64,000 nt of DNA from Betaproteobacteria bacterium. Lineage in GTDB: Bacteria > Pseudomonadota > Gammaproteobacteria > Burkholderiales > SG8-39. The position numbers and the translations under genes are program-made. The DNA lies in the NCBI GenBank assembly GCA_052386675.1, contig JBQTJX010000019.1, forward strand, positions 81,498-145,497, written 5' to 3'. This document shows positions 1-64,000 of the stretch, in pieces; position 1 is the first letter of the stretch, and each line of letters begins with the position of its first letter. The notes beneath the pieces were generated by a model that saw nothing but the letters and a program-made list of their open reading frames with translations, did not search any database and was not told where the DNA came from.

Positions 1-2
1 CC

Positions 3-848
3 ACGCGCATGCCGCAGTTGCAGCGCGCGGTGGCGGAGTTCTTCGGCCGCGACCCGCTCAACAACCTGGACCCGGACAAGGTGGTGGCGCTGGGCGCCGC
101 CATGCAGGCCAACGTGCTCGCGGGCAACCAGCCCGAAGGCGGCGACTGGCTGCTGCTGGACGTGATCCCGCTCTCGCTGGGAATCGAGACCATGGGCGGC
201 CTGGTGGAGCGGATCGTGCCGCGGAACTCGACCATCCCGACCGCGCGCGCGCAGGAATTCACCACCTTCAAGGACGGCCAGACCGCGATGGGAATCCACG
301 TTGTGCAGGGCGAACGCGAACTCGTGTCTGACTGCCGGTCGCTGGCGCGCTTCGAACTGCGCGGCATTCCGCCTCTGGCGGCCGGCGGTGCGCGCATCCG
401 CGTCGGCTTCCAGGTGGACGCCGACGGCCTGCTGTCGGTGAGCGCGCGCGAGCAGTCCACCGGCGTCGAAGCCTCGATCACGGTCAAGCCGTCCTACGGC
501 CTGGGCGACGCCGAAATCGAGCGCATGCTGCGGGATTCCTTCGAGCACGCGCGCGAGGACATGCACGCGCGGGCGCTGCGCGAGCATCGCGTCGAGGGCG
601 AGCGACTGGCGGACGCGGTGCGCGGCGCCCTTGCCGCCGACGGTGGCCTGCTGGCGCTGGAGGAGCGCGGCGAGATCGACCGGCTGCTCGCGGCGCTGCT
701 GGCGGTACTGCCGGTGGACGATGCACGCGCCATCAAGCGCGCGTCCGACGCCCTCAACCGCGCCACCGATTCCTTCGCCGCGCGCCGGATGGACGAGGGC
801 GTCAGGCGCGCACTTTCCGGGCGCAGCGTCGCCAACCTGGATCTCTGA
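3..848 (+). CDS. hscA: Fe-S cluster chaperone HscA, C-terminal part (5' end outside window)
   Basis: Frame is open from the window edge. Hsp70-type substrate-binding and lid region ([23 protein letters not shown]). Followed directly by fdx and iscX as in isc operons. Confidence 0.9.
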
Positions 849-1195
849 TGCCGAAACTGACGGTGCTGCCGCACGCCACGCTCTGCCCGCAGGGCGTGGA
901 GATCGACGCCGCCGAGGGCGAAACCCTGTGCAACATCCTGCTCGCGAACCACGTCGACATCGAGCACGCCTGCGAGAAGTCCTGCGCCTGCACCACCTGC
1001 CACGTCGTGGTCCGTGCGGGATTCGATTCCCTGGACCCGGCAGAGGAGAAGGAGGAGGACCTGCTCGACAAGGCCTGGGGGCTGGAGGGGACTTCCCGGC
1101 TGTCCTGCCAGGCGCGCATGCGCGGCGCAGACCTTGTGGTCGAGATCCCGAAATACACCATCAACTACGAGCGCGAAGGCGGCGGCCGCAAATGA
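848..1195 (+). CDS. fdx: ISC-type [2Fe-2S] ferredoxin
   Basis: 115 aa with cysteine pattern CEKSCACTTCHV plus a distal Cys. The ATG overlaps the hscA TGA by 1 nt. Confidence 0.9.
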   Translation: MPKLTVLPHATLCPQGVEIDAAEGETLCNILLANHVDIEHACEKSCACTTCHVVVRAGFDSLDPAEEKEEDLLDKAWGLEGTSRLSCQARMRGADLVVEIPKYTINYEREGGGRK

Positions 1196-1398
1196 AATGG
1201 ACCGATTCGCGGGACGTCGCCATCGCCCTGGCGGAGAAGTTTCCGGACCGGGACCCATCGAGGGTGAATTTCGTCGACCTGCGCGACTGGGTGCTGGCGC
1301 TGGAGGGCTTTGACGACGACCCGGGGCGCTCGGGGGAGAAGATCCTCGAGGCCATCCAGATGATGTGGATCGAGGAGGCGGATTCCGGGGGGAGTTGA
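1192..1398 (+). CDS. iscX: Fe-S assembly protein IscX
   Basis: 68 aa acidic protein (MKWTDSRDVAIALAEKFPD...). ATGA overlap with the fdx stop. Canonical position after fdx. Confidence 0.85.
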   Translation: MKWTDSRDVAIALAEKFPDRDPSRVNFVDLRDWVLALEGFDDDPGRSGEKILEAIQMMWIEEADSGGS

Positions 1399-1431
1399 GC
1401 TATCCTAGGGGCTCAATCAGGAGAGCCTCGC

Positions 1432-3000
1432 ATGAATTTCAAGCGCACGCTGTTCGCCTTCCTCGCCGCCACCTCGCTGTCGGCCGCCGCGCAGGACCTG
1501 TCCATCGGCCTGTCCACGCCGGTGACGACCATGGACCCGCATTTCCACAACCTGACGCCCAACAACTCGATCGCCAAGCACATCTTCGAGACCCTGGTGC
1601 ACCAGGACGACCAGCAGGCCATGCGGCCCGGCCTGGCCGAGAGCTGGAAGGCCCTGGACGACACCACCTGGGAGATCAAGCTCCGGAAGAACGTGCGCTG
1701 GCACGACGGCTCGCCGTTCACCGCCGAGGACGTGCTGGCGACACTCAAGCGCATCCCGAACGTGCCCAACAGCCCGGCTTCGTTCGCCATCTACACCCGG
1801 CCGATCTCCGACGCGAAGGCGAAGGACGCGCACACCGTGATCCTGACCACGCGCGCGCCGCATCCGCTGCTGCCCAACGACCTCGCCACCATCCACATCA
1901 TTTCCGCGAAGATGGCGGGCATGGGGACGCCGGACTACAACTCCGGCAAGGCGGTGAACGGCACCGGGCCCTACAAGTTCGGCGAATATGTGTCGGGCGA
2001 CCGCGTGGTGCTGGTGGCGAACGACAAGTACTGGGGCCAGAAGCCTGCGTTCCCGAAGGTTCGCTTTCGCATGATCACCAATTCCGCGGCGCGCGTCGCG
2101 GCGCTGCTGGCGGGCGACGTGCAGATGATCGAGGCGGTGCCCACCGCGGACATCGCGAAGCTGAAGAAGGATGCGCGCGTCTCGCTCGCCTCCACGGTAT
2201 CCAACCGCATCATCTACCTGCACATGGACTCCGGGCGCGAGAGCAAGTCGCCCTTCGTCACCGACGCCGCCGGCAAGCCGATGGACGCCAACCCGCTGCG
2301 CGATCCGCGCGTGCGCAAGGCGCTTTCGATGATGATCGACCGCAACGCCATCGCGTCGCGCATCATGGAGGGCGAGGCGAAGCCCGCCGGCCAGTTCCTG
2401 CCGGAGACCTTCCACGGCACCAGCAGGCGCCTGGCGCCCGAGAAATACGACCCCGACGGCGCGAAGAAGCTGCTCGCGGCGGCCGGTTACCCGAATGGCT
2501 TCGGCATCACGCTGCACACGCCAAACAACCGCTACATCAACGACGAGAAAATCGCGCAGGCTGTGGCGCAGTTCCTCACCCGTGGCGGCATCCCGACCAA
2601 GGTGGACGCCATGCCCTCGGCGGTGTTCTTCTCGCGAGGCTCGAAGCTGGAGTTTTCCTTCCTGCTCGCAGGCTGGGGCGCCGGCACCGGCGAGAACAGC
2701 TCGCCGCTGCGTTCGCTGGTAGCCTCGTTCGATCCGAAGCTGGGCAACGGCGCGGCCAACCGCGGCCGCTTCTCGGACGCCGGCGTCGACGCCATGATCC
2801 ACACCGCGCTCACGACCATCGACGACACCAAGCGCGGCCTGATGCTCGCCGCCGCCGCCGACAAGGCGATCGGGGAGCTGACGGGCGTCATCCCGCTGCA
2901 TTTCGAGGTCAGCACCTGGGGCGTGAAGAAAGGTCTTGCCTACAAGGCGCGGGTGGACCAGTACACCCTCGCGCACGAAGTGACCGCGGCGAAGAAGTAA
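1432..3000 (+). CDS. ABC transporter substrate-binding protein, family 5 (peptide/nickel, DppA/OppA-like)
   Basis: 522 aa with a signal peptide and SBP_bac_5-like sequence. SD-like CAGGAGAG lies upstream. Followed by 2 permeases and 2 ATPases. Confidence 0.85.
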   Translation: MNFKRTLFAFLAATSLSAAAQDLSIGLSTPVTTMDPHFHNLTPNNSIAKHIFETLVHQDDQQAMRPGLAESWKALDDTTWEIKLRKNVRWHDGSPFTAEDVLATLKRIPNVPNSPASFAIYTRPISDAKAKDAHTVILTTRAPHPLLPNDLATIHIISAKMAGMGTPDYNSGKAVNGTGPYKFGEYVSGDRVVLVANDKYWGQKPAFPKVRFRMITNSAARVAALLAGDVQMIEAVPTADIAKLKKDARVSLASTVSNRIIYLHMDSGRESKSPFVTDAAGKPMDANPLRDPRVRKALSMMIDRNAIASRIMEGEAKPAGQFLPETFHGTSRRLAPEKYDPDGAKKLLAAAGYPNGFGITLHTPNNRYINDEKIAQAVAQFLTRGGIPTKVDAMPSAVFFSRGSKLEFSFLLAGWGAGTGENSSPLRSLVASFDPKLGNGAANRGRFSDAGVDAMIHTALTTIDDTKRGLMLAAAADKAIGELTGVIPLHFEVSTWGVKKGLAYKARVDQYTLAHEVTAAKK

Positions 3001-3013
3001 GCCGGGGACGGAG

Positions 3014-3988
3014 GTGACGGTCTACGTCCTGCGGCGCCTGGCGCAGACGCTGCTGGTCCTGTTTGTCACTTCGGGGCTGGTGTTCGGCGGCCTGTACCTG
3101 GTCGGCGACCCGGTCGAGATCCTGGTCAACCCGCAGGCCGACCAGGAGGAGCGCGCCCGCACCGCCGCCGCGCTCGGCCTGGACCGGCCGGCGCTGGAGC
3201 AGTACGGGATCTTCCTCAAGGGCGCGTTTACCGGCGACCTCGGCAAGTCGTTTGTCTTCGGACGCTCGGCGCTGGAAGTCATCATCGAGCGCATGCCCGC
3301 GACGCTCGAGCTTGCGTTCCTCGCCATGGTGATGTCGGTGGGGCTGGGGATTCCGCTGGGCCTCTATGCCGGCCTGCGCCCGCACGGTTTCGCCGCGCGC
3401 TCCATCATGGCGGGATCGATCCTGGGCTTCTCGCTGCCGACGTTCTGGGTCGGGCTGCTCCTCATCATGGTGTTCGCGGTGCAGCTTGGCTGGCTGCCTT
3501 CCACCGGCCGCGGGCCGACCACCGAGTTCCTGGGCGTGCAGGTCTCGATCCTGACCTGGGAAGGGCTCCGCTACGCGCTGCTGCCGGCGCTGAACCTGGC
3601 GCTGTTCAAGCTATCGCTCATCATCCGCCTGACGCGGGCGCAGGTGCGCGAACAGTCGCTGCTTGACTACATCCGCTTCGCGCGCGCCAAGGGACTCAGG
3701 CGCACCCGGGTGATCGGCGTGCACCTGCTCAAGAACATCCTCATTCCGCTCATCACCGTGATCGGCCTGGAGCTGGGCTCGGTGATCGCCTTCGCGGTGG
3801 TGACCGAGACCATCTTCGCGTGGCCGGGAATGGGCAAGCTGGTGATCGACTCCATCTTCCAGCTCGACCGCCCGGTGGTGGTGGCCTACCTGCTGGTGAC
3901 GGTGTTCATGTTCATCGTCATCAACCTGGTGGTCGACCTGCTGTACTCCGCGCTGGATCCGCGCGTGCGCATCGCGGAGGTGAAATGA
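3014..3988 (+). CDS. ABC transporter permease (DppB/OppB-like)
   Basis: 324 aa multi-TM protein with N-terminus MTVYVLRRLAQTLLVLF typical of DppB. GTG start. Confidence 0.85.
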   Translation: MTVYVLRRLAQTLLVLFVTSGLVFGGLYLVGDPVEILVNPQADQEERARTAAALGLDRPALEQYGIFLKGAFTGDLGKSFVFGRSALEVIIERMPATLELAFLAMVMSVGLGIPLGLYAGLRPHGFAARSIMAGSILGFSLPTFWVGLLLIMVFAVQLGWLPSTGRGPTTEFLGVQVSILTWEGLRYALLPALNLALFKLSLIIRLTRAQVREQSLLDYIRFARAKGLRRTRVIGVHLLKNILIPLITVIGLELGSVIAFAVVTETIFAWPGMGKLVIDSIFQLDRPVVVAYLLVTVFMFIVINLVVDLLYSALDPRVRIAEVK

Positions 3989-4001
3989 CGAAAGGCACGC
4001 C

Positions 4002-4907
4002 GTGAGCGCCGTCCTGCCTGCCGCGGAACCGGTCCCGCAGACGCCGTTCCGGCGCTTCCTCGAGGATTTCTTCGAGTCGAAGCTTGCCACGCTCGGTTTT
4101 GCGGTGCTGGCGGGGATCGTGCTGGTGGCATTGCTCGCGCCGCTGGTCGCGCCGCAGAACCCTTACGACCTCGGCAAGCTGGACCTGCTCGATGCGCGGC
4201 TTGAACCCGGGGCGAAGAGCATGGCCGGCATGACCTACGTACTTGGAACGGACGGGCAGGGGCGGGACATGCTCTCGGCGATCCTCTACGGCCTGCGCGT
4301 GTCGCTCTATGTCGGTGTGGTCAGCGGCATCATCGCGCTCACGCTGGGCGCACTGACCGGCGTGCTCGCGGCCTACGCCGGCGGGCGCATCGAGCAGTTC
4401 GTGATGCGGGTGGTGGACATCCAGCTGGGCTTCCCGGCGATCCTGGTGGCGCTGATCCTGCTCGCGGTGCTGGGCAAGGGCGTGGACAAGATCATCATCG
4501 CGCTGGTGTGCGTGCAATGGGCTTACTACGCCCGCACCGCGCGCTCCGCGGCGCTGGTGGAGCGCAGCAAGGAGTACATGGAGGCGGCGCGCGGCCTGGG
4601 GCTCTCCGGCGCGCGCATCGTGCTGCGCCACCTGCTGCCCAATGCACTGCCACCGCTGATCGTCGTGGGCACGGTGCAGGTGGCGCACGCCATTGCGCTG
4701 GAGGCGACGCTGTCGTTTCTCGGCCTCGGCCTGCCGACCACCGAACCCTCGCTCGGCTTGCTGATCGCCAACGGCTATGAATACCTGATGTCGGGCAAGT
4801 ACTGGATCAGCTTCTACCCCGGCGTGGCGCTGCTGGTCACCATCCTCGCCATCAACCTGGTGGGCGACCAGCTGCGCGACGTGCTCAATCCTCGCCTGGC
4901 AAAGTGA
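4002..4907 (+). CDS. ABC transporter permease (DppC/OppC-like)
   Basis: 301 aa multi-TM protein with the BPD_transp_1 EAA-type loop (EAARGLGLSGARI). Confidence 0.85.
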   Translation: MSAVLPAAEPVPQTPFRRFLEDFFESKLATLGFAVLAGIVLVALLAPLVAPQNPYDLGKLDLLDARLEPGAKSMAGMTYVLGTDGQGRDMLSAILYGLRVSLYVGVVSGIIALTLGALTGVLAAYAGGRIEQFVMRVVDIQLGFPAILVALILLAVLGKGVDKIIIALVCVQWAYYARTARSAALVERSKEYMEAARGLGLSGARIVLRHLLPNALPPLIVVGTVQVAHAIALEATLSFLGLGLPTTEPSLGLLIANGYEYLMSGKYWISFYPGVALLVTILAINLVGDQLRDVLNPRLAK

Positions 4908-4914
4908 AGGCGGC

Positions 4915-5892
4915 ATGACCGCGGTGCTGGAAGTCCGCGACCTGGTCACGGAGTTTGCCGGGCGCGAGGGCCGCCTGCGCGCCGTGGACGGCGTCAGCTT
5001 CAACCTCGAGCGCGGCGAGATTCTCGGGCTGGTGGGGGAGTCCGGGTCCGGAAAATCGGTGACCGGCTTCTCCATCATGGGCCTGGTGGACGCGCCCGGT
5101 CGCATCGCAGGCGGCAGCGTGAAGTTCGACGGCATGGAACTGGTCGGGATGGCGGACGGCGACCTGCGCCGGCTGCGCGGCAAGCGCATCGCCATGATTT
5201 TCCAGGACCCGATGATGACGCTCAACCCGGTCCTGTCCATCGAGACGCAGATGCTGGAGACCGTGCTCGCGCACGACGCGGTGTCGCGCGACGAGGCACG
5301 CCGGCGCGCCGTCGAGGCGCTGGGCCTGGTCGGCATTGCCTCGCCGCAGGAGCGCCTGGCGCAGTATCCGCACCAGTTCTCCGGCGGCATGCGCCAGCGG
5401 GTCGCGATCGCCATCGCGCTGCTGCACCGGCCGGACCTGATCATCGCCGACGAGCCCACCACGGCGCTGGACGTGACCGTGCAGGGCCAGATCCTCTACG
5501 AGATGCAGCGCCTGGTGCGCGAGTCGGGCGCGGCGCTGGTGTGGATCACACATGACCTCGCGGTGGTGGCCGGGCTCGCCGACCGCGTCGCCGTCATGTA
5601 TGCCGGGCGCATCGTGGAGCAGGGCAGCACGGCCGAGGTGCTGGACGCGCCTCTGCATCCATATGCGCGCGGCCTGCTGGATTCGGTCCCGGCGGCCAAC
5701 ACCACTGGCGGGCGGCTGCGCCAGATTCCCGGCATGACGCCGTCGCTGGCGCACCTGCCGGCGGGCTGCGCTTTCCGCGATCGCTGCGATCATGCCGACG
5801 ACGCCTGCGGCTCGATTCCGCAGATCACCCTCAAGGCATCGCGCCAGGTGCGCTGCCACCATCCCCTGTCAGCCAGGGCGGTCGCCGCATGA
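4915..5892 (+). CDS. ABC transporter ATP-binding protein (DppD/OppD-like)
   Basis: Walker A GESGSGKS, signature FSGGMRQR, Walker B IIADEPTTALD, and an oligopeptide C-terminal domain with a Cys cluster. Confidence 0.9.
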   Translation: MTAVLEVRDLVTEFAGREGRLRAVDGVSFNLERGEILGLVGESGSGKSVTGFSIMGLVDAPGRIAGGSVKFDGMELVGMADGDLRRLRGKRIAMIFQDPMMTLNPVLSIETQMLETVLAHDAVSRDEARRRAVEALGLVGIASPQERLAQYPHQFSGGMRQRVAIAIALLHRPDLIIADEPTTALDVTVQGQILYEMQRLVRESGAALVWITHDLAVVAGLADRVAVMYAGRIVEQGSTAEVLDAPLHPYARGLLDSVPAANTTGGRLRQIPGMTPSLAHLPAGCAFRDRCDHADDACGSIPQITLKASRQVRCHHPLSARAVAA

Positions 5893-6869
5893 GCAAGCCG
5901 ATGCTCGAGTTCCGCGACGTGACCAAGCGCTTCGAGAAGCGCCTGGACGCCATCGAGCGCTTCGCCCTGCGCCTGGGTGCCGGCGTCGCCGGCCACGTCG
6001 TGCATGCGGTGGACCGCGTTTCCTTCGAGGTGAACGAGGGCGAAGTGGTCGGCCTGGTGGGCGAGTCCGGCTGCGGCAAGTCCACGCTTGGGCGACTCGC
6101 CTGCGGCCTGCACTCGCCGACCAGCGGCGGCGTGCAGTACAAGGGCGAGCCGGTGAACGGCAAGCCTGTGCGCGCGGTCCAGATGATCTTCCAGGACCCG
6201 TTCTCCTCGCTCAACCCGCGCATGCGAGTGGAGGACATCGTGGGCGAGGCGCCGCGAGTGCACGGCCTGGTGCCCGCCGCCGACATCCCGGACTACGTCG
6301 CGCAGCTCCTGCGGCGGGTGGGACTGGATCCGTCCTATCGCCGCCGCTACCCGCACCAGTTCTCCGGCGGCCAGCGGGCGCGCATCGGCATCGCCCGGGC
6401 GCTGGCGGTGAAGCCCGATTTCCTGGTCTGCGACGAGGCGGTGGCCGCGCTGGACGTGTCCATCCAGGCGCAGGTGCTGAACCTGTTCATGGACCTGCGC
6501 GAAGGCCTGGGACTGACCTATCTCTTCATCAGCCACGACCTGGGCGTTGTCCGTCACCTCTCGGACCGGGTCGTGGTGATGTACCTCGGCCGCGTGGTCG
6601 AGAGCGCGCCCACCGCTGAACTGTTCGCGAAGCCGAACCATCCCTATTCCCAGGCCTTACTGGCGGAGGTGCCGCGGCTGGACCGCAAGAACCGGAGCTT
6701 CGCGCCCATCAAGGGCGAGATTCCCTCGCCGCTGGCGCCGCCGCCCGGCTGCCATTTTCATCCACGCTGTCCCCACGCCATGCCGCGCTGCGCTCAGGAA
6801 GCTCCGCCGCTGCGCGAAATTGCACCGGGGCGGCTCGCCGCCTGCTACCTGAACGAGAAACCCTCATGA
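5889..6869 (+). CDS. ABC transporter ATP-binding protein (DppF/OppF-like)
   Basis: Walker A GESGCGKST, signature FSGGQRARI, Walker B LVCDEAVAALD. 4-nt overlap with the upstream ATPase gene. Confidence 0.9.
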   Translation: MSKPMLEFRDVTKRFEKRLDAIERFALRLGAGVAGHVVHAVDRVSFEVNEGEVVGLVGESGCGKSTLGRLACGLHSPTSGGVQYKGEPVNGKPVRAVQMIFQDPFSSLNPRMRVEDIVGEAPRVHGLVPAADIPDYVAQLLRRVGLDPSYRRRYPHQFSGGQRARIGIARALAVKPDFLVCDEAVAALDVSIQAQVLNLFMDLREGLGLTYLFISHDLGVVRHLSDRVVVMYLGRVVESAPTAELFAKPNHPYSQALLAEVPRLDRKNRSFAPIKGEIPSPLAPPPGCHFHPRCPHAMPRCAQEAPPLREIAPGRLAACYLNEKPS

Positions 6870-7513
6870 CCGAGTTGGCCCAGTACTATGCCAGGCGCGC
6901 CTCGGAGTACGAGCGCATCTACGCCAAGCCTGAGCGCCAGGCCGACCTCTCGGCGCTGCGCAGCCGCATTGGCAGCATGTTCGCCGGCCGCAAGGTGCTG
7001 GAGCTTGCCTGCGGCACCGGCTGGTGGACGCCGGTGATCGCGCAGTCCGCGGCGCAGGTCACCGCGCTGGATCTGAACGAAGAGGTGCTCGAGATTGCCC
7101 GCACCAAGGACCTGCCCGCGGGCAGGGTGGAGTTCGTCAAGGGCAGCGCATTCGAGCTGCCGGACTTCGGGCGGCGGCACGACGCCCTGTTTGCCGGATT
7201 CTGGTGGTCGCATGTTCGGCTGGAGGAACTCGATGCGTTCCTTGCGTCCGCCGTGTCCGCGGTCGCCCCCGGTGCGCTGCTGGCTTTCCTGGACAACCGC
7301 TACGTCGAGGGCTCGAGCACGCCGGTCTCGCGCCGCGATGCGCAGGGCAATGCCTTCCAGACGCGCAAGCTGGCCGATGGCAGCAGCCACGAGGTGCTGA
7401 AGAACTTCCCCGAGACCGGCGAGCTTGTCGGGCGCGCCTTGCGCTGCGGCACGGACGCGCACGTGGACCTGCTGGAGCACTACTGGCTGCTCAGCTTCCG
7501 GGCTCCGAAGTGA
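6866..7513 (+). CDS. class I SAM-dependent methyltransferase
   Basis: 215 aa with motif I VLELACGTGWW. ATGA overlap with the ABC ATPase stop. Confidence 0.75.
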   Translation: MTELAQYYARRASEYERIYAKPERQADLSALRSRIGSMFAGRKVLELACGTGWWTPVIAQSAAQVTALDLNEEVLEIARTKDLPAGRVEFVKGSAFELPDFGRRHDALFAGFWWSHVRLEELDAFLASAVSAVAPGALLAFLDNRYVEGSSTPVSRRDAQGNAFQTRKLADGSSHEVLKNFPETGELVGRALRCGTDAHVDLLEHYWLLSFRAPK

Positions 7514-8343
7514 GCGCCGTGTTCGACATCCGCGGCCCGAGAACGCCGGCGATCCCTCTGGTGCTGGATTCGCCGCACTCGGGCAACCGGTTCCCGGACG
7601 ATTTCGGCGCCATGGTGAGCGAGGCCGAGTTGCGCGAAGGCGAGGATTGCTTCGTGGACGAACTTTATGCCGCCGCGCCTGAGATCGGCGCGCCGCTGCT
7701 TGCCGCGCGCTGGCCGCGCACCTACCTGGATCCCAACCGCAACGTGGGGGATGTTGACCTCGATCTGATGGACGGGCCCTGGCCCTGGGAATACGTGCCC
7801 AGCGGCAAGGCGAAAGTCGGCAAGGCACTGCTGTGGCGCACGCTCGAGGACGGAAGGCCCATCTATCCGCGCCGCCTGTCGCCGTCGGAAGTGCGCGGCC
7901 GCATCGATCGCTGCCACGCCCCGTACCACGCCGCCATCCGCGAACTGCTCGACGCCTCGATGCAGAAATTCGGCAAGGTCTGGCACATCAACTGCCATTC
8001 CATGCGCGGCACCGCCGGCAAGCAGAGCGAGGACGGGGAGGGCAACGTGCGCGCCGATTTCGTCCTCGGGGACCGCGATGGCACCACCTGCGAGCCGGCG
8101 TTCACCGAACTGGTGCGCCGGACGCTGTCCGGGATGGGCTACTCGGTCAAGGTGAACGATCCCTACAAGGGCGTCGAGCTGGTGCGCGCCTATTCGGATC
8201 CGAAGGCGGGCCGCCACAGCCTGCAGATCGAGATCAGCAAGCGCCTGTACATGGACGAGGCCGCGCTCGCGAAGAGCGCCGGCTTCGACAAGCTGCAAAA
8301 GGACCTGACCACGCTGCTGGAGGAAATTCGCAAAGCCCTATGA
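7510..8343 (+). CDS. N-formylglutamate amidohydrolase family protein
   Basis: GTG start overlaps the upstream stop (GTGA). FGase-family blocks LVLDSPHSG, RTYLDPNR and WHINCHSM. Confidence 0.75.
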   Translation: MSAVFDIRGPRTPAIPLVLDSPHSGNRFPDDFGAMVSEAELREGEDCFVDELYAAAPEIGAPLLAARWPRTYLDPNRNVGDVDLDLMDGPWPWEYVPSGKAKVGKALLWRTLEDGRPIYPRRLSPSEVRGRIDRCHAPYHAAIRELLDASMQKFGKVWHINCHSMRGTAGKQSEDGEGNVRADFVLGDRDGTTCEPAFTELVRRTLSGMGYSVKVNDPYKGVELVRAYSDPKAGRHSLQIEISKRLYMDEAALAKSAGFDKLQKDLTTLLEEIRKAL

Positions 8344-9305
8344 ACACGAAACAGACCACAGGCCACTATCCCGTCGATCTTTCGCCGCCCGACATCGCGT
8401 CCTATCGGCAAGGCAATACCGGCGTCGACTACGTGCAGGTGCTGGATTCCGGAAGACCCGGGCCGAATGTCATGATCCAGGCACTGACGCACGGCAACGA
8501 AATCTGCGGCGCCATCGCGCTGGATTACCTGTTCAAGGAAGGCGTGAGGCCGGCGCGCGGCAAGCTCACGCTTGCTTTCGCCAACGTGGAGGCATTCGCG
8601 CGCTTCGACTACGACGACCCGGACCGCTCGCGCTATATCGACGAGGACTACAACCGCGTGTGGGCGGACGAGGCTCTGTTCGGCAGGCGCGATTCCATCG
8701 AACTGCGCCGGGCGCGCCAGTTGCAGCCCTTCGTGGACGCGGCCGACTACCTGCTCGACCTTCATTCCATGCACGAGCCCTGCCGTCCGATCATGGTGTG
8801 CGGAACGAGTGAAAAGAGCGCCACGTTTTCGCGCAAGCTGGGCGTCCCCGGTGACCTGCTCATCGACACCGGCCATCCGGCGGGACTGCGCATGATGGAG
8901 CGGGGCGGTTTCGGCGACCCGGCAAGTTCCCGGACCGCGGTGCTCATCGAGTGCGGGCAGCACTGGGAGAAGTCCTCCGCCGAGGTGGCGAAGGACACGG
9001 TGCTGCGCTTCCTCAAGGTCACCGGCGCGGTGGAGCCGGCCTGGGCCGATTCCCGGATCACCCTCGCGCCGCCGAAAGAGCAGCGCCTGGTTCGCGTCAC
9101 GCAAGCGGTGGTCGCAAAGTCCATGGCATTCAAATTCGCGTGGTCATTCAAGGGCCTGGAAGTGATCCCGAAGGCCGGCACGGTGGTCGCCACCGATGGC
9201 GATACCACCTGGAAGACGCCCTACGACAATTGCGTCATGGTGATGCCGTCGGTGAAGCACCTGAAACCGGGAACGACCCTCGTGCGTTTAGGTCGATATG
9301 ACTGA
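8340..9305 (+). CDS. succinylglutamate desuccinylase/aspartoacylase (AstE/AspA, M14-like) family protein
   Basis: 321 aa with metal-site-like QALTHGNEICG and DLHSMHE blocks. ATGA overlap with the upstream gene. Confidence 0.75.
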   Translation: MNTKQTTGHYPVDLSPPDIASYRQGNTGVDYVQVLDSGRPGPNVMIQALTHGNEICGAIALDYLFKEGVRPARGKLTLAFANVEAFARFDYDDPDRSRYIDEDYNRVWADEALFGRRDSIELRRARQLQPFVDAADYLLDLHSMHEPCRPIMVCGTSEKSATFSRKLGVPGDLLIDTGHPAGLRMMERGGFGDPASSRTAVLIECGQHWEKSSAEVAKDTVLRFLKVTGAVEPAWADSRITLAPPKEQRLVRVTQAVVAKSMAFKFAWSFKGLEVIPKAGTVVATDGDTTWKTPYDNCVMVMPSVKHLKPGTTLVRLGRYD

Positions 9306-9894
9306 CATGAAGTGGCTCCTTTCCCTCGCGCTGGTGCTATTGGCGCTTCCGGCATCGGCCCAGATCTACAAGTGGACCGACGCCCAGGGGCGGGTGCACT
9401 TCTCGAATCAGGCCCCGCCGCAGGGCGTCAAGGCCGTAGTCGTCGATCCGAACGCGAAGGAAGTGCCGCCAGCGCCCGCTGCCGAGGGCAAGGAATGCCA
9501 CACCATCCGCTGCCAGGGCGAGCGGCTGGAGGAGCGCGAGCGCCAGCGGGCCGCGGTGGAGCAGAAGGAAGCGGCGGCGCGCGCAGAGCGCGACGCCCGC
9601 GCGCCCAAGCCCCACAAGGGCCTGGCCTTCGCCAAGTACATCAGCATCCAGCGCGGCATGAGCGAAGGCGAACTGCTGGGCATCGCCGGCGAGCCCGACC
9701 TGCTTTCGGACCAGGGCGTTGCATTCGCCTCACCGGGAACCGTGCAGATGGCGCCGGGGGTGCGCAGGCCCGCGCGCACGGGCCTGTCGCTCAAGACCTG
9801 GACCTACATGCCCACCACGTCCGACCCCTTCACCACCACCATCACGCTCGTGGGCGGGCGGGTGTCCGAGATCGAGCGCGTGCGCAAGTTCTAG
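9298..9894 (+). CDS. DUF4124 domain-containing secreted protein
   Basis: Signal peptide followed by IYKWTDAQGRVHFSNQAPP, the DUF4124 signature. An alternative start is ATG 9307. Confidence 0.7.
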   Translation: MTDMKWLLSLALVLLALPASAQIYKWTDAQGRVHFSNQAPPQGVKAVVVDPNAKEVPPAPAAEGKECHTIRCQGERLEERERQRAAVEQKEAAARAERDARAPKPHKGLAFAKYISIQRGMSEGELLGIAGEPDLLSDQGVAFASPGTVQMAPGVRRPARTGLSLKTWTYMPTTSDPFTTTITLVGGRVSEIERVRKF

Positions 9895-9943
9895 CGCCCC
9901 GGCATCGCGCACCCCCTGCGCGATCTGCTACCCTGCGCGCCCC

Positions 9944-11239
9944 ATGATGCAAGACACGAAGGACAAGCCCAGGCGGGCGGTCGCCGCCGCGGTGCAGCTG
10001 CCCGGTGTGAGCGACACCGAGTTCGAGGCTTCGTTGAGCGAACTGCAACAGCTCGCGAAGACGCTCGGCTTCGAGGTCGTCGCGACCTTCATCCAGAAGC
10101 GCGCCCGCTTCGACCAGACCGCCTATTTCGGCACTGGCAAGCGCGAGGAGCTGAAAGCGCTTGCCGAGGACGCGGACATCATCCTTGTCGACCACGAGAT
10201 CTCCCCGTCGCAGGCGCGCAACCTGGAGAAGGAAGTCGGCCGCGAGGTGATGGACCGCACCATGGTGATCCTGGAGATCTTCCACCGCCATGCGCGCTCG
10301 CGCGCGGCGCGCGCCCAGGTCGAGATCGCGCGCCTGGGCTACATGGCGCCGCGCATGCGCGAGGCCGCCAAGCTGGCCGGGCCGCAGGGACGGCAGCGCA
10401 GCGGCGTCGGCGGCCGCGGCGCCGGCGAATCGCACACGGAGCTCGACCGGCGCAAGATCCGCGACCGCATCGCCGAGCTGCAGGAGGAGATCGTCGCCAT
10501 GGACGCCGAGCGCCGGACGCGGCGCGCGCGGCGCCAGGCGAGCGAGGGGCTGGCGCGGGTGGCGCTGGTGGGCTACACCAACGCCGGCAAGTCGACGCTC
10601 ATGCGCGCGCTTACCGGTAGCGAGATCCTGGTCGCGGACAAGCTGTTCGCGACGCTGGACACCACGGTGCGCGCCCTGCATCCCGAAGGCAAGCCGCGGG
10701 TGCTGGTGAGCGACACCGTCGGCTTCATCAAGAACCTGCCGCACGAGCTGGTGGCCTCGTTCAAGTCCACGCTTGACGAAGCGCTGGAAGCCTCGCTGCT
10801 GCTGCATGTGGTGGACGCGAGCGATCCGGGCAGCGAACGCCAGCACATGGTGACGGAGAAGGTGCTGGACGAAATCGGCGCGCAGGACGTGCCGCGCATC
10901 CTCGTCTTCAACAAGATCGACCGCCTGGCGCCCGCCGCGGCGGCGGAGAAGGAAGCCGCGCTGCGCACGCTGCATCCGGGCTGCATCGTCATGAGCGCTC
11001 GTCGCGAAGACGATGTCGCCGGGCTGCGCGAGGCGATCCTCGCCTTCTTCCGCAAGGACCTGGTCGAGGCAGAGCTGTTCCTGCCGTGGACCGCGCAGCG
11101 CCTGCGCGGGGAGATTTTCGACAACTGCGAGGTGCTGGAGGAGCGGTCCGGGAACGACGGCGCGACCTTCCGCGTGCGCGGCGAGGCCGAAGCGCTGAAG
11201 CGCCTGAAGCGCGCGATTGGGTTGCCTACTGCTTCCTGA
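9944..11239 (+). CDS. hflX: GTPase HflX
   Basis: 431 aa with an HflX N-domain and G-domain motifs GYTNAGKST, DTVGF and NKID. Confidence 0.9.
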   Translation: MMQDTKDKPRRAVAAAVQLPGVSDTEFEASLSELQQLAKTLGFEVVATFIQKRARFDQTAYFGTGKREELKALAEDADIILVDHEISPSQARNLEKEVGREVMDRTMVILEIFHRHARSRAARAQVEIARLGYMAPRMREAAKLAGPQGRQRSGVGGRGAGESHTELDRRKIRDRIAELQEEIVAMDAERRTRRARRQASEGLARVALVGYTNAGKSTLMRALTGSEILVADKLFATLDTTVRALHPEGKPRVLVSDTVGFIKNLPHELVASFKSTLDEALEASLLLHVVDASDPGSERQHMVTEKVLDEIGAQDVPRILVFNKIDRLAPAAAAEKEAALRTLHPGCIVMSARREDDVAGLREAILAFFRKDLVEAELFLPWTAQRLRGEIFDNCEVLEERSGNDGATFRVRGEAEALKRLKRAIGLPTAS

Positions 11240-11819
11240 GCTTGCCCCAGAGCTGGTCCAGCCGCGCGTAGCGGCCGCAGCCGGAGACGTAGAACTGGTA
11301 GCGCACCGGGTTCTTCCTGAAATAGTCTTGGTGGTAGTCCTCGGCCGGCCAGAACTGCTGCGCCTTGACCACCGGGGTCACGATCTTCTCCTTGAACGGC
11401 TTGTCCTTCTCCCATTTCGCCTTCGAGGCCTCGGCGAACTTTCTCTGCTCCTCGGTATGCCAGTAGATCCCGGGCCGGTATTGCGAGCCGCCGTCGCAGA
11501 ACTGGCGCTCCAGGGTGGTCGGATCATGGTTGATCCAGAAGTGCTGCAGCAGTTTCTCGTAACTCACCTTGGCCGGGTCGTAGGTGACCTCGACCACCTC
11601 GGTATGGCCGGTCATGCCGGAGGAAACCTGTTCGTAGGTCGGGTTCTTCGTGCGGCCGTCCATGTAGCCGGAGACCGCGGCGGTGACGCCCGGCAGCTTT
11701 TCGAACGCTTCCTCGACGCACCAGAAGCAGCCGCCGGCGAAGGTGGCCTTGGCGAGTCCGGATTGGGCTTGCGCGACGGTGGGCAGCAGGAAGGCGAGGG
11801 CGAGGATGAGGTTGCGCAT
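11226..11819 (-). CDS. msrA: peptide-methionine (S)-S-oxide reductase MsrA with signal peptide
   Basis: Active-site block GGCFWCVEEAF and an N-terminal signal sequence. 14-nt convergent overlap with hflX. Confidence 0.9.
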   Translation of the reverse strand: MRNLILALAFLLPTVAQAQSGLAKATFAGGCFWCVEEAFEKLPGVTAAVSGYMDGRTKNPTYEQVSSGMTGHTEVVEVTYDPAKVSYEKLLQHFWINHDPTTLERQFCDGGSQYRPGIYWHTEEQRKFAEASKAKWEKDKPFKEKIVTPVVKAQQFWPAEDYHQDYFRKNPVRYQFYVSGCGRYARLDQLWGKLRKQ

Positions 11820-11868
11820 GGTGTTCTCCTTTGCCTGAGTCGCGCCGGGGCGCGGGGCCTTACAGGTC

Positions 11869-12516
11869 CTACATTTCCTGAAGGCGCGCCTTCTGGCGCC
11901 CGGCGGTGTCGAAGTTGGCCGGATCGAGCCAGCGCTCGAAGCGGCGCTTCAGGCCGGGCCACTCCGAATCGACCATGGCGAACCACGCGGTGTCGCGATT
12001 GGCGCCCTTGGTCCACATGTGCTGGCGGAACAGGCCCTCGTGGCTGAAGCCGAAGCGCAATGCCGCGGCCTTGGAAGGCGCGTTCAGGTTGTTGCACTTC
12101 CACTCGAAGCGGCGGTAGCCCAGATCCTCGAAGACGTGGCGCGCGGCAAGGTACAGCGCCTCGGTGGAGACGCGGCTGCGGGATATGGCCGGCCCCCAGA
12201 AGATATTGCCGATCTCGATCACGCCATGCTCCGGCGTGATGCGCATCAGCGCCTGGCGCCCCGCCACCTTGCCGGTGGCTTCGTCGACCACGGCGGAGAA
12301 CAGCGGGTCGTCCCTGGCCGCGGCAGCCTCGACCCAGCGGTGCATCGCCGCGGGATCCGCTGGCGGCACGTCGAACAGGTAGGCAAACAGCTGGTCCGCG
12401 CCCGCGCCGGAGGAGGCCAGGTAGAGGTCGGCCGCGTGGATGGTGGACAGCGGCTCGAGGCGCGCGTAGCGCCCCTCGAGCGTGACGCGCGGCGGCTTCG
12501 GGCGAGGTAGCTGCAA
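11869..12516 (-). CDS. GNAT family N-acetyltransferase (RimJ/RimL-like)
   Basis: 215 aa with an Acetyltransf_3-like core (RRFEWKCNNLNAPSKAAALRFGF). Only a TTG start is available. Confidence 0.8.
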   Translation of the reverse strand: MQLPRPKPPRVTLEGRYARLEPLSTIHAADLYLASSGAGADQLFAYLFDVPPADPAAMHRWVEAAAARDDPLFSAVVDEATGKVAGRQALMRITPEHGVIEIGNIFWGPAISRSRVSTEALYLAARHVFEDLGYRRFEWKCNNLNAPSKAAALRFGFSHEGLFRQHMWTKGANRDTAWFAMVDSEWPGLKRRFERWLDPANFDTAGRQKARLQEM

Positions 12517-12526
12517 GCGCGGGGGA

Positions 12527-13363
12527 CTACTCTACTTTCGCCTTGCCCCGCATGTCGCGCACCAGGGCGTCGATCTTCTGCTGCGTCAGGCGCTGCTGGA
12601 TCTGCGGCTTCACCTGCGCCACCGGCGGGAAGTTCACCGGGCGCACGTCCTCCAGGCGGATGATGTGGTAGCCGAAGCGGGTGCGCACCGGCGCGTTGGT
12701 CATGGTGCCCTTCTCCAGCTTCACCATGGCGTCGGAAAAGGCCTTGTCGAAGGTGCCCGGGACGTTCCAGTCCAGGTCGCCGCCGCGCGGCCGGGTGCCG
12801 TCGTCCTTGGAGCTCTTCTGCGCGATGTCCTCGAACTTCGCGCCCTTGGTGATCTCGGCGATGAGTTTCTTCGCCTCGTCCTCGGTGCCGACCAGGATAT
12901 GGCGCGCGCGGTACTCAGTGGTGCCGGTCTGGGCCCTCGCGCGGTCGTATTCCTTCTGGACCTCGGCGTCGCTGACCGGATTCTTCTGCGCCCAGTCGCG
13001 CAGGTAGGCCTGCACGATCACGGTCTGGCGCACGAAGTCGAGCTCCTGCTGCAGTTCGGGCTTCTTGGTGAAGCCGCTGCGGGTCGCTTCCTGCTGGATG
13101 ATCTCGCGGTTGATCAGCTCTTCCTTGATCGCCGAGCGCAGTTGCTCGTTGTCGGACACGCCCTGCTGCAGGCGCTGCTGGGCGATCATGTCCGCGCGCT
13201 GGCGCGGGATCTGCACGCCGTTCACCGTGGCCACCGGGCCGGTCGAGGATGCCGCGGCCGCGGCGGGCTTGGCGGGGGCGGGCTTGGCCGGCGACTGGGC
13301 GGCGGCGTACGGCGCGTGGGCCAGGGCCGCGGCCAGGATCGCGCCGAAATACACCTTCTGCAT
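12527..13363 (-). CDS. peptidyl-prolyl cis-trans isomerase, parvulin/PpiC type, secreted
   Basis: Signal peptide, then a rotamase block (ARHILV...GGDLDWN...FGYHIIRL). SD AAGGAAA precedes ATG 13363. Confidence 0.85.
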   Translation of the reverse strand: MQKVYFGAILAAALAHAPYAAAQSPAKPAPAKPAAAAASSTGPVATVNGVQIPRQRADMIAQQRLQQGVSDNEQLRSAIKEELINREIIQQEATRSGFTKKPELQQELDFVRQTVIVQAYLRDWAQKNPVSDAEVQKEYDRARAQTGTTEYRARHILVGTEDEAKKLIAEITKGAKFEDIAQKSSKDDGTRPRGGDLDWNVPGTFDKAFSDAMVKLEKGTMTNAPVRTRFGYHIIRLEDVRPVNFPPVAQVKPQIQQRLTQQKIDALVRDMRGKAKVE

Positions 13364-13389
13364 GGTTTTCCTTTCGAAAGAGGGCGACA

Positions 13390-13662
13390 TTATGCGTCAA
13401 CTTCCGCGGGGGCCCGCGCGCTGATGGCGAGCGCATGGATCGGGTGCTGCATCAGGTCTCCGAGCGCCTGGTACACCATGCGATGGCGGGCCACCGTCGG
13501 CCGGCCCGAAAACGCGGGCGAGACGATGGTCAGTTTCCAGTGCGTGCTGCCCCCGGGTGCGGCCCCGGCATGGCCGGCGTGCCGGGCGCTTTCGTCCTCG
13601 AGGTCCAGCCGGGTAGGCGCCAGCGGCTGCAATCGGCGGACGATCTCGTCGGCGACGCTCAC
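13390..13662 (-). CDS. BolA family protein
   Basis: 90 aa with LEDESARHAGHAG...THWKLTIVSPAFSG...RHRMVY. The GTG start overlaps the yciB stop (GTGA). Confidence 0.85.
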   Translation of the reverse strand: MSVADEIVRRLQPLAPTRLDLEDESARHAGHAGAAPGGSTHWKLTIVSPAFSGRPTVARHRMVYQALGDLMQHPIHALAISARAPAEVDA

Positions 13663-14195
13663 GGCTTGCCCTCGTCCATGTGGCGAGCGAGGAAAAACGC
13701 CTGCGCGACCACGAACAGCAGCATCAGCCCGAGGCCGCCGAACAGCTTGAACTTCACCCAGTCCGCCTCCGAGAAGTTGTAGGCCACCGCGAGGTTGACC
13801 ACGCCCATCACCGCGAAGAACGCCACCCAGCTCCAGTTGAGCCGCGACCAGATCGCGTCCGGCAGGCTCACTTCCTTGGACATCATGGCGCGGATCAGGT
13901 TCTTGCCGAAGGCGGTGGCCGAGACCCCCAGCACCACGGCGAACAGCCAGTACAGCACCGTCGGCTTCCACATGATGAACATGCGGTCCTTGAGCACCAG
14001 CGTCAGGCCGCCGAAGACGACGATGATGGCGAGGCTCGCCCACAGCATCGGCTCGACGCGCCTGCCGCGCAGCTTGAGCCAGGCCACCTGGCCCAGCGTG
14101 GCCGCGATCGCGGCCGCGGTGGCGACGTAGATGTCGCTGAACCAGTAGACCGCGAAGAAGCAGACCACCGGGAACATGTCGAACAGGAGTTTCAT
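13659..14195 (-). CDS. yciB: intracellular septation protein A (YciB/IspZ)
   Basis: 178 aa, 5 TM segments, N-terminus MKLLFDMFPVVCFFAVYW typical of YciB. Confidence 0.85.
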   Translation of the reverse strand: MKLLFDMFPVVCFFAVYWFSDIYVATAAAIAATLGQVAWLKLRGRRVEPMLWASLAIIVVFGGLTLVLKDRMFIMWKPTVLYWLFAVVLGVSATAFGKNLIRAMMSKEVSLPDAIWSRLNWSWVAFFAVMGVVNLAVAYNFSEADWVKFKLFGGLGLMLLFVVAQAFFLARHMDEGKP

Positions 14196-14647
14196 GGCGC
14201 GAGCAGCCTTCTCTTGCGATGCCAGTCCGCGATTGCTTCGCGCGGGTACGCGCGAAAGCGCTTCTCGCCGGGTCCGGAGGGCACGCGCACCCAGGGCGCC
14301 TTCGAGTCGAGCAGGATGTGCTGCCGCTCGCGCGGCAGGGGCAGCGGGGTGTCGATCGCCGAGGCGAAGGGGTAGATCCAGGCCGCCCAGCGCTTGTCCC
14401 AGACCCAAAGCGCCGAGCCGCACTTGCGGCAGAAATGCCGCAAGCCCTGCTTCGGGCGATAGACGGCGACGTTTGCCTTGCCGGTGACCTTCAGGCTGTC
14501 GGCCTCGCCCATGACATTCACCGCGCTGCCCGAGCCGCCGGCGGTCTTGCGGCAGATGGAGCAGTAGCAGTGCATGTAGGGCACGGGGGTGTGGCTGCGC
14601 AGCGAAAAGCGCACCGCGCGGCAGTGGCAGGAGCCCTTGAGGAGCAT
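14192..14647 (-). CDS. GFA family (glutathione-dependent formaldehyde-activating/CENP-V-like) protein
   Basis: Cys pattern GSCHCRAVRF...CYCSICRK...CRKCGS. ATG at 14647, or TTG at 14665. ATGA overlap with the yciB start. Confidence 0.75.
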   Translation of the reverse strand: MLLKGSCHCRAVRFSLRSHTPVPYMHCYCSICRKTAGGSGSAVNVMGEADSLKVTGKANVAVYRPKQGLRHFCRKCGSALWVWDKRWAAWIYPFASAIDTPLPLPRERQHILLDSKAPWVRVPSGPGEKRFRAYPREAIADWHRKRRLLAP

Positions 14648-14700
14648 GGCGCTATTATTGCCCAAAGCCGCATTGTCGGTTCACGCCCCGGGAGGCAGGC

Positions 14701-15093
14701 ATGGCGCTGGTGAAGCTGGTCGAATACGCGGAGGCGACGCCAGAGGTCCGGGCGGTGTACGACGAGATCATGAAGGCCCGCGGGACGGACTGGATCAACA
14801 ATTTCTGGAAAGCGCTCGCCAACGACCCGGCGCTGCTGCGGCGGACCTGGGACGACGTGCGCCAGGTGATGGCGCCCGGCGCGCTCGATCCGCTGGTGAA
14901 GGAAATGGTCTATGTCGCGGTGAGCGCCACCAACGGCTGCGAGTACTGCACGCACTCGCACACCGCCGCGGCGCGCGCCAAGGGCATGAGCGAAGCGATG
15001 CTCATGGAACTCATGTCGGTGGCCGCGCTCGCCAACGCCACGAACCGCCTTGCCAATGGACTGCGGATCCCGGTTGACGAGCGCTTCAAGTAG
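14701..15093 (+). CDS. carboxymuconolactone decarboxylase (AhpD-like) family protein
   Basis: 130 aa with a CMD-family CxxC-type block (NGCEYCTHSH). Confidence 0.8.
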   Translation: MALVKLVEYAEATPEVRAVYDEIMKARGTDWINNFWKALANDPALLRRTWDDVRQVMAPGALDPLVKEMVYVAVSATNGCEYCTHSHTAAARAKGMSEAMLMELMSVAALANATNRLANGLRIPVDERFK

Positions 15094-15162
15094 GAGGCCG
15101 GCGGGGCACTTGCAGGCCGCGAACGGAGGTATCATCACCTGATGGCTCACGGGGGGACGGGC

Positions 15163-15888
15163 ATGCGCCTCTGGCAATGGGTTCGATGGGTGCTCGCGGT
15201 CTCCGTGCTCGTCGCGGCGCCGGCGCTCGCCCAGACCCAGGGCTCTTCGACGCCGCCCGAGCCGGCAAAGGAACCGGAAGGGCCGGGGCGGGTCATCCAG
15301 GGCATCGGCAACGCCATCCAGGGTGTTTTTCGCGCCATCTTCGGCGGCGGCGAACCCAACGACGCCACCGTGGGGACGCCGCCCGCGAAGCCGGCTGCCG
15401 AGTCGCAACCGGCACCCGAACCCCAATCCCAGTCGGAGGATCGCGCGCCGCGCACGGCCAAGGGCGAGGGCAGCGATCCGGTCGTGGCCACGCCATCCGC
15501 GCTCGCCCCGGCGCAGACGCTGCACGGCGCAATTGCCAAGGGCGAGGATGCCGCCGCGCTGAAGCTGCTGGATGGCGGCGCCGACGTCGAAGCCAAGGAC
15601 CCGGGCTCCGGCGCCTCGGCGCTGCATTACGCGGTGATGAAGGACAACCTCGCCCTGGTCGGCGTGCTGCTGAAGCGCGGCGCCGACGTCAACAGCCGGA
15701 CCCGGAGCGGGACCACGCCCCTGCACACCGCGGTGCTGTATGGTCGCCTGGAAGTCGCGCAGTTCCTGATCGAGAAGGGCGCCGAGATCAATGCCAGGAG
15801 CCCCAGCGGCGCGACGCCGCTGTCCATCGCCGAGGCGGCGAACCTGAAGCCGCTCTCGCGCATGCTGCGCCTGCACGGCGCGAACTAG
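15163..15888 (+). CDS. secreted ankyrin-repeat protein
   Basis: Signal peptide, Pro/Ala-rich linker, then about 3 ANK repeats (SALHYAVMKDNLALVGVLLKRGADVN, TPLHTAVLYGRLEVAQFLIEKGAEIN). An alternative ATG is at 15142. Confidence 0.8.
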   Translation: MRLWQWVRWVLAVSVLVAAPALAQTQGSSTPPEPAKEPEGPGRVIQGIGNAIQGVFRAIFGGGEPNDATVGTPPAKPAAESQPAPEPQSQSEDRAPRTAKGEGSDPVVATPSALAPAQTLHGAIAKGEDAAALKLLDGGADVEAKDPGSGASALHYAVMKDNLALVGVLLKRGADVNSRTRSGTTPLHTAVLYGRLEVAQFLIEKGAEINARSPSGATPLSIAEAANLKPLSRMLRLHGAN

Positions 15889-15899
15889 GAAGGTCCACG

Positions 15900-16217
15900 A
15901 TGCGGCGTACCGGAATGTTCCTGCTGGCGATGGCCTTTTGCGGCGCGGCGTGGTCGCAGAAGTGGGTCGACGAGAAGGGCAAGGTCTACTACGGCGAGAA
16001 ACCCCCTGGCGTGAAGGTGAAGCCTGCCGAGATGAAGGGCGGGGGCGGCGGCACCTATTCCACCGAGGACCTCACCAGGAAGCTGCAGCAGCGGGCCGAC
16101 CTGAAGTCCGCGCAAACACAGGAACAGAATACCGGTCCGCGCCACGTCGGCCAGGCCAGGGAGTACAAGCCTGACATGCCGCGCGGCGGCCCGCTGGACC
16201 GGAAATCCCTGCAATAG
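15900..16217 (+). CDS. DUF4124 domain-containing secreted protein
   Basis: Signal peptide followed by QKWVDEKGKVYYGEKPP, the DUF4124 signature. 105 aa. Confidence 0.6.
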   Translation: MRRTGMFLLAMAFCGAAWSQKWVDEKGKVYYGEKPPGVKVKPAEMKGGGGGTYSTEDLTRKLQQRADLKSAQTQEQNTGPRHVGQAREYKPDMPRGGPLDRKSLQ

Positions 16218-16224
16218 GCCAAGG

Positions 16225-16557
16225 CTAGCCGCCCGCCGGCAGTTCGATCACCTTCCCGCCCGCGCCGGGCACCAGGAAGCGCTTCCACAGCTTGTCTTCG
16301 GCGCGGATTTCGACCGGCCAGTGGCAGTGGCCGTCCACGCGCCGGGGTTCCTCCAGCAGCAGGATGTAGTGCACCGTGGTGCGGGTGCGCGACATCAGTT
16401 CGGACCAGGATTCCGTCTCCGGCAGGTACTTCACCCGCGCCACCAGGCGGCGCATGGGCGCCGAGCCTTCGTCGACCGGGAGTTCGCAGGCGGCCGCTGG
16501 CAGCGTGGCTGCGAGCAGGAGGGTCAGTCCTGCAGCGACGCGGCCGCGACGCGGCAT
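16225..16557 (-). CDS. hypothetical exported protein (possible lipoprotein)
   Basis: 110 aa with a signal peptide ending LPAAAC. Last gene of the boxR-C-B chain, overlapping the upstream ORF by 34 nt. No family recognised. Confidence 0.45.
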   Translation of the reverse strand: MPRRGRVAAGLTLLLAATLPAAACELPVDEGSAPMRRLVARVKYLPETESWSELMSRTRTTVHYILLLEEPRRVDGHCHWPVEIRAEDKLWKRFLVPGAGGKVIELPAGG

Positions 16558-16961
16558 GCCTCGATGCTCCGCAGGTGGGAATCGCGCATCCGGGTGAGCA
16601 GCGTCGCCGCTTCGGCGTCGGCGATGCGAGGCAGCACGGCGTTGAATTCGCGCACCGCCCACCCCAGGCCGCGCATCAGGAACTCGATGCGCGCACGGCG
16701 ACCGGCGACGGCGATGGCCTTGGCGTGGAACTCGCCCGTGGCATGGCTGTGCGGCACGCCGTCGCGGTCCAGCAGCCGGCCGAGGAGGGCGCAGTTGTGC
16801 GCTTCGTCGGCCTGCACCTTCCGCAGCGTGGTCCAGGCCGGGCCGTTGCGCTCGTGTTCGTCCATGAACGCGACCAGCGCCTTCGCTCCCGCGCGCTCGG
16901 TCTCGAGCATGCGATTGAGGAAGGCGGAGAGCTCCGCCTTACTGTAGGTGGACGTACTCAT
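16524..16961 (-). CDS. ferritin-like helical protein (DUF6306-like), function unknown
   Basis: 145 aa, all-helical, with LNRMLETERAGAKAL and a His/Glu-rich pattern. The start overlaps the boxB stop by 23 nt. Confidence 0.55.
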   Translation of the reverse strand: MSTSTYSKAELSAFLNRMLETERAGAKALVAFMDEHERNGPAWTTLRKVQADEAHNCALLGRLLDRDGVPHSHATGEFHAKAIAVAGRRARIEFLMRGLGWAVREFNAVLPRIADAEAATLLTRMRDSHLRSIEACRVAAASLQD

Positions 16962-18354
16962 GCTCCACGGGCAGGTTGTTGATGCCGCGATCCGGGGGCG
17001 CCACCCAGCCGGCCATCTTGCCCGGCTCTACCACGCGCTGCATCAGGCTGCGCACGAATGCGCGGTCGGCGTCCGACGGGATCCAGTCGTGCAGGCGCCG
17101 GTCGTATTCCTCGCGCGGGATGAGGCGGCCCTGGGGATCCACCGGATGACCCACCCAGGAGCCGATGGAACGGCGGAAGTGAGCTGAGGGCAGGTACAGG
17201 GCCAGCGCGCCATGTCCGGCGCGCTCGATGACGCGGTTCCAGCGCTTGAGGCCGATCTCGCAATCCTTCAGGTACGACTCGCGCATGACCTCATTCAGCG
17301 CGTTGAGCATGGGCACTTCCTGCTCGCCCTCGGGCGTGGCGAGCTTCAGCGTCGCGCTGCGCAGCACGTGGTCTTCGAACTGGCTCTCGTCCGGGCGGCC
17401 CTTGAGGCCGTTGGCGAAGTTGGCCGCGGAGTTCGAGGAAATCTCGTTGCCGAACAGGTCCAGCGACGAGGAGCACCAGAAGTTCAGGTACTTCTGCAGC
17501 AGCGGCAGGTCCACCGCGCCCGCCTTGCGGATCGCGGCCGGATCGTCCGTGCCCAGCGCTTTCATCACCTCCAGCGTGCGCTTCACCACGCGGCCGATGC
17601 CGGTCTCGCCTACGAACATGTGGTGCGCTTCCTCGGTGAGCATGAAGCGGCAGGTGCGCGACAGCGGGTCGAAGCCGGACTCGGCGAGGCTCTTCAGCTG
17701 GTACTTGCCGTCTCGGTCGGTGAAGTAGGTGAAGCAGTAGAACGACAGCCAGTCGGAAATCGGCTCGTTGAAGGTGGTGAGGATGCGCGGCTTGTCGGCA
17801 TCGCCCGAATGGCGCTGCAGCAGTTCCTCGGCCTCCTCGCGCCCGTCGCGGCCGAAGTAGGCGTGCAGCAGGTAGACCATGGCCCACAGGTGGCGGCCTT
17901 CCTCGACGTTGACCTGGAACAGGTTGCGCAGGTCGTACAGGGAAGGGCAGGTGTGGCCCAGCAGGCGCTGCTGCTCCACCGAGGCGGGCTCGGTGTCGCC
18001 CTGGGTGACGATGAGGCGGCGCAGGGTGGAGCGGTACTCGCCCGGCACCTGCTGCCAGGCGGGCTGGCCCATGGCATCGCCGAAGCCGATCCTGCGGTCG
18101 GCGACCGGGTCGGCGAGGAAGATGCCCCAGCGGTAGTCCGGCATCTTCACCGCGCCGTACTGCGCCCAGCCATCGGCGTCGACGGACACCGCGGTGCGCA
18201 GGTAGACGTCGGCGCCCTGGAAATCGGTCGGGCCCATGCCCTTCCACCAATCGATGAACTTCGGCTGCCAGTGCTCGAGCGCGCGTTGCAGCGTGCGGTC
18301 GGTGGCGAGGTGGACGTTGTTCGGGATCTTCTCGCTGTAGTTGATGCCGCTCAT
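16939..18354 (-). CDS. boxB: benzoyl-CoA 2,3-epoxidase, di-iron oxygenase subunit BoxB
   Basis: 471 aa, full-length BoxB-like (MSGINYSEKIPNNVHL...EEGRHLWAMVYLL...TEEAHHMFVGE). ATGA overlap with the boxC stop. Confidence 0.9.
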   Translation of the reverse strand: MSGINYSEKIPNNVHLATDRTLQRALEHWQPKFIDWWKGMGPTDFQGADVYLRTAVSVDADGWAQYGAVKMPDYRWGIFLADPVADRRIGFGDAMGQPAWQQVPGEYRSTLRRLIVTQGDTEPASVEQQRLLGHTCPSLYDLRNLFQVNVEEGRHLWAMVYLLHAYFGRDGREEAEELLQRHSGDADKPRILTTFNEPISDWLSFYCFTYFTDRDGKYQLKSLAESGFDPLSRTCRFMLTEEAHHMFVGETGIGRVVKRTLEVMKALGTDDPAAIRKAGAVDLPLLQKYLNFWCSSSLDLFGNEISSNSAANFANGLKGRPDESQFEDHVLRSATLKLATPEGEQEVPMLNALNEVMRESYLKDCEIGLKRWNRVIERAGHGALALYLPSAHFRRSIGSWVGHPVDPQGRLIPREEYDRRLHDWIPSDADRAFVRSLMQRVVEPGKMAGWVAPPDRGINNLPVEHEYVHLQ

Positions 18355-19922
18355 ACGCGCTCCCAGTTGAATTTCGCCTTCGAGCCGCTGCCGTAGACCT
18401 TCAGCGCGCCCTGCTCGCCGACCGCGTTGGGCCGGATGAAGATCCAGTTCTGCCACGCAGTGAGGCGCCCGAAGACGCGCGTGGCCATGTTCTCGCGGCC
18501 GGTGAAGCGCAGGCTCGCCTCCATGCCGGTGAGGGCGTCCGGCGAAAGGCTGGCGCGCTCCTCGCAGGCGATGCGCACCTCCTCCTCGAAGTCGAGGTCG
18601 TCGGGAGTGGAGGTGACGAGGCCGAGTTCCGAGGCCTGCTTCGCCGTGATGGGTGAGCCGACCGGAAGCTTGGGAAGGTCGCCGCAATAGTGCGCCGAGA
18701 TCCGGGTATCGCCGTTGACCATCGGGTAGGTGCCGAAGTTGAGGCTGGAGAAGGTAAGAGACGGACCGGGCTCCGCATCCAGCATGTAACTCCGGTCGGC
18801 GGCGAAAGCGAGCTCCGCGAGCGTTCCTGCGAAGCAGGATTCGACGTCGAAAATTGCAAACATCGATCGCGAGGAAACGTCCAATCTGGCAAGCGTGCGC
18901 CTCAGATACCCCACTGTTTCCCTGACCAGCCAGTGCGACGCGTTCTTCTCCAGCAGCGCATCCACCTTGAGCATCTCTTCTGCCTTGCCGCGCGTCTTCA
19001 GCAGCCACAGCCCGACCTCGAGGTGGTTGTGGCGCAAGTCGAGGATGGCGTCGTCCAGCTCGCGCGCGAGCTGCAGCGGGTACCAGCCGGCGCTCAGCTC
19101 GACTGCGTCGGGTGCCTTCGTCGGCGCATGCACCGTAATCTCAGCCGTGCGAGTCGCCGCATCGATCTTCACCTTCACGTACTCCCGCTTCAGTGGCGTC
19201 AGCGCCACCCCCGGGCCGCCGGGGCGGTCGGACTGCTTCGCCAGCTCCAGCGCGCGGCTCTTCACGAATTCGGCGAAGGCCTGCGGCTTGGCGACGTGGT
19301 CCACCAGCTTCCATTCCTTCGCCCGGTCGGCGCGCACGCCCTCGGCAGTGGTGCAGAACACGTCGGCGAGGTCGCGCCGCACCTTCCTCTTGTCCACCAG
19401 GCGGGTGAGGCCGCCGGTGCCCGGCAGCACGCCCAGCAGCGGCACCTCGGGCAGGCTGACGGTGGTGGAGCGGTCGTCCACGATCGCGATCTCGTCGCAG
19501 GCGAGCGCCATTTCATAGCCGCCGCCGGCGGTGGTGCCGTTCAGCGCAGCGAGGAACTTCAACCCGGAGTGGCGCGAGGAATCCTCGATGCCGTTGCGGG
19601 TCTCGTTGGTGAACTTGCAGAAGTTCACCTTCCACGCGTGCGTGGACAGGCCCAGCATGTAAATGTTGGCCCCGGAGCAGAACATGCGGCTCTTGCCGCT
19701 GGTGAGCACCACCGACTTCACCTCCGGGTGCTCGAAGCGGATGCGGTTGAGCGCATCGTGCAGCTCGATGTCCACGCCGAGGTCATAGGAGTTCAGCTTC
19801 AGCTTGTAGCCGGGGGCGAGGCCCTTGTCCTCGGCCACGTCCAGCGTCAGGGTGGCCACCGGCCCGTCGAAGGCGAGCTTCCAGTGGTGATAGTTCTCGG
19901 GCTTGGTCTCGAAGGCGATCAT
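18351..19922 (-). CDS. boxC: 2,3-epoxybenzoyl-CoA dihydrolase BoxC
   Basis: 523 aa crotonase-fold protein with a BoxC-like N-terminus (YHHWKLAFDGPVATLTLDV) and CSGANIYMLG. Confidence 0.9.
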   Translation of the reverse strand: MIAFETKPENYHHWKLAFDGPVATLTLDVAEDKGLAPGYKLKLNSYDLGVDIELHDALNRIRFEHPEVKSVVLTSGKSRMFCSGANIYMLGLSTHAWKVNFCKFTNETRNGIEDSSRHSGLKFLAALNGTTAGGGYEMALACDEIAIVDDRSTTVSLPEVPLLGVLPGTGGLTRLVDKRKVRRDLADVFCTTAEGVRADRAKEWKLVDHVAKPQAFAEFVKSRALELAKQSDRPGGPGVALTPLKREYVKVKIDAATRTAEITVHAPTKAPDAVELSAGWYPLQLARELDDAILDLRHNHLEVGLWLLKTRGKAEEMLKVDALLEKNASHWLVRETVGYLRRTLARLDVSSRSMFAIFDVESCFAGTLAELAFAADRSYMLDAEPGPSLTFSSLNFGTYPMVNGDTRISAHYCGDLPKLPVGSPITAKQASELGLVTSTPDDLDFEEEVRIACEERASLSPDALTGMEASLRFTGRENMATRVFGRLTAWQNWIFIRPNAVGEQGALKVYGSGSKAKFNWERV

Positions 19923-20707
19923 GGGTGTGCCGGCTGGCTTTCGGAAACGGTGCGTTTGAGTTCGGAGAAGCTCTGCTTCAGGGGCTTGCCGCTGGTGTCC
20001 ACCACGGCATCGGCGCGGGCGTAAAGCGCGTCGCGCTCGGCCAGCAGGCGGCGGATTTCGTCCAGCGCGGTGCTGCGTCCCTGCATCTTGCCCGCGAACG
20101 GCCGCAGGTCGCCTTGTTCCATGACCCGCTTCATGTGCTCCTCGGGCGAGGCCTTGAGCCAGACGCAGGTGCAGTTGTCGAGCAGCATGCGCCAGCTCTC
20201 GGGATCATTCACCAGGCTGCCGCCTGCCGCGACGACCGCGCGCGGATGCTGCTTCAGCACGCGGGCGAGGGCCTTGCGTTCGAAGCGGCGGAAGGCGTCC
20301 TGGCCGTACATGGAGAACACTTCGCCCAGTCCGGCGCCGGCTTCGCGCTCCACCTCGCGGTCCAGCTCGACGAACGGGATGTCCATTGCCAGGGCGAGCC
20401 TTGCGCCCAGGGTCGATTTGCCCGCGCCGCGAAGCCCGACCAGTGCGATGCGGCTGCGCTTGGGCTCGGCGTCATGCTCGCGCACCAGGATTTCCACCGG
20501 CACTTCCATGGCGTGCGCGATGCGGCGCAGGAGCAGGATGGAGACATTGCCTTCGCCCGCCTCCAGCTGCGCGAGGTAGCGCTCGGAAACCTCCGAGGCC
20601 GCCGCCAGCGCCTTGCGCGTCATGCGCTGTCCGGCGCGCCAGGCGCGCACCCGGTCGCCCAGCTGGGACAGGTAGAGCGATTCGGGACGGGGGTGAGGGG
20701 CGTTCAT
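19919..20707 (-). CDS. boxR: BoxR/BzdR-type regulator (XRE HTH + shikimate-kinase-like domain)
   Basis: N-terminal HTH (MTRKALAAASEVSERYLAQLEAGEGN) plus a P-loop GLRGAGKST shikimate-kinase-like domain. ATGA overlap with the boxC start. Confidence 0.85.
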   Translation of the reverse strand: MNAPHPRPESLYLSQLGDRVRAWRAGQRMTRKALAAASEVSERYLAQLEAGEGNVSILLLRRIAHAMEVPVEILVREHDAEPKRSRIALVGLRGAGKSTLGARLALAMDIPFVELDREVEREAGAGLGEVFSMYGQDAFRRFERKALARVLKQHPRAVVAAGGSLVNDPESWRMLLDNCTCVWLKASPEEHMKRVMEQGDLRPFAGKMQGRSTALDEIRRLLAERDALYARADAVVDTSGKPLKQSFSELKRTVSESQPAHP

Positions 20708-20749
20708 GCAATATGGTGCTTGACCGAAAGTTTAGGCTGCAATATAGTG
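20707..20749. promoter_or_regulatory. divergent boxR / ligase control region with two TGCAATAT(G/A)GTG direct repeats (candidate BoxR operators)
   Basis: TGCAATATGGTG at 20707-20718 and TGCAATATAGTG at 20738-20749, 31 nt start to start. The first reads TGCA-N6-TGCT. Confidence 0.4.
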
Positions 20750-20759
20750 TGTGTCAAGG

Positions 20760-22757
20760 ATGAGCGCCAGGATCCACATTCTCGTCGGCACCATGACCGG
20801 CACGGCCCAGCTCGTGGCGCAGGAGCTGGAACTCGCCTGGGACGACGGTGAGACCGTAGTCGCGACCCTGTTGATGGACAAGCTGGATGCCGCAGTGTTC
20901 GAGAAGCCCGGCGTGTTCCTGATCTGCACCTCCACCTACGGCCAGGGCGACGTGCCGGACAACGCCAAGGCCCTTTACGAAGACCTGAAGGCGAAGCGGC
21001 CGGACCTGTCCCGGGTGCGCTACGGCGTATTCGGCCTCGGCGACCGGACCTACGCCGAGACCTTCAATTTCGGCGGGAAGAAGTTCGACGAACTCCTGTC
21101 CGGACTCGGCGCGCAGCGCATCGGCGAGCGCGTGCAGCACGATGCCTCCTCCGGAACGCTGCCCGAGGAAGTCGCGGCGGAATGGGGCCAGGCCTGGCTG
21201 GAATTGGCCAGGGAAAATCAGGGACAGACCACGATTTTGGCCCGAGGGGGAGACATGGAAATACCGCGCCAGTACAACGCGGCGGTGGATTTGGTCGAGG
21301 GGAACCTCGCCGCCGGCCGCGCCGGCAAGACCGCCTACATCGACGACGCCGGCCAGTGCAGCTTTGGCGAGCTCGCCGAGCGCGTGAACCGCTTCGGCAA
21401 CCACCTGTTGTCGCTGGGCCTGCGGATGGAAGACCGCATCCTCATCGCGATGCACGATTCCATCGACTGGCCGGTCGCATTCCTTGGCGCTATCAAGGCC
21501 GGCATCGTGCCGATCGCCGTCAATACCTTGCTGACACCGAAGGACTACGAGTACATGCTCTCGGACAGCCGCGCCAAGGCGCTGCTGGTGTCGCCGGCGC
21601 TGGCGCCGCAGTTCGAGCCGTTCCTGGCCAAGCTGCCGTTCCTCAAGCACATCCTCAAGCCGCCGTTCGCCGAACTGCTCGCCAAGGCAAGTCCCGCGCT
21701 GGATCCGGCGCCGACCACGCGCGACGATCCCTGCTTCTGGCTCTACTCCTCGGGCTCAACCGGCATGCCCAAAGGTACGGTGCACGTGCATTCGAGCATG
21801 CGGCTGACCGCGGACCTGTATGCGAAGGGCGTCCTCGGGCTGGGCGATTCTGACGTCGTGTTTTCCGCGGCCAAGCTGTTCTTTGCCTACGGCCTGGGCA
21901 ACTCGCTGTCCTTCCCGCTCGCCGCCGGCGCGACCACCATCCTGATGGCGGAGCGCCCGACGCCGGACGCGGTGTTCAAGCGCCTGAGCGAGAAGAAGCC
22001 GACGCTGTTCTTCGGTGTGCCGACGCTATACGCCGCCATGCTGGCTTCGCCCGCCTTCCCGGGCAAGGACCAGCTGAATCTCAGGCAATGCATTTCCGCG
22101 GGAGAAGCGCTGCCACCCCAGATCTCCAGGACGTTCAAGGAGAAAGTCGGCGTCGAGATCCTGGACGGCATCGGCTCCACCGAGATGCTGCACATCTTCC
22201 TCTCCAACCGGCCTGGCGACCTGCGCTACGGCACCACCGGCAAGGCGGTTCCGGGCTACGAACTGAAACTGGTGGATGAGCAGGGCAACCTCGTGAAGCA
22301 GGGCGAGTTGGGCGAGCTCCTCATCAAGGGGCCCACGGCGGCCAACCTGTACTGGAACAACCGGGAAAAGAGCCGCTCGACCTTCGTTGGCGAGTGGGCG
22401 CGGTCCGGCGACAAGTACACGCAGGACGCCGATGGCTTCTATGCCTACGGCGGCCGCACCGACGACATGCTCAAGGTGTCCGGCATCTGGGTGTCGCCCG
22501 CCGAGGTCGAGGCGGCGCTGGTGTCGCACGAGGCGGTGCTCGAGGCCGCGGTGGTGGGGCACGAGGACGAGCAGAAGCTGGTGAAGCCCAAGGCCTTCGT
22601 GGTCCTCAAGCCGGGCCGCCAGGCCACGGTCGAGGACCTGCAGGCTTACGTCAAGAGCAAGCTCGCGCCCTACAAATACCCTCGCTGGATCGAGTTCGCG
22701 GCGGAACTGCCCAAGACGGCGACCGGGAAGATCCAGCGCTTCAAGCTGCGCGGCTAG
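20760..22757 (+). CDS. flavodoxin (MioC-like) fused in frame to benzoate/4-hydroxybenzoate-CoA ligase
   Basis: Single ORF with no stop. The flavodoxin part has ILVGTMTGTA, CTSTYGQGD and FGLGDRTY. The ligase part starts at internal ATG 21255 (SD GGGGGAGA) and has YSSGSTGMPKG and TGKIQRFKLR. The upstream start is GTG 20751 or ATG 20760. Confidence 0.65.
   Translation: MSARIHILVGTMTGTAQLVAQELELAWDDGETVVATLLMDKLDAAVFEKPGVFLICTSTYGQGDVPDNAKALYEDLKAKRPDLSRVRYGVFGLGDRTYAETFNFGGKKFDELLSGLGAQRIGERVQHDASSGTLPEEVAAEWGQAWLELARENQGQTTILARGGDMEIPRQYNAAVDLVEGNLAAGRAGKTAYIDDAGQCSFGELAERVNRFGNHLLSLGLRMEDRILIAMHDSIDWPVAFLGAIKAGIVPIAVNTLLTPKDYEYMLSDSRAKALLVSPALAPQFEPFLAKLPFLKHILKPPFAELLAKASPALDPAPTTRDDPCFWLYSSGSTGMPKGTVHVHSSMRLTADLYAKGVLGLGDSDVVFSAAKLFFAYGLGNSLSFPLAAGATTILMAERPTPDAVFKRLSEKKPTLFFGVPTLYAAMLASPAFPGKDQLNLRQCISAGEALPPQISRTFKEKVGVEILDGIGSTEMLHIFLSNRPGDLRYGTTGKAVPGYELKLVDEQGNLVKQGELGELLIKGPTAANLYWNNREKSRSTFVGEWARSGDKYTQDADGFYAYGGRTDDMLKVSGIWVSPAEVEAALVSHEAVLEAAVVGHEDEQKLVKPKAFVVLKPGRQATVEDLQAYVKSKLAPYKYPRWIEFAAELPKTATGKIQRFKLRG
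21211..21240. repeat. half-copy of the GGGAAAATCAGGGAC(G/A)GACCACG hairpin repeat, inside the fusion linker
   Basis: GGGAAAATCAGGGACAGACCACGATTTTGG versus 50213-50241 GGGAAAATCAGGGACGGACCACGTTTTCC. They differ by one mismatch and one indel before the tails diverge. Confidence 0.7.
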
Positions 22758-23770
22758 GCTGTTTGATGTAACCGATCGGTTACATCGAGGAAGCGCAGCG
22801 CGTTGCCGGCGCGGATCGCCCGCAGCGTGGCGGCATCGAAACCGGCCTGCTCCACCGTCCCCAGCGGGTCGAGGTCGCCCATGTTGAACGGGTAGTCGCT
22901 CCCGATCATCACCTGGGAGGCGCCGTAGGTTTCCACCGCGAAGCGAACCGCCTTCGGCTCGAACAGCAATGCGTCATAGAAAAAGCGCCGCGCATACGCC
23001 AAGGGCGACTCCGCCAGCGATTCCTTTGCCTTCGGGATCGCATTCCACGCGTGCACCAGCCGCGGCAGCAGCAGTGGCAGCCCGCCGCCGCCGTGGCTGA
23101 ACGCAATGCGTAGTTCCGGATGCCGTGACGCGATGCCACCGGTGATCATGGACGCGGCCGCCAGCGCAATGTCCCCCGGAAAGCACACCGCCTGTTCGGA
23201 GAAGGCACCGACGATGCGCTCCTGTCCGGCGGGACGCAGCGCATGGACGAAGATCGCCATCTCCATGGTTGCCGCGGCAGCGAAGAACGGCTCGAAGCGC
23301 GCGTCGCCGATGGACACGCCGTTGACGTGGCTCGCGATCTCCACGCCCGGGAACTTCAGGGATTGCTTGACGAATTCCAGCTCGCGGATGGCGCTGTCCA
23401 CGTCCTGCAGCGGCACGCAGCCCAGGCCGATGAAGCGCTCCGGCGCGAGCGCGACCATGCGCGCAATCTCTTCATTGAGGAACCGGATCAGGACCTTCGC
23501 GTCCTCCAGCGGCAGCCAGTAGGACAGCAGTTCCGGCATCGGCGACAGCGCCTGCCGCGTCACCCGCATCTCGCCCATGGCCTCGATCCGCCGCGGCACG
23601 CTCCAGCTGCCATCGGACACCGTGCGGTAGACCTTGCCGGAAATCATCACGTGGCGGTGGCAGGCATGCGCCTCGGCCATGGCAGGCCAGGGCACGTCGC
23701 GGCCCGCGCCGGCGTAGGCGGGGAAGTCCTCCGGTACGACGTGGGTATGGACGTCGATGCAGTCGGTCAT
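22754..23770 (-). CDS. amidohydrolase-2 (ACMSD/aromatic-acid decarboxylase-like) family protein
   Basis: 338 aa with N-terminal metal motif IDVHTHVVPEDFP and the family pattern through GSDYPF. The last 9 codons are read from palindrome copy 1. Confidence 0.8.
   Translation of the reverse strand: MTDCIDVHTHVVPEDFPAYAGAGRDVPWPAMAEAHACHRHVMISGKVYRTVSDGSWSVPRRIEAMGEMRVTRQALSPMPELLSYWLPLEDAKVLIRFLNEEIARMVALAPERFIGLGCVPLQDVDSAIRELEFVKQSLKFPGVEIASHVNGVSIGDARFEPFFAAAATMEMAIFVHALRPAGQERIVGAFSEQAVCFPGDIALAAASMITGGIASRHPELRIAFSHGGGGLPLLLPRLVHAWNAIPKAKESLAESPLAYARRFFYDALLFEPKAVRFAVETYGASQVMIGSDYPFNMGDLDPLGTVEQAGFDAATLRAIRAGNALRFLDVTDRLHQTA
22766..22785. repeat. 20-bp perfect palindrome ATGTAACCGATCGGTTACAT (copy 1 of 4)
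   Basis: Read directly. Lies 8 nt after the ligase TAG and inside the last codons of the convergent amidohydrolase ORF. Confidence 0.95.
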
Positions 23771-23825
23771 GCAACCGTGCTCCCGCCTCCGTTGAGGAAG
23801 CGGGAGCATAGCGGAACCGACCCGG

Positions 23826-24062
23826 TCAGCGGAAAAGGCCGTCGATCTGGCTCCGGTGCAGGCCGATGTCGCGCAGCGTGTGGTCGCTCAGGCCGTGCAG
23901 CTCGCGCCGCGTGGCGGCCTTGCCGCGCGCCTGCGCCCAGGCCGCGACTGTGTCGCAGGCGGAGGACAGGGCGCCCGCGAGGGCTGCCGCGAGCGCGGCG
24001 AGGCGCCGGTTGCCGCTCGCTCCGAGCGGCTGCGGCAGTTCGATGGCGTGGATCCGTTCCAT
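23826..24062 (-). CDS. DUF1127 domain-containing protein
   Basis: 78 aa with C-terminal LSDHTLRDIGLHRSQI, the DUF1127 signature. Confidence 0.7.
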   Translation of the reverse strand: MERIHAIELPQPLGASGNRRLAALAAALAGALSSACDTVAAWAQARGKAATRRELHGLSDHTLRDIGLHRSQIDGLFR

Positions 24063-24181
24063 GTGCTTCTCCTTCAGGTGCTTCCCCGGCTGGGGACATG
24101 GGCGCAGTCTGGGCGGACGAGGTATTCCGTCGATGTCGATTCGGAAACACTTCGTATCGTTGGGTATCATCCGGATCTCAC

Positions 24182-24928
24182 ATGGCGACCGAACGTGACA
24201 TTCCTGGCAGCGGCAGCGTCCTGATCGTCGAGGACGATGCCGACGCGGGCGAGGCGACGCGCGAGTACCTGTCGAACCACGGCTTCGTGGTGGCCCTGGC
24301 CGGCGACGGCCAGGCAATGCGCGAGGCCATCGCCCGGGGCGTGCCCGACGTCGTGCTGCTGGACGTGAACCTGCCGGGCGAGGACGGGTTTTCCCTCGCG
24401 CGCTGGCTGCGGGAGCGGCACGAGGTGGCGATCATCATGGTGACGGGGCAGGGCGACGTCGTGGACCGCGTCGTCGGCCTGGAGGTCGGGGCGGACGACT
24501 ATCTTGCCAAGCCCTACGACCCGCGCGAGTTGCGCGCCCGAATCCGCAGCGTGCTGCGGCGGGTCAGGAAGGGCCCGGCGGCGAGCGCCGGCGGGTCCGA
24601 AAGCGAGGCTGCGGCGCAGGGCAAGCGGGTGAAGGTGGGCAGTTGCCAGCTCGACTTCCTGACCCACCAGCTGTTCGGCGCGGACGGCGCGGAAATCCCG
24701 CTCACCGGAATGGAATTCGACCTGCTCAAGGTATTCCTCGAGAACCCGAACCGGGTGTTGTCGCGCGACCAGCTGCTCAACTTCACGCGCAAGAGGGACT
24801 GGGAGCCGTTCGACCGCTCCATCGACATCCGCATCGCGCGCCTGCGGCGCAAGATCGAGGCCGATCCGGCCAAGCCTGCCGCCATCAAGACCGTGCGGGG
24901 CGCGGGGTACCTGTTCGTCCCCGGCTGA
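24182..24928 (+). CDS. OmpR-family response regulator
   Basis: REC domain (LIVEDD...DVVLLDVNLPGEDG...KP) plus a winged-helix Trans_reg_C domain (TVRGAGYLF). Confidence 0.9.
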   Translation: MATERDIPGSGSVLIVEDDADAGEATREYLSNHGFVVALAGDGQAMREAIARGVPDVVLLDVNLPGEDGFSLARWLRERHEVAIIMVTGQGDVVDRVVGLEVGADDYLAKPYDPRELRARIRSVLRRVRKGPAASAGGSESEAAAQGKRVKVGSCQLDFLTHQLFGADGAEIPLTGMEFDLLKVFLENPNRVLSRDQLLNFTRKRDWEPFDRSIDIRIARLRRKIEADPAKPAAIKTVRGAGYLFVPG

Positions 24929-25025
24929 ACTGCTCCAGCCGCGCATTGTTTCAGTCCTGTTTCAATGGTTGCGCCCGGGTAACGCCGGCTGATTCCCGCA
25001 GGCCTTGCCGCTAGACTGCCGCCCG

Positions 25026-27797
25026 ATGACGAAGGAAAGGGACATCGCCAGCGCCATGCGCGAGGCCGCGCTCGCGGTCTCCGGCGCCGAGGGCGAGAAG
25101 ATCTACGAGCAGCTGCTCACGGCGCTCGCGTCCATCCTGGGGGTCGAATTCGGCCTGGTTTCGGTGTTCCCGGAGCCATCGCGCGCCCGCCTGCAGACGC
25201 TGGCGACGTTCTTCGACGGCCGCATCGCGGGCAACATCGAGTACGACATCGCGGGCACGCCTTGCGCCAGCACCGTCGGACGTGCGTTCCGCTTCCTGCC
25301 GCAGGGCGTGGCGGCGCAGTTCCCGGACGACGCCATCCTGGCGGAGCAGCGGATCGAGGGCTACGCGGCCACGACCCTGAACGACGCCTACGGCCGCGCC
25401 ATCGGCGTGCTGTCGGTGATGTCGCGCCAGCCGCTCGGCGACAAGGCCCTGTTCGAGGCCATGCTCAAGATCTTCGCCGCGCGCGTCGGCGCCGAGATCG
25501 AGCGCCGGCGCTCGGAGACGAGCTACCGCACCATCTTCGAGGCCGCCGAATCCGCCATCCTGGTGCTCGATTTCGAGACTGGCGCGATCGTGGACGCCAA
25601 TCCCAAGGCCTGCGCGACCTTCGGCATCGGCGTCGAGGCGTTGCGTCGCCTGTCGCTCGATGCGTTCGGCACCGGCGAGCCGCCCTATGCCGGGGCCGAC
25701 GCGATCCGGCTCATCGAACGCGCGCGGCAGGGCGAACTGGTGCGCAGCGAATGGCACCGCCGCAACCGCGACGGCAGCCTGCACTGGGACGAGATCACGC
25801 TGAAGAAGGTGGAGATCTCCGGGACGCCGCACGTCTTCGTCGCCACGCGGGAGATCACCGAGCGCAAGGCGGCCGAGGAGCGGCTGCGGGCGAGCGAGGA
25901 GCAGTACCGCTCCATCTTCGACGCCACCACCGACTCGCTGGTGCTGCGCGACGCCGGTTTCCGCATCGTCGACGTCAATCCGGCCTATGAGCGGCTCGGC
26001 GGGCATCGCCGCGAGGATGTCGTGGGCTCCACCCAGCTGACGCTGCAGGTGCCGGAGCTGAACGAGGACCGGCGCCGGCTGCATGCGCGCGCGATCGCCG
26101 GCGAGGCCTTCCACGTCGAATCGGAGGCGCGGCGCAAGGACGGCAGCCGCTTCCTGCTCGAGGTCCACGGCGTGCCCATGGTCTACCGCGGCCAGCCGCA
26201 CGTGCTCTACGTCGGCCGCGACATCACGGACCGGCGCGCCGCCGAGGACCGTCTTCGCGCCAGCGAGGAGCAGTACCGCGCGATTTTCAACGCCTCGGCC
26301 GACTCGCTGGTGCTGCGCGACGCCGGGTTCCGCATTGTCGACGTCAACGCGGCCTACGAGGCGATGAGCGGACGCAGGCGCGCCGAGGCCGTTGGGCGCA
26401 TGGACCTCACCATGAGCAACCCCGAGCTCACCGCCCGCATCCGCGCGCTGCACGAACGCGCCCTCGCCGGCGAGACCGTGACCTGGGAGGCGGACGCGCG
26501 GCGCGAGGACGGCGGCACCTTCCAGATCGAGGTGCGCGGCGTGCCGATCCGGCACCGCGACCAGCCGCACGTGCTCTACATCGGCCGCGACATCAGCCCG
26601 CGAAAGCGCGCCGAGGCCGAACGCGAGCAGCTGGAGGCGCAATTGCGACAGGCGCAGAAGATGGAGGCCATCGGCCAGCTCACCGGCGGCATCGCGCACG
26701 ACTTCAACAACATCCTGCAGGGCATCCTCGGCAACCTGGTGCTCGCCGCCGAGCGCCAGGCCGAACTGGGCGACGCCCAGCTGGGCAAGTACCTGGACCG
26801 CGCCCAGCACTCCTCGAAGCGGGCGCGCGAACTGATCGCGCAGATGCTCACCTTCAGCCGCGGCCAGCGCGGCGCGCGGCGCGCGGTGCGCATGGCCGAC
26901 CTGGTGCAGGACTCCTGCAAGCTGCTGCGCTCGACGCTGCCGGCGACCATCGACCTGCGCCTCAGCCTGGACGAGGAAGTGCCTCCGCTGTCGATCGACC
27001 CGGTGCAGATGGAACAGGTGGTGCTGAACCTGTCCATCAACGCGCGCGACGCCATGGGCGGGACCGGCGCCATCCGCCTCGGTCTTCTGGCGCCGCGCCG
27101 CGTTACGGGCGTCTGCGCCTCCTGCCGGCAGAAGGTGGACGGCCGCTACGCCGAGCTTTACGTGCGCGATACCGGTCCGGGCATCGTGCCCGCGGTGATG
27201 GAGCGCATGTTCGAGCCGTTCTACTCCACCAAGGCCGTTGGCCGCGGCAGCGGCATGGGCCTGTCGCTCGCGCACGGCATCGTGCACGAGCATGGCGGGC
27301 ACATCGTGGTGGACTCGATCCTGAACGAGCGCACCAAGTTCCGCGTCCTGCTGCCGGCGCCGGAGGCGGGCGCCGGCGAGCCGCCTGCGGAGCAGACCGG
27401 CGGCCGCCTGCTGGCGCGCGCGCAGCTCAAGGGCCGGGTGCTGGTGGCGGACGACGAGGAAGTGATCCGGGAGTTCATGCAGGACCTGCTCGCGGGCTGG
27501 GGACTGGAGGTCGACACCGCCCCCGACGGCGCGGCGGCCCGCGAAGCCTTCGCGGCGCAACCGCAGCGCTACGACCTGGTCATCACCGACCAGACCATGC
27601 CGGGGATGACCGGTCTTGCCCTGGCGCGCGAGATCGCCCGCCTGCGGCCGGGCCTGCCGGTGATCCTGTATACCGGCTATGCCTCCGACCTGTCGCAGCG
27701 CGAGCTGGATGCGGCCTGCGTCGCTGCGCTGGTGAGGAAGCCCATCGAGCCGGCGCAACTGCTGCCAATCCTGCGCGAGAGACTTTTCTCACGCTGA
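25026..27797 (+). CDS. hybrid sensor histidine kinase (GAF-like, 3 PAS, HisKA, HATPase_c, REC)
   Basis: H-box GGIAHDFNNIL, G-boxes DTGPGI and GSGMGLS, and a C-terminal REC (VADDEE...DLVITDQTMPGMTG). ATG 25026 is preferred over TTG 25005. Confidence 0.9.
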   Translation: MTKERDIASAMREAALAVSGAEGEKIYEQLLTALASILGVEFGLVSVFPEPSRARLQTLATFFDGRIAGNIEYDIAGTPCASTVGRAFRFLPQGVAAQFPDDAILAEQRIEGYAATTLNDAYGRAIGVLSVMSRQPLGDKALFEAMLKIFAARVGAEIERRRSETSYRTIFEAAESAILVLDFETGAIVDANPKACATFGIGVEALRRLSLDAFGTGEPPYAGADAIRLIERARQGELVRSEWHRRNRDGSLHWDEITLKKVEISGTPHVFVATREITERKAAEERLRASEEQYRSIFDATTDSLVLRDAGFRIVDVNPAYERLGGHRREDVVGSTQLTLQVPELNEDRRRLHARAIAGEAFHVESEARRKDGSRFLLEVHGVPMVYRGQPHVLYVGRDITDRRAAEDRLRASEEQYRAIFNASADSLVLRDAGFRIVDVNAAYEAMSGRRRAEAVGRMDLTMSNPELTARIRALHERALAGETVTWEADARREDGGTFQIEVRGVPIRHRDQPHVLYIGRDISPRKRAEAEREQLEAQLRQAQKMEAIGQLTGGIAHDFNNILQGILGNLVLAAERQAELGDAQLGKYLDRAQHSSKRARELIAQMLTFSRGQRGARRAVRMADLVQDSCKLLRSTLPATIDLRLSLDEEVPPLSIDPVQMEQVVLNLSINARDAMGGTGAIRLGLLAPRRVTGVCASCRQKVDGRYAELYVRDTGPGIVPAVMERMFEPFYSTKAVGRGSGMGLSLAHGIVHEHGGHIVVDSILNERTKFRVLLPAPEAGAGEPPAEQTGGRLLARAQLKGRVLVADDEEVIREFMQDLLAGWGLEVDTAPDGAAAREAFAAQPQRYDLVITDQTMPGMTGLALAREIARLRPGLPVILYTGYASDLSQRELDAACVAALVRKPIEPAQLLPILRERLFSR

Positions 27798-27905
27798 AGC
27801 CCGGAGAATTACCTTGGCGCAACAATTCCGCGGCGAACGGACATGCTCCGGTAACCGCGCCCCGCAAGACTGGCTCCCGTGCATTGCCAACAACGGGAGA
27901 ACATC

Positions 27906-28217
27906 ATGGATGAGTACATCGTGCAGGGCCCCGTGGCGCTCCAGCAAGGGGCGCACATGCGGATCGTGGACGGCCTGGAGCAGGTCATCTACGTGTGGGA
28001 AGGCGCCGTCTGGATCACCCAGGAAGGCGACCGCGAGGACTACCTGCGCCGCGCCGGCGAATGGTTCCGGATGGACCGCAACGGCGCCACCGTGGTCTGC
28101 GCCATCGGCAAGGCGTCGCTGACCGTCGCCGCCCCGGCGCGCGAGCCGAGCGCCTGGAACCGCTTCTGGACCGGCCTGTTCGCGGCGCACGCGCGCCCGA
28201 CCAGTGCGGCGCTCTGA
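27906..28217 (+). CDS. DUF2917 domain-containing protein
   Basis: 103 aa with VWEGAVWITQEGDREDYLRRAGEWF, a DUF2917-like block. SD GGGAGA precedes ATG 27906. Confidence 0.6.
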   Translation: MDEYIVQGPVALQQGAHMRIVDGLEQVIYVWEGAVWITQEGDREDYLRRAGEWFRMDRNGATVVCAIGKASLTVAAPAREPSAWNRFWTGLFAAHARPTSAAL

Positions 28218-28284
28218 GCCGCGCCTAGAACTCCAAGCAGACCTTGCCGAAGTGCGCGCCGCTCTACCGGTGCGCCAGGGCCGC

Positions 28285-29238
28285 CTACAGTTCCCCGAAG
28301 GCGAACACCCGGTCCCCGGCCGGCACCCGCGGGGGCTGGCCGATGGCCCGGTTCATGGCCTCGAAGCCGTCGCGGTTGCCGACGGTGTCGCCTTGCAGGC
28401 GCACCTGCCGGGTCACCACCAGGCCCAGCGGCGCCGACAGCGTGCCGCCCGAGAGCACGCCGATCATGGACAACGTGCCCGCGGGCCGGATGCAGCGCAG
28501 CGACTGGGCGAGGGTCTTCTCGCCGCCCAGTTCGACGATGTGGTCGTAGCCGCGGCCGCCGGTGATTTCGCGCGTGGCCTTGTACCACTCCGGCACCTTC
28601 ACGTAGTTGATCGCCGCGTCCGCGCCCATGGCCCGGGCGCGGGCGATTTTCTCGTCGCTGGAGGAAATCACGGTGACGTGCGCGCCCAGCAGCTTGGCAA
28701 ACTGCAGTGCGAACAGGGCCACGCCGCCGGTGCCTTGCACCAGCACCTTCGAGCCCGGCCCGAGCCGGTCGTGCGTGACCACCGCGCTCCAGGCAGTGAG
28801 GGCGGCGCAGGGCAGGGTGGCGGCCTGGATGTCGGTCAGGTGCACCGGGACCTGCACGATCCCGGCCTCGGGCAGCACCATGTACTCGGCCATCACCCCG
28901 TCCACCGGACCGCCCAGGGATTGCGTCATGCGCTCCAGCGTCGGCTCGCCGCTGATCCAGCCCTGGCTGAAGACAGGGCAGACGCGGTCGCCGACCTTCG
29001 CCCGCGTCACGCCGGCCCCGGCTTCCACCACCTCGCCGACGCCATCGGAGACGGGAATCAATGGCAGGGTGCCGGTGAAGGAGCCGTAGCCCCGCAGCGG
29101 CACCACCAGGTCGCGGTAGTTGATGGAGGCCGCCTTCATGCGCAGCAGCACCTGGCCAGGGCCCGGCCTGGGGTCCGGACGCACCGCGAGCTTGAGGTTG
29201 TCGAAGGACCAATCGTCCTGGATCTGGAAGACTTTCAT
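28285..29238 (-). CDS. NAD(P)-dependent medium-chain dehydrogenase/reductase (quinone oxidoreductase-like)
   Basis: 317 aa with an ADH_N/ADH_zinc_N pattern and Rossmann motif VLVQGTGGVALFALQFAK. Confidence 0.85.
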   Translation of the reverse strand: MKVFQIQDDWSFDNLKLAVRPDPRPGPGQVLLRMKAASINYRDLVVPLRGYGSFTGTLPLIPVSDGVGEVVEAGAGVTRAKVGDRVCPVFSQGWISGEPTLERMTQSLGGPVDGVMAEYMVLPEAGIVQVPVHLTDIQAATLPCAALTAWSAVVTHDRLGPGSKVLVQGTGGVALFALQFAKLLGAHVTVISSSDEKIARARAMGADAAINYVKVPEWYKATREITGGRGYDHIVELGGEKTLAQSLRCIRPAGTLSMIGVLSGGTLSAPLGLVVTRQVRLQGDTVGNRDGFEAMNRAIGQPPRVPAGDRVFAFGEL

Positions 29239-29283
29239 GGCGCCATTGTAGTAAAGTGCGATTTGTTTGGGGCCCCAACAATC

Positions 29284-29778
29284 ATGACTGCCATTCCTGA
29301 GCGCGTGCACCTGACGATGCAGGTCAACGGCGAATCCGCGCCGGTATCCTTCGCGCCCTACAAGACCCTGCTCGAAGTGCTGCGCGAGGACCTCGGCCTC
29401 ACCGGCACCAAGCACGGCTGCGAGCTGGGCGAGTGCGGTGCCTGCACCGTGCTGGTGGACGGCCAGCCGGTGCTCTCGTGCCTCGCGCTGGCGCTGGAGT
29501 GCGGCGGCCGCGCCATCGAGACCATCGAGGGCGTGCAGCGGGGGCCCGAGCTCCACCCGCTGCAGGCGGCCTTCGCCGACTGCGGCGGCTCGCAGTGCGG
29601 CTACTGCACCCCGGGCGTGATCATGACTGCCAAAGCGCTGCTGGCGGGCAATCCGGCGCCGACCCGCGACGAGATCCGCGAGGCGACTGCCGGCAACCTG
29701 TGCCGCTGCACCGGCTACCAGCAGATCACAGAGGCCATCGAGTCCGCCGCAACCATGCTGCGCGGTGAGCGGCCATGA
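29284..29778 (+). CDS. (2Fe-2S)-binding small subunit of a molybdenum hydroxylase, HcrC/CoxS-like
   Basis: 164 aa with both cluster motifs, [13 protein letters not shown] and CGYCTPG...NLCRCTGY. Confidence 0.85.
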
Positions 29779-32231
29779 ACGAAACGAAAAAGCGGCTGGA
29801 TGTCATCGGCAAGCCGCGCCGCCGGGTGGACGGACGTTCCAAGGTCACCGGCGCCCTGCGCTTCGCCGACGACCTGTCGCTGCCGCGCATGCTGCACGCC
29901 AAGCTGCTGCGCTCGCCGCACCCCCATGCCATCGTCGAAGCGGTGGATGTGGAGAAGGCCAGGCGCCATCCTGGGGTGAAGCTGGTGCTGACCGGGCAGG
30001 ATTTCCCGGTTCCGTTCGGCATCATGCCGGTTTCGGTGGATGAGTATCCGCTGGCGCGCGAACGCGTGCGCTATGTCGGCGACCCGGTGGCCGCGGTGAT
30101 TGCGCAGGACGAGCAAACCGCCACGGCGGCGCTTGACCTGATCGAGGTGCGCTACCAGCTGCTCAAGCCGGTGTCCGGCCCGCAGGAAGGGCTGGAGAAC
30201 CCCGAGCCGCGCATCCACGACTACGGCGAGCAGGGCAACATCCACCGCAACCAGTCCTACGAGTTCGGCGATACGGCCGAGGCACTGGGGAACTCCGACC
30301 ATGTCTTCGAAGACTTGTTCTTCTACGAAGGCAACACCCACCTGCCGATGGAGCAGCAGGCCTCGCTTGCGTTCCTGGACCAGGACGGCAAGCTGCAGAT
30401 TTCCTCGTCGACGCAGAACCCCCACTACCTGCACCGGCAACTCGCGCGCGTGCTGCAGATTCCCGAGTCGCGCATCCGCGTCGTCGCCACGCCCAATGGC
30501 GGCGGCTTCGGCGGCAAGTGCGATCCCGGCGGACATGAGTTCGTGGTCAGCAAGGCCGCGCTGGTGCTGGGCCGCCCGGTGAAAATCGGCCTGACGCGCG
30601 AGGAAGTGTTCTACGTCCATCGCGGCCGCCACCCGGTGCTGATGAAAATGAAGACCGGGGTGACCAAGGAGGGCAAGCTCACCGGCATGCACCTGCAGAC
30701 GCTGCTCGATGGCGGCGGCTACGGTTCGCACGGGCCGGCGAGCACCTTCTACACCGGCGTACTGACGCCGGTCACCTACCACTACCCGCGCTTCAAGTTC
30801 GAGGCCTGCCGGGTGTTCACGAACAAGCCGGCCTGCGGTCCCAAGCGCGGCCACGGCACGCCGCAGCCGCGCTTCGGCCAGGAAGTGCAGCTGGACAAGA
30901 TCGCCGAGCGCCTCGGCATGGATCCGCTGGAATTGCGCCTGAAGAACCTCACCCGGGAAGGCGACCTCACCGCGAGCTGGTTGCGCGTGGGGACGACCGG
31001 CCTCAAGGACTGCCTGGACAAGGTCGCGGACCTGTCAGGCTGGAAGTCGAAGCACGGCAAGCTGCCCGGGGGAAGGGGTGTCGGCCTCGCCTGCAGCACC
31101 TACATGTGCGGCGCGGGCGTGGCCATCTACTGGAACAAAATGCCGCACTCGGGTGTGCAGGTGCTGCTGGACCGCTCCGGCAGCGTCATCGTGTATTGCG
31201 GCGCCACCGAGATCGGCCAGGGCTCGGACGACGTGCTGGCCGCGATCGTCGCCGAGACCCTCGGCGTGGACACCGGATCGGTGCGCGTCGTGACCGGCGA
31301 CACCGGCATCACCCCGGTGGACCTGGGTTCGTACTCCAGCCGCGTCACCATCATGGCGGGCAACGCGGCGGTGCAGGCCGCCGAGCGGCTGCGCGCCAGC
31401 GTCGCCGCGGCGGTGTGCGAGACCCTGGGCACGCTGCCCGATCGCGTGGTGTTCTCGCAGGGAAAGGTGTTCGCCGCAGACAACGCTGGCGCCGGCATGA
31501 GCTTCGTCGAGGCCGTGGCGATGGCCGAGGCCGCGCTTGGCACCTTGTCGGCAGTCGGATCCTATTCGCCCCCGAAGGCGCCCGGCCGGTACAAGGGCGC
31601 AGGCGTCGGTCCATCGCCCGCCTACAGCTTCAGCGCCTGCGTGGTCGAGGCCGAGGTGGACGAGCGCACCGGCTGGATCCATGTGCCGAAAATCTGGATC
31701 GCGCACGACATCGGCCGCGCGCTCAACCCGGTGCTGGCGCGCGGGCAGGTGATCGGCGGCGTGTACATGGGCCTGTCGGAGGCGATGATGGAAGAGCAGA
31801 CCTTCCGCCGCCTGCCGGAGAAACTCTCCGGCGCGCTGGTGCATCGCGCCCCCTCCATGCTCGACTACAAGAGCCTCACCGCACTCGACATGCCGGAAGT
31901 GGAAGTCGCGCTCATCGAGGATCCGGACCCCAACTGCCCCTACGGTGCGAAGGAAGTGGGGCAGGGCCCGCTGCTGCCCGTGATGCCGGCACTGGCAAAC
32001 GCCATATTCGACGCCGTGGGCGTGCGCATCGACGAGATCCCGATCACCCCGGACAAGGTGCTGCGCGCGCTGGAGGCGAAGGCCGCCGGCAAGGCGCCGC
32101 GCGTCGGGCCGGAGTCCTACCCCGCGGTGCCCTATCCGGAACCCACCTTCGTGCTGCCGCCCTGGGAAGACGGCGACGGCAACGAGTCCCGCAAGGGGGG
32201 CGAGAAGCGTGCTGCGACTGCCGTGGTTTGA
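29775..32231 (+). CDS. molybdopterin-binding large subunit of a xanthine-dehydrogenase-family enzyme, HcrA-like
   Basis: 818 aa with aldehyde oxidase/xanthine dehydrogenase a/b-hammerhead and MoCo-binding blocks (GGGFGGK, AHDIGRALNP, GAKEVGQGP). ATGA overlap with the small subunit. Confidence 0.85.
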   Translation: MNETKKRLDVIGKPRRRVDGRSKVTGALRFADDLSLPRMLHAKLLRSPHPHAIVEAVDVEKARRHPGVKLVLTGQDFPVPFGIMPVSVDEYPLARERVRYVGDPVAAVIAQDEQTATAALDLIEVRYQLLKPVSGPQEGLENPEPRIHDYGEQGNIHRNQSYEFGDTAEALGNSDHVFEDLFFYEGNTHLPMEQQASLAFLDQDGKLQISSSTQNPHYLHRQLARVLQIPESRIRVVATPNGGGFGGKCDPGGHEFVVSKAALVLGRPVKIGLTREEVFYVHRGRHPVLMKMKTGVTKEGKLTGMHLQTLLDGGGYGSHGPASTFYTGVLTPVTYHYPRFKFEACRVFTNKPACGPKRGHGTPQPRFGQEVQLDKIAERLGMDPLELRLKNLTREGDLTASWLRVGTTGLKDCLDKVADLSGWKSKHGKLPGGRGVGLACSTYMCGAGVAIYWNKMPHSGVQVLLDRSGSVIVYCGATEIGQGSDDVLAAIVAETLGVDTGSVRVVTGDTGITPVDLGSYSSRVTIMAGNAAVQAAERLRASVAAAVCETLGTLPDRVVFSQGKVFAADNAGAGMSFVEAVAMAEAALGTLSAVGSYSPPKAPGRYKGAGVGPSPAYSFSACVVEAEVDERTGWIHVPKIWIAHDIGRALNPVLARGQVIGGVYMGLSEAMMEEQTFRRLPEKLSGALVHRAPSMLDYKSLTALDMPEVEVALIEDPDPNCPYGAKEVGQGPLLPVMPALANAIFDAVGVRIDEIPITPDKVLRALEAKAAGKAPRVGPESYPAVPYPEPTFVLPPWEDGDGNESRKGGEKRAATAVV

Positions 32232-33213
32232 GTACCGCAGCCCGCGCACGGTCGCGGAGGCGGTGAAGATCCTCGCGGGAGAAGGTCCGGCGGCGATGCT
32301 GGTCGCCGGCGGCACCGACCTGCTGCCCAACATGAAGCGGCGCCACCAGTCGCCGAAGGTGCTGGTTTCGCTGCGCGCGGTGGATGAACTGCGCAAGCTG
32401 AACGGCAGCTACGGTGCCGGCCTCACGCTGGCGGAGGTCGCGGCGCATCCGGGAACCCCGGCCGCGCTGCGCCACGCGGCCGGTCAGGTGGCCACGGCGC
32501 AGATCCGGAACATGGGCACGCTGGGCGGAAACCTGTGCCTTGATACGCGCTGCACCTACTACAACCAGAGCTACGAGTGGCGCAAGGCGATCGACTTCTG
32601 CCTGAAGAAGGACGGCAGCGTGTGCTGGGTCGCCACCGCGAGCAAGCGCTGCGTGGCGGCGTCCTCGACCGATACGGCGCCGGCATTGATCGCGCTGGAT
32701 GCGAAGGTGAGGCTGGCTGGCGCTGGTGGTGAGCGCGAGATTCCGGTCGAGGCGCTCTACAACAATGACGGCATCGACTACCTGTCGCGCAAGCCGGATG
32801 AAGTTCTCACGGGAGTCGTCATTCCCGAGGGCTGGAAGAGCACCTACTGGAAGCTGCGCCGGCGCGGCTCGTTTGATTTCCCCATCCTCGGCGTGGCCGC
32901 GGCGGTGCGCATGGACGGCGATGTCGTCGCCGAGGCGCGCGTCGCGCTGGGCGCGGTGGCCTCCCGTCCGTTCCTGGTCGGGAAGGCGGGAGATTTCCTG
33001 AAGGGGAAGCGGCTCACGGACGAGGCGATCGCCGAGGCTGCTTCACTGGTCGCCAATCGCGCCAAGCCCATGGACAACACGGACATGGACCTCTACTGGC
33101 GCAAGGAAGTGGCGGATGACTTCGCGGGGTATGCGCTGCGGGAGCTGCGCGGAGATGACATGAGCGCGGTGCGGCTCAGGACGGCGCGTTACCTGCCTGA
33201 TCCAAAAATGTAA
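32209..33213 (+). CDS. FAD-binding medium subunit with Cys-rich insertion, HcrB-like
   Basis: 334 aa with FAD_binding_5 (AGGTDLLPNMK, GTLGGNL) followed by the insertion CLDTRCTYYNQSYEWRKAIDFCLKKDGSVCWVATASKRC. GTG start with SD AAGGGGGG. The stop TAA lies in palindrome copy 2. Confidence 0.8.
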   Translation: MLRLPWFEYRSPRTVAEAVKILAGEGPAAMLVAGGTDLLPNMKRRHQSPKVLVSLRAVDELRKLNGSYGAGLTLAEVAAHPGTPAALRHAAGQVATAQIRNMGTLGGNLCLDTRCTYYNQSYEWRKAIDFCLKKDGSVCWVATASKRCVAASSTDTAPALIALDAKVRLAGAGGEREIPVEALYNNDGIDYLSRKPDEVLTGVVIPEGWKSTYWKLRRRGSFDFPILGVAAAVRMDGDVVAEARVALGAVASRPFLVGKAGDFLKGKRLTDEAIAEAASLVANRAKPMDNTDMDLYWRKEVADDFAGYALRELRGDDMSAVRLRTARYLPDPKM

Positions 33214-33227
33214 CCGATCGGTTACAT
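33208..33227. repeat. 20-bp perfect palindrome ATGTAACCGATCGGTTACAT (copy 2 of 4), left edge of the islet
   Basis: Read directly. Supplies ATG-TAA as the last codon and stop for ORFs entering from both sides. Confidence 0.95.
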
Positions 33228-33416
33228 CGACCGCGCTCCAGGGGCCGTCTCACGCCCGGTCCGGCGGTCTTCGAGGATGAGCGCGATTGCCTGGGCGAGG
33301 CTTTTCTTGGCTTGCTGCTTCGTGCGGCCTTGGCCATTTGCCCCCGGGACCTCAGGGCAGTAGGCGACGAACCAATTGCCATCGCGCTCGATGGTGGCCG
33401 TGAACTCGTTGTGCAT
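33222..33416 (-). CDS. HicB-family antitoxin-like protein (no hicA partner seen)
   Basis: 64 aa; MHNEFTATIERDGNWFVAYCPEVPGANGQGRTKQQAKKSLAQAI matches the short HicB fold signature. SD GGAGGGAG lies upstream. Confidence 0.65.
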   Translation of the reverse strand: MHNEFTATIERDGNWFVAYCPEVPGANGQGRTKQQAKKSLAQAIALILEDRRTGRETAPGARSM

Positions 33417-33533
33417 GGGGACAGAACTCCCTCCAACTTTGGTGTTGTCTAACATCCGCAGCCACCCGCGCGCGTAGCATGGGAGATCACGCGCGGCGCA
33501 GTGCCTGCGTGCGCGTTGGAGTGGGCTGCGCTG

Positions 33534-33731
33534 TTAAGCCGCAACCTGTTCGTAGGAGAACTGCGGGATGCCAGCACGCTGGGAAGCGTGCTCGACCGTG
33601 ATGGCGCATACGTTGCCCTGAGCATCAATATCGAGGACGGTATTCTCATCGAGGTCGCGCGTCTCGGCGACGGGCGCTTCCTTGAACTCGATGAGCAATG
33701 TGTCGGTATCCTTGAAGTATCGGATTCTCAT
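33534..33731 (-). CDS. DUF2283 domain-containing protein (putative antitoxin)
   Basis: 65 aa, MRIRYFKDTDTLLIEFKEAP...DAQGNVCAITVEHAS. ATGA overlap with the upstream DUF4258 gene. Confidence 0.7.
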   Translation of the reverse strand: MRIRYFKDTDTLLIEFKEAPVAETRDLDENTVLDIDAQGNVCAITVEHASQRAGIPQFSYEQVAA

Positions 33732-33964
33732 GGCGCGAACCTTCGGTCGAAGAACGCATTGTGGACCGTTTCGCCGTCCGGGAGAAGTACCACCCGGAGA
33801 TAGCGATTCTCCGCCTCCGGGATTTGCACCCACCTCTGGATACGGCCGTCGGCTTGTACCTTTTCCCTGATGGGCGACCGGATGGCCCGTTCGATCCATT
33901 CATCGCCGATCCCCGCCCTGTCCGGGCGACTGCGCAGTGCATCGAAATAGCGGGTCGACTTCAT
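33728..33964 (-). CDS. DUF4258 domain-containing protein (putative toxin)
   Basis: 78 aa with WIERAIRSPIREKVQADGRIQRW...RYLRVVLLPDGETVHNAFFDR, typical of the DUF4258 partner of DUF2283. Confidence 0.7.
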   Translation of the reverse strand: MKSTRYFDALRSRPDRAGIGDEWIERAIRSPIREKVQADGRIQRWVQIPEAENRYLRVVLLPDGETVHNAFFDRRFAP

Positions 33965-34075
33965 CTGACAGATCGTCTTGGTTGGGGCTTACGTTGCGGT
34001 GTGGGGCGCGCCGCACGCGCGGTGCTCGGGCTCGCACTGACGCTTGCTCGCGGCGCGTCCCGCACCAGCGCGAAG

Positions 34076-34708
34076 TTAGATGTCACCTATGCGCCCCCTC
34101 AAGCTTGACGCGATTCCGTGAAGCGCTGTGCGCTCCCTCGAGAACGGTCGCGTGGACCAGTTAAGGTAGTAGCCGGGGCCTGAACTGCTTGACGCAAAGG
34201 ACGACAGTTCCGCTTTGGCCGACAGATCAGACAGCTCACCTGATGCTGAACAGAAAGAGAGAATGGCTGAGTCTTGCCGCGGATAGTCGCTTGGCCAAAG
34301 CGGACTTTCTGGTCGAAACACATACGTCATCTGACGAAGGGTCATTGTTGATACTGGAAACACCGTTGTGATGCTCGTCAGCCGCTTGGCGTCGAGGCGT
34401 TTTAGAAATGACTCGGTATTGATCTCGGAAACGACCAAAGCTCGATTTTCCGCGATGAAGGCGAGCGAGGGAAGCTCGTCGATGTAGAACACGGTGCCTT
34501 GCACCCGTTTGGCCTCACAGAAGGCCTTAGCCGTATCCATTGTGGAGTGCATGCACCCTGGCGAGTAGCGGGTAATCCAAGTGCTCCACCACGCGTTTCT
34601 GCCGGTTGTGACGTAGTAGAGCTTTACAGCCTTTACGTCACGGACCAGATACCGGAGGTCGTCGTCCTGCGCATGGGATGCGGCAATGAGTTCCATGGTG
34701 ACATCCAA
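34076..34708 (-). CDS. hypothetical protein (no family recognised)
   Basis: 210-aa ORF in the AT-richer islet. It is the only long ORF in this stretch, and its codon usage differs from the flanking core. Confidence 0.4.
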   Translation of the reverse strand: MDVTMELIAASHAQDDDLRYLVRDVKAVKLYYVTTGRNAWWSTWITRYSPGCMHSTMDTAKAFCEAKRVQGTVFYIDELPSLAFIAENRALVVSEINTESFLKRLDAKRLTSITTVFPVSTMTLRQMTYVFRPESPLWPSDYPRQDSAILSFCSASGELSDLSAKAELSSFASSSSGPGYYLNWSTRPFSRERTALHGIASSLRGRIGDI

Positions 34709-34797
34709 CGTCTGGCTTCAGGCGCGCGGCGCTCTTGACGCGTCGTCCTGAAAGCCGTTGTTCGGTGGCACACGCGCTCGAAGGTACCCAGAGGCGA

Positions 34798-35775
34798 TCA
34801 TTCGATCACCATATCGGCGCGCAACAATAGCTCCTTCGAAATCGTTAGGCCGAGCTGCTTAGCCGTCGCTCTATTTACTGTCAGTTCAAAGATCGTAGGC
34901 TGCTCGACTGGCAAATCACTCGGCTTTGCCCCCTTAAGTATCTTGTCCACGTAGGTTGCCGCCCGCCGCGTGAATGCGCCATAGTTCTGGCCGTAAGCGA
35001 GCAACGCGCCTCTTTCCGCATAGATCCGCGTGGTCGCAATCGACGCGATCCGGTGCTTGAGTGCTGTTCGCGCAATCAGTGTGGCGTGGGTGTTAAATAG
35101 CGCACTCGGTAAAACGATTGCTGCGGTGACCTGTTCCTTCGCCAACAATGCAAACGAGCTCTCGATATCCTCCAGCCTCGGAGCGTAAGCTACCGGAGCC
35201 TTGCCCCCGAGCTGTTGCGCTGCGCTCTGGATGTTCTTGACGTGCCATTGAACCGTCGGCTGATTGGGATCAGCAAGAACACCAACTTGGCTCCGTGGGG
35301 CAACAAGCTTTGCCAATTCGAGCCACTTGGCAGAGGTATCGGTCGTAGCGAGGGACAGCCCTGTGATGTTTCCGCCTGGTCGCGCAAGAGAGGCGATGAA
35401 CCCGCTCGAGACCGGATCTCCAGCGTACGACATGACAATTGGAATCGTGGAAGTTGCCTGTTTGGCCGCCCGGACTGCGGCTGTACCCGCGCCAACAATC
35501 ACGTCAACCTCTCTATTGACTAGGTCGGCGGCTTGCCCAGCAAGACGGTCGACGTGACCTTCGGCGAATCGCCACTCAATGACGAGATTCTTTCCAACTT
35601 CATAGCCAAGTTCGCGCATGCCGTCGGGGAATTGTTCAAAGTAGGGTAGGCGTGTGACTGGCGCGATAAACCCGACGCGCCAGACCTTGGATCTTGGCTG
35701 AGCAAGCGCAATCCGGGGCAAAGTGAGCAACGCACCCACGGCCAATAAGAAATGCCTGCGTATTGACTGGTTCAT
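34798..35775 (-). CDS. ABC transporter substrate-binding protein, ABC_sub_bind (PF04392-like) family, orphan
   Basis: 325 aa with a signal peptide, VWRVGFIAP start and GGNITGLS block. No permease or ATPase is adjacent. Confidence 0.8.
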   Translation of the reverse strand: MNQSIRRHFLLAVGALLTLPRIALAQPRSKVWRVGFIAPVTRLPYFEQFPDGMRELGYEVGKNLVIEWRFAEGHVDRLAGQAADLVNREVDVIVGAGTAAVRAAKQATSTIPIVMSYAGDPVSSGFIASLARPGGNITGLSLATTDTSAKWLELAKLVAPRSQVGVLADPNQPTVQWHVKNIQSAAQQLGGKAPVAYAPRLEDIESSFALLAKEQVTAAIVLPSALFNTHATLIARTALKHRIASIATTRIYAERGALLAYGQNYGAFTRRAATYVDKILKGAKPSDLPVEQPTIFELTVNRATAKQLGLTISKELLLRADMVIE

Positions 35776-35947
35776 ATTCGCTCTATGGAAAGGCTACCAA
35801 CTAATATAGCTCTGAGTTTCTGCGATGCATCGCTGCAGCTATTTGGGGCACTGCGCTCTTTCGCATCAGTATCGTGCCATCGAACGTCCACGTTCACGGC
35901 GCGGGCCGAGCGCGCAGCACGAGGACCGTCGGCCGCGCAACGCGTTG

Positions 35948-36643
35948 TTAGATGCCATTCTTCTGCCTCTCGAGTTCTGCGTCGTTATTCTTGAGCCAAG
36001 CCTCAAGAGCCTCAAACTGTTCTGACCAGACCTTATCGTACTCGTGCTCGAACACGGCATACACGAAGCTCATGGCTGGTTCCTGCTCTGGCCCGAACAC
36101 TTGCACCCAGCGATTTGAGAATGACGTTTCATATTTTTCGGGGTCGCTTGAGGAGTAGGTATACAAAACCCCGTCAAAGTTTGGGTGGACGCTTTCACTG
36201 AGTCGGTCGTACATGGATTGAAGGCCGGGATGCTCCTTTTCAGCCTTTTCCAGGATCTTGAGAACGTGAATCGCGGTGTGTGATGCACCCGGTGTGCGTG
36301 AACCCAGAAGCATCTGTTTGGTGAGTGCGTCGAAATCAAAAAACGAGTATGCCCCTGCCACTACAGCGGCCATTCGCTGATTCAGGAATATCAGTAGCGC
36401 AAGAGTTTCAATGCCAGCACGGAGCAATGCGCGGGCACCGAGGAGATGTTGGTGCTCCGTTAGAAGAAGTGTCTGTTGCGCGAGATCGTGCATCCGCCAG
36501 AACAGCGTCTCGCGTAGCACCATGCCTCTGAACGGAGCTTTCCACTTATGCGCTACGGGGCAACGAGCCAGGAGTCCAGCTACCGGCACGTTCTGACATC
36601 GAGATTGAGACCAGCGCGCGATCCGTTCCCCTGGGCTTTCCAT
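35948..36643 (-). CDS. hypothetical all-helical protein (possible HEPN-like Rx5H motif)
   Basis: 231 aa from ATG 36643 (alternatives 36691 and 36811). Contains RLSESVH. The N-terminal extension to 36811 runs through palindrome copy 3 and is unlikely to be real. Confidence 0.45.
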   Translation of the reverse strand: MESPGERIARWSQSRCQNVPVAGLLARCPVAHKWKAPFRGMVLRETLFWRMHDLAQQTLLLTEHQHLLGARALLRAGIETLALLIFLNQRMAAVVAGAYSFFDFDALTKQMLLGSRTPGASHTAIHVLKILEKAEKEHPGLQSMYDRLSESVHPNFDGVLYTYSSSDPEKYETSFSNRWVQVFGPEQEPAMSFVYAVFEHEYDKVWSEQFEALEAWLKNNDAELERQKNGI

Positions 36644-36766
36644 GGCATCTAACTTGATGTTTAGGCAGCACACCGCCGCCAAGAAAAGCATATACCTCTG
36701 GACGCAAACATCCAATCCCAGATACTTGAGTTCGGCCAACAGATCGGGTGCTTGCCTAGGACGCAA

Positions 36767-36786
36767 ATGTAACCGAGCGGTTACAT
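36767..36786. repeat. 20-bp palindrome ATGTAACCGAGCGGTTACAT (copy 3 of 4, one central mismatch), right edge of the islet
   Basis: Read directly. Lies 21 nt downstream of the dinB stop. Confidence 0.95.
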
Positions 36787-36807
36787 CCTGGCTCCTCCCA
36801 GGCCTCC

Positions 36808-37857
36808 TCACCCGCGGTCCGGCACCAACCCGTGCACCCCCGCTCCCAGCAGCCGCACCGGCCGCTTCCCCGCATCCGTCCGCTCCAGCAACGCCACGGC
36901 GCGCGAGGCGATGTCGTCCGCGTCACGCCCGGGCATGGTCGAGGTATGGCTGCGCGTGACCAGCGAAAAATCGTCGTAGCGCACCTTGATGGTCACGGTG
37001 CGCGCCACCAGCCGCTTGCGCTCCAGCCACGCAGCGGTCTTGCGCGCGAGTCGCTCCATCTCGGCGCGGACCTCCCGCAGTTCCGTAAGGTCCTCCGGAT
37101 AGGTGGTTTCGTTGCTGCCGGACTTGGAAGGACGGTCGGGCGTGACGCGGCGCGGATCGTCGCCGCGGGAGAGCCGAAGCAGCCAGTCGGCCTGGTTGCC
37201 GACTGCGCCGCGCAACTGCGCCGGATCCGCGGTCCGGACCTGCACCAGTTTCTCGATGCCGATTCGCCGCAGCTTGCCCGCGGTGACCGGCCCCACGCCC
37301 CAGAGCGCCTCCACCGGCAGTTTCTGCAGGAAGGACTCGACCCGCTCGGGCGCGATCACGGTCAGGCCGTCGGGCTTCTTCCAGCCGGAGGCAATCTTGG
37401 CGAGGAACTTGTTGGGCGCGACGCCGGCGGAGGCGGTGAGCCGGAGCTGGTCGCGGATCTGCTGCTTGAGCCGGCGGGCGACTTCCATGGCGAGGGGCTC
37501 GCCCCAGCTGTTTTCGGTGACATCCAGGTAGGCCTCGTCCAGGGACAGCGGCTCCACCAGGGGCGTGCAGGCGCGGAACAGGGCCAGCACCTGCTGCGAG
37601 ACGGCGCGGTAGCGGGTGAAGTCCGGCCGGACCATGGCCAGCTCCGGGCACAGCCGCAGCGCACGGGCCATGGGCATGGCGGATCGCACGCCGAAGGCGC
37701 GCGCCTCGTAGCTGCAGGCGGCGACCACGCCGCGGGACTCGGGCGAGCCGCCCACCGCGAGCGGCCGCCCGCGCAGCGAAGGATCGTCGCGCTGCTCCAC
37801 GGAGGCGTAGAACGCGTCCATGTCGATGTGGAGGATCCGGCGCAAGGTGTCGGCCAC
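36808..37857 (-). CDS. dinB: DNA polymerase IV
   Basis: 349 aa with ILHIDMDAFYASVE, SLDEAYLDV and little-finger domain pattern. GTG start. Confidence 0.9.
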   Translation of the reverse strand: MADTLRRILHIDMDAFYASVEQRDDPSLRGRPLAVGGSPESRGVVAACSYEARAFGVRSAMPMARALRLCPELAMVRPDFTRYRAVSQQVLALFRACTPLVEPLSLDEAYLDVTENSWGEPLAMEVARRLKQQIRDQLRLTASAGVAPNKFLAKIASGWKKPDGLTVIAPERVESFLQKLPVEALWGVGPVTAGKLRRIGIEKLVQVRTADPAQLRGAVGNQADWLLRLSRGDDPRRVTPDRPSKSGSNETTYPEDLTELREVRAEMERLARKTAAWLERKRLVARTVTIKVRYDDFSLVTRSHTSTMPGRDADDIASRAVALLERTDAGKRPVRLLGAGVHGLVPDRG

Positions 37858-37894
37858 TGCGGTGCGCAGTTTAGATTAGGATTCGCCTCGAATC

Positions 37895-39715
37895 ATGGAA
37901 CACGGCAGTTCATTCCTCGTCCAGGGGATCGTCTTCCTCGGCGCCGCGGTGCTCGCGGTGGCGGTCGCGCATCGTCTCGGGCTGGGCGCGGTCGCCGGCT
38001 ACCTGCTGGCGGGCATCGCCATCGGCCCGTTCGGCCTGAAGCTGGTCGGCAACGTAGACAACGTGCGCCATTTCGCCGAGCTGGGCGTGGTGTTCCTGCT
38101 GTTCGTGATCGGCCTGGAGCTGGAGCCCAAGCGCCTGTGGCAGATGCGGGTCCGGCTGCTGTCGCTGGGCGCCTCGCAGGTGTTCGGCTCGATCGCGCTG
38201 ATCGCGCTCGTTGCGTGGGCCGCTGGGGTGGACTGGCGCGTCGGCGTGGTGGCGGGGATGGCGCTCGCGCTGTCCTCCACCGCGCTCGCGCTCACACCGC
38301 TCAGCGAGCGCGGCGCGATGAAGACCCAGGGCGGGCAGTCGGTGTTCGCGATCCTGCTGTTCCAGGACATCGCCGTGATCCCGATGCTGACCATCCTTGC
38401 CCTCATGGGCACCACCGGCTCAGCAACCACGCTGTCCTGGACGGGTGGGCTGTTCGCCGCGGGCGTGATCGCCGCCACCCTGGTCGGCGGCCACTACCTG
38501 ATGCGGCCGGTGTTCCGCTACGTGGCGCGGATGCGCCAGCGCGAGATCTTCACCGCGCTCGCCCTGCTGCTCGTGATCGGTATCGCCGGGGCCTACGAGA
38601 AGGCCGGCCTGTCCATGGCGCTGGGGAGTTTCCTCGCCGGCGTGCTGCTCGCGGAATCCGAGTACCGCCACGAAATCGAGGCGGCAGTGGAGCCGTTCAA
38701 GGGCCTGCTGCTCGGCCTGTTCTTCGTCGCCGTGGGCATGAGCGTGGATTTCGGGCTGCTGTTGGGCGAGCCGCTGCTGATCCTGGGCATCATCCTCGGC
38801 CTGTTCGCGGTCAAAAGCGCGGTGCTCTGGATCATCGCGCGCGCGGCGAAGCTGCCCCCGGGCGAGACGCCGCTGTTCATCCTGCTGCTTGCGCAGGGCG
38901 GCGAGTTCGCCTTCGTGCTGCTCACGCTCGGCGTGCAGCAGCAGGTGCTGCCGCTGGGGACCGCGCAGGCGGTGACGCTGGCGGTGGCCCTGTCCATGCT
39001 GAGCACGCCGTTCCTGCTCATCCTGCACGACAAGGTCCTCGTGCCGCGCCTGAAAGTCGACGCGCCGGCACGTGCGGAGGACACCCCGGAGGAGGGCAAG
39101 GTGATCGTCGCCGGCCTTGGCCGCGTTGGCCAGGTGGTGGCACGGCTTCTGCACGGGGCGGGCCACGACCCGACCATCCTTGACGACGACCCGGACCACG
39201 TCGAGCAGTCGCGCCGCTTCGGTTTTCGCGTGTTCTACGGCGACGCCATGCGCGTGGACCTGCTGGAGGCGGCTGGCGCGGCGAGTGCACAGTTCCTCAT
39301 CATCACGCTGGACGACCCGGATGCGACCTCGCGCCTGGCGCGGACCGCTGTCAAGCATTTCCCGAACCTGCGCGTCATTGCGCGCGCGCGCGACATGCGG
39401 CACCTGTTCGAACTGCGGGACATCGGCGTCGAGATCATCGAGCGCGAGACCTTCCAGTCCGCGCTGGCGCTTGGCCGCGCCGCGCTTGCCGCGGTGGGCG
39501 GCAATGCCGAGCGCGCGGCGCGCGCCGCACAGCGCTTCGCCGAGCACGACAACGTGGTGCTGGCGAAGCTCTATGCGGTGCACAAGGACGAAGCCGGTGA
39601 GAACGTGTCGGTGTCCAACGAGCTGCGCGAGCAGTTCGCGCAGACGCTCAGGGAGGACGAGGCGGCCATCGAGGCGGAGGCGAGGTCCGGGCCCGCCGGA
39701 AAGCCGGTAGCGTGA
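37895..39715 (+). CDS. glutathione-regulated K+ efflux / CPA2 cation:proton antiporter (KefB/KefC-like) with TrkA-N domain
   Basis: 606 aa with a Na_H_Exchanger membrane domain, then a Rossmann motif VIVAGLGRVGQVV. Confidence 0.85.
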   Translation: MEHGSSFLVQGIVFLGAAVLAVAVAHRLGLGAVAGYLLAGIAIGPFGLKLVGNVDNVRHFAELGVVFLLFVIGLELEPKRLWQMRVRLLSLGASQVFGSIALIALVAWAAGVDWRVGVVAGMALALSSTALALTPLSERGAMKTQGGQSVFAILLFQDIAVIPMLTILALMGTTGSATTLSWTGGLFAAGVIAATLVGGHYLMRPVFRYVARMRQREIFTALALLLVIGIAGAYEKAGLSMALGSFLAGVLLAESEYRHEIEAAVEPFKGLLLGLFFVAVGMSVDFGLLLGEPLLILGIILGLFAVKSAVLWIIARAAKLPPGETPLFILLLAQGGEFAFVLLTLGVQQQVLPLGTAQAVTLAVALSMLSTPFLLILHDKVLVPRLKVDAPARAEDTPEEGKVIVAGLGRVGQVVARLLHGAGHDPTILDDDPDHVEQSRRFGFRVFYGDAMRVDLLEAAGAASAQFLIITLDDPDATSRLARTAVKHFPNLRVIARARDMRHLFELRDIGVEIIERETFQSALALGRAALAAVGGNAERAARAAQRFAEHDNVVLAKLYAVHKDEAGENVSVSNELREQFAQTLREDEAAIEAEARSGPAGKPVA

Positions 39716-40839
39716 AGATCGTGATCGCCGGCGCCGGGCCTGCCGGTTTGCTATTCGCGCTGCTCGCCAGGCGCCGCCACCCGGATTGGGCGGTGGAGGT
39801 CTTCGAGCAGAATCCTCCGGACGCTACCTTCGGTTTCGGCGTGGTGTTCTCCGAGGGCGCGCTCGCGTTTCTCGAGCGCGACGCCGCGGACCTGCACCGG
39901 CTGCTTACCGCGCGCATGGAAGCCTGGCCGATGCAGCGCATCGTGCATCGCGGCGAGGCGGTGGACATAGACGGCAACGGCTTCTCCGCGATCGGACGGC
40001 TGGCGCTGCTGCAGTTTCTCCAGCCGCTGTGCCGCGAGGCGGGCGTGGTCATGCATTACCGCCAGGCGATCGCCTCCGCCGCGGACCTGGGCGATGCGGA
40101 CCTCGTGGTGGCGGCCGACGGCGTGAACTCCACGCTGCGGACGGGACACGAAGCGGCGTTCGGCACGCGCATCGAGTGGCTCGGCAACCGCTTCGCCTGG
40201 TACGGCGTCGAGCACCCGTTCGAATGCCTGACGCTTACCTTCCGCGACCATCCGGACGGGGCCTTCGTCGCGCATCATTACCGCTATGCGCCCGCGATGA
40301 GCACCTTCCTGGTCGAATGCGACGAGGCCACCTGGCGCAAGGCCGGGCTGGACGCGATGCCGGAGGCGGACTCCCGCGCCTACTGCGAGCGGGTGTTCGC
40401 CGCGGACCTGGGCGGCAAGCGGCTCCTATCGAACAAATCCGTCTGGCGCCGGTTCCCCCTGCTGTCGAATGTGCGCTGGAGCGCCGGCAACGTCGTCCTG
40501 CTGGGCGACGCCCTGCGCACCATGCATTTCTCCATCGGCTCGGGCACCCGGGCCGCGTTCGAGGACGCCATCGCGCTCGATCGCGCCTTCGACGAGGCGG
40601 GCAAGGATGTACCCGCCGCCCTGGCCGCATTCGAGCGCATCCGCCGGCCGGTGGTGGACAAGCTCCACGCCGCGGCCAACCGTAGCTCGTACTGGTACGA
40701 GAAGTTCCCGGAGAAGATGGCGCGCTTCGGTGCCGTCGGCCTTGCCTACGACTACATGGCGCGCAGCGGGCGATTGTCGGACGATCGCCTGGCGCAGATG
40801 GCGCCGAAGTTCATGGCGAAGGTGGCGGCGGCGAAATGA
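39712..40839 (+). CDS. FAD-dependent monooxygenase-like oxidoreductase
   Basis: 375 aa with N-terminal KIVIAGAGPAGL and a later GDALRTMHFSIGSG block. The GTG overlaps the kef stop (GTGA). Confidence 0.75.
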   Translation: MKIVIAGAGPAGLLFALLARRRHPDWAVEVFEQNPPDATFGFGVVFSEGALAFLERDAADLHRLLTARMEAWPMQRIVHRGEAVDIDGNGFSAIGRLALLQFLQPLCREAGVVMHYRQAIASAADLGDADLVVAADGVNSTLRTGHEAAFGTRIEWLGNRFAWYGVEHPFECLTLTFRDHPDGAFVAHHYRYAPAMSTFLVECDEATWRKAGLDAMPEADSRAYCERVFAADLGGKRLLSNKSVWRRFPLLSNVRWSAGNVVLLGDALRTMHFSIGSGTRAAFEDAIALDRAFDEAGKDVPAALAAFERIRRPVVDKLHAAANRSSYWYEKFPEKMARFGAVGLAYDYMARSGRLSDDRLAQMAPKFMAKVAAAK

Positions 40840-41579
40840 TCGAGCACGTCAGGCGCTGGGTGGGGGAGGCGAAGCGGGTCGTCGTTCTGACCGGCGCCGG
40901 CATCTCCACGGATTCCGGCATCCCGGACTTTCGTGGTCCGCAGGGACTCTGGACCAGGAACCCGAAGGCCGAGAAGCTCTCCGACATCCGCTACTACATG
41001 TCCGATCCCGAGGTGCGGCGGCTGGCCTGGCAGTCGCGCCTGGAGCATTCGACCTGGCAGGCCAGGCCGAACGCGGGGCACCTGGCGCTGGTGGAACTGG
41101 AGCGCCGCGGCAAGCTTCACGCGCTCATCACGCAGAACATAGACGAGTTGCACCAGCAGGCGGGCAATTCACCCGCGAAGGTCATCGAGGTGCACGGCAC
41201 GGTGCGCAAGGCGGTGTGCATGGGCTGCGGCTGGCGCGGGCCGATGCTGGAGACGCTGGAGCGGGTGCGCGCGGGGGAGGCGGATCCGCCGTGCCTCGCC
41301 TGTGGCGGCATCCTCAAGAGCGCCACCATTTCCTTCGGCCAGGCGCTGGTGCCCGAGGTGATCGATCGGGCCATGGCAGTGGCGGCGCAGGCGGACCTGC
41401 TGCTCGCGGTCGGCTCGACGCTGCAGGTCTACCCGGTGGCGGGCGCGGTGCCGGCGGCGAAGGCGGCCGGGGCGAAGGTGGCCATCGTCAACGCGCAGCC
41501 CACGGCGATGGACGACATCGCGGATGCGGTGCTGCCAGGGTCGATCAGCGAGATCCTGCCCAGGATTTGCGGGACGTGA
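40836..41579 (+). CDS. cobB: NAD-dependent protein deacylase (Sir2/CobB family)
   Basis: 247 aa with GAGISTDSGIPDFRG, QNIDELH and the Zn ribbon CMGCG...CLACGG. ATGA overlap with the upstream gene. Confidence 0.85.
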   Translation: MIEHVRRWVGEAKRVVVLTGAGISTDSGIPDFRGPQGLWTRNPKAEKLSDIRYYMSDPEVRRLAWQSRLEHSTWQARPNAGHLALVELERRGKLHALITQNIDELHQQAGNSPAKVIEVHGTVRKAVCMGCGWRGPMLETLERVRAGEADPPCLACGGILKSATISFGQALVPEVIDRAMAVAAQADLLLAVGSTLQVYPVAGAVPAAKAAGAKVAIVNAQPTAMDDIADAVLPGSISEILPRICGT

Positions 41580-41664
41580 TGGACGTGACGGACGTAACGG
41601 CGAACTCGCCAACGACCCGATTGTGCCGCACAATCGCGTGGACAAAGCCAAAGGGGAGACCGTC

Positions 41665-42630
41665 ATGAACGTTCTGAAGAGATTCCTGATTCTCGCGCTC
41701 GCGCTCGCGCCGGCCGCTGCGCTGGCCCAGGTGTTTCCGACCAAGCCGCTGAAGCTCATCATCACCTTCCCCGCCGGCGGCCCTGCGGACCTGTTCGGGC
41801 GGTTGCTTGCGCAGCACATGGGCGACCGGCTCGGCCAGCCGGTCGTGGTGGAGAACGTGAGCGGCGTGGGCGGCGTGCTCGGCGTGGACCGTGCAGCCAA
41901 GTCCGCGCCCGATGGCTACACGCTGGTCCTGAACAGTGGTTCGACGGTGGCGATCGCGCCGTTCTCGATGGCGAAGATGCCCTACGACGTGAAGAAGGAC
42001 CTCGCCTTCATCACCACGGTGGTGCTGGTGCCCGAGGTGCTGGCGGTGCATCCGACGCTGCCGGTCAACAACCTCAAGGAACTGGTCGACTACGCGAAGG
42101 CGAATCCCGGCAAGATCAACTTCGCCTCCGCCGGCGGCGGCACGGTGACGCACCTCGCAGGCGAGCTGCTCAAGGTCGAGGCGCAGGTGAACATGGTGCA
42201 CGTGCCCTACAAGGGCGCCGCGCCGGCGGTCACCGACATGCTGAGCGGCCAGGTGCAGATGGGCGTGTTCGACGTGCCGGTGCTCATTTCGCACATCCGC
42301 GCCGGCAAGCTGAAGCCGCTGGCGCTCACCAGCGCCAAGCGCACGCCGCTGCTGCCGAACGTCCCCACGACCGCGGAGGCAGGCTACGGCAAGGTGATCT
42401 CGGACAACTGGTACGGGCTGGTGGGTCCGGCGGGCATTCCGCCCGGGGTCCTGAAGCGGTTGCACGATGCCGCGATCGCCGCGCTGCGCCAGCCGGCGCT
42501 GGTGGAGGCCTATGGCAAGGTGGCGGGCATCCCGCTGCCCTCGTCGCCGGAGGAATACCAAGTCTTCGTCGCGGCAGAACAGGCCAAGTGGAGCAAGGTG
42601 GTCGCCGCCATCGGCTTCAAGCAGCAGTAG
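41665..42630 (+). CDS. Bug-family (TctC-like) tripartite tricarboxylate transporter substrate-binding protein
   Basis: Signal peptide followed by FPTKPLKLIITFPAGGPADL, the Bug signature. SD AAGGGGAG lies upstream. Confidence 0.85.
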   Translation: MNVLKRFLILALALAPAAALAQVFPTKPLKLIITFPAGGPADLFGRLLAQHMGDRLGQPVVVENVSGVGGVLGVDRAAKSAPDGYTLVLNSGSTVAIAPFSMAKMPYDVKKDLAFITTVVLVPEVLAVHPTLPVNNLKELVDYAKANPGKINFASAGGGTVTHLAGELLKVEAQVNMVHVPYKGAAPAVTDMLSGQVQMGVFDVPVLISHIRAGKLKPLALTSAKRTPLLPNVPTTAEAGYGKVISDNWYGLVGPAGIPPGVLKRLHDAAIAALRQPALVEAYGKVAGIPLPSSPEEYQVFVAAEQAKWSKVVAAIGFKQQ

Positions 42631-42637
42631 TTTCTTG

Positions 42638-43495
42638 ATGACGCTTCGCGAGCGCGTCCGTCGCGCTCGCCTGTACTGGCGCTCGCGCGCGCTGTTCCGC
42701 GAGTGCCTGGAGGACCCGGGCCTGGCCTGGCGCCTGCCGTTCGCCGGCGACGCCGTCGTGGACGTCCGCTTCACCACCGGCCGGCGCTTTGCCATGCCGG
42801 CGCGGCACTGGCCGCTGCTGCCCACGGCCTGCCGGCTGGACCGCATCGGCGCCCGCTTCGAGTTCCTCGATACGGGCAAGCGCATCGAGCTGGATGGCCT
42901 GGTGTTCCACACCCCGCTGTGGACGCGCAATGAAGCCGATTACTTGCGCGAAGTCCTGGTCGAGGACATCTACGGCGCGAAATCGCGCGACTTCCGCGGC
43001 AAGGTTGTGGTGGATGTCGGCGCCTACGTGGGGGATGCCAGCCTCGCCTTCGCGCGCCAGGGCGCGACGGTGCACGCGGTCGAGCCCTCGGCGGCCTTCA
43101 GCGCGCTGATCCGCAGGAATGCGGAAGAAAACGGGCTGGCCGGGAACGTGGTGGTGCATGCGGTTGGGCTTGCCGAGCGCGCCGGGGATGAGGCGTTCGG
43201 CGCCGACCGGCTGCATTTCGTCGAAGGCGTGGACTACGCCCTGCGCCATTTTCCCGCGGGCATCGAGCTGCTCAAACTCGACTGCGAGGGTGCGGAGTAC
43301 CACCTGCTTGGAGACGACCGGTTCCTCGCGCACCTCGCACCGCGCGAGATCCGCATGGAGTACCACCGCGGGCCGGAAGCGCTGCTGCCGAAACTGGCGG
43401 CGGCAGGCTACGACGTGGAAATGCGACCGGCGCAGGGGCCGGTCGGGCTGCTCAAGGCGATCAACCGTAGGGCGTCCGGTCCTTCCGGTCCCTGA
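42638..43495 (+). CDS. FkbM family methyltransferase
   Basis: 285 aa with VVDVGAYVGDASLAF and LLKLDCEGAEYHLL blocks. Confidence 0.75.
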   Translation: MTLRERVRRARLYWRSRALFRECLEDPGLAWRLPFAGDAVVDVRFTTGRRFAMPARHWPLLPTACRLDRIGARFEFLDTGKRIELDGLVFHTPLWTRNEADYLREVLVEDIYGAKSRDFRGKVVVDVGAYVGDASLAFARQGATVHAVEPSAAFSALIRRNAEENGLAGNVVVHAVGLAERAGDEAFGADRLHFVEGVDYALRHFPAGIELLKLDCEGAEYHLLGDDRFLAHLAPREIRMEYHRGPEALLPKLAAAGYDVEMRPAQGPVGLLKAINRRASGPSGP

Positions 43496-44567
43496 ACGGA
43501 TATGCGAGCTGACCAAGGTAATCCTCGGGCGGCTGGAACTTCACCGTGCCGTAGTTCCTCGGCCAATGCGCCGGCTGGTGCGCGGTGCCGAAGGAGAGGT
43601 CCCACAGCGGCAGGAAACCGGCGAAGTTCTTGTCCAGGCCTTCCTCGTCGGAGGTGTGGTGCCAGTGGTGGTACTCGGGGGTGGCAATCAGCCAGCGCAG
43701 GTAGGGGAATCGCCAACGCACATTGGCGTGGATGAAGACCGCATGGAACGACACGAATGCGACGTAGGCCACCAGCGCCGCCTGCGAGAAGCCGAGGATG
43801 AAGACCGGCAGGAATCCGGCCGCGCGGGTGACGAGCACGTCCACCGGGTGCATGCGCGAGCCGGCGAGCCAGTCCATCTCGCGGCTGGAATGGTGGATGG
43901 CGTGGAAGCTCCAGAGCCAGGGCACCTGGTGGAAGGCGCGGTGCACCCAGTAGACCACGAGGTCCACCGCCAGCAGGATCTGGATGAACTGCAGCCAGAC
44001 CGGCTGCGCGGCGACGGCCTTCTGGAATTCGAAGCTCACCGCCCAGGCGAACAGCGCCTGCGCCGGGATCATGGCCGCGAACGACAGCAGTTGCACGCCA
44101 GCGTGGCTGACGAAGAAGTGCTTGAGGTCCGTCTGCCAGCCGCGGCGGAAAATGCGCTGCCGGCGCAGCGCGAACATTCGCTCAAGCGGAATGAACAGCA
44201 GGCCCAGCACCAGCAGCTCAAGCACGAAATAGTCAAGGCCGGCGCCGACCGTCGCGGGGCCTGTTTCCACTGAATCGGTGAAGCGCATCGCGAGGGCGAC
44301 GCAGGCGAGCGCCATGCCAAGCAGCCCGTGCAACCTGGAGCGCAGCAGGAACAGGCTCGCGGCGCCGAGCAGCAGGGTGGCGGCGATGCTGGCCCAGAGG
44401 ATGCCGCGGAACAAGTCGAGGTTGGCCTTGTAGAAAGGCAGCGCGTCGCGCGTGACCAGCAGGTCCGGGAACAGGAAGCAGAACTCGGCCAGGACACACA
44501 GCACGCCCAGAAGCCCGGAGGCGACGGCCGCGCGCTTGCCGAGGCGGATCGCCCGCGACCGCGTCAG
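43461..44567 (-). CDS. fatty acid hydroxylase / sterol desaturase family membrane protein (start uncertain)
   Basis: Histidine boxes HRAFH, HAIHH and HHWHH, with N-terminal TM helices upstream of the first ATG (44315). Candidate starts are CTG 44567 and GTG 44504. Confidence 0.65.
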   Translation of the reverse strand: MTRSRAIRLGKRAAVASGLLGVLCVLAEFCFLFPDLLVTRDALPFYKANLDLFRGILWASIAATLLLGAASLFLLRSRLHGLLGMALACVALAMRFTDSVETGPATVGAGLDYFVLELLVLGLLFIPLERMFALRRQRIFRRGWQTDLKHFFVSHAGVQLLSFAAMIPAQALFAWAVSFEFQKAVAAQPVWLQFIQILLAVDLVVYWVHRAFHQVPWLWSFHAIHHSSREMDWLAGSRMHPVDVLVTRAAGFLPVFILGFSQAALVAYVAFVSFHAVFIHANVRWRFPYLRWLIATPEYHHWHHTSDEEGLDKNFAGFLPLWDLSFGTAHQPAHWPRNYGTVKFQPPEDYLGQLAYPFRDRKDRTPYG

Positions 44568-45562
44568 GCCCGGATCTCCCAGTCTTCCCGGTACAGGCCG
44601 AGCGCGCGCATCGCGGGGAAGTCGTTGAAGGAGAACAGCACCGCCTCCTCGTGCGCGCCGTGGCGGCAGGTAGTCCACGACGGCACGCAGAAGATGTCCT
44701 TCTCTTCCCACTCGAATCGCTGGTCGCCCACTTCGGACCACCCGCTGCCGGAGGCGACCTGGTAGATGACGCTGCCGGTGTGGCGGACAGGCTCGCCGCT
44801 TGAGCCCTTCTTCAGCAGCTGCAGCCGCGCGCCCATGGTCGGCATGACCGGCCCGTTCGTGAGCGGGTTGCGATACTCATGGAGGGCGCCGTCCTGCTTC
44901 AGCGCGGCATAGCTTTCGTCCCACTTGTAGAGGAATACGGGCGAGTAGGGCCTGGACCAGTTTTCCCGCGAAAGCCCGGTGGCGGTCTGAACGGTTTGTG
45001 GATGGACTTGATAAAAATTCGCGTCCAGCGAATTCATGAGCGGGATGTCGAGGCCGTCCTGCCAGGTGCACTGCGTGCCGCCTGCCTCGACGCCATGGTC
45101 GTGCCAGGTGCCGTTGGGCGTGAGCACGAAGTCGCGCGCACCGAGGGAGAGGCGCTCGCCGTCGACCACGGTGTAGGCGCCGCGGCCTTCCATCACGAAG
45201 CGCAGGGCCGAGGCCTGGTGGCGGTGCGCCGAGGTGAACTCGCCCGGGTTCATCACCTGCACGCCGGTGTAGAGCAGGCCGGCCGCGGCGCTCCATTCCT
45301 TGCGGCCCGGGTTGACCAGCATGACGACGCGCCGGGCCGCCTTCTCGGCCGAGACCAGCGTCGCTGCCTGCCGGACCGCCGGCTCGACATCGCGCCATTT
45401 CCAGTGCATGGGCACGGACTTGGGCTGGGGAAACCACGGCTCGATGTCATTGGCGACATTCCACAGCGCGCCCAGGTTCCGGCCCTCAAGCGCCCGGTAG
45501 TAGGCCTCGAGTTCAGGGGTGTCCTCGACATTCGCCCGGCCGATGACATTCTCGCGTTTCAT
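44564..45562 (-). CDS. gentisate 1,2-dioxygenase-like bicupin
   Basis: 332 aa with cupin block GEFTSAHRHQASALRFVMEGRGAYTVVDGE and WHDHG. Confidence 0.75.
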   Translation of the reverse strand: MKRENVIGRANVEDTPELEAYYRALEGRNLGALWNVANDIEPWFPQPKSVPMHWKWRDVEPAVRQAATLVSAEKAARRVVMLVNPGRKEWSAAAGLLYTGVQVMNPGEFTSAHRHQASALRFVMEGRGAYTVVDGERLSLGARDFVLTPNGTWHDHGVEAGGTQCTWQDGLDIPLMNSLDANFYQVHPQTVQTATGLSRENWSRPYSPVFLYKWDESYAALKQDGALHEYRNPLTNGPVMPTMGARLQLLKKGSSGEPVRHTGSVIYQVASGSGWSEVGDQRFEWEEKDIFCVPSWTTCRHGAHEEAVLFSFNDFPAMRALGLYREDWEIRA

Positions 45563-45609
45563 GGCACCCTAGTCTATACTAGTGGCCTGATTTCAAAGGA
45601 GGAAACATT

Positions 45610-46797
45610 GTGCACGCTCCCATTCTGAAGACGTTCGCGGCGGCAGTGGCCGCGTCGCTGTTCGCCGCCGCTCCCGCGCTCGCGCAGCAGAAGGTCAAGA
45701 TCGGCTTCATCACCACGCTGTCCGGCCCGCAGGGCGTGATCGGCAACGACATGCGCAACTCCGTGGAACTGGCGCTGGACCACCTCGGCCGCAAGGTTGG
45801 CGGTCTGCCCGTCGAAGTGATCTACGGCGATGACCAGGTCAAGCCCGACGTGGGCAAGCAGGTGGCCGACGAAATGCTCAAGAAGCACCAGGTCAATTTC
45901 GTCTCCGGCGTCATCTGGTCGAACGTGATGCTCGCGGTGGCCCCCACGGTGACCTCTGCCGGCACGTTCATGATCGGCACCAACGCCGGCCCCAACCAGC
46001 TCGCGGGCAAGGACTGCAACGAGCTGTACTTCACCACCTCCTGGCAGAACGACCAGACTCCGGAGGCGATGGGCAAGTACATGCAGGATGCCGGCCTGAA
46101 CGACGTCTACCTCATGGCGCCGAACTATGCCGCCGGCAAGGACATGATCAACGGCTTCAAGCGCTACTTCAAGGGCCGGGTCGTGGACGAGGTCTATACG
46201 CGCCTGGGCCAGACCGACTACCAGGCCGAGCTGTCGCAGATGCGTTCCAAGAACCCGAAGGCAGTGTTCGTGTTCTACCCCGGCGGCATGGGGATCTCGT
46301 TCCTGCGCCAGTACTCCGAGGCCGGCCTGCGCGGCCAGTTCCCGCTGTACTCGGTGTACACCGTGGACGAGCTGTCCATCCCCGCGGTCAAGCATGCGGC
46401 GCTGGGCCAGCTCGAGACGCGCTACTGGAGCCCGGACCTGAAGAATCCGGCCAACCAGAAGTTCGTCGCCGACTACGGCAAGAAGTACGGCGGCAAGCTG
46501 CCCTCGTTCTACGGCGCCCAGAGCTACGACGGCATCATGCTGATCGACTCCGCGGTCAAGGCGGTGAAGGGCAACCTCGCCGACAAGAAGGGCATGATCG
46601 CGGCGATGCGCAAGGCCGACTTCGCCTCCACGCGCGGCAAGTTCACCTACAACAACAACCACCACCCGATCCAGAACTTCTACCTGCTGAAGGCGGTGGC
46701 GGGACCGGGCGGCAAGGATCCGGTGATGGAGATCCAGAAGACGGTGTTCGCCAACCACAAGGATTCCTTCTACAAGGAATGCCCGATGAAGTGGTAG
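45610..46797 (+). CDS. branched-chain amino acid-type ABC substrate-binding protein (LivK-like)
   Basis: 395 aa with a signal peptide and KVKIGFITTLSGPQG (Peripla_BP_6). GTG start with SD AAGGAGG. Confidence 0.85.
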   Translation: MHAPILKTFAAAVAASLFAAAPALAQQKVKIGFITTLSGPQGVIGNDMRNSVELALDHLGRKVGGLPVEVIYGDDQVKPDVGKQVADEMLKKHQVNFVSGVIWSNVMLAVAPTVTSAGTFMIGTNAGPNQLAGKDCNELYFTTSWQNDQTPEAMGKYMQDAGLNDVYLMAPNYAAGKDMINGFKRYFKGRVVDEVYTRLGQTDYQAELSQMRSKNPKAVFVFYPGGMGISFLRQYSEAGLRGQFPLYSVYTVDELSIPAVKHAALGQLETRYWSPDLKNPANQKFVADYGKKYGGKLPSFYGAQSYDGIMLIDSAVKAVKGNLADKKGMIAAMRKADFASTRGKFTYNNNHHPIQNFYLLKAVAGPGGKDPVMEIQKTVFANHKDSFYKECPMKW

Positions 46798-46819
46798 GGC
46801 AGGGACGCCGGGACTGACG

Positions 46820-46849
46820 GGGGCGCGGGCGACCGCGCCCCGTTTTTTT
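46820..46849 (+). terminator. intrinsic terminator/attenuator between the binding-protein and permease genes
   Basis: Stem GGGGCGCGG / CCGCGCCCC, loop GCGA, then G + T7. It ends 1 nt before the permease ATG. Confidence 0.6.
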
Positions 46850-46850
46850 C

Positions 46851-47765
46851 ATGATCCTCTACTTCGAACAGATCCTGAACGGCCTCCAGCTGGGGGTGAT
46901 GCTGTTCCTGATGGCCGCCGGGCTGACGCTGGTGTTCGGCATCATGAACCTGGTGAACCTGGCGCACGGCGCGCTGTACATGGTGGGCGCGTACCTGGCG
47001 ACATACTTCTTCCAGGCCACCGGCTCGTTCGTGCTCGGGGTGGCGCTCGCGCTGGCCGGTACCCTGGTCGTCGGCGTCGTGACCGAGCTGGTGGCGCTGA
47101 GGACGCTGTACGAGCGCGACCACCTCGACCAGGTGCTGGCCACCTTCGGCCTGATCCTGATCTTCAACGAACTGGTGGCACTGGTCTGGGGACGGGCGGC
47201 GATCTACAGCACGCTGCCGGAGTACCTGCAGGGCCATGTCGAGATCGTGGCCGGGCTGCGCTATCCCCTGTACCGGCTCCTGATCATCATCGTCGGCCTC
47301 GCGGTCGCGGCGGGGCTCTGGTATGTCGTGGTGCGCACGCGCCTGGGCATGCTGATCCGCGCCGGCGCGTCCAACCGCACCATGGTGGCCGCCCTGGGCG
47401 TCAACATCCGCCTGCTCTACACGATGGTGTTCGGCTTCGGCGCCGCGCTGGCGGGGCTGGCCGGCATCATGGCCGGGCCGATCTACGCGGTGCAGCCGGG
47501 CATGGGCGAGCTGGTGCTGATCCAGGTGTTCGTGGTGATCGTCATCGGCGGCATCGGCTCCATCCGCGGCGCGCTCGCCGGCGCGGTGATCGTGGGCGTG
47601 GTGGATACGCTGGGCCGGGCGTTCCTGAAGCCTGTGCTGGCCACGGTCTGGTCGCCGGTGGTGGCCGACAGCGCCGGCCCGGCGCTCGCCTCGATGCTGA
47701 TCTACCTCCTCATGGCGGTGGTGCTGGCGCTGCGCCCCGAGGGACTGTTCCCGTCGCGCTCATGA
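46851..47765 (+). CDS. branched-chain amino acid ABC permease (LivH-like)
   Basis: 304 aa multi-TM protein with N-terminus FEQILNGLQLGVMLFLMAAGLTLVFG typical of LivH. Confidence 0.85.
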   Translation: MILYFEQILNGLQLGVMLFLMAAGLTLVFGIMNLVNLAHGALYMVGAYLATYFFQATGSFVLGVALALAGTLVVGVVTELVALRTLYERDHLDQVLATFGLILIFNELVALVWGRAAIYSTLPEYLQGHVEIVAGLRYPLYRLLIIIVGLAVAAGLWYVVVRTRLGMLIRAGASNRTMVAALGVNIRLLYTMVFGFGAALAGLAGIMAGPIYAVQPGMGELVLIQVFVVIVIGGIGSIRGALAGAVIVGVVDTLGRAFLKPVLATVWSPVVADSAGPALASMLIYLLMAVVLALRPEGLFPSRS

Positions 47766-48733
47766 GACCCTCGGCCCGCACCGTGGCGTTGTTGGCCGTG
47801 CTCGCCCTGCTGGCGGCGGTGCCGACGCTTGCCGCCGCCTTCAACCAGCCGTTCTACCTGGACCTGTTCCGCCGCATCATGATTTTCGCCATCGCGGCGG
47901 CCTCCCTCAATCTGATCCTCGGCTATGGCGGTATGGTGTCCTTCGGCCACGCCGCCTACCTCGGCATTGGCGCCTACGCCGTGGGCGTCCTGGCCCATCA
48001 CGGCTTCCACAGCGGCTTCCTGCAATGGGGCGTGGCCATCGGGGCCTCGGCGCTGGTGGCGCTGGTGATCGGCGCGGTCTCCATCCGCACCAGCGGCATC
48101 TACTTCATCATGATCACGCTCGCCTTCACCCAGATGCTGTACTACCTGGGCATCTCGATCGAGGAGTACGGCGGCGACGACGGCATGCGGGTGGCGAAGC
48201 TCTCCCAGTTCGGCGGGCTGGTCGAGCTCTCCGACCCCGCGACCTTCTACTATGTGGTGCTGGCACTGCTGGCGCTGGTGCTGCTGCTGGTGCAACGGCT
48301 GGTCGACTCGCGCTTCGGCATGGTGATCCGCGCCGCGAAGTCCAACGAGGCGCGCTCCCGTGCCATCGGCTTCTCGCCTTACGCGTACCGCCTTGCAGCC
48401 TTCGTCATCGCAGGGGCGATCTGCGGCCTGGCGGGCGCGCTGCTGGTCAACCAGACGGCCTACCTGACCCCGGAATTCATGAACTGGACGCGCTCCGGGG
48501 AACTGATGTTCATGGTGATCCTGGGCGGCATCGGGACCATCGCGGGGCCGCTGTTCGGCGCCGCTGCGCTGCTGCTGCTCGAGGACCTGTTGCAGGGCTG
48601 GAGCGTGCTGCCGAAATGGGTGCACGAGTACTGGCAGCTGTACCTGGGCATCATCCTCGTGCTGGTGGTGCTGTTTGCCAAGCGCGGGCTGGCCGGGCTG
48701 CTGCCGGGCGGGAAGGACGGGCGCGATGGCTGA
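47762..48733 (+). CDS. branched-chain amino acid ABC permease (LivM-like)
   Basis: 323 aa multi-TM protein with LNLILGYGGMVSFGHAAY. ATGA overlap with the LivH-like gene. Confidence 0.85.
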   Translation: MRPSARTVALLAVLALLAAVPTLAAAFNQPFYLDLFRRIMIFAIAAASLNLILGYGGMVSFGHAAYLGIGAYAVGVLAHHGFHSGFLQWGVAIGASALVALVIGAVSIRTSGIYFIMITLAFTQMLYYLGISIEEYGGDDGMRVAKLSQFGGLVELSDPATFYYVVLALLALVLLLVQRLVDSRFGMVIRAAKSNEARSRAIGFSPYAYRLAAFVIAGAICGLAGALLVNQTAYLTPEFMNWTRSGELMFMVILGGIGTIAGPLFGAAALLLLEDLLQGWSVLPKWVHEYWQLYLGIILVLVVLFAKRGLAGLLPGGKDGRDG

Positions 48734-49499
48734 GGCGCTGCCTGGCGTTCTCCTCCAGGTCGAAGGGCTGCGCAAATCCTTTGGCGCGCTCGCCGCCACC
48801 GACGGCGTGGACCTGGCGGTGCGCGAGGGCGAGACGCACGCCATCATCGGGCCCAACGGTGCCGGCAAGACCACCTTCATCAGCCAGCTCTCGGGGATGC
48901 TGCGCCCCGACGAGGGCCGCATCCGTTTCGCCGGAGAGGACATCACGGCGCTGCCGGCGCCCGAGCGCTCGCTCAGGGGCCTGGCGCGCTCGTTCCAGAT
49001 CACGAGCATCTACCGCGAGTTCACCGCGCTGGACAACGTCGCGCTGGCGGTGCAGGCGCACGCAGGACACAGCTTCCGGTTCTGGCGCCCGGCGCGCGCG
49101 GATTCCACTTTGCGCGATCCGGCGCGCGCCGTGCTCGAGGAAGTCGGACTGGGCGCGCGCGCGGACATCGTCGCCGCCAATCTCGCGCATGGCGAGCAGC
49201 GGCAGTTGGAGATCGCCATGGCGCTTGCGACCGGCCCGCGCCTGCTGCTGCTGGACGAGCCGGTGGCCGGGATGGGCACCGACGAATCGCTGCGCATGGT
49301 GGAGTTCCTCGCCACGCTGAAGGATGAAAAGCGGGGCCGCAAGACCATGGTCCTGGTCGAGCACGACATGGACGCGGTGTTCACGCTGGCCGACCGCATC
49401 TCGGTGCTGGTCTATGGGCGCATCGTCGCCACCGGCACGCCGGAGGAAATCCGCGCCAATCCCGAAGTTCGCGCCGCCTACCTCGGGGAGGAAATCTGA
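48726..49499 (+). CDS. ABC ATP-binding protein (LivG-like)
   Basis: Walker A GPNGAGKTT, signature LAHGEQRQLEI, Walker B LLLLDEPVAGM. Confidence 0.9.
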   Translation: MAEALPGVLLQVEGLRKSFGALAATDGVDLAVREGETHAIIGPNGAGKTTFISQLSGMLRPDEGRIRFAGEDITALPAPERSLRGLARSFQITSIYREFTALDNVALAVQAHAGHSFRFWRPARADSTLRDPARAVLEEVGLGARADIVAANLAHGEQRQLEIAMALATGPRLLLLDEPVAGMGTDESLRMVEFLATLKDEKRGRKTMVLVEHDMDAVFTLADRISVLVYGRIVATGTPEEIRANPEVRAAYLGEEI

Positions 49500-50200
49500 T
49501 GCTCGCCGTAGAGGGCCTCGAGACGAGCTACGGCCTGTCGCAGGTGCTGTTCGGCGTCAGCCTGCGTGTCGAGGCGGGCGAGGTGGTGACGCTGCTGGGG
49601 CGCAACGGCATGGGCAAGACCACCACCGTGAGCAGCCTCATGGGAATCGTGCCGGCGCGATCGGGCAGCATCCAGTTCGACGGCAGGGCGATGCGCGGGC
49701 TGGCGTCCTACCGCGTGGCGCAATCGGGGCTGGGACTGGTGCCGGAGGGGCGGCAAATCTTCCCCAACCTTACCGTGCGCGAGAACCTGGTCGCGACCGC
49801 GGCGAACAGGACCGGGCGCGCGGCGCCCTGGACGCTGGAGCGGGTGTACGCGCTGTTCCCGAACCTGCAGGCGCGCGCGACCAACTATGGCAACCAGCTC
49901 TCCGGAGGCGAGCAGCAGATGCTCGCCATCGGCCGCGCGCTCATGACCAATCCGAAGCTGCTCATCCTGGACGAGGCCACCGAAGGCCTGGCGCCGCTGA
50001 TCCGCATCGACATCTACCGCTCCATCGCGGCGCTGAAGGCCGAGGGCCTGTCCATCCTGGTGATCGACAAGGACGTCAAGGCGCTGACCCGCGTCGCCGA
50101 CCGGCACTACGTACTGGAAAAGGGGCGGGTGGTCTGGAACGGCACTTCCGCCGAACTCGTGGCGCAGGAAGACGTCCAGCACCGCTACCTGGGTGTGTAG
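49499..50200 (+). CDS. ABC ATP-binding protein (LivF-like)
   Basis: Walker A GRNGMGKTT, signature LSGGEQQML, Walker B LLILDEATEGL. 1-nt overlap with the LivG-like stop. Confidence 0.9.
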   Translation: MLAVEGLETSYGLSQVLFGVSLRVEAGEVVTLLGRNGMGKTTTVSSLMGIVPARSGSIQFDGRAMRGLASYRVAQSGLGLVPEGRQIFPNLTVRENLVATAANRTGRAAPWTLERVYALFPNLQARATNYGNQLSGGEQQMLAIGRALMTNPKLLILDEATEGLAPLIRIDIYRSIAALKAEGLSILVIDKDVKALTRVADRHYVLEKGRVVWNGTSAELVAQEDVQHRYLGV

Positions 50201-50216
50201 CCGGGGGTAATCGGGA

Positions 50217-50273
50217 AAATCAGGGACGGACCACGTTTTCCCGCACCTGGAAAACGTGGTCCGTCCCTGATTT
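50217..50273. terminator. 25-bp perfect-stem hairpin between convergent genes (bidirectional terminator / repeat element)
   Basis: AAATCAGGGACGGACCACGTTTTCC, loop cgcacct, then GGAAAACGTGGTCCGTCCCTGATTT. The last nucleotide overlaps the GS-like stop codon. Confidence 0.7.
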
Positions 50274-51661
50274 CAGTAGAGTTCGAAGTACTCGCGCTGC
50301 TCCCAGTCGGTGACTTCCTGGTTGAAGCGCGCGAGTTCGGCTTCCTTGATGCGGCAGTAGTAGTCCACAAAGGTCGCGCCCAGGCCTTCCTTCAGGGCGG
50401 CATCCGCGCGCAGCGCGTCGAGCGCGTCCGCGAGCGAGGCGGGAAGCGCCTTGCCGCGCTTGTCGTAGGGCGTCTCGGCCGCGGGGCCGGGATCCAGCCT
50501 GCGCTTCACCCCGTCCATGCCGGACACGATCTGCGAAGCGAAATACAGGTACGGGTTGGCCGCGGGCTCGCCGATGCGGTTCTCGATGCGCGAAGCCGGG
50601 TCGCCCGGCCCGCCCAGCACGCGGATCATGACCCCGCGGTTGTCCCTGCCCCAGAGGATGCTGTCCGGGGCGAGTGCGTAGGGTCGATAGCGCTTGTAGC
50701 CGTTGATGGTCGGGGTGGAGAACACGGCGCTTGCGCGTGCGTGCTCGATCAGCCCGCCCAGGAAGTTCATGCCGAGCGGCGACAGGATTTCGCCCGCGCC
50801 GGGCATGAAGGCGTTGGCGCCGTCCTTCGCGCGCAGGGACTGGTGCAGGTGCCAGCCGCTGGACATCAGGTTCGGCAGCTTGGGGCGGCACATGAACGTG
50901 GCGTGGTAGCCGTGGCGGCGCAGGATCTGCTTGGTGGCGCTGCGGAACAGCACCATGGCGTCGGCGGCGGCAAGACCATCCATGGCGCCCAGCGTCACTT
51001 CGACCTGGCTCGGGCCGTATTCCATCTCATAGGAGCGCAGCGGCAGGCCCAGGCCGGCGAGGTTGGCGCGCAGGATCTCGAGCGCCGCTTCCATCTGGTC
51101 GTAGCGCAGCTCGGAGAGCAGGTGGTAGCCGTTGGCGAGCAGCGCCACCTCCGGTGGTGTGCCAGGCTGGCCGGCGTCCTCCGGACGCAGGCGCGGATCG
51201 AGCAGGCGGAAGATGTGGAACTCGATCTCCAGCCCGGCGATCAATCCGTAGCCGGCCCGCTTCAGCTCCTCCAGGGACCGGCGCAACAAACCGCGCGTGT
51301 CGAAGGGCACCGGCTTGCCGTTGGGGAAGCGCAGGTCGCACAGCACCCAGCCGGTCGCCGGCGCCCAGGGCAATATCTTGAAGGTCTGCGGATCGGCGAC
51401 CATGACCGCGTCCGCGGCGCCCTGCAGCTCGGGGATGCCGAAGCCGGCGCCAGCTGAGAACACCGGGAATACGGTCTTGCCCGAAGTGTCCTTCATGAGC
51501 AGCGAGCTCGGGAAGCCGACCCCGTTCTCGAGCGCGGCGGCAACTTCGGCGGCGGCGATGGCCTTGACGTGCAGCAGGCCATGCTGGTCCGCGAACGCGA
51601 AGCGCACGGTCTCGAGGCCGCGCGCGGCAACCTCCTCCAGGAGTTCCTTGTGGCTGTTCAC
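50273..51661 (-). CDS. glutamine synthetase family protein (gamma-glutamyl-amine ligase-like)
   Basis: 462 aa with a Gln-synt_C pattern (GLEIEFHIF, EYGPSQVEV, NGYKRY, RIENRIGEPAANPY). GTG start 6 nt after the Rieske gene stop. Confidence 0.8.
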   Translation of the reverse strand: MNSHKELLEEVAARGLETVRFAFADQHGLLHVKAIAAAEVAAALENGVGFPSSLLMKDTSGKTVFPVFSAGAGFGIPELQGAADAVMVADPQTFKILPWAPATGWVLCDLRFPNGKPVPFDTRGLLRRSLEELKRAGYGLIAGLEIEFHIFRLLDPRLRPEDAGQPGTPPEVALLANGYHLLSELRYDQMEAALEILRANLAGLGLPLRSYEMEYGPSQVEVTLGAMDGLAAADAMVLFRSATKQILRRHGYHATFMCRPKLPNLMSSGWHLHQSLRAKDGANAFMPGAGEILSPLGMNFLGGLIEHARASAVFSTPTINGYKRYRPYALAPDSILWGRDNRGVMIRVLGGPGDPASRIENRIGEPAANPYLYFASQIVSGMDGVKRRLDPGPAAETPYDKRGKALPASLADALDALRADAALKEGLGATFVDYYCRIKEAELARFNQEVTDWEQREYFELY

Positions 51662-51666
51662 GTCGA

Positions 51667-52983
51667 CTACGCGGCCTTCGCGTTCCAGGGCGCGCGCAGC
51701 CTGCGCGCCGCGTCGGCTTCCCTGTAGTAGTCCTCCCAGCGCCCGGTCGGGCCGATGCCGTCCACCGCCGGCGGACCGGTTAGGGACGAGGCCTGCGCGG
51801 CGTCGAGCATCATCATGGTCTTCTCGCCCTTGCCGGTCTTGTTGATCGCGTCCACCAGCAGGCGCCGATAGAGCACGATGCCCTTGTCGGTGGTGCCGAG
51901 GTTCTCCTTTGTCCGGTCGGAGATCCGGCCCGGCGACTCGCACGCGAACTGGTCGTGGATGTTGATGTCGAAACCCATCCCGGTATAGGTGGCCTTGCGC
52001 TGCTGCTCGGCGTCGAAGCCCCAGCCCGTGTCCCGGTTGTGGATCGGCTTGTAGTCCGGCGCCGGATAGGTCTTCAGGCGCTGCTCGCGCATGGTCTTCT
52101 TGTCCACCGGCGTGGTGAAGCTGGTGAAGATCGAGAACCAGTAGCAGCCATGGTCATCCACCGGCACGTGCCACTGCGTGATGGTCATCTCCGCGTTCAT
52201 CGGGATGACGAAGGCCTGCGGGAACAGGATGTGCGTCGAGCGGCCATGCGTCTTCTGCTCGTCGATCCTGCGCAGCGTGACCAGGCGCATGCCGTAGTCG
52301 GTCTTCGCCACCGTGATCTCCGGACGGTCGTACTCGCGCAGCACCTTGGTGATCGGCAGGTCGGAATCGGAGGGCTTGCCTCGGAACTGCTTGCCGTAGC
52401 TGGCCGCGGTGTCTTCGTCCTCGAAGTAGCGGTGCAGGAACGAGGCGTGGGCAGGATCGATTCCCACCTCCAGGGCCTGCAGCCAGTTGCAGTCCCAGTA
52501 GCCCTTGAAGGCGAAGGTGTAGGCGTCCGGCGCGGTGAAGCAGTCGAAGTGCGGGAAGGCGGAAGGCTCGCCCGCGCCCAGCCACGCGAACAGGATGCCG
52601 CTGCGCTCGAGCACCGGGTAGGCGCGCTGCCTGATGTGCTCGCACATCCGGCTGCCCTGCGGCTCGCCGGGCGTCTCCAGGCATTTTCCCTGCACGTCGA
52701 ACAGCCAGCCGTGGAAGGCGCAGCGCAGGCCGCCATCCTCCCAGCGTCCGTAGGCAAGGTCCGCGCCCCGGTGCGGGCAATTCCGGTCCAGCATGCCGTA
52801 GCGGCCCTTGTCGTCCCTGAACAGGACGAAGTGTTCACCCATCAGGGTGCGCGGCAGCACCGGCCGTGGTCCCTGCAGCTCGTCCACCAGCGCCACCGGC
52901 TGCCAGTAGTTGCGCAACAGCTTGCCGGCGGGCGTGCCCGGGCCGACCCGCGTCATGAGTTCGTTCTGTTCAGCGCTGATCAT
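51667..52983 (-). CDS. Rieske [2Fe-2S] non-heme-iron oxygenase, alpha-only (phthalate-family-like)
   Basis: Rieske motif CPHRGADLAYGRWEDGGLRCAFHGW and mononuclear-iron motif EVGIDPAHASFLH. 438 aa. Confidence 0.85.
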   Translation of the reverse strand: MISAEQNELMTRVGPGTPAGKLLRNYWQPVALVDELQGPRPVLPRTLMGEHFVLFRDDKGRYGMLDRNCPHRGADLAYGRWEDGGLRCAFHGWLFDVQGKCLETPGEPQGSRMCEHIRQRAYPVLERSGILFAWLGAGEPSAFPHFDCFTAPDAYTFAFKGYWDCNWLQALEVGIDPAHASFLHRYFEDEDTAASYGKQFRGKPSDSDLPITKVLREYDRPEITVAKTDYGMRLVTLRRIDEQKTHGRSTHILFPQAFVIPMNAEMTITQWHVPVDDHGCYWFSIFTSFTTPVDKKTMREQRLKTYPAPDYKPIHNRDTGWGFDAEQQRKATYTGMGFDINIHDQFACESPGRISDRTKENLGTTDKGIVLYRRLLVDAINKTGKGEKTMMMLDAAQASSLTGPPAVDGIGPTGRWEDYYREADAARRLRAPWNAKAA

Positions 52984-53057
52984 GGCGACCTCGAAACAGT
53001 GGTGGCGACGACATGGGAGACTTGCGGATAATTATAGGCAGCCAAGGAGCCCGATCC

Positions 53058-54005
53058 ATGAAAATCACCAATCTGCTTTGCCTGGTCGCCGTCCTCGGCG
53101 CCCCGCTGGTCCATGCGCAGACTTTTCCGTCCAAGCCGATCCGCATCGTGGTGCCGTTCCCGCCTGGCGGCAGCACCGACATCATCGGGCGGCGCATCGC
53201 AGAGAAATTCCAGGCCTCCATGGGCCAGCCCGCGCTGGTCGAGAACAAGCCCGGCGCCGGCGGCGCCATTGGCGCGGACCAGGTGGCGAAATCGCCCGCC
53301 GACGGCCACACGCTGCTGATCGGCGTCACCGGATCCAATGCCGTCAGCTATTCGTTGAACCCCAAGCTGCCTTACCAGCCCAAGGACTTCGACCCTGTGT
53401 CGCTCGTGGTTTCCGCACCCCTCACCATCGTGGTGGGCCCTGCGGTGCAGGCGAAGAACCTGAAGGAATTGGCGGCGCTGAACCTTCCGCTCAACCACGG
53501 CACGCCGGGCAACGGCACCTCGATGCACCTCACCGCCGAGATGTTCAACCTCGCCGCGGGCACGAAATTCGTGCACGTGCCCTACAAGGGGACGGCCGGG
53601 GCGCTCAACGACCTCATCGGCGGCCAGATCCAGATGATGTTCGGCGACTTCCTCATCACGCTGCCGCAGGTGAAGGCGGGCAAGATCCGCGCGCTCGCGG
53701 TGACCTCGGCGCAGCGCCATCCGCTCCTGCCGGAGGTGCCGACGGTGGCCGAGTCGGGCTACCCGGGATTCGAGGCGCTGTCCTGGCAAGGCATGTTCGC
53801 GCCCGCGGGCACGCCGCCGGCGGTCCTGGCGAAGCTGAATGCCGAGCTCGTGAAGGCCATCGGCGCGCCGGACATGAAGGAGTACTTCGCCACGCAGGGC
53901 TTCTTCGTCGGCGGCAACTCGCCCGCCGGGTTCCGCGCCTTCATCGACAACGAGATCCCGAAATGGGCGCGGATCGTCAAGGGGGCCAACGTCACGCTGA
54001 ACTAG
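53058..54005 (+). CDS. Bug-family (TctC-like) substrate-binding protein
   Basis: Signal peptide followed by FPSKPIRIVVPFPPGGSTD. SD AAGGAG precedes ATG 53058. Confidence 0.85.
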   Translation: MKITNLLCLVAVLGAPLVHAQTFPSKPIRIVVPFPPGGSTDIIGRRIAEKFQASMGQPALVENKPGAGGAIGADQVAKSPADGHTLLIGVTGSNAVSYSLNPKLPYQPKDFDPVSLVVSAPLTIVVGPAVQAKNLKELAALNLPLNHGTPGNGTSMHLTAEMFNLAAGTKFVHVPYKGTAGALNDLIGGQIQMMFGDFLITLPQVKAGKIRALAVTSAQRHPLLPEVPTVAESGYPGFEALSWQGMFAPAGTPPAVLAKLNAELVKAIGAPDMKEYFATQGFFVGGNSPAGFRAFIDNEIPKWARIVKGANVTLN

Positions 54006-54751
54006 AGGAACTCCGCCATCAGCGCGGCGACGTGTTCGGGGCACTCGATCAGCAGCGCGTGGCGCATGCCGGCGAGGATCTCCAGCCGCGAGCCGGCGAT
54101 GCGCTCGTGCATCAACCTCGCCATGCGCGCCGTGGCGGCGGTGTCGAATTCCCCGGCCACGACCAGCGTGGGTGCGCGGATCTCGCCCAGGCGCTCGATG
54201 AAGTCGCCCTTCGCGAACACCGCGAAGGCGTGCAGGTAGGACACCGGGTCGCAGGCCATGAACTGGCGCACGCGCGCCTCCACCGCCTCCGGGTGGTCGC
54301 GGCGGAACGCCTCGCCGAACCAGAATTCGCGGTTGCCGGCGGCGATGGTGGCGAGGCCCTTGTCGCGCACCACCTCGATGCGGGCAGCGGAGCGCGCCCG
54401 CTCCTCCGTCGTTCGGCCGGCGACCGTGGCGACCAGCGCGAGCTTCCTGACCCGATCGGGTGAATCGAGCGCAATGGCCTGCGCGATCAACCCGCCAAGC
54501 GAAAAACCCGCCATCGAGGCAGAGCGCACGCCAAGCGAGTCCATGACCTCGGTGACGTCGCGCGCAAGATCCTGCACGGTGCAGGGCGCGCTGATGAGGC
54601 CGGAGCGGCCATGCCCGCGCAGGTCCACGCGGATGGTCCGGAAGCGCGGCGGCAGCGCCGCCGCCACGCCGTCCCACATGTCGCCAGCGCCACCCACGCC
54701 GTGCACCAGCACGAGCGGCTCGCCCTCGCCGTCGACCTGGTACGCGATCAC
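54002..54751 (-). CDS. alpha/beta hydrolase (3-oxoadipate enol-lactonase-like)
   Basis: 249 aa with HGVGG and nucleophile elbow GFSLGG. The GTG start overlaps the upstream stop (GTGA). Confidence 0.8.
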   Translation of the reverse strand: MIAYQVDGEGEPLVLVHGVGGAGDMWDGVAAALPPRFRTIRVDLRGHGRSGLISAPCTVQDLARDVTEVMDSLGVRSASMAGFSLGGLIAQAIALDSPDRVRKLALVATVAGRTTEERARSAARIEVVRDKGLATIAAGNREFWFGEAFRRDHPEAVEARVRQFMACDPVSYLHAFAVFAKGDFIERLGEIRAPTLVVAGEFDTAATARMARLMHERIAGSRLEILAGMRHALLIECPEHVAALMAEFL

Positions 54752-54999
54752 CCGGCCAGCGCCTGCTTGAGCGCGGCGACTTCCGTGCTTGCCGAAGGCT
54801 TCGCCGGGAAGGCCCGTTTTGCCTCCCTGTACCAGTAGCGCGCGTTCGGCAGGTCCCCCTCGAGGATATGGACGATGCCGTGCGCCCAACACGAGAGCGC
54901 GGAATCCTCGTCGCGCTGGACGATTTCGTGCGCCGACTTCCAGTCCCCGCGCTCCAGGTGCGTGAGCGCGTCGGCAAGCTCGGTGGTCGAAAGCGGCAT
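54748..54999 (-). CDS. small conserved hypothetical protein
   Basis: 83 aa helical ORF (MPLSTTELADALTHLERGDWKSAHEIVQ...), translationally coupled to the hydrolase. Confidence 0.5.
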   Translation of the reverse strand: MPLSTTELADALTHLERGDWKSAHEIVQRDEDSALSCWAHGIVHILEGDLPNARYWYREAKRAFPAKPSASTEVAALKQALAG

Positions 55000-55039
55000 C
55001 GAATAGAATCCCCTGCGGAAAATAACACGGGATCGCTGC

Positions 55040-55699
55040 CTGCTCCGCCTGAAGGACGTCACCAAGCGCTACGGTTCGCGGGTCCTGCTCCAGCGCGTGT
55101 CGCTGGAACTGGGCGAGGGCGAGTACGCCGCCATCGTCGGTGAGTCCGGTATCGGCAAGTCCACCCTGCTGAACATCATCGCCGGGCTGGAGCCGGCGGA
55201 CGAGGGTAGCGTGCGCTTCGGCGACGCCGACCTCGCCGCGATGGACGATGACGATCGCACACTGCTCAGGCGCGAGAAATTCGGCTTTGTGTTCCAGGCC
55301 TTCCACGTCCTTCCCCACCTGACGGTGGCGCAGAATGTCGGCCTGCCGCTGTTGCTGCGCGGCCGCCCGCAGGCCGAGATCGACGCCAAGGCCGCGGAAC
55401 TGCTCTCGGCGGTGGGGCTGGGCGGGCGCGAGGCCAGCCCGCCACGCGAGCTCTCGGGGGGCGAGTTGCAGCGCGTGGCCATCGCGCGTGCGCTGGTCGG
55501 CGACCCGAAGCTGGTGCTGGCGGACGAGCCGACCGGGAACCTCGATCCGGAGAACGCGCGCGGCGTGCTGGCGCTGCTGCGGGAGCAGGTGAAGGGGCGC
55601 GGCGCGGCCGGGATCCTGGTCACCCACTCCGAGGCGGCCGCGGCGGGCTGTGACAGGCGCTATCGGCTGGCCGTTTCCGGCCTGGTCCGGATTTCGTAG
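55040..55699 (+). CDS. ABC transporter ATP-binding protein (LolD/MacB-ATPase-like), orphan, no canonical start codon
   Basis: Walker A GESGIGKST, signature LSGGELQRVAI, Walker B VLADEPTGNLD. The conserved N-terminal strand LLRLKDVTKRYG lies upstream of the first GTG (55097) and is reachable only from CTG 55040. Confidence 0.65.
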   Translation: MLRLKDVTKRYGSRVLLQRVSLELGEGEYAAIVGESGIGKSTLLNIIAGLEPADEGSVRFGDADLAAMDDDDRTLLRREKFGFVFQAFHVLPHLTVAQNVGLPLLLRGRPQAEIDAKAAELLSAVGLGGREASPPRELSGGELQRVAIARALVGDPKLVLADEPTGNLDPENARGVLALLREQVKGRGAAGILVTHSEAAAAGCDRRYRLAVSGLVRIS

Positions 55700-55726
55700 C
55701 AGAATGGGAGCAGGGAGGCTCCAACC

Positions 55727-56788
55727 ATGACAAGAACGTTCACGCAGTCGCTGTTCGCAGTCGCTCTGGCGCTCACCGCCACGCTTTCCTTCTCGCAGGA
55801 CTACCCGACTCGCAAGGAGGGCAGCTGGATCGCGAAGGACTTCCGCTTCCACACGGGCGAAGTGCTGCCCGAGCTGCGGCTGCACTACACGACGCTCGGC
55901 GATCCGAAGAACGAACCGATTCTGGTGCTGCACGGCACCACCGGCTCGGGCGGGGGCATGCTCAACCCGAACTTCGGCGGCCAGCTGTTCGGTCCCGGCC
56001 AGGCGCTCGACGCGTCGAAGTACTTCATCATCCTTCCCGACGCCCTCGGCCACGGCAAGTCGAGCAAGCCCTCGGACGGCCTGCGCGCGAAATTCCCCCG
56101 CTACAACCTGGACGACATGGTGCACGCCCAGCATCGCCTGGTGACCGAGGGGCTGGGCGTGAAGCGCCTGCGCCTCGCCATCGGCAACTCCATGGGCGGC
56201 ATGAACGTCTGGCTGTGGGGCGTGAAATACCCCGAGGTCGCCGATGCGCTGGTGCCCATGGCCTCCATGCCGATCGCCATGTCCGGGCGAAACTACATCA
56301 TGCGCCGCCTGATCGTGGACTCGATCCGCAACGACCCCGACTGGAAGAACGGCGACTACACCACGCAACCCAGGAGCGCGCTGTTCTCGCAGGTGTATTT
56401 CGGCCTTGGCACCAACGGCGGCAACCAGGCGCTGCAGCGGATCGCGCCCACGCGCGAGGCGGCCGACAAGCTCGTCGACGGGCGCCTCGGGGCGAAGTAC
56501 ACCGCCGACGCCAACGACAACCTGTACCAGTGGGATTCGTCGCGCGATTACAACCCCAATCCGGGCCTGGAGCGCATCCAGGCGCATGTGCTGGTCATCA
56601 ATTCCGCGGACGACGAGCGCAACCCGCCCGAGCTGGGCGTCATGGAGCGCGAATTGAAGCGGATCCGGAATGCCCGACTGTTGCTCATCCCGGGGAGCCC
56701 GCAAACCGCGGGCCACGGCACCACCGCGCAGGCGCGGTGGTGGAAAGACGAAATGGCGGCGTGGCTTGCGAGCGTGCCGCGGCGCTAG
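55727..56788 (+). CDS. secreted alpha/beta hydrolase (homoserine O-acetyltransferase-fold family)
   Basis: 353 aa with a signal peptide, VLHGTTGSGG and nucleophile elbow GNSMGG. Confidence 0.75.
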   Translation: MTRTFTQSLFAVALALTATLSFSQDYPTRKEGSWIAKDFRFHTGEVLPELRLHYTTLGDPKNEPILVLHGTTGSGGGMLNPNFGGQLFGPGQALDASKYFIILPDALGHGKSSKPSDGLRAKFPRYNLDDMVHAQHRLVTEGLGVKRLRLAIGNSMGGMNVWLWGVKYPEVADALVPMASMPIAMSGRNYIMRRLIVDSIRNDPDWKNGDYTTQPRSALFSQVYFGLGTNGGNQALQRIAPTREAADKLVDGRLGAKYTADANDNLYQWDSSRDYNPNPGLERIQAHVLVINSADDERNPPELGVMERELKRIRNARLLLIPGSPQTAGHGTTAQARWWKDEMAAWLASVPRR

Positions 56789-57687
56789 GCGACGCGATTC
56801 TCGAGCGCTTCGCCCCGTTCCAGGCGGCGAGCATTTTCCAGGGCGAGCCCCAGGCTGCGCTCGATCGTCTCCGGCGTAAGCCAGGCCAGGTGGGGCGAGG
56901 CGACCACGTTCGGGAACGAGAGCAGGGGATGATCGGGCCGCACTGGCTCTTCGCTGAAGACGTCAAGGCCGGCGGCGCGGAGGTGGCCTGAGCGGAGGGC
57001 TTCGAGCAGGCCTTGTTCGTTGACCAGGCCGCCGCGGGCGGTGTTGACCAGGATGGCGCCTTTCTTCATTTGGCGCGGATCCACGATCCGTTCTGTCCCG
57101 GACGTGAGCGGGATATGCAGGGAGACGATGTCGCTGTGCGAGAGCACGGTTTCGAGGTCGGCAGACTGCGCCGACCTCGACCAGTAGAGAACCTTGGCGC
57201 CCATGGCTTCGAGGATCGGTTGGAGGATTTTCGGGACGGCGCCGTAGCCGATGAGGCCTACGGTGCGGCCGCCCAGTTCGCCGAAGTTGTCCTGCAGTCC
57301 CCAGGCTTCGAACCAGCCCCCGCGCTTCCTTGTCGCCGCATCCAGTTCCCGAATCCTTCTCAGGCACGCCAGCATCAGCAGCAGCGCCATTTCCGCCACC
57401 GCTCGGCTGTTCGTTCCGGGCAGGTTGCACACCGCGATGCCGCGCGCCTTGCAGGCCTCGACGTCGATGGTGTTCACGCCGCTGCCGATCTTGTGCACCA
57501 GGCGCAGTTTCGGCGCGCGGGCGATGACCGCCGCGGTCACGGGCTTGAGGACGTGCCAGAGGACTTCCACCTCCGGCAGCAGGCGCTCGAAGGCGGCTTC
57601 GTCGCTCTCCGGGCACAGGGTCACGTCCATGGCCGCGAGCCGCGCGCCCAGGGCGCCGCTGCCGTCGAAGTGGAAGACGATGTTCAT
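56785..57687 (-). CDS. D-isomer-specific 2-hydroxyacid dehydrogenase family protein
   Basis: 300 aa with NAD motif GLIGYGAVP and catalytic-region blocks NTARGGLV and SPHLAW. ATGA overlap with the enolase-like stop. Confidence 0.85.
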   Translation of the reverse strand: MNIVFHFDGSGALGARLAAMDVTLCPESDEAAFERLLPEVEVLWHVLKPVTAAVIARAPKLRLVHKIGSGVNTIDVEACKARGIAVCNLPGTNSRAVAEMALLLMLACLRRIRELDAATRKRGGWFEAWGLQDNFGELGGRTVGLIGYGAVPKILQPILEAMGAKVLYWSRSAQSADLETVLSHSDIVSLHIPLTSGTERIVDPRQMKKGAILVNTARGGLVNEQGLLEALRSGHLRAAGLDVFSEEPVRPDHPLLSFPNVVASPHLAWLTPETIERSLGLALENARRLERGEALENRVA

Positions 57688-58943
57688 TTCTGAAGGTAGC
57701 GCCGGAACAGCTTGCGCGCCGGGTAGGGCAGGCGGCCGTCGCCCAACGCCTCCTCGATGCGCAGGCCTTCGTTCCATTTCGCCATGCGCTCGGAGCGGGC
57801 GAAGCTGCCGACCTTGAGCTGCGGCACGCCCCAGCCCACCGCCAGGTGCACGATGGAGACGTCCTCGGTTTCGCCGGAGCGCGCCGAGACGATGGCGCCG
57901 TAGCCGGCGGCCTTCGCCGCGTCCCAGCAGGCAAGTGTCTCGGTCAGGGTGCCGACCTGGTTGGGCTTCAGGAGCACGGTATTGCAGGCGCCCTGCGCCG
58001 CCGCGGTGGTGACGCGCGCGGCGCTGGTGACGAAGAAGTCGTCGCCCACGACCTGCACTTTGGTTCCGGCGGTGCGGGTGAAGGAAGCCATCGCATCGGC
58101 GTCGTGCTCGGCGAAGGGATCCTCGATGGACACTATGGGGTAGCGCCCGATCCACGAGAGCAGCATGGCGTGCAGCTGCTCGGCGGAGAGACTGCGGTTC
58201 TCGACCGCGAGGCGGTAGCGGCCATCCTTGTAGAACTGGTTCGCGGCGATGTCCAGCGCGATCGACGCATCGGCTCCGGGCTTGAAGCCGGCATCCGAAA
58301 TGGCGCCGGTCAGTTCCGCGATGCCTTCCTCGTTCGACTTGAACGCCGGCCACCAGCCGCCTTCGTCGGCGACGCCCTGCAGCGCGTCCTTTTTCGCCAT
58401 GCGCGCGCCGGCGGCCCGGTAGATCTCGGCGGTCCACTCCAGGCTCTCGGCAAAGCTGCCGGCTCCGGTGCAGATCACCATGTAGTCCTGGATGTCCACC
58501 CGTGCGCCGGCGTGCGCGCCGCCGCCGAAGATCTGGATCTGCGGCACCGGCAGCCCGACCTTGCGCTCGCCGGCGAGGTGCTGCCACAGGGGCTTCCTCG
58601 CCGCAGCGGCTGCCGCGTGCGCGGCGGCCAGCGAGACCGCGACGATGGCGTTGCCGCCCAGGCGGCTGCGGTCTGGGGTGCCGTCTAGCTTGACCAGCCG
58701 CTCGTCCAGCGTCGCCTGGTCGCGCGGGTCGCTTCCGATGAGGGCGGTCCGTATCCTGCCGTTGATCGCGGCGACGGCTTTCGCCGCGTCGATGCTCCTG
58801 GCCTCGCCGGCCCCGGTGGAGGCGCCCGCGGGTGCGATGGCGCGTCCTTGCCTGCCGTTCTTGAGCGTGATTTCCGCCTCGACCGTAGCGCGGCCGCGGG
58901 AATCCCAGACCTTGCGCCCGCGAACGTCGACTATTGTCGCCAT
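57684..58943 (-). CDS. divergent enolase-family protein
   Basis: 419 aa, colinear with enolase (DSRG..TVEAE, GASTG, ADEGG, SIEDP, VGDDFFVT, LLKPNQVGT, SARSGETED, QLKVGS). It differs at IQDYMV (canonical IQEFMI) and SARSGE (canonical SHRSGE). Confidence 0.8.
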   Translation of the reverse strand: MATIVDVRGRKVWDSRGRATVEAEITLKNGRQGRAIAPAGASTGAGEARSIDAAKAVAAINGRIRTALIGSDPRDQATLDERLVKLDGTPDRSRLGGNAIVAVSLAAAHAAAAAARKPLWQHLAGERKVGLPVPQIQIFGGGAHAGARVDIQDYMVICTGAGSFAESLEWTAEIYRAAGARMAKKDALQGVADEGGWWPAFKSNEEGIAELTGAISDAGFKPGADASIALDIAANQFYKDGRYRLAVENRSLSAEQLHAMLLSWIGRYPIVSIEDPFAEHDADAMASFTRTAGTKVQVVGDDFFVTSAARVTTAAAQGACNTVLLKPNQVGTLTETLACWDAAKAAGYGAIVSARSGETEDVSIVHLAVGWGVPQLKVGSFARSERMAKWNEGLRIEEALGDGRLPYPARKLFRRYLQK

Positions 58944-59929
58944 GAATGCCTGACCTGGATGAGGGAAGAGGGTGGCGCATCGAGAAGGGCGCGGGTGACG
59001 TCGCGCACGCGGGTTTTCTGGTCTTCGCGATCGAGGTATTCCACCGGCGACTTGCCGTCCACGCGCGCGAGCAGCAGGCCGGGCAGCAGCGACGCGGCGC
59101 GGCCCTCGACGGCGGCGGCCGGTTCCCAGCGCACGCCCGCGAGGTAGCCGGCGCGCAGGGCGTCGAAGGAATCCAGGTAGCGCGCCGCGTGCTGCGGCCG
59201 CCACAGGCACTTCAGCAGCAGGTGATTGAGGCAGAAAGCGAGGTCGAAGGCGGGATCGCCGTACCACGCGCACTCGGCGTCCAGGAACACGGGACCATCG
59301 GGCCCGGCGAGGATGTTCTTCGGGCTGACGTCGCCGTGCACCAGCGCGAGGCGCGTGTTCGCGGTCCTTTCGGCGAGGCCGTTCAGCGCCGCCGCATGGC
59401 GTGGATGCGCCCTTGCGGTCGCGAGCAGGTAGGGCTCCAGGCGGATGGCGTGGAAATTGGCGTCGGTCGCAAAAGCCTGCGCAACCACGTCCTGCCCGGC
59501 GGTGGCGGCATGGATCGCGGCGAGCCGCACGCCAACCTGGCGCGCGAAGGCGGGGTCGACGCGCCCGTCGCGCAGTTCGGCCTTCCACAAGGGCAATCCG
59601 CCCAGGTACTCCATGGCGAACACGCCGGCGTCGTCGTGCGCCAGGATCTTCGGCGCCGAGCCCGGAACCGCGGCCGACGCCGCCTGCATCCAGCGCCATT
59701 CGAAGCGGTTGCGTTCCACGGGCGCTTCCCAGACCTGCGCCACCCGCAGGCGCGCCAGGGCCTGCTTTACGACGATCGATTCGAAACCGCCGCCCCTGCG
59801 CACCCTTACGTGCCAGATGTCGGAGGAGACCCCTCCTGCGAGCGCCTCGGCCGGGGGCGATTCATCGGCGGCGATAAGGCCCTGCACGCGCAGGAAGCCC
59901 AATACGCGCTCAGGGAGCAAGGCGCTCAA
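58931..59929 (-). CDS. aminoglycoside-phosphotransferase-fold kinase (MtnK/APH-like), start uncertain
   Basis: Catalytic loop LVHGDVSPKNIL and metal loop FLDAECAWYGDPAFDL. Candidate starts are TTG 59929, TTG 59920 and GTG 59890. The 3' end overlaps the enolase-like start by 13 nt. Confidence 0.7.
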   Translation of the reverse strand: MSALLPERVLGFLRVQGLIAADESPPAEALAGGVSSDIWHVRVRRGGGFESIVVKQALARLRVAQVWEAPVERNRFEWRWMQAASAAVPGSAPKILAHDDAGVFAMEYLGGLPLWKAELRDGRVDPAFARQVGVRLAAIHAATAGQDVVAQAFATDANFHAIRLEPYLLATARAHPRHAAALNGLAERTANTRLALVHGDVSPKNILAGPDGPVFLDAECAWYGDPAFDLAFCLNHLLLKCLWRPQHAARYLDSFDALRAGYLAGVRWEPAAAVEGRAASLLPGLLLARVDGKSPVEYLDREDQKTRVRDVTRALLDAPPSSLIQVRHSWRQ

Positions 59930-60545
59930 TCGCCCAGCGCTTGCCGTCGGAGCTATAGCGCAGCCGGTCGTGGAGGCGGTTGGCGCGTCCCTGCCAGAAC
60001 TCGATGCGCTCCGGAACCAGGCAATAGCCGCCCCAGTTCGCCGGGCGCGGCGGCTGGTCGCCGTGCTGCGCCTTCTGCGCGGCCGCGGCGCGCTCCAGCG
60101 CATCGCGATCAGGCACCACGGCGCTCTGCGTCGAGGCGCGCGCCGAGAGCCGGGCGCCAAGCGGCCGGCTGGCGAAATAGGCCTCCGACGCTGCCGCGGA
60201 GACCTTCGTTACGCTGCCCTCGATGCGCACCTGGCGCTCCAGGGGCGCCCAGAGGAACACCAGGCAGCCCAGCGGGCGTGCCGCGAGCTGGCGCCCCTTG
60301 GCGCTGTCGTAGTTGGTGTAGAACACGAAGCCGCCGTCCTCGACGCCCTTGAGCAGGACGATGCGCGCATCGGGCGCGCCCGCCTCGGAGACCGTGGCGA
60401 GGGTCATGGCGTTGGCGAGGGGCAGGTCCGCCGCCAGCGCGTCGCTGAACCAGCGCTCGAACTGCGCGAAGGGATCGGGCAGGGCGTCGGCCTCGGCCAG
60501 CCCGGCTTGCATGTATTCCTGCCTCAGGTCCGCGATGTTCACCAC
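59910..60545 (-). CDS. pdxH: pyridoxamine 5'-phosphate oxidase
   Basis: 211 aa, full-length PdxH pattern (TVSEAGAPDARIVLLKG...FVFYTNYDSAKG...IEFWQGRANRLHDR). Confidence 0.9.
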   Translation of the reverse strand: MVNIADLRQEYMQAGLAEADALPDPFAQFERWFSDALAADLPLANAMTLATVSEAGAPDARIVLLKGVEDGGFVFYTNYDSAKGRQLAARPLGCLVFLWAPLERQVRIEGSVTKVSAAASEAYFASRPLGARLSARASTQSAVVPDRDALERAAAAQKAQHGDQPPRPANWGGYCLVPERIEFWQGRANRLHDRLRYSSDGKRWAIERLAP

Positions 60546-60564
60546 GGGATTTTATAATGCGGCG

Positions 60565-61518
60565 GTGCGTCCCCCTTCGGTATTCGACCATGCCCACGGC
60601 ATCAGCACCGTGGACAGTGTCTATGATCGCGCCCTGCAGACTGCCGTCCACATCCTGGTGGAGCGGGGCCGCGCCGCGATCGTGGATACCGGCACCGCCC
60701 ACGCCGTGCCCGCGACGCTCGCGGCGCTGGCGCGCAAGGGCATCGCGCCGGAGCAGGTTGCTTACGTCATCCTTACGCATGTACACCTGGACCACGCCGG
60801 CGGCGCGGGCCAGCTGATGGCGCTATGCCCCAATGCGCGGCTGACGGTGCACCCCCGCGGTGCGAAGCACGTCATCGACCCGAGCCGTCTCCTCGCGGCG
60901 ACAGCGGCCATCTATGGGGAAGAAGCCACACGCCGGATCTACGGCGAGGTGCTGCCGGTGGCAAAGGAGCGCGTCATCGAGACGCCCGAGGGCGCGCGGC
61001 TGGAACTGGAGGGCCGTGAGCTGCGTTTCTTCGATACCCCCGGCCATGCCCGCCACCACGTCGTGGTGCGGGACGGCGCGAGCGGACACCTGTTCGCGGG
61101 CGACACTTTCGGCCTTTCCTACAGGGAGCTGGACGTGGACGGACGTCAGTCGGCGTTCCCGACCACCAGTCCCTCGCAGTTCGATCCGGTCGCGCTGCAC
61201 CACTCCATAGACCGTATGCTCGCCCTGGACCCGGAGGCGGTCTATGTCGCGCACTTCGGGCAACTGCGGGATATCGCACGCCTGGCCGCTGACCTGCAGC
61301 GCCTGGTCGAGGCGCACGCCGCGCTCGGCGAGCGCTGCCGTGGTGCGGGCGGGAAGCGGTTCCCTCTGCTGAAAGAAGGCGTTACCGCGCTTGTGCTCGA
61401 CGAGCGCGCTCGCCAGGGATGGCCGGTTTCAGAGGAGAAAGCGCTTGAAATCTTCGCGCTCGACATCGAGTTGAACGCGCAGGGACTCGACGCCTGGCTC
61501 GGCGCAAAGCGGGATTGA
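60565..61518 (+). CDS. MBL-fold metallo-hydrolase (start uncertain)
   Basis: HxHxDH motif LTHVHLDHAGG and later DTPGHARHH. An in-frame ATG at 60535 would overlap the divergent pdxH start, so GTG 60565 is preferred. Confidence 0.7.
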   Translation: MRPPSVFDHAHGISTVDSVYDRALQTAVHILVERGRAAIVDTGTAHAVPATLAALARKGIAPEQVAYVILTHVHLDHAGGAGQLMALCPNARLTVHPRGAKHVIDPSRLLAATAAIYGEEATRRIYGEVLPVAKERVIETPEGARLELEGRELRFFDTPGHARHHVVVRDGASGHLFAGDTFGLSYRELDVDGRQSAFPTTSPSQFDPVALHHSIDRMLALDPEAVYVAHFGQLRDIARLAADLQRLVEAHAALGERCRGAGGKRFPLLKEGVTALVLDERARQGWPVSEEKALEIFALDIELNAQGLDAWLGAKRD

Positions 61519-61670
61519 TCGCCCGGCCGGGCATTTTTCCCTCTGAAAGGATTGACATGCTCCTCTGGATTCGGCATCGTTGCGGCTCCGCTGCAGCAGT
61601 GCGGATGGCACGACGGGGTCCCGGATATTCCGATCACGTTCCACATCGATCGATTCAGAGGAGAAATCAG

Positions 61671-61958
61671 ATGGCGAAGAAGAAGGCGAAGAAGGCCGGC
61701 AAGAAGCGCAAGCCCAATGCGGCATTCATGAAGCCGATGAACCCGACCGCGACGCTCGCGGCCGTGATCGGCTCCAACGCGATGCCGCGTACCGAGGTCA
61801 CCAAGAAGATCTGGGCCTACATCAAGAAAAACGGGCTGCAGGACAAGAAGAACCGCCGCAATATCAACGCGGACGACAAGCTCAAGCCGGTGTTCGGCGG
61901 CAAGGCACAGGTTTCCATGTTCGAGATGACCAAGCTGGTCAACAAGCACCTCAAGTAA
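61671..61958 (+). CDS. SWIB/MDM2 domain-containing protein with Lys-rich N-terminal tail
   Basis: 95 aa, MAKKKAKKAGKKRK tail then a SWIB core (LAAVIGSNAMPRTEVTKKIWAYIKKNGLQD...). SD GAGGAG lies upstream. Confidence 0.8.
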   Translation: MAKKKAKKAGKKRKPNAAFMKPMNPTATLAAVIGSNAMPRTEVTKKIWAYIKKNGLQDKKNRRNINADDKLKPVFGGKAQVSMFEMTKLVNKHLK

Positions 61959-61975
61959 CTTCGCACGATTGCAAT

Positions 61976-62010
61976 GCCACCGGGGGCCACGAGCCCCCGG
62001 TGGCGTTTCT
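61976..62010 (+). terminator. rho-independent terminator after the SWIB gene
   Basis: Stem GCCACCGGGGGC / GCCCCCGGTGGC (12 bp perfect), loop CACGA, followed by GTTTCT. Confidence 0.7.
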
Positions 62011-62022
62011 GGGGGACGAATC

Positions 62023-62592
62023 ATGGCCACCTCCTATTCCATAGACGAGCTCGTGGCAGACCTCCGGCGCATCCGCGCCTCCGGGGCTGACGAGCGCGAG
62101 ATCCTGAAGCAACTGCGGCCCCTGGCCGAGCGCGCCGCGCGGTCGAAGGACTTGTGGCTGCGCCAAGACCACTATGAGGCCGACCCGCAGCAGGGCTTCG
62201 GCGTCCACCTCCTGCACGAAGAGCCCGACCACAGCCTGGCGGTGTTCGCCATCGCCTGGCTGCCCGACCGGGGCACCCCGCCGCACGACCACGGCACCTG
62301 GGCGGTGGTGGCGGGCGTGGACGGGCTGGAGAAGAACGAGTTCTTCGAGCGCTCGGACGACCGCTCGAAACCCGGCCACGCCGAGCTGAAGCGCGTGGCG
62401 GGGAAGTCCTTTGATGTGGGTGAGGTGCTGGCGATGCCCGCGGGCACCATCCACAGCGTCTGGAACGAGACGAAAGGCACGACCGTCTCGCTGCACATCT
62501 ACGGGCGGCACATAAACCACACCGCGCGTTCGCAGTTCGACCTGGAGAAACAGGTGGAGACGCCGTACCTGGTGAAGGTGGCGGGGCAGTAG
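62023..62592 (+). CDS. cupin, cysteine-dioxygenase-like (type I CDO fold) protein
   Basis: 189 aa with metal-site-like PPHDHGTWAVV and TIHSVWN. SD GGGGGA precedes ATG 62023. Confidence 0.65.
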   Translation: MATSYSIDELVADLRRIRASGADEREILKQLRPLAERAARSKDLWLRQDHYEADPQQGFGVHLLHEEPDHSLAVFAIAWLPDRGTPPHDHGTWAVVAGVDGLEKNEFFERSDDRSKPGHAELKRVAGKSFDVGEVLAMPAGTIHSVWNETKGTTVSLHIYGRHINHTARSQFDLEKQVETPYLVKVAGQ

Positions 62593-62602
62593 GGATTCTC
62601 GG

Positions 62603-62622
62603 ATGTAACCGATCGGTTACAT
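62603..62622. repeat. 20-bp perfect palindrome ATGTAACCGATCGGTTACAT (copy 4 of 4)
   Basis: Read directly. Lies 10 nt after the cupin TAG, at the start of a second AT-richer accessory stretch. Confidence 0.95.
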
Positions 62623-62648
62623 TTGGCGCTCTCCGGCGCCCCGGTCGG

Positions 62649-62692
62649 TTTACTCAGGACATTGAGTAAATTTACTCAGTACGTTGAGTAAA
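62649..62692. repeat. two tandem 22-bp palindromic units TTTACTCAG(G/T)AC(A/G)TTGAGTAAA
   Basis: 62649-62670 and 62671-62692 abut directly. Each has 8-bp arms TTTACTCA/TGAGTAAA around a 6-nt spacer. Confidence 0.9.
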
Positions 62693-62718
62693 TCGTCAGG
62701 CCCCTTCAAGCGCCCCCG

Positions 62719-62760
62719 GGCGGCCAGCCTGGCCGCCGCCTCGCCGGCCCGCGCCGGCGA
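62719..62760. repeat. two adjacent GC-rich hairpins
   Basis: GGCGGCCA-gcc-TGGCCGCC (62719-62737) and TCGCCGGC-ccgc-GCCGGCGA (62741-62760). Confidence 0.6.
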
Positions 62761-62802
62761 CGTGCCGCCTGGACATCATCGTCCGGCTGCAAACCAGCAT
62801 GC

Positions 62803-62831
62803 TTTACGTTAATCACGCGGCGCGTTACTAT
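62803..62831 (+). promoter_or_regulatory. candidate sigma70-like promoter for higBA (would give a leaderless or near-leaderless mRNA)
   Basis: TTTACG, a 17-nt spacer, then TACTAT. The -10 ends 5 nt before the higB ATG, and no SD is present. Confidence 0.35.
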
Positions 62832-62836
62832 GTGCC

Positions 62837-63115
62837 ATGATCGTGTCGTTCGCCTGTGCAGACACAGAAGCATTGGCTCACGGTGAGCGGGTCCGGCGTT
62901 TCGTAAACATCGCGTCCGTGGCGCGGCGAAAGCTGCGTCAACTCGAAGTTTCTGGTCAGATCGAGGATCTGAGAGTGCCGCCCGGAAATCATCTGGAAGC
63001 CTTGAAACGCGATCGAGCAGGACAGCACAGCATTCGGATCAATGACCAATGGCGGATCTGTTTCCGCTGGACCACGGCGGGCGCCGAGGATGTCGAGATA
63101 GTGGACTACCACTGA
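62837..63115 (+). CDS. higB: type II toxin HigB (RelE/ParE superfamily, plasmid maintenance killer)
   Basis: 92 aa with LRVPPGNHLEALKRDRAGQHSIRINDQWRICFRW...VEIVDYH, the HigB signature. Confidence 0.85.
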   Translation: MIVSFACADTEALAHGERVRRFVNIASVARRKLRQLEVSGQIEDLRVPPGNHLEALKRDRAGQHSIRINDQWRICFRWTTAGAEDVEIVDYH

Positions 63116-63126
63116 GAGAGGCACAG

Positions 63127-63483
63127 ATGAGCAAACTCAGTCCCATCACCCCCGGAGAACTCCTGGCGGAGGAGTTCCTCAAGCCCATGGGCATCTCCCA
63201 ATACCGTCTGGCCAAGGAGGTCGGCGTTCCGGCCCAGCGTGTCGGCGATATCGTTTCCGGCAGGCGCTCCATCACGGCGGACACCGATCTTCGCCTGTGC
63301 CGTTTCTTCGGCCTCTCCAATGGCTATTGGCTGAGGGCTCAGGCAGCGTATGACACGGAGGTTGCCGAACGGACACTCGGCCCCAAGCTTCGCCGGATCA
63401 GGCCCTGGGCGGAGTTCGTGGCCCAACCATTGGTTGCCGCCGACGGGCCTGCCCCCGCTTCACGTAGGCAGGCCCGCGGCTGA
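63127..63483 (+). CDS. higA: type II antitoxin HigA (XRE-family HTH)
   Basis: 118 aa with ITPGELLAEEFLKPMGISQYRLAKEVGVPAQRVGDIVSGRRSITADTDLRLCRFFG. Confidence 0.85.
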   Translation: MSKLSPITPGELLAEEFLKPMGISQYRLAKEVGVPAQRVGDIVSGRRSITADTDLRLCRFFGLSNGYWLRAQAAYDTEVAERTLGPKLRRIRPWAEFVAQPLVAADGPAPASRRQARG

Positions 63484-63718
63484 ATCGGAATCGTCGTGGG
63501 CAAGATCCAGCGTTGGATCGACGAGCTCGGGAGGCTATAGGATGGATATCGTTGTTGGCATCGTAATGCTGGCCGTCCCGCTTCTGTTCGTCGGCATCGC
63601 GCTTCATGCCGCGTACCACAAGTAGCGCCCTCAGACTGGACGCCGGCTCCGGGTATTGCCGTAATGCAATACATGAAAGCGGTCTTGCTGGCGCGAGCGA
63701 AGGAAATTGGAGCGCAAG

Positions 63719-64000
63719 ATGAAGGCGATCATTGAAGTTGCAAAGCGCGGCTCAGCGGCGCGTGCGGTGAAGGAACAACTTGCCGCATCGCGAAGAGGCC
63801 GGGCACCAGATTTCCGCCTCAGCTTCGAGTCTGCTCGCGCATTGTTTGCTGACCTGACGCCAGCCAGAGTCGACCTACTGGACACATTGCGTCGAGTTGG
63901 TCCTTGCAGCGTCAAGGCTTCGGCCAAGGCAGCGGATCGCAACTACTCGAATGTGCATTCTGATGTAGCGCGCCTGGAGGAGCTGGGGCTCATCGAGAGA
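63719..64000 (+). CDS. winged-helix/MarR-like putative antitoxin or regulator, 5' part (runs off the window)
   Basis: Open frame to the window end (MKAIIEVAKRG...FESARALFADLTPARVDLLDTLRRVGPCSV...NVHSDVARLEELGLIER). GGAG lies 6 nt upstream of the ATG. Confidence 0.5.
   Translation, partial: MKAIIEVAKRGSAARAVKEQLAASRRGRAPDFRLSFESARALFADLTPARVDLLDTLRRVGPCSVKASAKAADRNYSNVHSDVARLEELGLIER

Follow-up and report, generated by a model that had tools for sequence, protein, structure and literature searches.

Flavodoxin-like domains that are joined through their C terminus to another domain are known from CPR, CysJ, P450 BM3 and NOS, where the domain is fused to its redox partner in an ancient, conserved architecture; in the first three, flavodoxin-type FMN domains function when tethered in this way. 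Cindoxin, deposited as a separate redox protein (4OXX), comes from a catabolic gene cluster and serves as electron donor to an oxygenase, P450cin, whose dedicated partner it is. In-frame dual-start genes such as infB, clpB and cheA have an internal Shine-Dalgarno (SD) sequence and ATG in frame with a longer upstream ORF and give long and short isoforms; they are conserved and the isoforms have been demonstrated. REP-like palindromic elements have stems of ~25 bp and variable loops, lie in intergenic regions, and occur as hairpins and as lone arms. Aerobic benzoyl-CoA degradation by the classical BoxAB/BoxC/BoxR/BclA system, with its textbook two-component BoxAB epoxidase, is represented by Azoarcus evansii and Burkholderia xenovorans. 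In that system the layout is divergent and BoxR-controlled, the BoxR/BzdR operators are TGCA repeats, and a flavodoxin is not mentioned (PMC6449761).

We analyzed a window of 64,000 nt (contig JBQTJX010000019.1 of GCA_052386675.1, positions 81,498-145,497, forward strand) in which a flavodoxin and a benzoate-CoA ligase share one reading frame. As an earlier note on this DNA had proposed, the ORF listing contains a single uninterrupted ORF at 20751..22757 on the + strand (668 codons, stop-free, GTG start); its physiological start probably is the ATG at 20760, which is conserved among relatives. It comprises a short, intact flavodoxin module of the MioC/YqcA/cindoxin-like type (20760..21212, +), the 14-residue connector ENQGQTTILARGGD (residues 155-168; 21213..21254, +) and a 500-aa ligase module of the BclA type (21255..22757, +), and the translation across the junction includes LELARENQGQTTILAR. 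The connector had been described as 13 codons at 21211-21240, so that its presence stands while its bounds are redrawn. Pfam matches on the fused protein extend over residues 10-145 for Flavodoxin_1 (PF00258, 91.5 bits against a gathering score of 25), 187-535 for AMP-binding (270.6 bits) and 585-660 for AMP-binding_C (77.5 bits); together with the NCBIfam profile matches they bear out the claim that both domains are complete, and every flavodoxin and ligase motif quoted in support of it is present in the translation. On balance, and taken as a whole, we think it rather probable that adjacent, co-transcribed, BoxR-controlled box genes were joined here by a recent read-through fusion confined to this lineage, in which a stop was lost, and that two products are made and the flavodoxin feeds BoxB.

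Both modules are intact. In the flavodoxin module, the FMN phosphate loop (T-x-T-G-x-T) is present as GTMTGTA at residues 13-19 and is conserved in all orthologues, and there are no departures at positions that are at least 90% conserved across 55 orthologues. Its best sequence matches among solved structures are cindoxin (4OXX, 82 bits), a YqcA-type flavodoxin (2M6R, 79 bits) and MioC (2HNA, 78 bits), and the FMN domains of CPR, CysJ, P450 BM3 and NOS are related to it in sequence, those of CPR, CysJ and P450 BM3 being found among its matches. The scores for the NCBIfam equivalogs MioC (104.3 vs a cutoff of 158) and PRK08105 (YqcA; 117.8 vs 160) are below threshold, and judged by them the module is a subfamily related to, but separate from, MioC/PRK08105. 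The ligase part covers positions 1-506 of the 508 of TIGR02262 (benz_CoA_lig), scoring 772.7 bits within the fusion and 774 bits as the 500-aa module (cutoff 375.25). It contains the core motifs YSSGSTGxPKG (P-loop-like) and TGKIQRFKLR, the latter with the C-terminal catalytic Lys, has 2V7B, a benzoate-CoA ligase from B. xenovorans, as its closest solved relative (609 bits), and is predicted to activate benzoate to benzoyl-CoA. In contrast to CPR, CysJ, P450 BM3 and NOS, the flavodoxin-like domain here is joined to a non-redox ligase, and has been so joined once.

The surrounding genes form a box cluster. Divergent from the fused ORF is a boxR-like regulator gene (19919..20707, -; HTH-XRE plus shikimate-kinase-like domain, PRK08154 339 bits), followed by boxC (18351-19922, -; TIGR03222 838.6 bits vs a cutoff of 712.3), a variant boxB (16939-18354, -; TIGR03225 759.5 bits vs 499.1, and 654 bits vs 3PER) with no boxA after it and, at the usual boxA position, a DUF6306 gene (16524..16961, -; Pfam PF19825) whose alignment has invariant Glu, His and Cys. 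An AF2 model of the DUF6306 protein (pLDDT 94.5) matched ferritin-like, PA2169, Rv2844 and Dps folds in Foldseek (TMq 0.7-0.8, with weak E-values), and a four-helix bundle of the ferritin-like kind is predicted for the protein. BoxB, BoxC, the BoxR-like regulator and BclA of the window are clear orthologues of the classical proteins and the divergent layout is the same, but BoxA is missing both from the window and from the related loci that are typical, which have the flavodoxin and the putatively ferritin-like DUF6306 protein instead, and BoxB is a lower-scoring variant (~757-760 bits on TIGR03225 for the window type vs ~900 for the classical type). No CxxCxxCxxxC (4Fe-4S) motif is present in any ORF of the window, and thus no BoxA, which has 2x[4Fe-4S] and an FNR-like domain, is encoded in it; a BoxA-type, FNR-type or flavodoxin reductase was likewise absent among the scanned ORFs of the window, in keeping with the claim of an adjoining box operon without a reductase.

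The distribution of these genes among related loci bears on what the flavodoxin does. BoxA is absent from most of the loci; TIGR03224 matched only in L035 and L058 (617-634 bits), and L048 and L068 have an unconfirmed BoxA-like ORF with two 4Fe-4S motifs. The classical boxA-boxB cluster in L058 has no flavodoxin, while window-type BoxB co-occurs with DUF6306 and flavodoxin in the relatives. The flavodoxin gene is always a neighbour of boxR, and remains so in six loci in which it is parted from the ligase gene by unrelated genes. This co-occurrence, which refers to loci that were for the most part found by way of fld, lig or DUF6306, in genomes that could encode BoxA elsewhere, suggests that the flavodoxin most likely is the FMN electron carrier for the diiron epoxidase BoxB in BoxA-less clusters. 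The proposed role is that of cindoxin in its catabolic cluster, with the differences that the partner would be a diiron epoxidase rather than a P450 and that the carrier is fused here to an adenylate-forming enzyme. The flavodoxin's own reductase would be encoded elsewhere. The earlier note had also hinted at the flavodoxin as donor for a nearby Hcr-like reductase. We rejected this as the main role, since it is boxR, rather than hcrA, that the flavodoxin gene accompanies, and loci with ligase and hcrA genes and no box genes have no flavodoxin. The Hcr-like subunits are related to 4-hydroxybenzoyl-CoA reductase, but the assignment to HcrCAB did not hold, as both fall below the equivalog cutoffs (alpha, 772.9 vs 994.55; beta, 285.5 vs 404.55); the scores point to a related Mo-hydroxylase of uncertain substrate.

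A broader proposal, which we regard as possible but hold only tentatively, is that a BoxA-independent benzoyl-CoA epoxidase system, consisting of variant BoxB, DUF6306 and flavodoxin and widespread in uncultured Betaproteobacteria, has the flavodoxin as its physiological electron donor; the accidental fusion would then be a Rosetta-stone pointer to this system and could itself be a working tethered donor. A literature search returned nothing relevant on boxB or benzoate-CoA ligase together with flavodoxin, or on DUF6306. We consider this cluster context more important than the fusion: dozens of uncultured Betaproteobacteria have a box cluster in which, in place of BoxA, there are a dedicated flavodoxin, a BoxB of a distinct class and the DUF6306 protein. 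If the flavodoxin feeds BoxB, these clusters would represent an undescribed alternative electron route beside BoxAB, with consequences for boxA and boxB as markers of aerobic benzoyl-CoA degradation.

The fused architecture itself, a flavodoxin plus adenylate-forming enzyme that the note had called unfamiliar, was found nowhere else among the best matches and the related loci compared. The top 120 matches were only ligases (497-523 aa) for the whole protein and only flavodoxins (151-176 aa) for the flavodoxin part, none with both Pfam domains, and a junction-centred search of 1.84 billion representatives had no protein with Flavodoxin_1 and AMP-binding among its best 150 matches. No genuine fusion was seen among the best matches in searches of 5.8 billion and 1.84 billion proteins. 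Four apparent fusions (P0125, P0217, P0220 and P0248) were rejected as frameshifted or over-extended high-GC ORF calls, and P0126 is a multi-flavodoxin repeat protein without an AMP-binding domain. We also carried out the proposed comparison of orthologous loci for a stop after the flavodoxin. At all 53 related loci with a flavodoxin gene directly upstream of the ligase gene (48 in the genome collection, 2 in metagenomes and 3 reached via DUF6306) a stop codon is present between the two (0/53 fused), and the relatives' stand-alone flavodoxins, of 151-176 aa, each have their own stop. Recurrence in independent genomes was therefore not seen within the best matches and these 53 junctions. Ordinary gene pairs in related uncultured Burkholderiales and other Betaproteobacteria (L001, L003 and L004, for example), whose proteins are 90-94% identical to those of the window, have the same synteny (DUF6306-boxB-boxC-boxR divergent from fld-bclA), promoter, spacer repeat half-site, SD sequence and ligase start, but differ in having a stop after the flavodoxin. 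By these comparisons the fusion is a recent single-lineage stop loss, and not an established architecture or a new enzyme family.

The connector points to how the stop may have been lost. Positions 21213-21233 match GAAAATCAGGGACGGACCACG with 1 mismatch (20/21) and are a copy of the left arm of a dispersed REP-like palindrome; the remainder of the connector is former fld-bclA spacer. Elsewhere in the window GAAAATCAGGGACGGACCACG is matched only by the two arms (50215-50235 and 50255-50275) of a hairpin between convergent genes at 50213..50277. This is the window's sole complete copy, with a 25-bp perfect stem (-46.6 kcal/mol, z = -8.4); shuffled sequences are expected to give 0 matches. The near identity of the connector to an intergenic hairpin arm, which the note had pointed out, is thus upheld. 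Outside the window, which contains one hairpin and one half-site, the palindrome occurs in at least 120 metagenome contigs, and among the matches listed 51 arms are paired, 81 are solitary and only 2 copies are at a fld-lig junction. The many dispersed, palindromic and mostly extragenic copies, as hairpins and lone arms, are as in REP-like elements; this repeat differs in having no Rfam family (an Rfam scan of the window gave nothing at gathering score, which places the hairpin outside the curated RNA families) and in that its left arm is routinely translated as a flavodoxin tail.

That tail is best seen in five loci (L002, L005, L006, L078 and L148) with the full hairpin at the flavodoxin 3' end, where the flavodoxin ORF enters the left arm (…ENQGQTTFSES*; in general …KENQGQTTFSxS*) and terminates in the loop. 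The claim that a former intergenic repeat is now translated is thus correct as to the arm origin but not as to a purely intergenic past, given that these relatives already translate the left arm; the newly translated part of the connector would be only its last 6-7 codons. The window and L001, L003 and L004 form a subclade in which the left arm alone is kept; L001 and L004 have a TAA ahead of this arm, L003 has one just after it, and the window has no stop. A plausible course of events is that an ancestor had the palindrome at the flavodoxin 3' end, with the gene entering the left arm and stopping in the loop; that the subclade then lost the loop and right arm, the relatives keeping or gaining a stop; and that the window was left without one, the remaining 17-nt spacer happening to be in the ligase frame. 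Seen by itself, the fusion would be a small evolutionary snapshot in which decay of a stop-bearing repeat hairpin welds operon neighbours into one protein.

The same data speak to whether the fusion could be an artefact, with two genes and a stop in the real genome and a wrong consensus at 21200-21260, for example from strain mixing or repeat errors. Such an error might be suspected given that the fusion is alone among 53 junctions, that its exact junction sequence had 0 matches in metagenome contigs, that repeats are error-prone, and that the contig (147,598 bases) to which the window belongs is probably of draft or MAG type. However, the junction is stop-free in all three forward frames, so that a single indel error would not recreate a normal flavodoxin end, and its several substitutions and 2-4 nt length difference relative to L003, L004 and L001 are a pattern of divergence, not of error. 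The one-arm state in those three independent assemblies means that it did not arise by a collapse in the assembly of the window alone, and the flanking genes are all full length. We consider an artefact unlikely, and return to the read-through fusion.

The fused ORF has a sigma-70-like promoter, TTGACC-N17-TATAGT (20720..20748, +; 10/12 in the promoter scan), which lies upstream of the flavodoxin and is the sole promoter-like site. About 18 orthologous loci share the TTGAC…TGCAATATA box, and in them the ATG follows the -10 by 2-12 nt. The promoter is flanked by direct repeats (TGCAATATGGTG at 20707-20718 and TGCAATATAGTG at 20738-20749), which resemble the TGCA-repeat operators of BoxR/BzdR and may serve as operators. 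A single mRNA would be made from this conserved BoxR-type promoter (20720-20748). The upstream start has no SD sequence, and ribosomes at ATG 20760, probably on a leaderless or short-leader transcript, would synthesize a Fld-connector-BclA protein of ~665 aa. The SD sequence said to remain before the internal ATG is indeed there, as GAGGGGGAG at 21244-21252 ahead of ATG 21255 (21244..21257, +), in frame; all relatives start the ligase at this ATG, as does the public gene call (P0001, 500 aa). A fused protein of roughly 73 kDa is thus probably made, plus some free 500-aa ligase, as in infB, clpB and cheA, with the difference that here the arrangement would have arisen accidentally, through loss of a stop.

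It could be that the DNA is real and only the ligase matters, the fusion disabling or destabilizing the flavodoxin or the product being cleaved or degraded; the stop loss would then be slightly deleterious and heading for purging or compensation. The gene caller's choice of the internal start with its strong SD, the SD-less upstream start, and the lack of a second instance that would signal selection for the fusion are in line with this. All relatives, however, begin their stand-alone flavodoxins at the same SD-less start, no promoter-like site was seen other than the one upstream of the flavodoxin, that module has not decayed, and FMN domains of this type tolerate C-terminal tethering in CPR, CysJ and P450 BM3. 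We find such a loss of flavodoxin function quite improbable, and the read-through fusion may well be neutral. Highly improbable is an adaptive fusion, in which the carrier tethered to the ligase forms a complex with BoxB that delivers benzoyl-CoA and electrons by channelling: although the two genes are tightly linked in relatives, in some with a 4-nt overlap (ATGA) that indicates translational coupling, and both products act directly upstream of BoxB (PMC6449761), the fusion is a singleton, its connector has non-adapted codon usage (GC3, counted by hand, ~57% vs 89% for the whole ORF), and the unrelated genes between flavodoxin and ligase in six loci mean that physical coupling is not required. 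Finally, the public record for this locus illustrates that automatic annotation drops the upstream gene after such a fusion, as only the 500-aa ligase was called and the flavodoxin part is missing from it.

The ORF at 20751-22757 on the + strand runs for 668 codons without a stop and contains Pfam domains Flavodoxin_1 (residues 10-145), AMP-binding (residues 187-535) and AMP-binding_C (residues 585-660), with an end-to-end match to TIGR02262, the NCBIfam benzoate-CoA ligase family model (772.7 bits, cutoff 375). The earlier note had described a single ORF joining a flavodoxin to a ligase and a Shine-Dalgarno (SD) sequence before an internal ATG. Both are present in the sequence as described, with GAGGGGGAG at 21244-21252 lying 5´ of the ATG at 21255. 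The nearest NCBIfam models for the flavodoxin module are PRK08105 and MioC, both under the equivalog cutoff, and the nearest solved structures are cindoxin (4OXX), flavodoxin (2M6R) and MioC (2HNA); for the ligase module, the nearest structure is the Burkholderia xenovorans benzoate-CoA ligase (2V7B).

The public record of this ORF is only a 500-aa ligase starting at ATG 21255 (P0001). Among its best 120 homologues (83-94% identical, 497-523 aa), none carries a flavodoxin domain, and the best 120 flavodoxin homologues (79-89% identical, 151-176 aa) are all stand-alone. Since no entry among the latter is 100% identical, the window's flavodoxin was never called as a protein; the genome annotation would appear to miss the cluster's flavodoxin, the intact module at 20751-21254 being absent from the public protein collection. 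When the junction itself (residues 1-330) was the query against 1.84 billion representatives, the 150 best matches likewise included no genuine fusion; the architecture turned up nowhere else in these searches. Four N-terminally extended candidates (P0125, P0217, P0220 and P0248) were rejected as gene-calling artefacts, in which the upstream flavodoxin gene is read out-of-frame, frameshifted or over-extended in high-GC DNA with few stops, and a further long candidate was rejected as a multi-flavodoxin repeat protein. Given that gene callers can conceal such fusions, as in the window, we also checked DNA. Of the 73 loci obtained by scanning 185,579 species-representative genomes, 48 have the flavodoxin gene immediately 5´ of the ligase, every one with an intervening stop codon. 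Stops were also present at two metagenome junctions (L078, L148) and at three loci found independently via DUF6306 (L197-L199). The comparison of orthologous loci that the earlier note had proposed thus gave a stop in 53 of 53, leaving the window as the only uninterrupted junction among 54.

The connector, ENQGQTTILARGGD (residues 155-168, 21213-21254, + strand), suggests how the stop was lost. It had been read as one half of a hairpin repeat; this stands, though the coordinates proposed for it were slightly off. Bases 21213-21233 match one arm of the hairpin at 50213-50277, which has a perfect 25-bp stem, at 20 of 21 positions, and shuffled sequence gave no comparable match. At five related junctions (L002, L005, L006, L078 and L148) a complete palindrome, consisting of GAAAATCAGGGACAGACCACGTTTTC, a loop and the reverse complement (predicted fold -37 to -50 kcal/mol), lies at the flavodoxin 3´ end; there the left arm is read by the flavodoxin ORF, which ends …AKENQGQTTFSES at a stop in the loop. 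The translated left arm forms the tail ENQGQTT(F/I)S of several stand-alone flavodoxins. The window's nearest relatives, L001, L003 and L004 (91-94% identity in the ligase), have kept only the left arm, as has the window; the deletion is therefore shared and older than the fusion, not an assembly collapse specific to the window. The stop is a TAA immediately 5´ of the arm in L001 and L004 and immediately 3´ of it in L003 (…MDNQGQTAI, then stop). Both are absent from the window, where the 17 nt of leftover spacer continue the frame into the ligase. GC3 is ~57% in the connector vs 89% in the whole ORF, which would fit non-coding DNA recruited recently.

The repeat is a dispersed REP-like family, with the palindromic consensus (G)AAAATCAGGGACRGACCACG(T/A)TTTC and no matching Rfam family. 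The half-site is present in soil, lake and sludge metagenomes, on at least 120 contigs (L077-L196), with 51 arms paired as hairpins and 81 solitary; only two copies are at a flavodoxin-ligase junction.

A simple sequence error could also produce a fused reading, and it is in favor of this explanation that the event is a singleton and the exact junction has no match in the metagenome collection. Yet the junction is stop-free in all forward frames, so a single indel would yield a long aberrant tail, not a normal flavodoxin, and several substitutions plus a length difference of 2-4 nt set the junction apart from that of every close relative. Moreover, the neighboring genes are all full length, and the flavodoxin shows no departures at positions ≥90% conserved in an alignment of 55 orthologues. 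We therefore consider it likely that the junction sequence is real. The most plausible reading is that a single, recent stop-loss joined two operon neighbors, and not that the fusion is a new type of enzyme whose purpose has been demonstrated. Its ingredients are each of a known kind: flavodoxin, benzoate-CoA ligase and REP-mediated gene rearrangement.

The + strand has a single promoter-like site, TTGACC-N17-TATAGT (20720-20748), and no terminator-like site was found between the two modules. The promoter is highly conserved (TTGAC-N17-TATA(G/T)T) at ~18 orthologous loci (window region 20700-20762), as are the flanking TGCAATAT(G/A)GTG repeats; BoxR/BzdR operators are known to be of the TGCA-repeat type (PMC6449761). 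A putative divergent boxR promoter-like site (20757-20729) overlaps it. At orthologous loci the flavodoxin ATG is 2-12 nt 3´ of the -10 box and lacks an SD, which makes a leaderless mRNA, or one with a very short leader, probable. Translation begun at ATG 20760 would necessarily give the fused protein, to which the conserved SD/ATG at 21244-21257 could add free ligase. In some relatives the flavodoxin and ligase genes overlap at ATGA or are separated by 14-70 nt, and we infer that they are normally co-translated neighbors. A GTACAAT box is conserved ~7 nt 5´ of the ligase start in seven spacers (L005, L006, L015, L016, L020, L055 and L067). These relatives have no SD before the ligase, and the box could be an internal promoter for a leaderless ligase mRNA.

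The fusion points to a better lead, namely a widespread box cluster that lacks BoxA but has its own dedicated flavodoxin together with variant BoxB and a ferritin-like partner. In the window, boxR (PRK08154), boxC (TIGR03222, 838.6 bits), variant boxB (759.5 bits with TIGR03225 and 654 bits with 3PER, the BoxB structure from Azoarcus evansii) and a DUF6306 gene (16524-16961) occupy 16524-20707 on the - strand in this order, upstream of and divergent from the fused ORF. As the earlier note had remarked, no reductase accompanies them: the window has no BoxA, the 4Fe-4S motif is absent from every window ORF, and none of the ORFs scanned encodes an FNR-type reductase.

Related loci have two BoxB classes, a classical one (~900 bits) adjoining BoxA (TIGR03224, 617-634 bits) and the window's (~757-760 bits), followed by DUF6306. 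L058 has classical boxA-boxB-boxC-boxR and the ligase without a flavodoxin. Three loci (L035, L048 and L068) have both classes, a flavodoxin and a BoxA-type ORF with two 4Fe-4S motifs, its BoxA identity being confirmed only in L035; five (L009, L012, L013, L042 and L047) have both classes without BoxA, and window-type loci have variant BoxB only. The gene orders form a series, from boxC-boxB-boxA-boxB' (L035) through boxC-boxB-boxB'-DUF6306 (L009 and others) to boxC-boxB'-DUF6306 (window), which suggests stepwise replacement of BoxAB across L001-L076 and L197-L199. A survey of the BoxR regulon in cultured Betaproteobacteria describes boxCBA and does not mention a flavodoxin (PMC6449761), and our literature search found nothing relevant on boxB or benzoate-CoA ligase with flavodoxin, or on DUF6306.

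In six loci the flavodoxin is apart from the ligase, separated by unrelated genes (TerC, LysR regulators, ankyrin, AsmA, a two-component system), but still beside boxR, and no flavodoxin accompanies ligase and hcrA at loci where box genes are absent. These arrangements tie it to the box genes and not to the ligase or the Hcr-like Mo-hydroxylase, contrary to a link with the latter hinted at earlier. Our best inference, from gene co-occurrence only and in loci mostly ascertained through the very genes compared, is that electrons reach BoxB through the flavodoxin, which would replace the BoxA iron-sulfur domain and itself be reduced by a reductase encoded elsewhere. The HcrCAB-like Mo-hydroxylase (29281-33213, + strand; Fer2 165 aa, alpha 818 aa, FAD beta 334 aa) scores under the 4-hydroxybenzoyl-CoA reductase equivalog cutoffs. 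This enzyme, of uncertain substrate, is encoded close to the ligase in many relatives.

The DUF6306 protein is modeled as a ferritin-like four-helix bundle (pLDDT 94.5), and its invariant residues in the alignment (E20, E22, E53, H55, H73, H129, C57 and C136) suggest a metal site. The JGI label "nitronate monooxygenase", frequent on its homologues, looks like a mis-transfer. Elsewhere in the window, ~33300-36800 has a GC content of 53-60% (window 67%) and ORFs without the window's high GC3, and may be acquired DNA; it adjoins a gene for an IMS polymerase of the DinB/ImuB type (36808-37857, - strand).

Follow-up and report, generated by a model that had tools for sequence, protein, structure and literature searches.

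Glycerate-type acids are brought to phosphoenolpyruvate (PEP) in the glyoxylate, tartrate, glucarate and serine-cycle routes by a glycerate 2-kinase, either of class I (GarK, GlxK) or of the MOFRL class II (TtuD, GckA, TM1585), together with enolase (EC 4.2.1.11). GarK and GlxK of E. coli are a precedent for operon-specific isozymes, and in the ttuABCDE tartrate operon of Agrobacterium vitis a private glycerate kinase (TtuD) and pyruvate kinase (TtuE) drain the C3 acid. In canonical enolases Glu168 and His373 (yeast numbering, used here for all enolase residues) are invariant and flank the C3 hydroxyl; mutating either residue cripples yeast enolase.

We analysed a window of 64,000 nt (the whole stretch of DNA under study, JBQTJX010000019.1:81498-145497) from Betaproteobacteria bacterium GCA_052386675.1. 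Four overlapping minus-strand genes at 56785-60545 encode PdxH, an APH-fold, MtnK-like small-molecule kinase, an enolase paralog and a D-isomer-specific 2-hydroxyacid dehydrogenase. The kinase and the enolase paralog, often accompanied by a D-2-hydroxyacid dehydrogenase, form a conserved unit across hundreds of species of soil and freshwater bacteria and also occur in some haloarchaea. No publication on this pair was found. In databases the enolase paralog is named 'phosphopyruvate hydratase' and the kinase 'aminoglycoside phosphotransferase', so that metabolic reconstructions list an extra glycolytic enolase together with a gene of resistance type. The two proteins are probably a dedicated acid-to-PEP funnel.

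Layout of the four-gene cluster

The predicted operon is led by pdxH (59910-60545, minus strand; 211 aa, GTG start), which is followed on the same strand by the kinase gene (58931-59929; 332 aa, TTG start, with an alternative TTG at 59920), the gene for the enolase paralog (57684-58943; 419 aa, ATG start) and the dehydrogenase gene (56785-57687; 300 aa, ATG start). Read from the sequence, the end of pdxH runs 20 nt into the kinase gene (59910-59929), or 11 nt if translation of the kinase begins at the TTG at 59920. The kinase gene in turn overlaps the enolase gene by 13 nt (58931-58943), and the enolase stop and the dehydrogenase start share a 4-nt ATGA (57684-57687). These junctions match those of the first-pass annotation. 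A similar pdxH/kinase overlap of 17 nt was present in related loci (L004-L012), and kinase/enolase overlaps of 7-16 nt recurred in related loci. No promoter-like site was found within the four-gene cluster, and the number of terminator-like sites in it was not above shuffle expectation. The 64-kb window contained no transporter, regulator or sugar-acid gene.

PdxH scored 250.3 bits against TIGR00558 (cut-off 180), with both the PF01243 and PF10590 domains. Its gene is the sole copy, giving a single tblastn match in the whole genome.

The three enzymes of the module

The kinase matched PF01636 (APH) with 62.4 bits (cut-off 23.2). Only APH-type families were matched, and the protein is not homologous to glycerate kinases of class I (PF02595) or of class II (MOFRL, PF05161); if the protein is a glycerate kinase, it represents a new class. 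The best NCBIfam match was MTRK (TIGR01767), at 64.4 bits far under the cut-off of 275, which ruled out an MtnK equivalog, and the nearest solved structures were those of MtnK (2pyw and 2olc, E ~1e-5). The motifs HGDVSPKN and DAECAWYGDP, which had been read earlier as intact catalytic and metal loops, are present at residues 198-205 and 217-226. At least 583 GTDB species encode relatives of the kinase, and relatives at E<=1e-30 formed 782 clusters at 50% identity. Conserved residues across 195 family members are K55, E77, H198-G-D200, N205, D217 and E219 (K55, H198-G-D200, N205, D217 and E219 in at least 95% of the sequences), as well as the basic residues R73, R163, K240 and R289. The ATP-binding Lys, the catalytic loop and the DxE motif thus appear intact, and several family-invariant Arg, Lys and His residues would fit an anionic substrate. 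A protein in which UxuA is fused to the kinase also exists (P0217).

The enolase paralog contains Enolase_N (PF03952, 122.8 bits) and Enolase_C (PF00113, 289.9 bits). It scored 428.8 bits against TIGR01060 (cut-off 300), 244 bits under the housekeeping copy (672.5 bits), to which it is 44.7% identical. That canonical eno does lie elsewhere in the genome, on contig C39 (G000:C39:54612-55874), and the paralog was accordingly rejected as the glycolytic enolase of the organism. Throughout the order the variant was never the sole enolase: the 49 carrier genomes all gave at least two enolase matches, one of them a canonical copy (49/49, match ~1e-200), whereas only about 15 of the 202 genomes without the pair had a second enolase.

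Alignment of the paralog to E. coli enolase (3h8a) showed Glu168Asp and His373Ala, two replacements shared by all members of the paralog family (73/73); the E. coli enzyme and the canonical copy of the same genome keep Glu and His. Equally invariant in the 73 members are S39, H159, Q167, E211, D246, E295, D320, K345, R374, S375 and K396. The Mg ligands (Ser39, Asp246, Glu295 and Asp320) and the acid/base residues (Lys345, Glu211 and Lys396) are also common to the E. coli enzyme and the canonical copy. Since none of the metal ligands varies, and neither do Lys345 (the base), Glu211 (the acid) or Arg374 and Ser375, which bind the phosphate, the paralog appears to have kept 2-phospho-acid beta-elimination chemistry. 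In this clade it has in addition an 11-residue deletion after the active-site loop L1, and two canonical motifs are changed, GDEGG(F/Y)AP to ADEGGWWP and SIEDG to SIEDP.

The dehydrogenase matched PF02826 (2-Hacid_dh_C, 159 bits) and PF00389 (2-Hacid_dh, 90.5 bits), and its best NCBIfam matches (PGDH, GyaR and PRK06487, about 180 bits) were all under their cut-offs. The nearest structure was 1wwk of P. horikoshii. The protein has both domains and the GxGxxG motif, and its catalytic Arg, Glu and His are in place, with NTARG, DVFSEEP and SPHLA aligning to the catalytic residues of 1wwk. A SerA equivalog was ruled out (TIGR01327, 180 bits against a cut-off of 454). The Arg-Ser of SerA is a substrate-phosphate motif; here 'VRSKPKV' of 1wwk aligns to 'HVLKP-V', Arg-Ser being replaced by Val-Leu. 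In the same alignment the dehydrogenase carries Ser-Arg-Ser where NAD-dependent relatives have a strand-end Asp, which suggests use of NADPH and a reductive direction.

Distribution and genomic context of the pair

Among 80 related loci, 77 were long enough to judge, and in all of them (77/77) the kinase and the enolase paralog were adjacent and on the same strand, so this arrangement is not due to chance. The kinase precedes the enolase paralog, except in two loci where the order is reversed. The pair was found in Beta- and Alphaproteobacteria, Acidobacteria and Methylomirabilales, and on actinobacterial and haloarchaeal plasmids; within the order it is present in 49 of 251 genomes. Cultured carriers include Azospirillum brasilense, Cupriavidus necator, Rhodococcus opacus PD630 and Methylobacterium nodulans. 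The first-pass annotation had taken the four genes for one self-contained route. For the kinase and the enolase paralog the synteny is strong, but the wider grouping broke down: pdxH accompanies the pair in a single Burkholderiales clade (21/80 loci), and orthologs of the dehydrogenase (50-87% identity) adjoin it in 29/80 loci (~36%). Apart from a D-2-hydroxyacid dehydrogenase, no conserved neighbour of the pair was found. In Rhizobium, Rhodococcus, Cupriavidus and Halomarina a different, CtBP-like subfamily of 2-hydroxyacid dehydrogenases (31-35% identical) adjoins the pair. The recruitment of two unrelated subfamilies in different lineages argues that a step between a D-2-hydroxy acid and a 2-oxo acid is required.

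It had also been proposed that the genes provide a bypass using an unusual kinase. The source genome contains a canonical MOFRL glycerate 2-kinase (contig C22) and no class I glycerate kinase gene. The MOFRL kinase was present in 46 of 49 carriers of the order and in 47 of 50 carriers from other lineages (93/99 together), with an odds ratio of 15.6 for carriers versus non-carriers within the order. This ruled out the pair as a gap-filler for a missing glycerate kinase, and the term bypass does not apply in that sense.

On a Rhizobium plasmid, a LysR regulator gene, ppc, a dehydrogenase gene and the kinase gene follow one another on one strand, and the variant eno lies at a distance of 5 kb; this linkage to ppc favours PEP as the product. 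FAH hydrolases adjoin the pair in Rhodococcus, Cupriavidus, Paracoccus and Roseibium and on a B. pseudomallei plasmid. Further neighbours were UxuA, DgoD and MR/MLE dehydratases, a lactonase and SDRs, together with sugar ABC, TRAP, TTT and MFS transporters and LacI or GntR regulators. These contexts are non-phosphorylative islands for sugars or sugar acids; their final step should release a C3 acid, and the annotations, like the UxuA-kinase fusion, suggest that this acid is funnelled to PEP.

Candidate substrates and comparison with known systems

Our best explanation, which taken as a whole has in our view an even chance of being correct, is that the cluster is an operon headed by the housekeeping pdxH of the genome, that the three-enzyme module behind it is evolutionarily separate from pdxH, and that this module would reduce, phosphorylate and eliminate, bringing a glycerate-like acid to PEP. 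The dehydrogenase, probably preferring NADPH, would reduce a 2-oxo acid to a D-2-hydroxy acid, in the simplest case hydroxypyruvate to D-glycerate. The MtnK-like kinase would phosphorylate the 2-hydroxyl with ATP, after which Lys345 of the variant enolase would take the C2 proton and Glu211, as acid, would expel the C3 substituent. The product, PEP, would feed directly into central metabolism. This sequence of reduction, phosphorylation and dehydration to an enol-phosphate had been put forward from the window itself as resembling a glycerate-to-PEP route; it still gives the best-fitting chemistry and is backed by the ppc-dehydrogenase-kinase operon, the FAH hydrolases and the sugar-acid dehydratases elsewhere.

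The leading candidate substrate is D-glycerate, via 2-phosphoglycerate, although we put its probability at somewhat below even. Since carriers already have a canonical MOFRL kinase and a canonical enolase, a plain D-glycerate route would be redundant, and this substrate leaves the universal replacement of Glu168 and His373 unexplained. Because Glu168Asp and His373Ala adjoin C3, the substrate could be a glycerate-like acid beyond the housekeeping enzymes. The same logic of phosphorylating the 2-hydroxyl and then eliminating may serve another 2-hydroxy acid of D configuration, one whose C3 carries a bulkier group or a different leaving group and which canonical glycerate kinase and enolase could not process; we regard this as rather unlikely. 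Candidates for such a substrate are (S)-3-sulfolactate, which would give PEP and sulfite, a glycerate with a 3-O substituent, and C4 acids (L-threonate or D-erythronate, for example). In favour of this reading, every family member has Asp168 and Ala373 while the rest of the active site is kept, and the changes would enlarge the pocket around the position of the C3 hydroxyl. The coexistence of the pair with a canonical glycerate kinase (93/99) and enolase (49/49), the variant never being the only enolase, also argues against simple redundancy. Against another substrate, the dehydrogenase apart, there is no conserved downstream enzyme for a product other than PEP, the ppc linkage favours PEP, and the family still has Glu211, the acid that a hydroxyl leaving group requires. 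For sulfolactate in particular, the 25 Pfam families most frequent in 135 neighbouring proteins included no sulfite exporter or sulfite dehydrogenase, and none appeared in ten annotated contexts. We advance only tentatively the idea that the Asp168/Ala373 enolases are the first functionally divergent family in an otherwise single-function enolase subgroup. Acting with their private MtnK-like acid kinase, they may phosphorylate and then eliminate some 2-hydroxy acid different from D-glycerate, for instance a C4 sugar acid or a 3-substituted lactate (sulfolactate being one), to yield PEP or an analogue of it; current pathway maps show no such route.

The two remaining explanations do without an acid-to-PEP route. 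It is very unlikely that the two proteins are metabolically uncoupled, the paralog being one more glycolytic isozyme or a moonlighting copy without catalytic activity and the kinase acting on an unrelated (MTR-like) sugar or a xenobiotic. The paralog does pass the TIGR01060 cut-off, and the nearest characterised relatives of the kinase are MTR kinases and antibiotic phosphotransferases; however, the genes are adjacent across phyla, usually with overlapping stop and start codons, and the catalytic residues are strictly conserved. Kinase-enolase read-through or fused ORFs, which may be assembly artefacts, occur in metagenomes (P0183, P0185), and the second enolase is largely confined to carriers. 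Methionine-salvage families were absent from the same 25 commonest Pfam families of neighbours, and methionine-salvage genes from the ten annotated contexts. Less probable still is a vitamin B6 branch, which had been offered as an alternative because of pdxH and the PdxB-like dehydrogenase family and in which the dehydrogenase and kinase would supply a 4-phosphoerythronate dehydrogenase or another PLP-precursor step. In its favour, pdxH overlaps the kinase start, the linkage is kept through a Burkholderiales clade, and no protein of the genome scores above the PdxB cut-off. Yet the dehydrogenase was ruled out as a PdxB equivalog (NF001309, 88.8 bits against a cut-off of 434) and is only the seventh most PdxB-like of nine paralogs in the genome, and pdxH is not near the pair in the 59/80 loci outside the clade. 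Furthermore, pdxA, pdxJ and serC did not adjoin the pair in any locus examined, the pair is limited to 49/251 genomes of the order, and known PLP routes make no use of an enolase, so this proposal gained no positive support.

For the acid-to-PEP reading, the identity of the substrate decides what is new. With D-glycerate, the kinase would add a fourth class to the glycerate kinases, structurally unrelated to the others and accompanied by a private enolase; with any other substrate, an enolase subgroup long treated as isofunctional would hold a second reaction.

Compared with phosphosulfolactate synthase ComA (PEP + sulfite to 2-phospho-3-sulfolactate), the elimination imagined for sulfolactate would be the reverse reaction on the same 2-phospho-3-substituted propanoate skeleton, but ComA belongs to an unrelated protein family and works in the biosynthetic direction, and nothing links the pair to sulfonate metabolism. 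The kinase shares with MtnK, its best-scoring characterised relative, the APH fold, the HGDxxxxN catalytic loop and the D-x-E-x-A-x-YG metal loop; it differs in its glycine-rich loop (GGVSSD) and in family-specific conserved Arg and Lys residues, which suggest an acid rather than a thio-sugar as substrate. The paralog resembles canonical enolase (3h8a; yeast 1ONE) in its two-domain fold and is about 45% identical to it; the residues in common are all Mg ligands including Ser39, and Lys345, Glu211, Lys396, His159, Arg374 and Ser375. Unlike the canonical enzyme, it carries the invariant Glu168Asp and His373Ala and is always an extra copy joined to the kinase.

The closest parallel is the combination of glycerate 2-kinase and enolase. 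The proposed net conversion, (hydroxypyruvate to) D-glycerate to 2-phosphoglycerate to PEP, is the same. Both form the terminal part of catabolic islands for acids or sugar acids, and both are associated with a D-2-hydroxyacid (hydroxypyruvate) reductase. The pair, with its predicted activity, differs in its APH/protein-kinase-like kinase, in a dedicated enolase whose pocket is altered at two residues, and in coexisting with the MOFRL enzyme. The A. vitis ttuABCDE operon is likewise a catabolic operon with private copies of central-pathway enzymes, but it uses canonical families with unaltered active sites and has no private enolase, whereas the pair described here brings its own.

The four-gene cluster in its source genome

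The minus strand of the window, read and translated between 56700 and 60700, encodes pdxH (59910-60545), an APH-fold kinase (58931-59929), an enolase-family protein referred to here as the enolase paralog (57684-58943) and a D-2-hydroxyacid dehydrogenase (56785-57687). The overlaps at all three junctions described in the first-pass annotation were recovered: 20 nt between pdxH and the kinase (11 nt from the second TTG start), 13 nt between the kinase and the paralog, and an ATGA common to the end of the paralog and the start of the dehydrogenase. Profile searches agreed with its four family calls. pdxH was a clear equivalog and the paralog passed TIGR01060 with 428.8 bits. By profile the kinase was placed at the APH level only (top named relative MTR kinase, 64 bits versus a cut-off of 275), and the dehydrogenase scored approximately 180 bits on the PGDH and glyoxylate-reductase models, below every cut-off. 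A consensus scan showed no promoter-like site within the cluster, and the number of terminator-like sites was not above that in shuffled sequence.

Convergent with the dehydrogenase is a 353-aa ORF (55727-56788, plus strand). Their stop codons share 4 nt (56785-56788), so that a terminator cannot fit between the two operons. At the other end, a divergent ORF (approximately 60550-61518, plus strand) adjoins pdxH, and a SWIB-domain gene is located nearby (61671-61958, plus strand). Judged from translation only, the first ORF resembles an alpha/beta-hydrolase and the second a metallo-beta-lactamase-fold protein.

The source genome assembly (74 contigs, 93% complete) contains single copies of pdxH and the kinase. 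The housekeeping enolase, which the first-pass annotation had proposed to look for, is present on a separate contig (672.5 bits) and is 44.7% identical to the paralog. A glycerate 2-kinase of the MOFRL type (class II) adjoins rpoA and rplQ; a class I glycerate kinase was not found in this genome. The module has no transporter, regulator or sugar-acid gene beside it there. Since the module sits behind the only pdxH of the genome, it is probably expressed constitutively.

Conservation and genomic contexts of the kinase-enolase pair

When 1.84 billion representatives were scanned in full with HMMER, 782 clusters matched the kinase at E<=1e-30. Scanning one genome per GTDB species gave kinase relatives in at least 583 stretches, of which the best 80 loci were examined. 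An enolase paralog was encoded on the strand of the kinase in all 77 of these loci that reached far enough, mostly directly after the kinase and in two loci before it. An ortholog of the dehydrogenase (50-87% identity) adjoins the pair, downstream or divergently upstream, in 29 of the best 80 loci, and pdxH in only 21, all belonging to one Burkholderiales clade. Conserved synteny thus applies to the pair and not to the set of four genes. In this clade, SWIB, fbp and ABC ATPase genes are also common neighbours; together with the metallo-beta-lactamase-like ORF they form a synteny block kept across it.

Neither clustering of all neighbours, with a GC3 filter against antisense ORFs of high-GC loci, nor Pfam assignment of 135 flanking proteins from outside the pdxH-linked clade revealed another common partner. 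Among the 135 proteins 2-Hacid_dh had 11 members and the next families (FGGY, SBP_bac_5, GNAT and others) 3-4 each. Gene calling for the clustering was crude, and numbers of accessory neighbours are therefore approximate. Because the two genes are adjacent in 77/77 loci and share no further common partner besides 2-Hacid_dh, the unit of selection is the kinase plus the enolase paralog; the dehydrogenase is a frequent accessory and pdxH a lineage-specific leader. In one Burkholderiales lineage, a VOC/glyoxalase-family gene (approximately 130 aa) lies between kinase and paralog (locus L043, 6948-7367; locus L081, 6980-7366).

The pair does not stand in for canonical enzymes. The kinase was present in 49 of 251 genomes sampled from the same order and absent from the other 202. 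All 49 carriers have at least two enolase matches, one of them canonical at about 1e-200, so that the paralog is neither the sole enolase nor a replacement for the glycolytic one in any of them; a second enolase occurs in only about 15 of the 202 non-carriers. The MOFRL glycerate kinase is present in 46/49 carriers versus 100/202 non-carriers, and the odds ratio of 15.6 (Fisher test ignoring phylogenetic non-independence) shows only the absence of an anticorrelation. Outside the order, 50 carriers (from Alphaproteobacteria, Acidobacteria, Methylomirabilales and other lineages) were checked and 47 were positive, so that the MOFRL kinase is found in 93/99 carriers. On this count the idea of the kinase as a substitute for a missing glycerate kinase was rejected. 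The glycerate-to-PEP bypass envisaged in the first-pass annotation does not hold in the sense of such a substitute: the pair always comes on top of canonical glycerate kinase and enolase and never replaces them.

A tblastn search of plasmids and chromids with the kinase gave 33 records. In Rhizobium, a LysR regulator, ppc, a dehydrogenase and the kinase lie on one strand, with the variant eno and genes for a cupin, a VOC protein, a Zn-ADH and an FMN reductase nearby; on a Rhizobium indicum plasmid (locus L085, 5133-9963) the PEP carboxylase gene forms one string with a CtBP-like 2-hydroxyacid dehydrogenase and the kinase, under a LysR regulator. Rhodococcus opacus PD630 has the order FAH-DH-eno-kinase-FAH. 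In Cupriavidus necator, LacI, MFS, FAH, DH and kinase genes face cupin, eno, FMN reductase, VOC, CMD and Zn-ADH genes. Paracoccus and Roseibium combine LacI, kinase-eno-FAH-SDR, a sugar ABC transporter and more SDRs, with TRAP or TTT transporters upstream, and a B. pseudomallei plasmid combines two UxuA genes, SDRs, a lactonase, FAH, kinase, eno and a sugar ABC transporter. Haloarchaea carry MR/MLE and DgoD dehydratases, aldolases and kinase-eno-cupin, and Azospirillum brasilense a TRAP transporter, GntR, PhyH, a PEP-mutase-family lyase and kinase-eno. In the Cupriavidus and Rhizobium islands the paralog is flanked by VOC proteins, and the Rhodococcus island has one at its edge.

These islands represent the non-phosphorylative sugar or sugar-acid type. 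In a metagenomic protein of 720 aa (P0217), a D-mannonate dehydratase (UxuA) domain at the N-terminus is joined to an MtnK-like kinase domain, a fusion that ties the kinase family to sugar-acid catabolism. Two further metagenomic proteins continue from the kinase into an enolase domain; this may be an artefact of assembly. The island dehydrogenases are CtBP-like and just 31-35% identical to that of the window, so a D-2-hydroxyacid dehydrogenase was recruited beside the pair at least twice.

On an Enterobacter chuandaensis plasmid (NZ_CP097174.1; locus L087, 7193-9918), a more distant kinase homolog (40% identity) lies divergently beside an enolase-like 'hypothetical protein' that is 34% identical to the paralog and has no SxRSGET motif. 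The cluster also encodes a U32 peptidase, an aminotransferase, an M14 peptidase, an MFS transporter and a nucleotidyltransferase, and may be a natural-product-type offshoot of the pairing.

Active site of the paralog and the proposed route

The paralog was aligned to E. coli enolase and residues (yeast numbering) were tallied over 73 family members. Ser39, His159, Gln167, Glu211, Asp246, Glu295, Asp296, Asp320, Asp321, Lys345, Arg374, Ser375 and Lys396 are invariant. Glu168 is replaced by Asp and His373 by Ala in 73/73, including two members at only 42-43% identity to the paralog of the window. The two changes are also shared by the copies found on plasmids of Rhizobium, Rhodococcus, Cupriavidus, Azospirillum, Paracoccus, Roseibium, Burkholderia, Methylobacterium and haloarchaea, all of which have the sequence SARSGET. 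In enolase, Glu168 and His373 lie beside the C3 hydroxyl and Glu211. Given the invariant set and the position of the two changes, the paralog keeps the proton-abstraction, phosphate-binding and carboxylate-binding machinery and has a remodelled pocket around the leaving group. An 11-residue deletion after active-site loop L1 (the ELRDGDKSRFLGKGV region of canonical enolases; window 58780-58830, minus strand, paralog residues approximately 47-52) was seen by alignment in only 14 sequences, all from the pdxH-linked clade.

In non-phosphorylative pathways a 2-keto-3-deoxy-aldonate is split by an aldolase, or undergoes oxidation followed by cleavage by an FAH-family hydrolase. The products are pyruvate and a short acid, which is glycerate in the case of hexonates. 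The linkage to ppc argues that the module ends in PEP. In the proposed route the dehydrogenase would reduce a 2-oxo acid to a D-2-hydroxy acid, the kinase would phosphorylate the 2-hydroxyl, and the variant enolase would form PEP by beta-elimination. Retained enolase chemistry and the several Arg, Lys and His among the family-invariant residues of the kinase make this the most economical scheme. Alignment of the dehydrogenase showed Ser-Arg-Ser in place of the NAD-specifying Asp, which suggests NADPH use and the reductive direction. It was rejected as a phosphoglycerate dehydrogenase on its sub-cut-off score and the lack of the Arg-Ser motif.

The conversion of a glycerate-type acid to PEP, the chemistry favoured in the first-pass annotation, is in our estimate evenly balanced between right and wrong. 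D-glycerate itself, the simplest candidate, falls somewhat short of that, since it explains neither why canonical glycerate kinase and enolase are almost always present as well nor why the Asp168/Ala373 pocket is invariant. Both observations would fit a different 2-hydroxy acid, which we consider rather unlikely; sulfolactate survives only within that reading, as sulfite-handling genes were absent both from the common neighbours and from the annotated contexts. The first-pass annotation had also offered a vitamin B6 or 4-phosphoerythronate branch. Canonical PdxB is indeed absent from the source genome, where no protein reached the cut-off for this 4-phosphoerythronate dehydrogenase, and pdxH is linked to the module in one lineage, but nothing further speaks for it. 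Of the nine paralogs in that genome, the dehydrogenase is one of the least similar to PdxB, the pair is patchy within the order, and no pdx gene is linked to it outside one clade, which makes a role in vitamin B6 synthesis highly improbable.

Relation to described enzymes

The paralog is named 'phosphopyruvate hydratase / enolase' in the source records and the kinase 'aminoglycoside phosphotransferase / phosphotransferase / methylthioribose kinase'. Full-text literature searches found no description of the kinase-enolase pair. The module is real, widespread and uncharacterised, and the four-gene arrangement of the window is a lineage-specific packaging of it.
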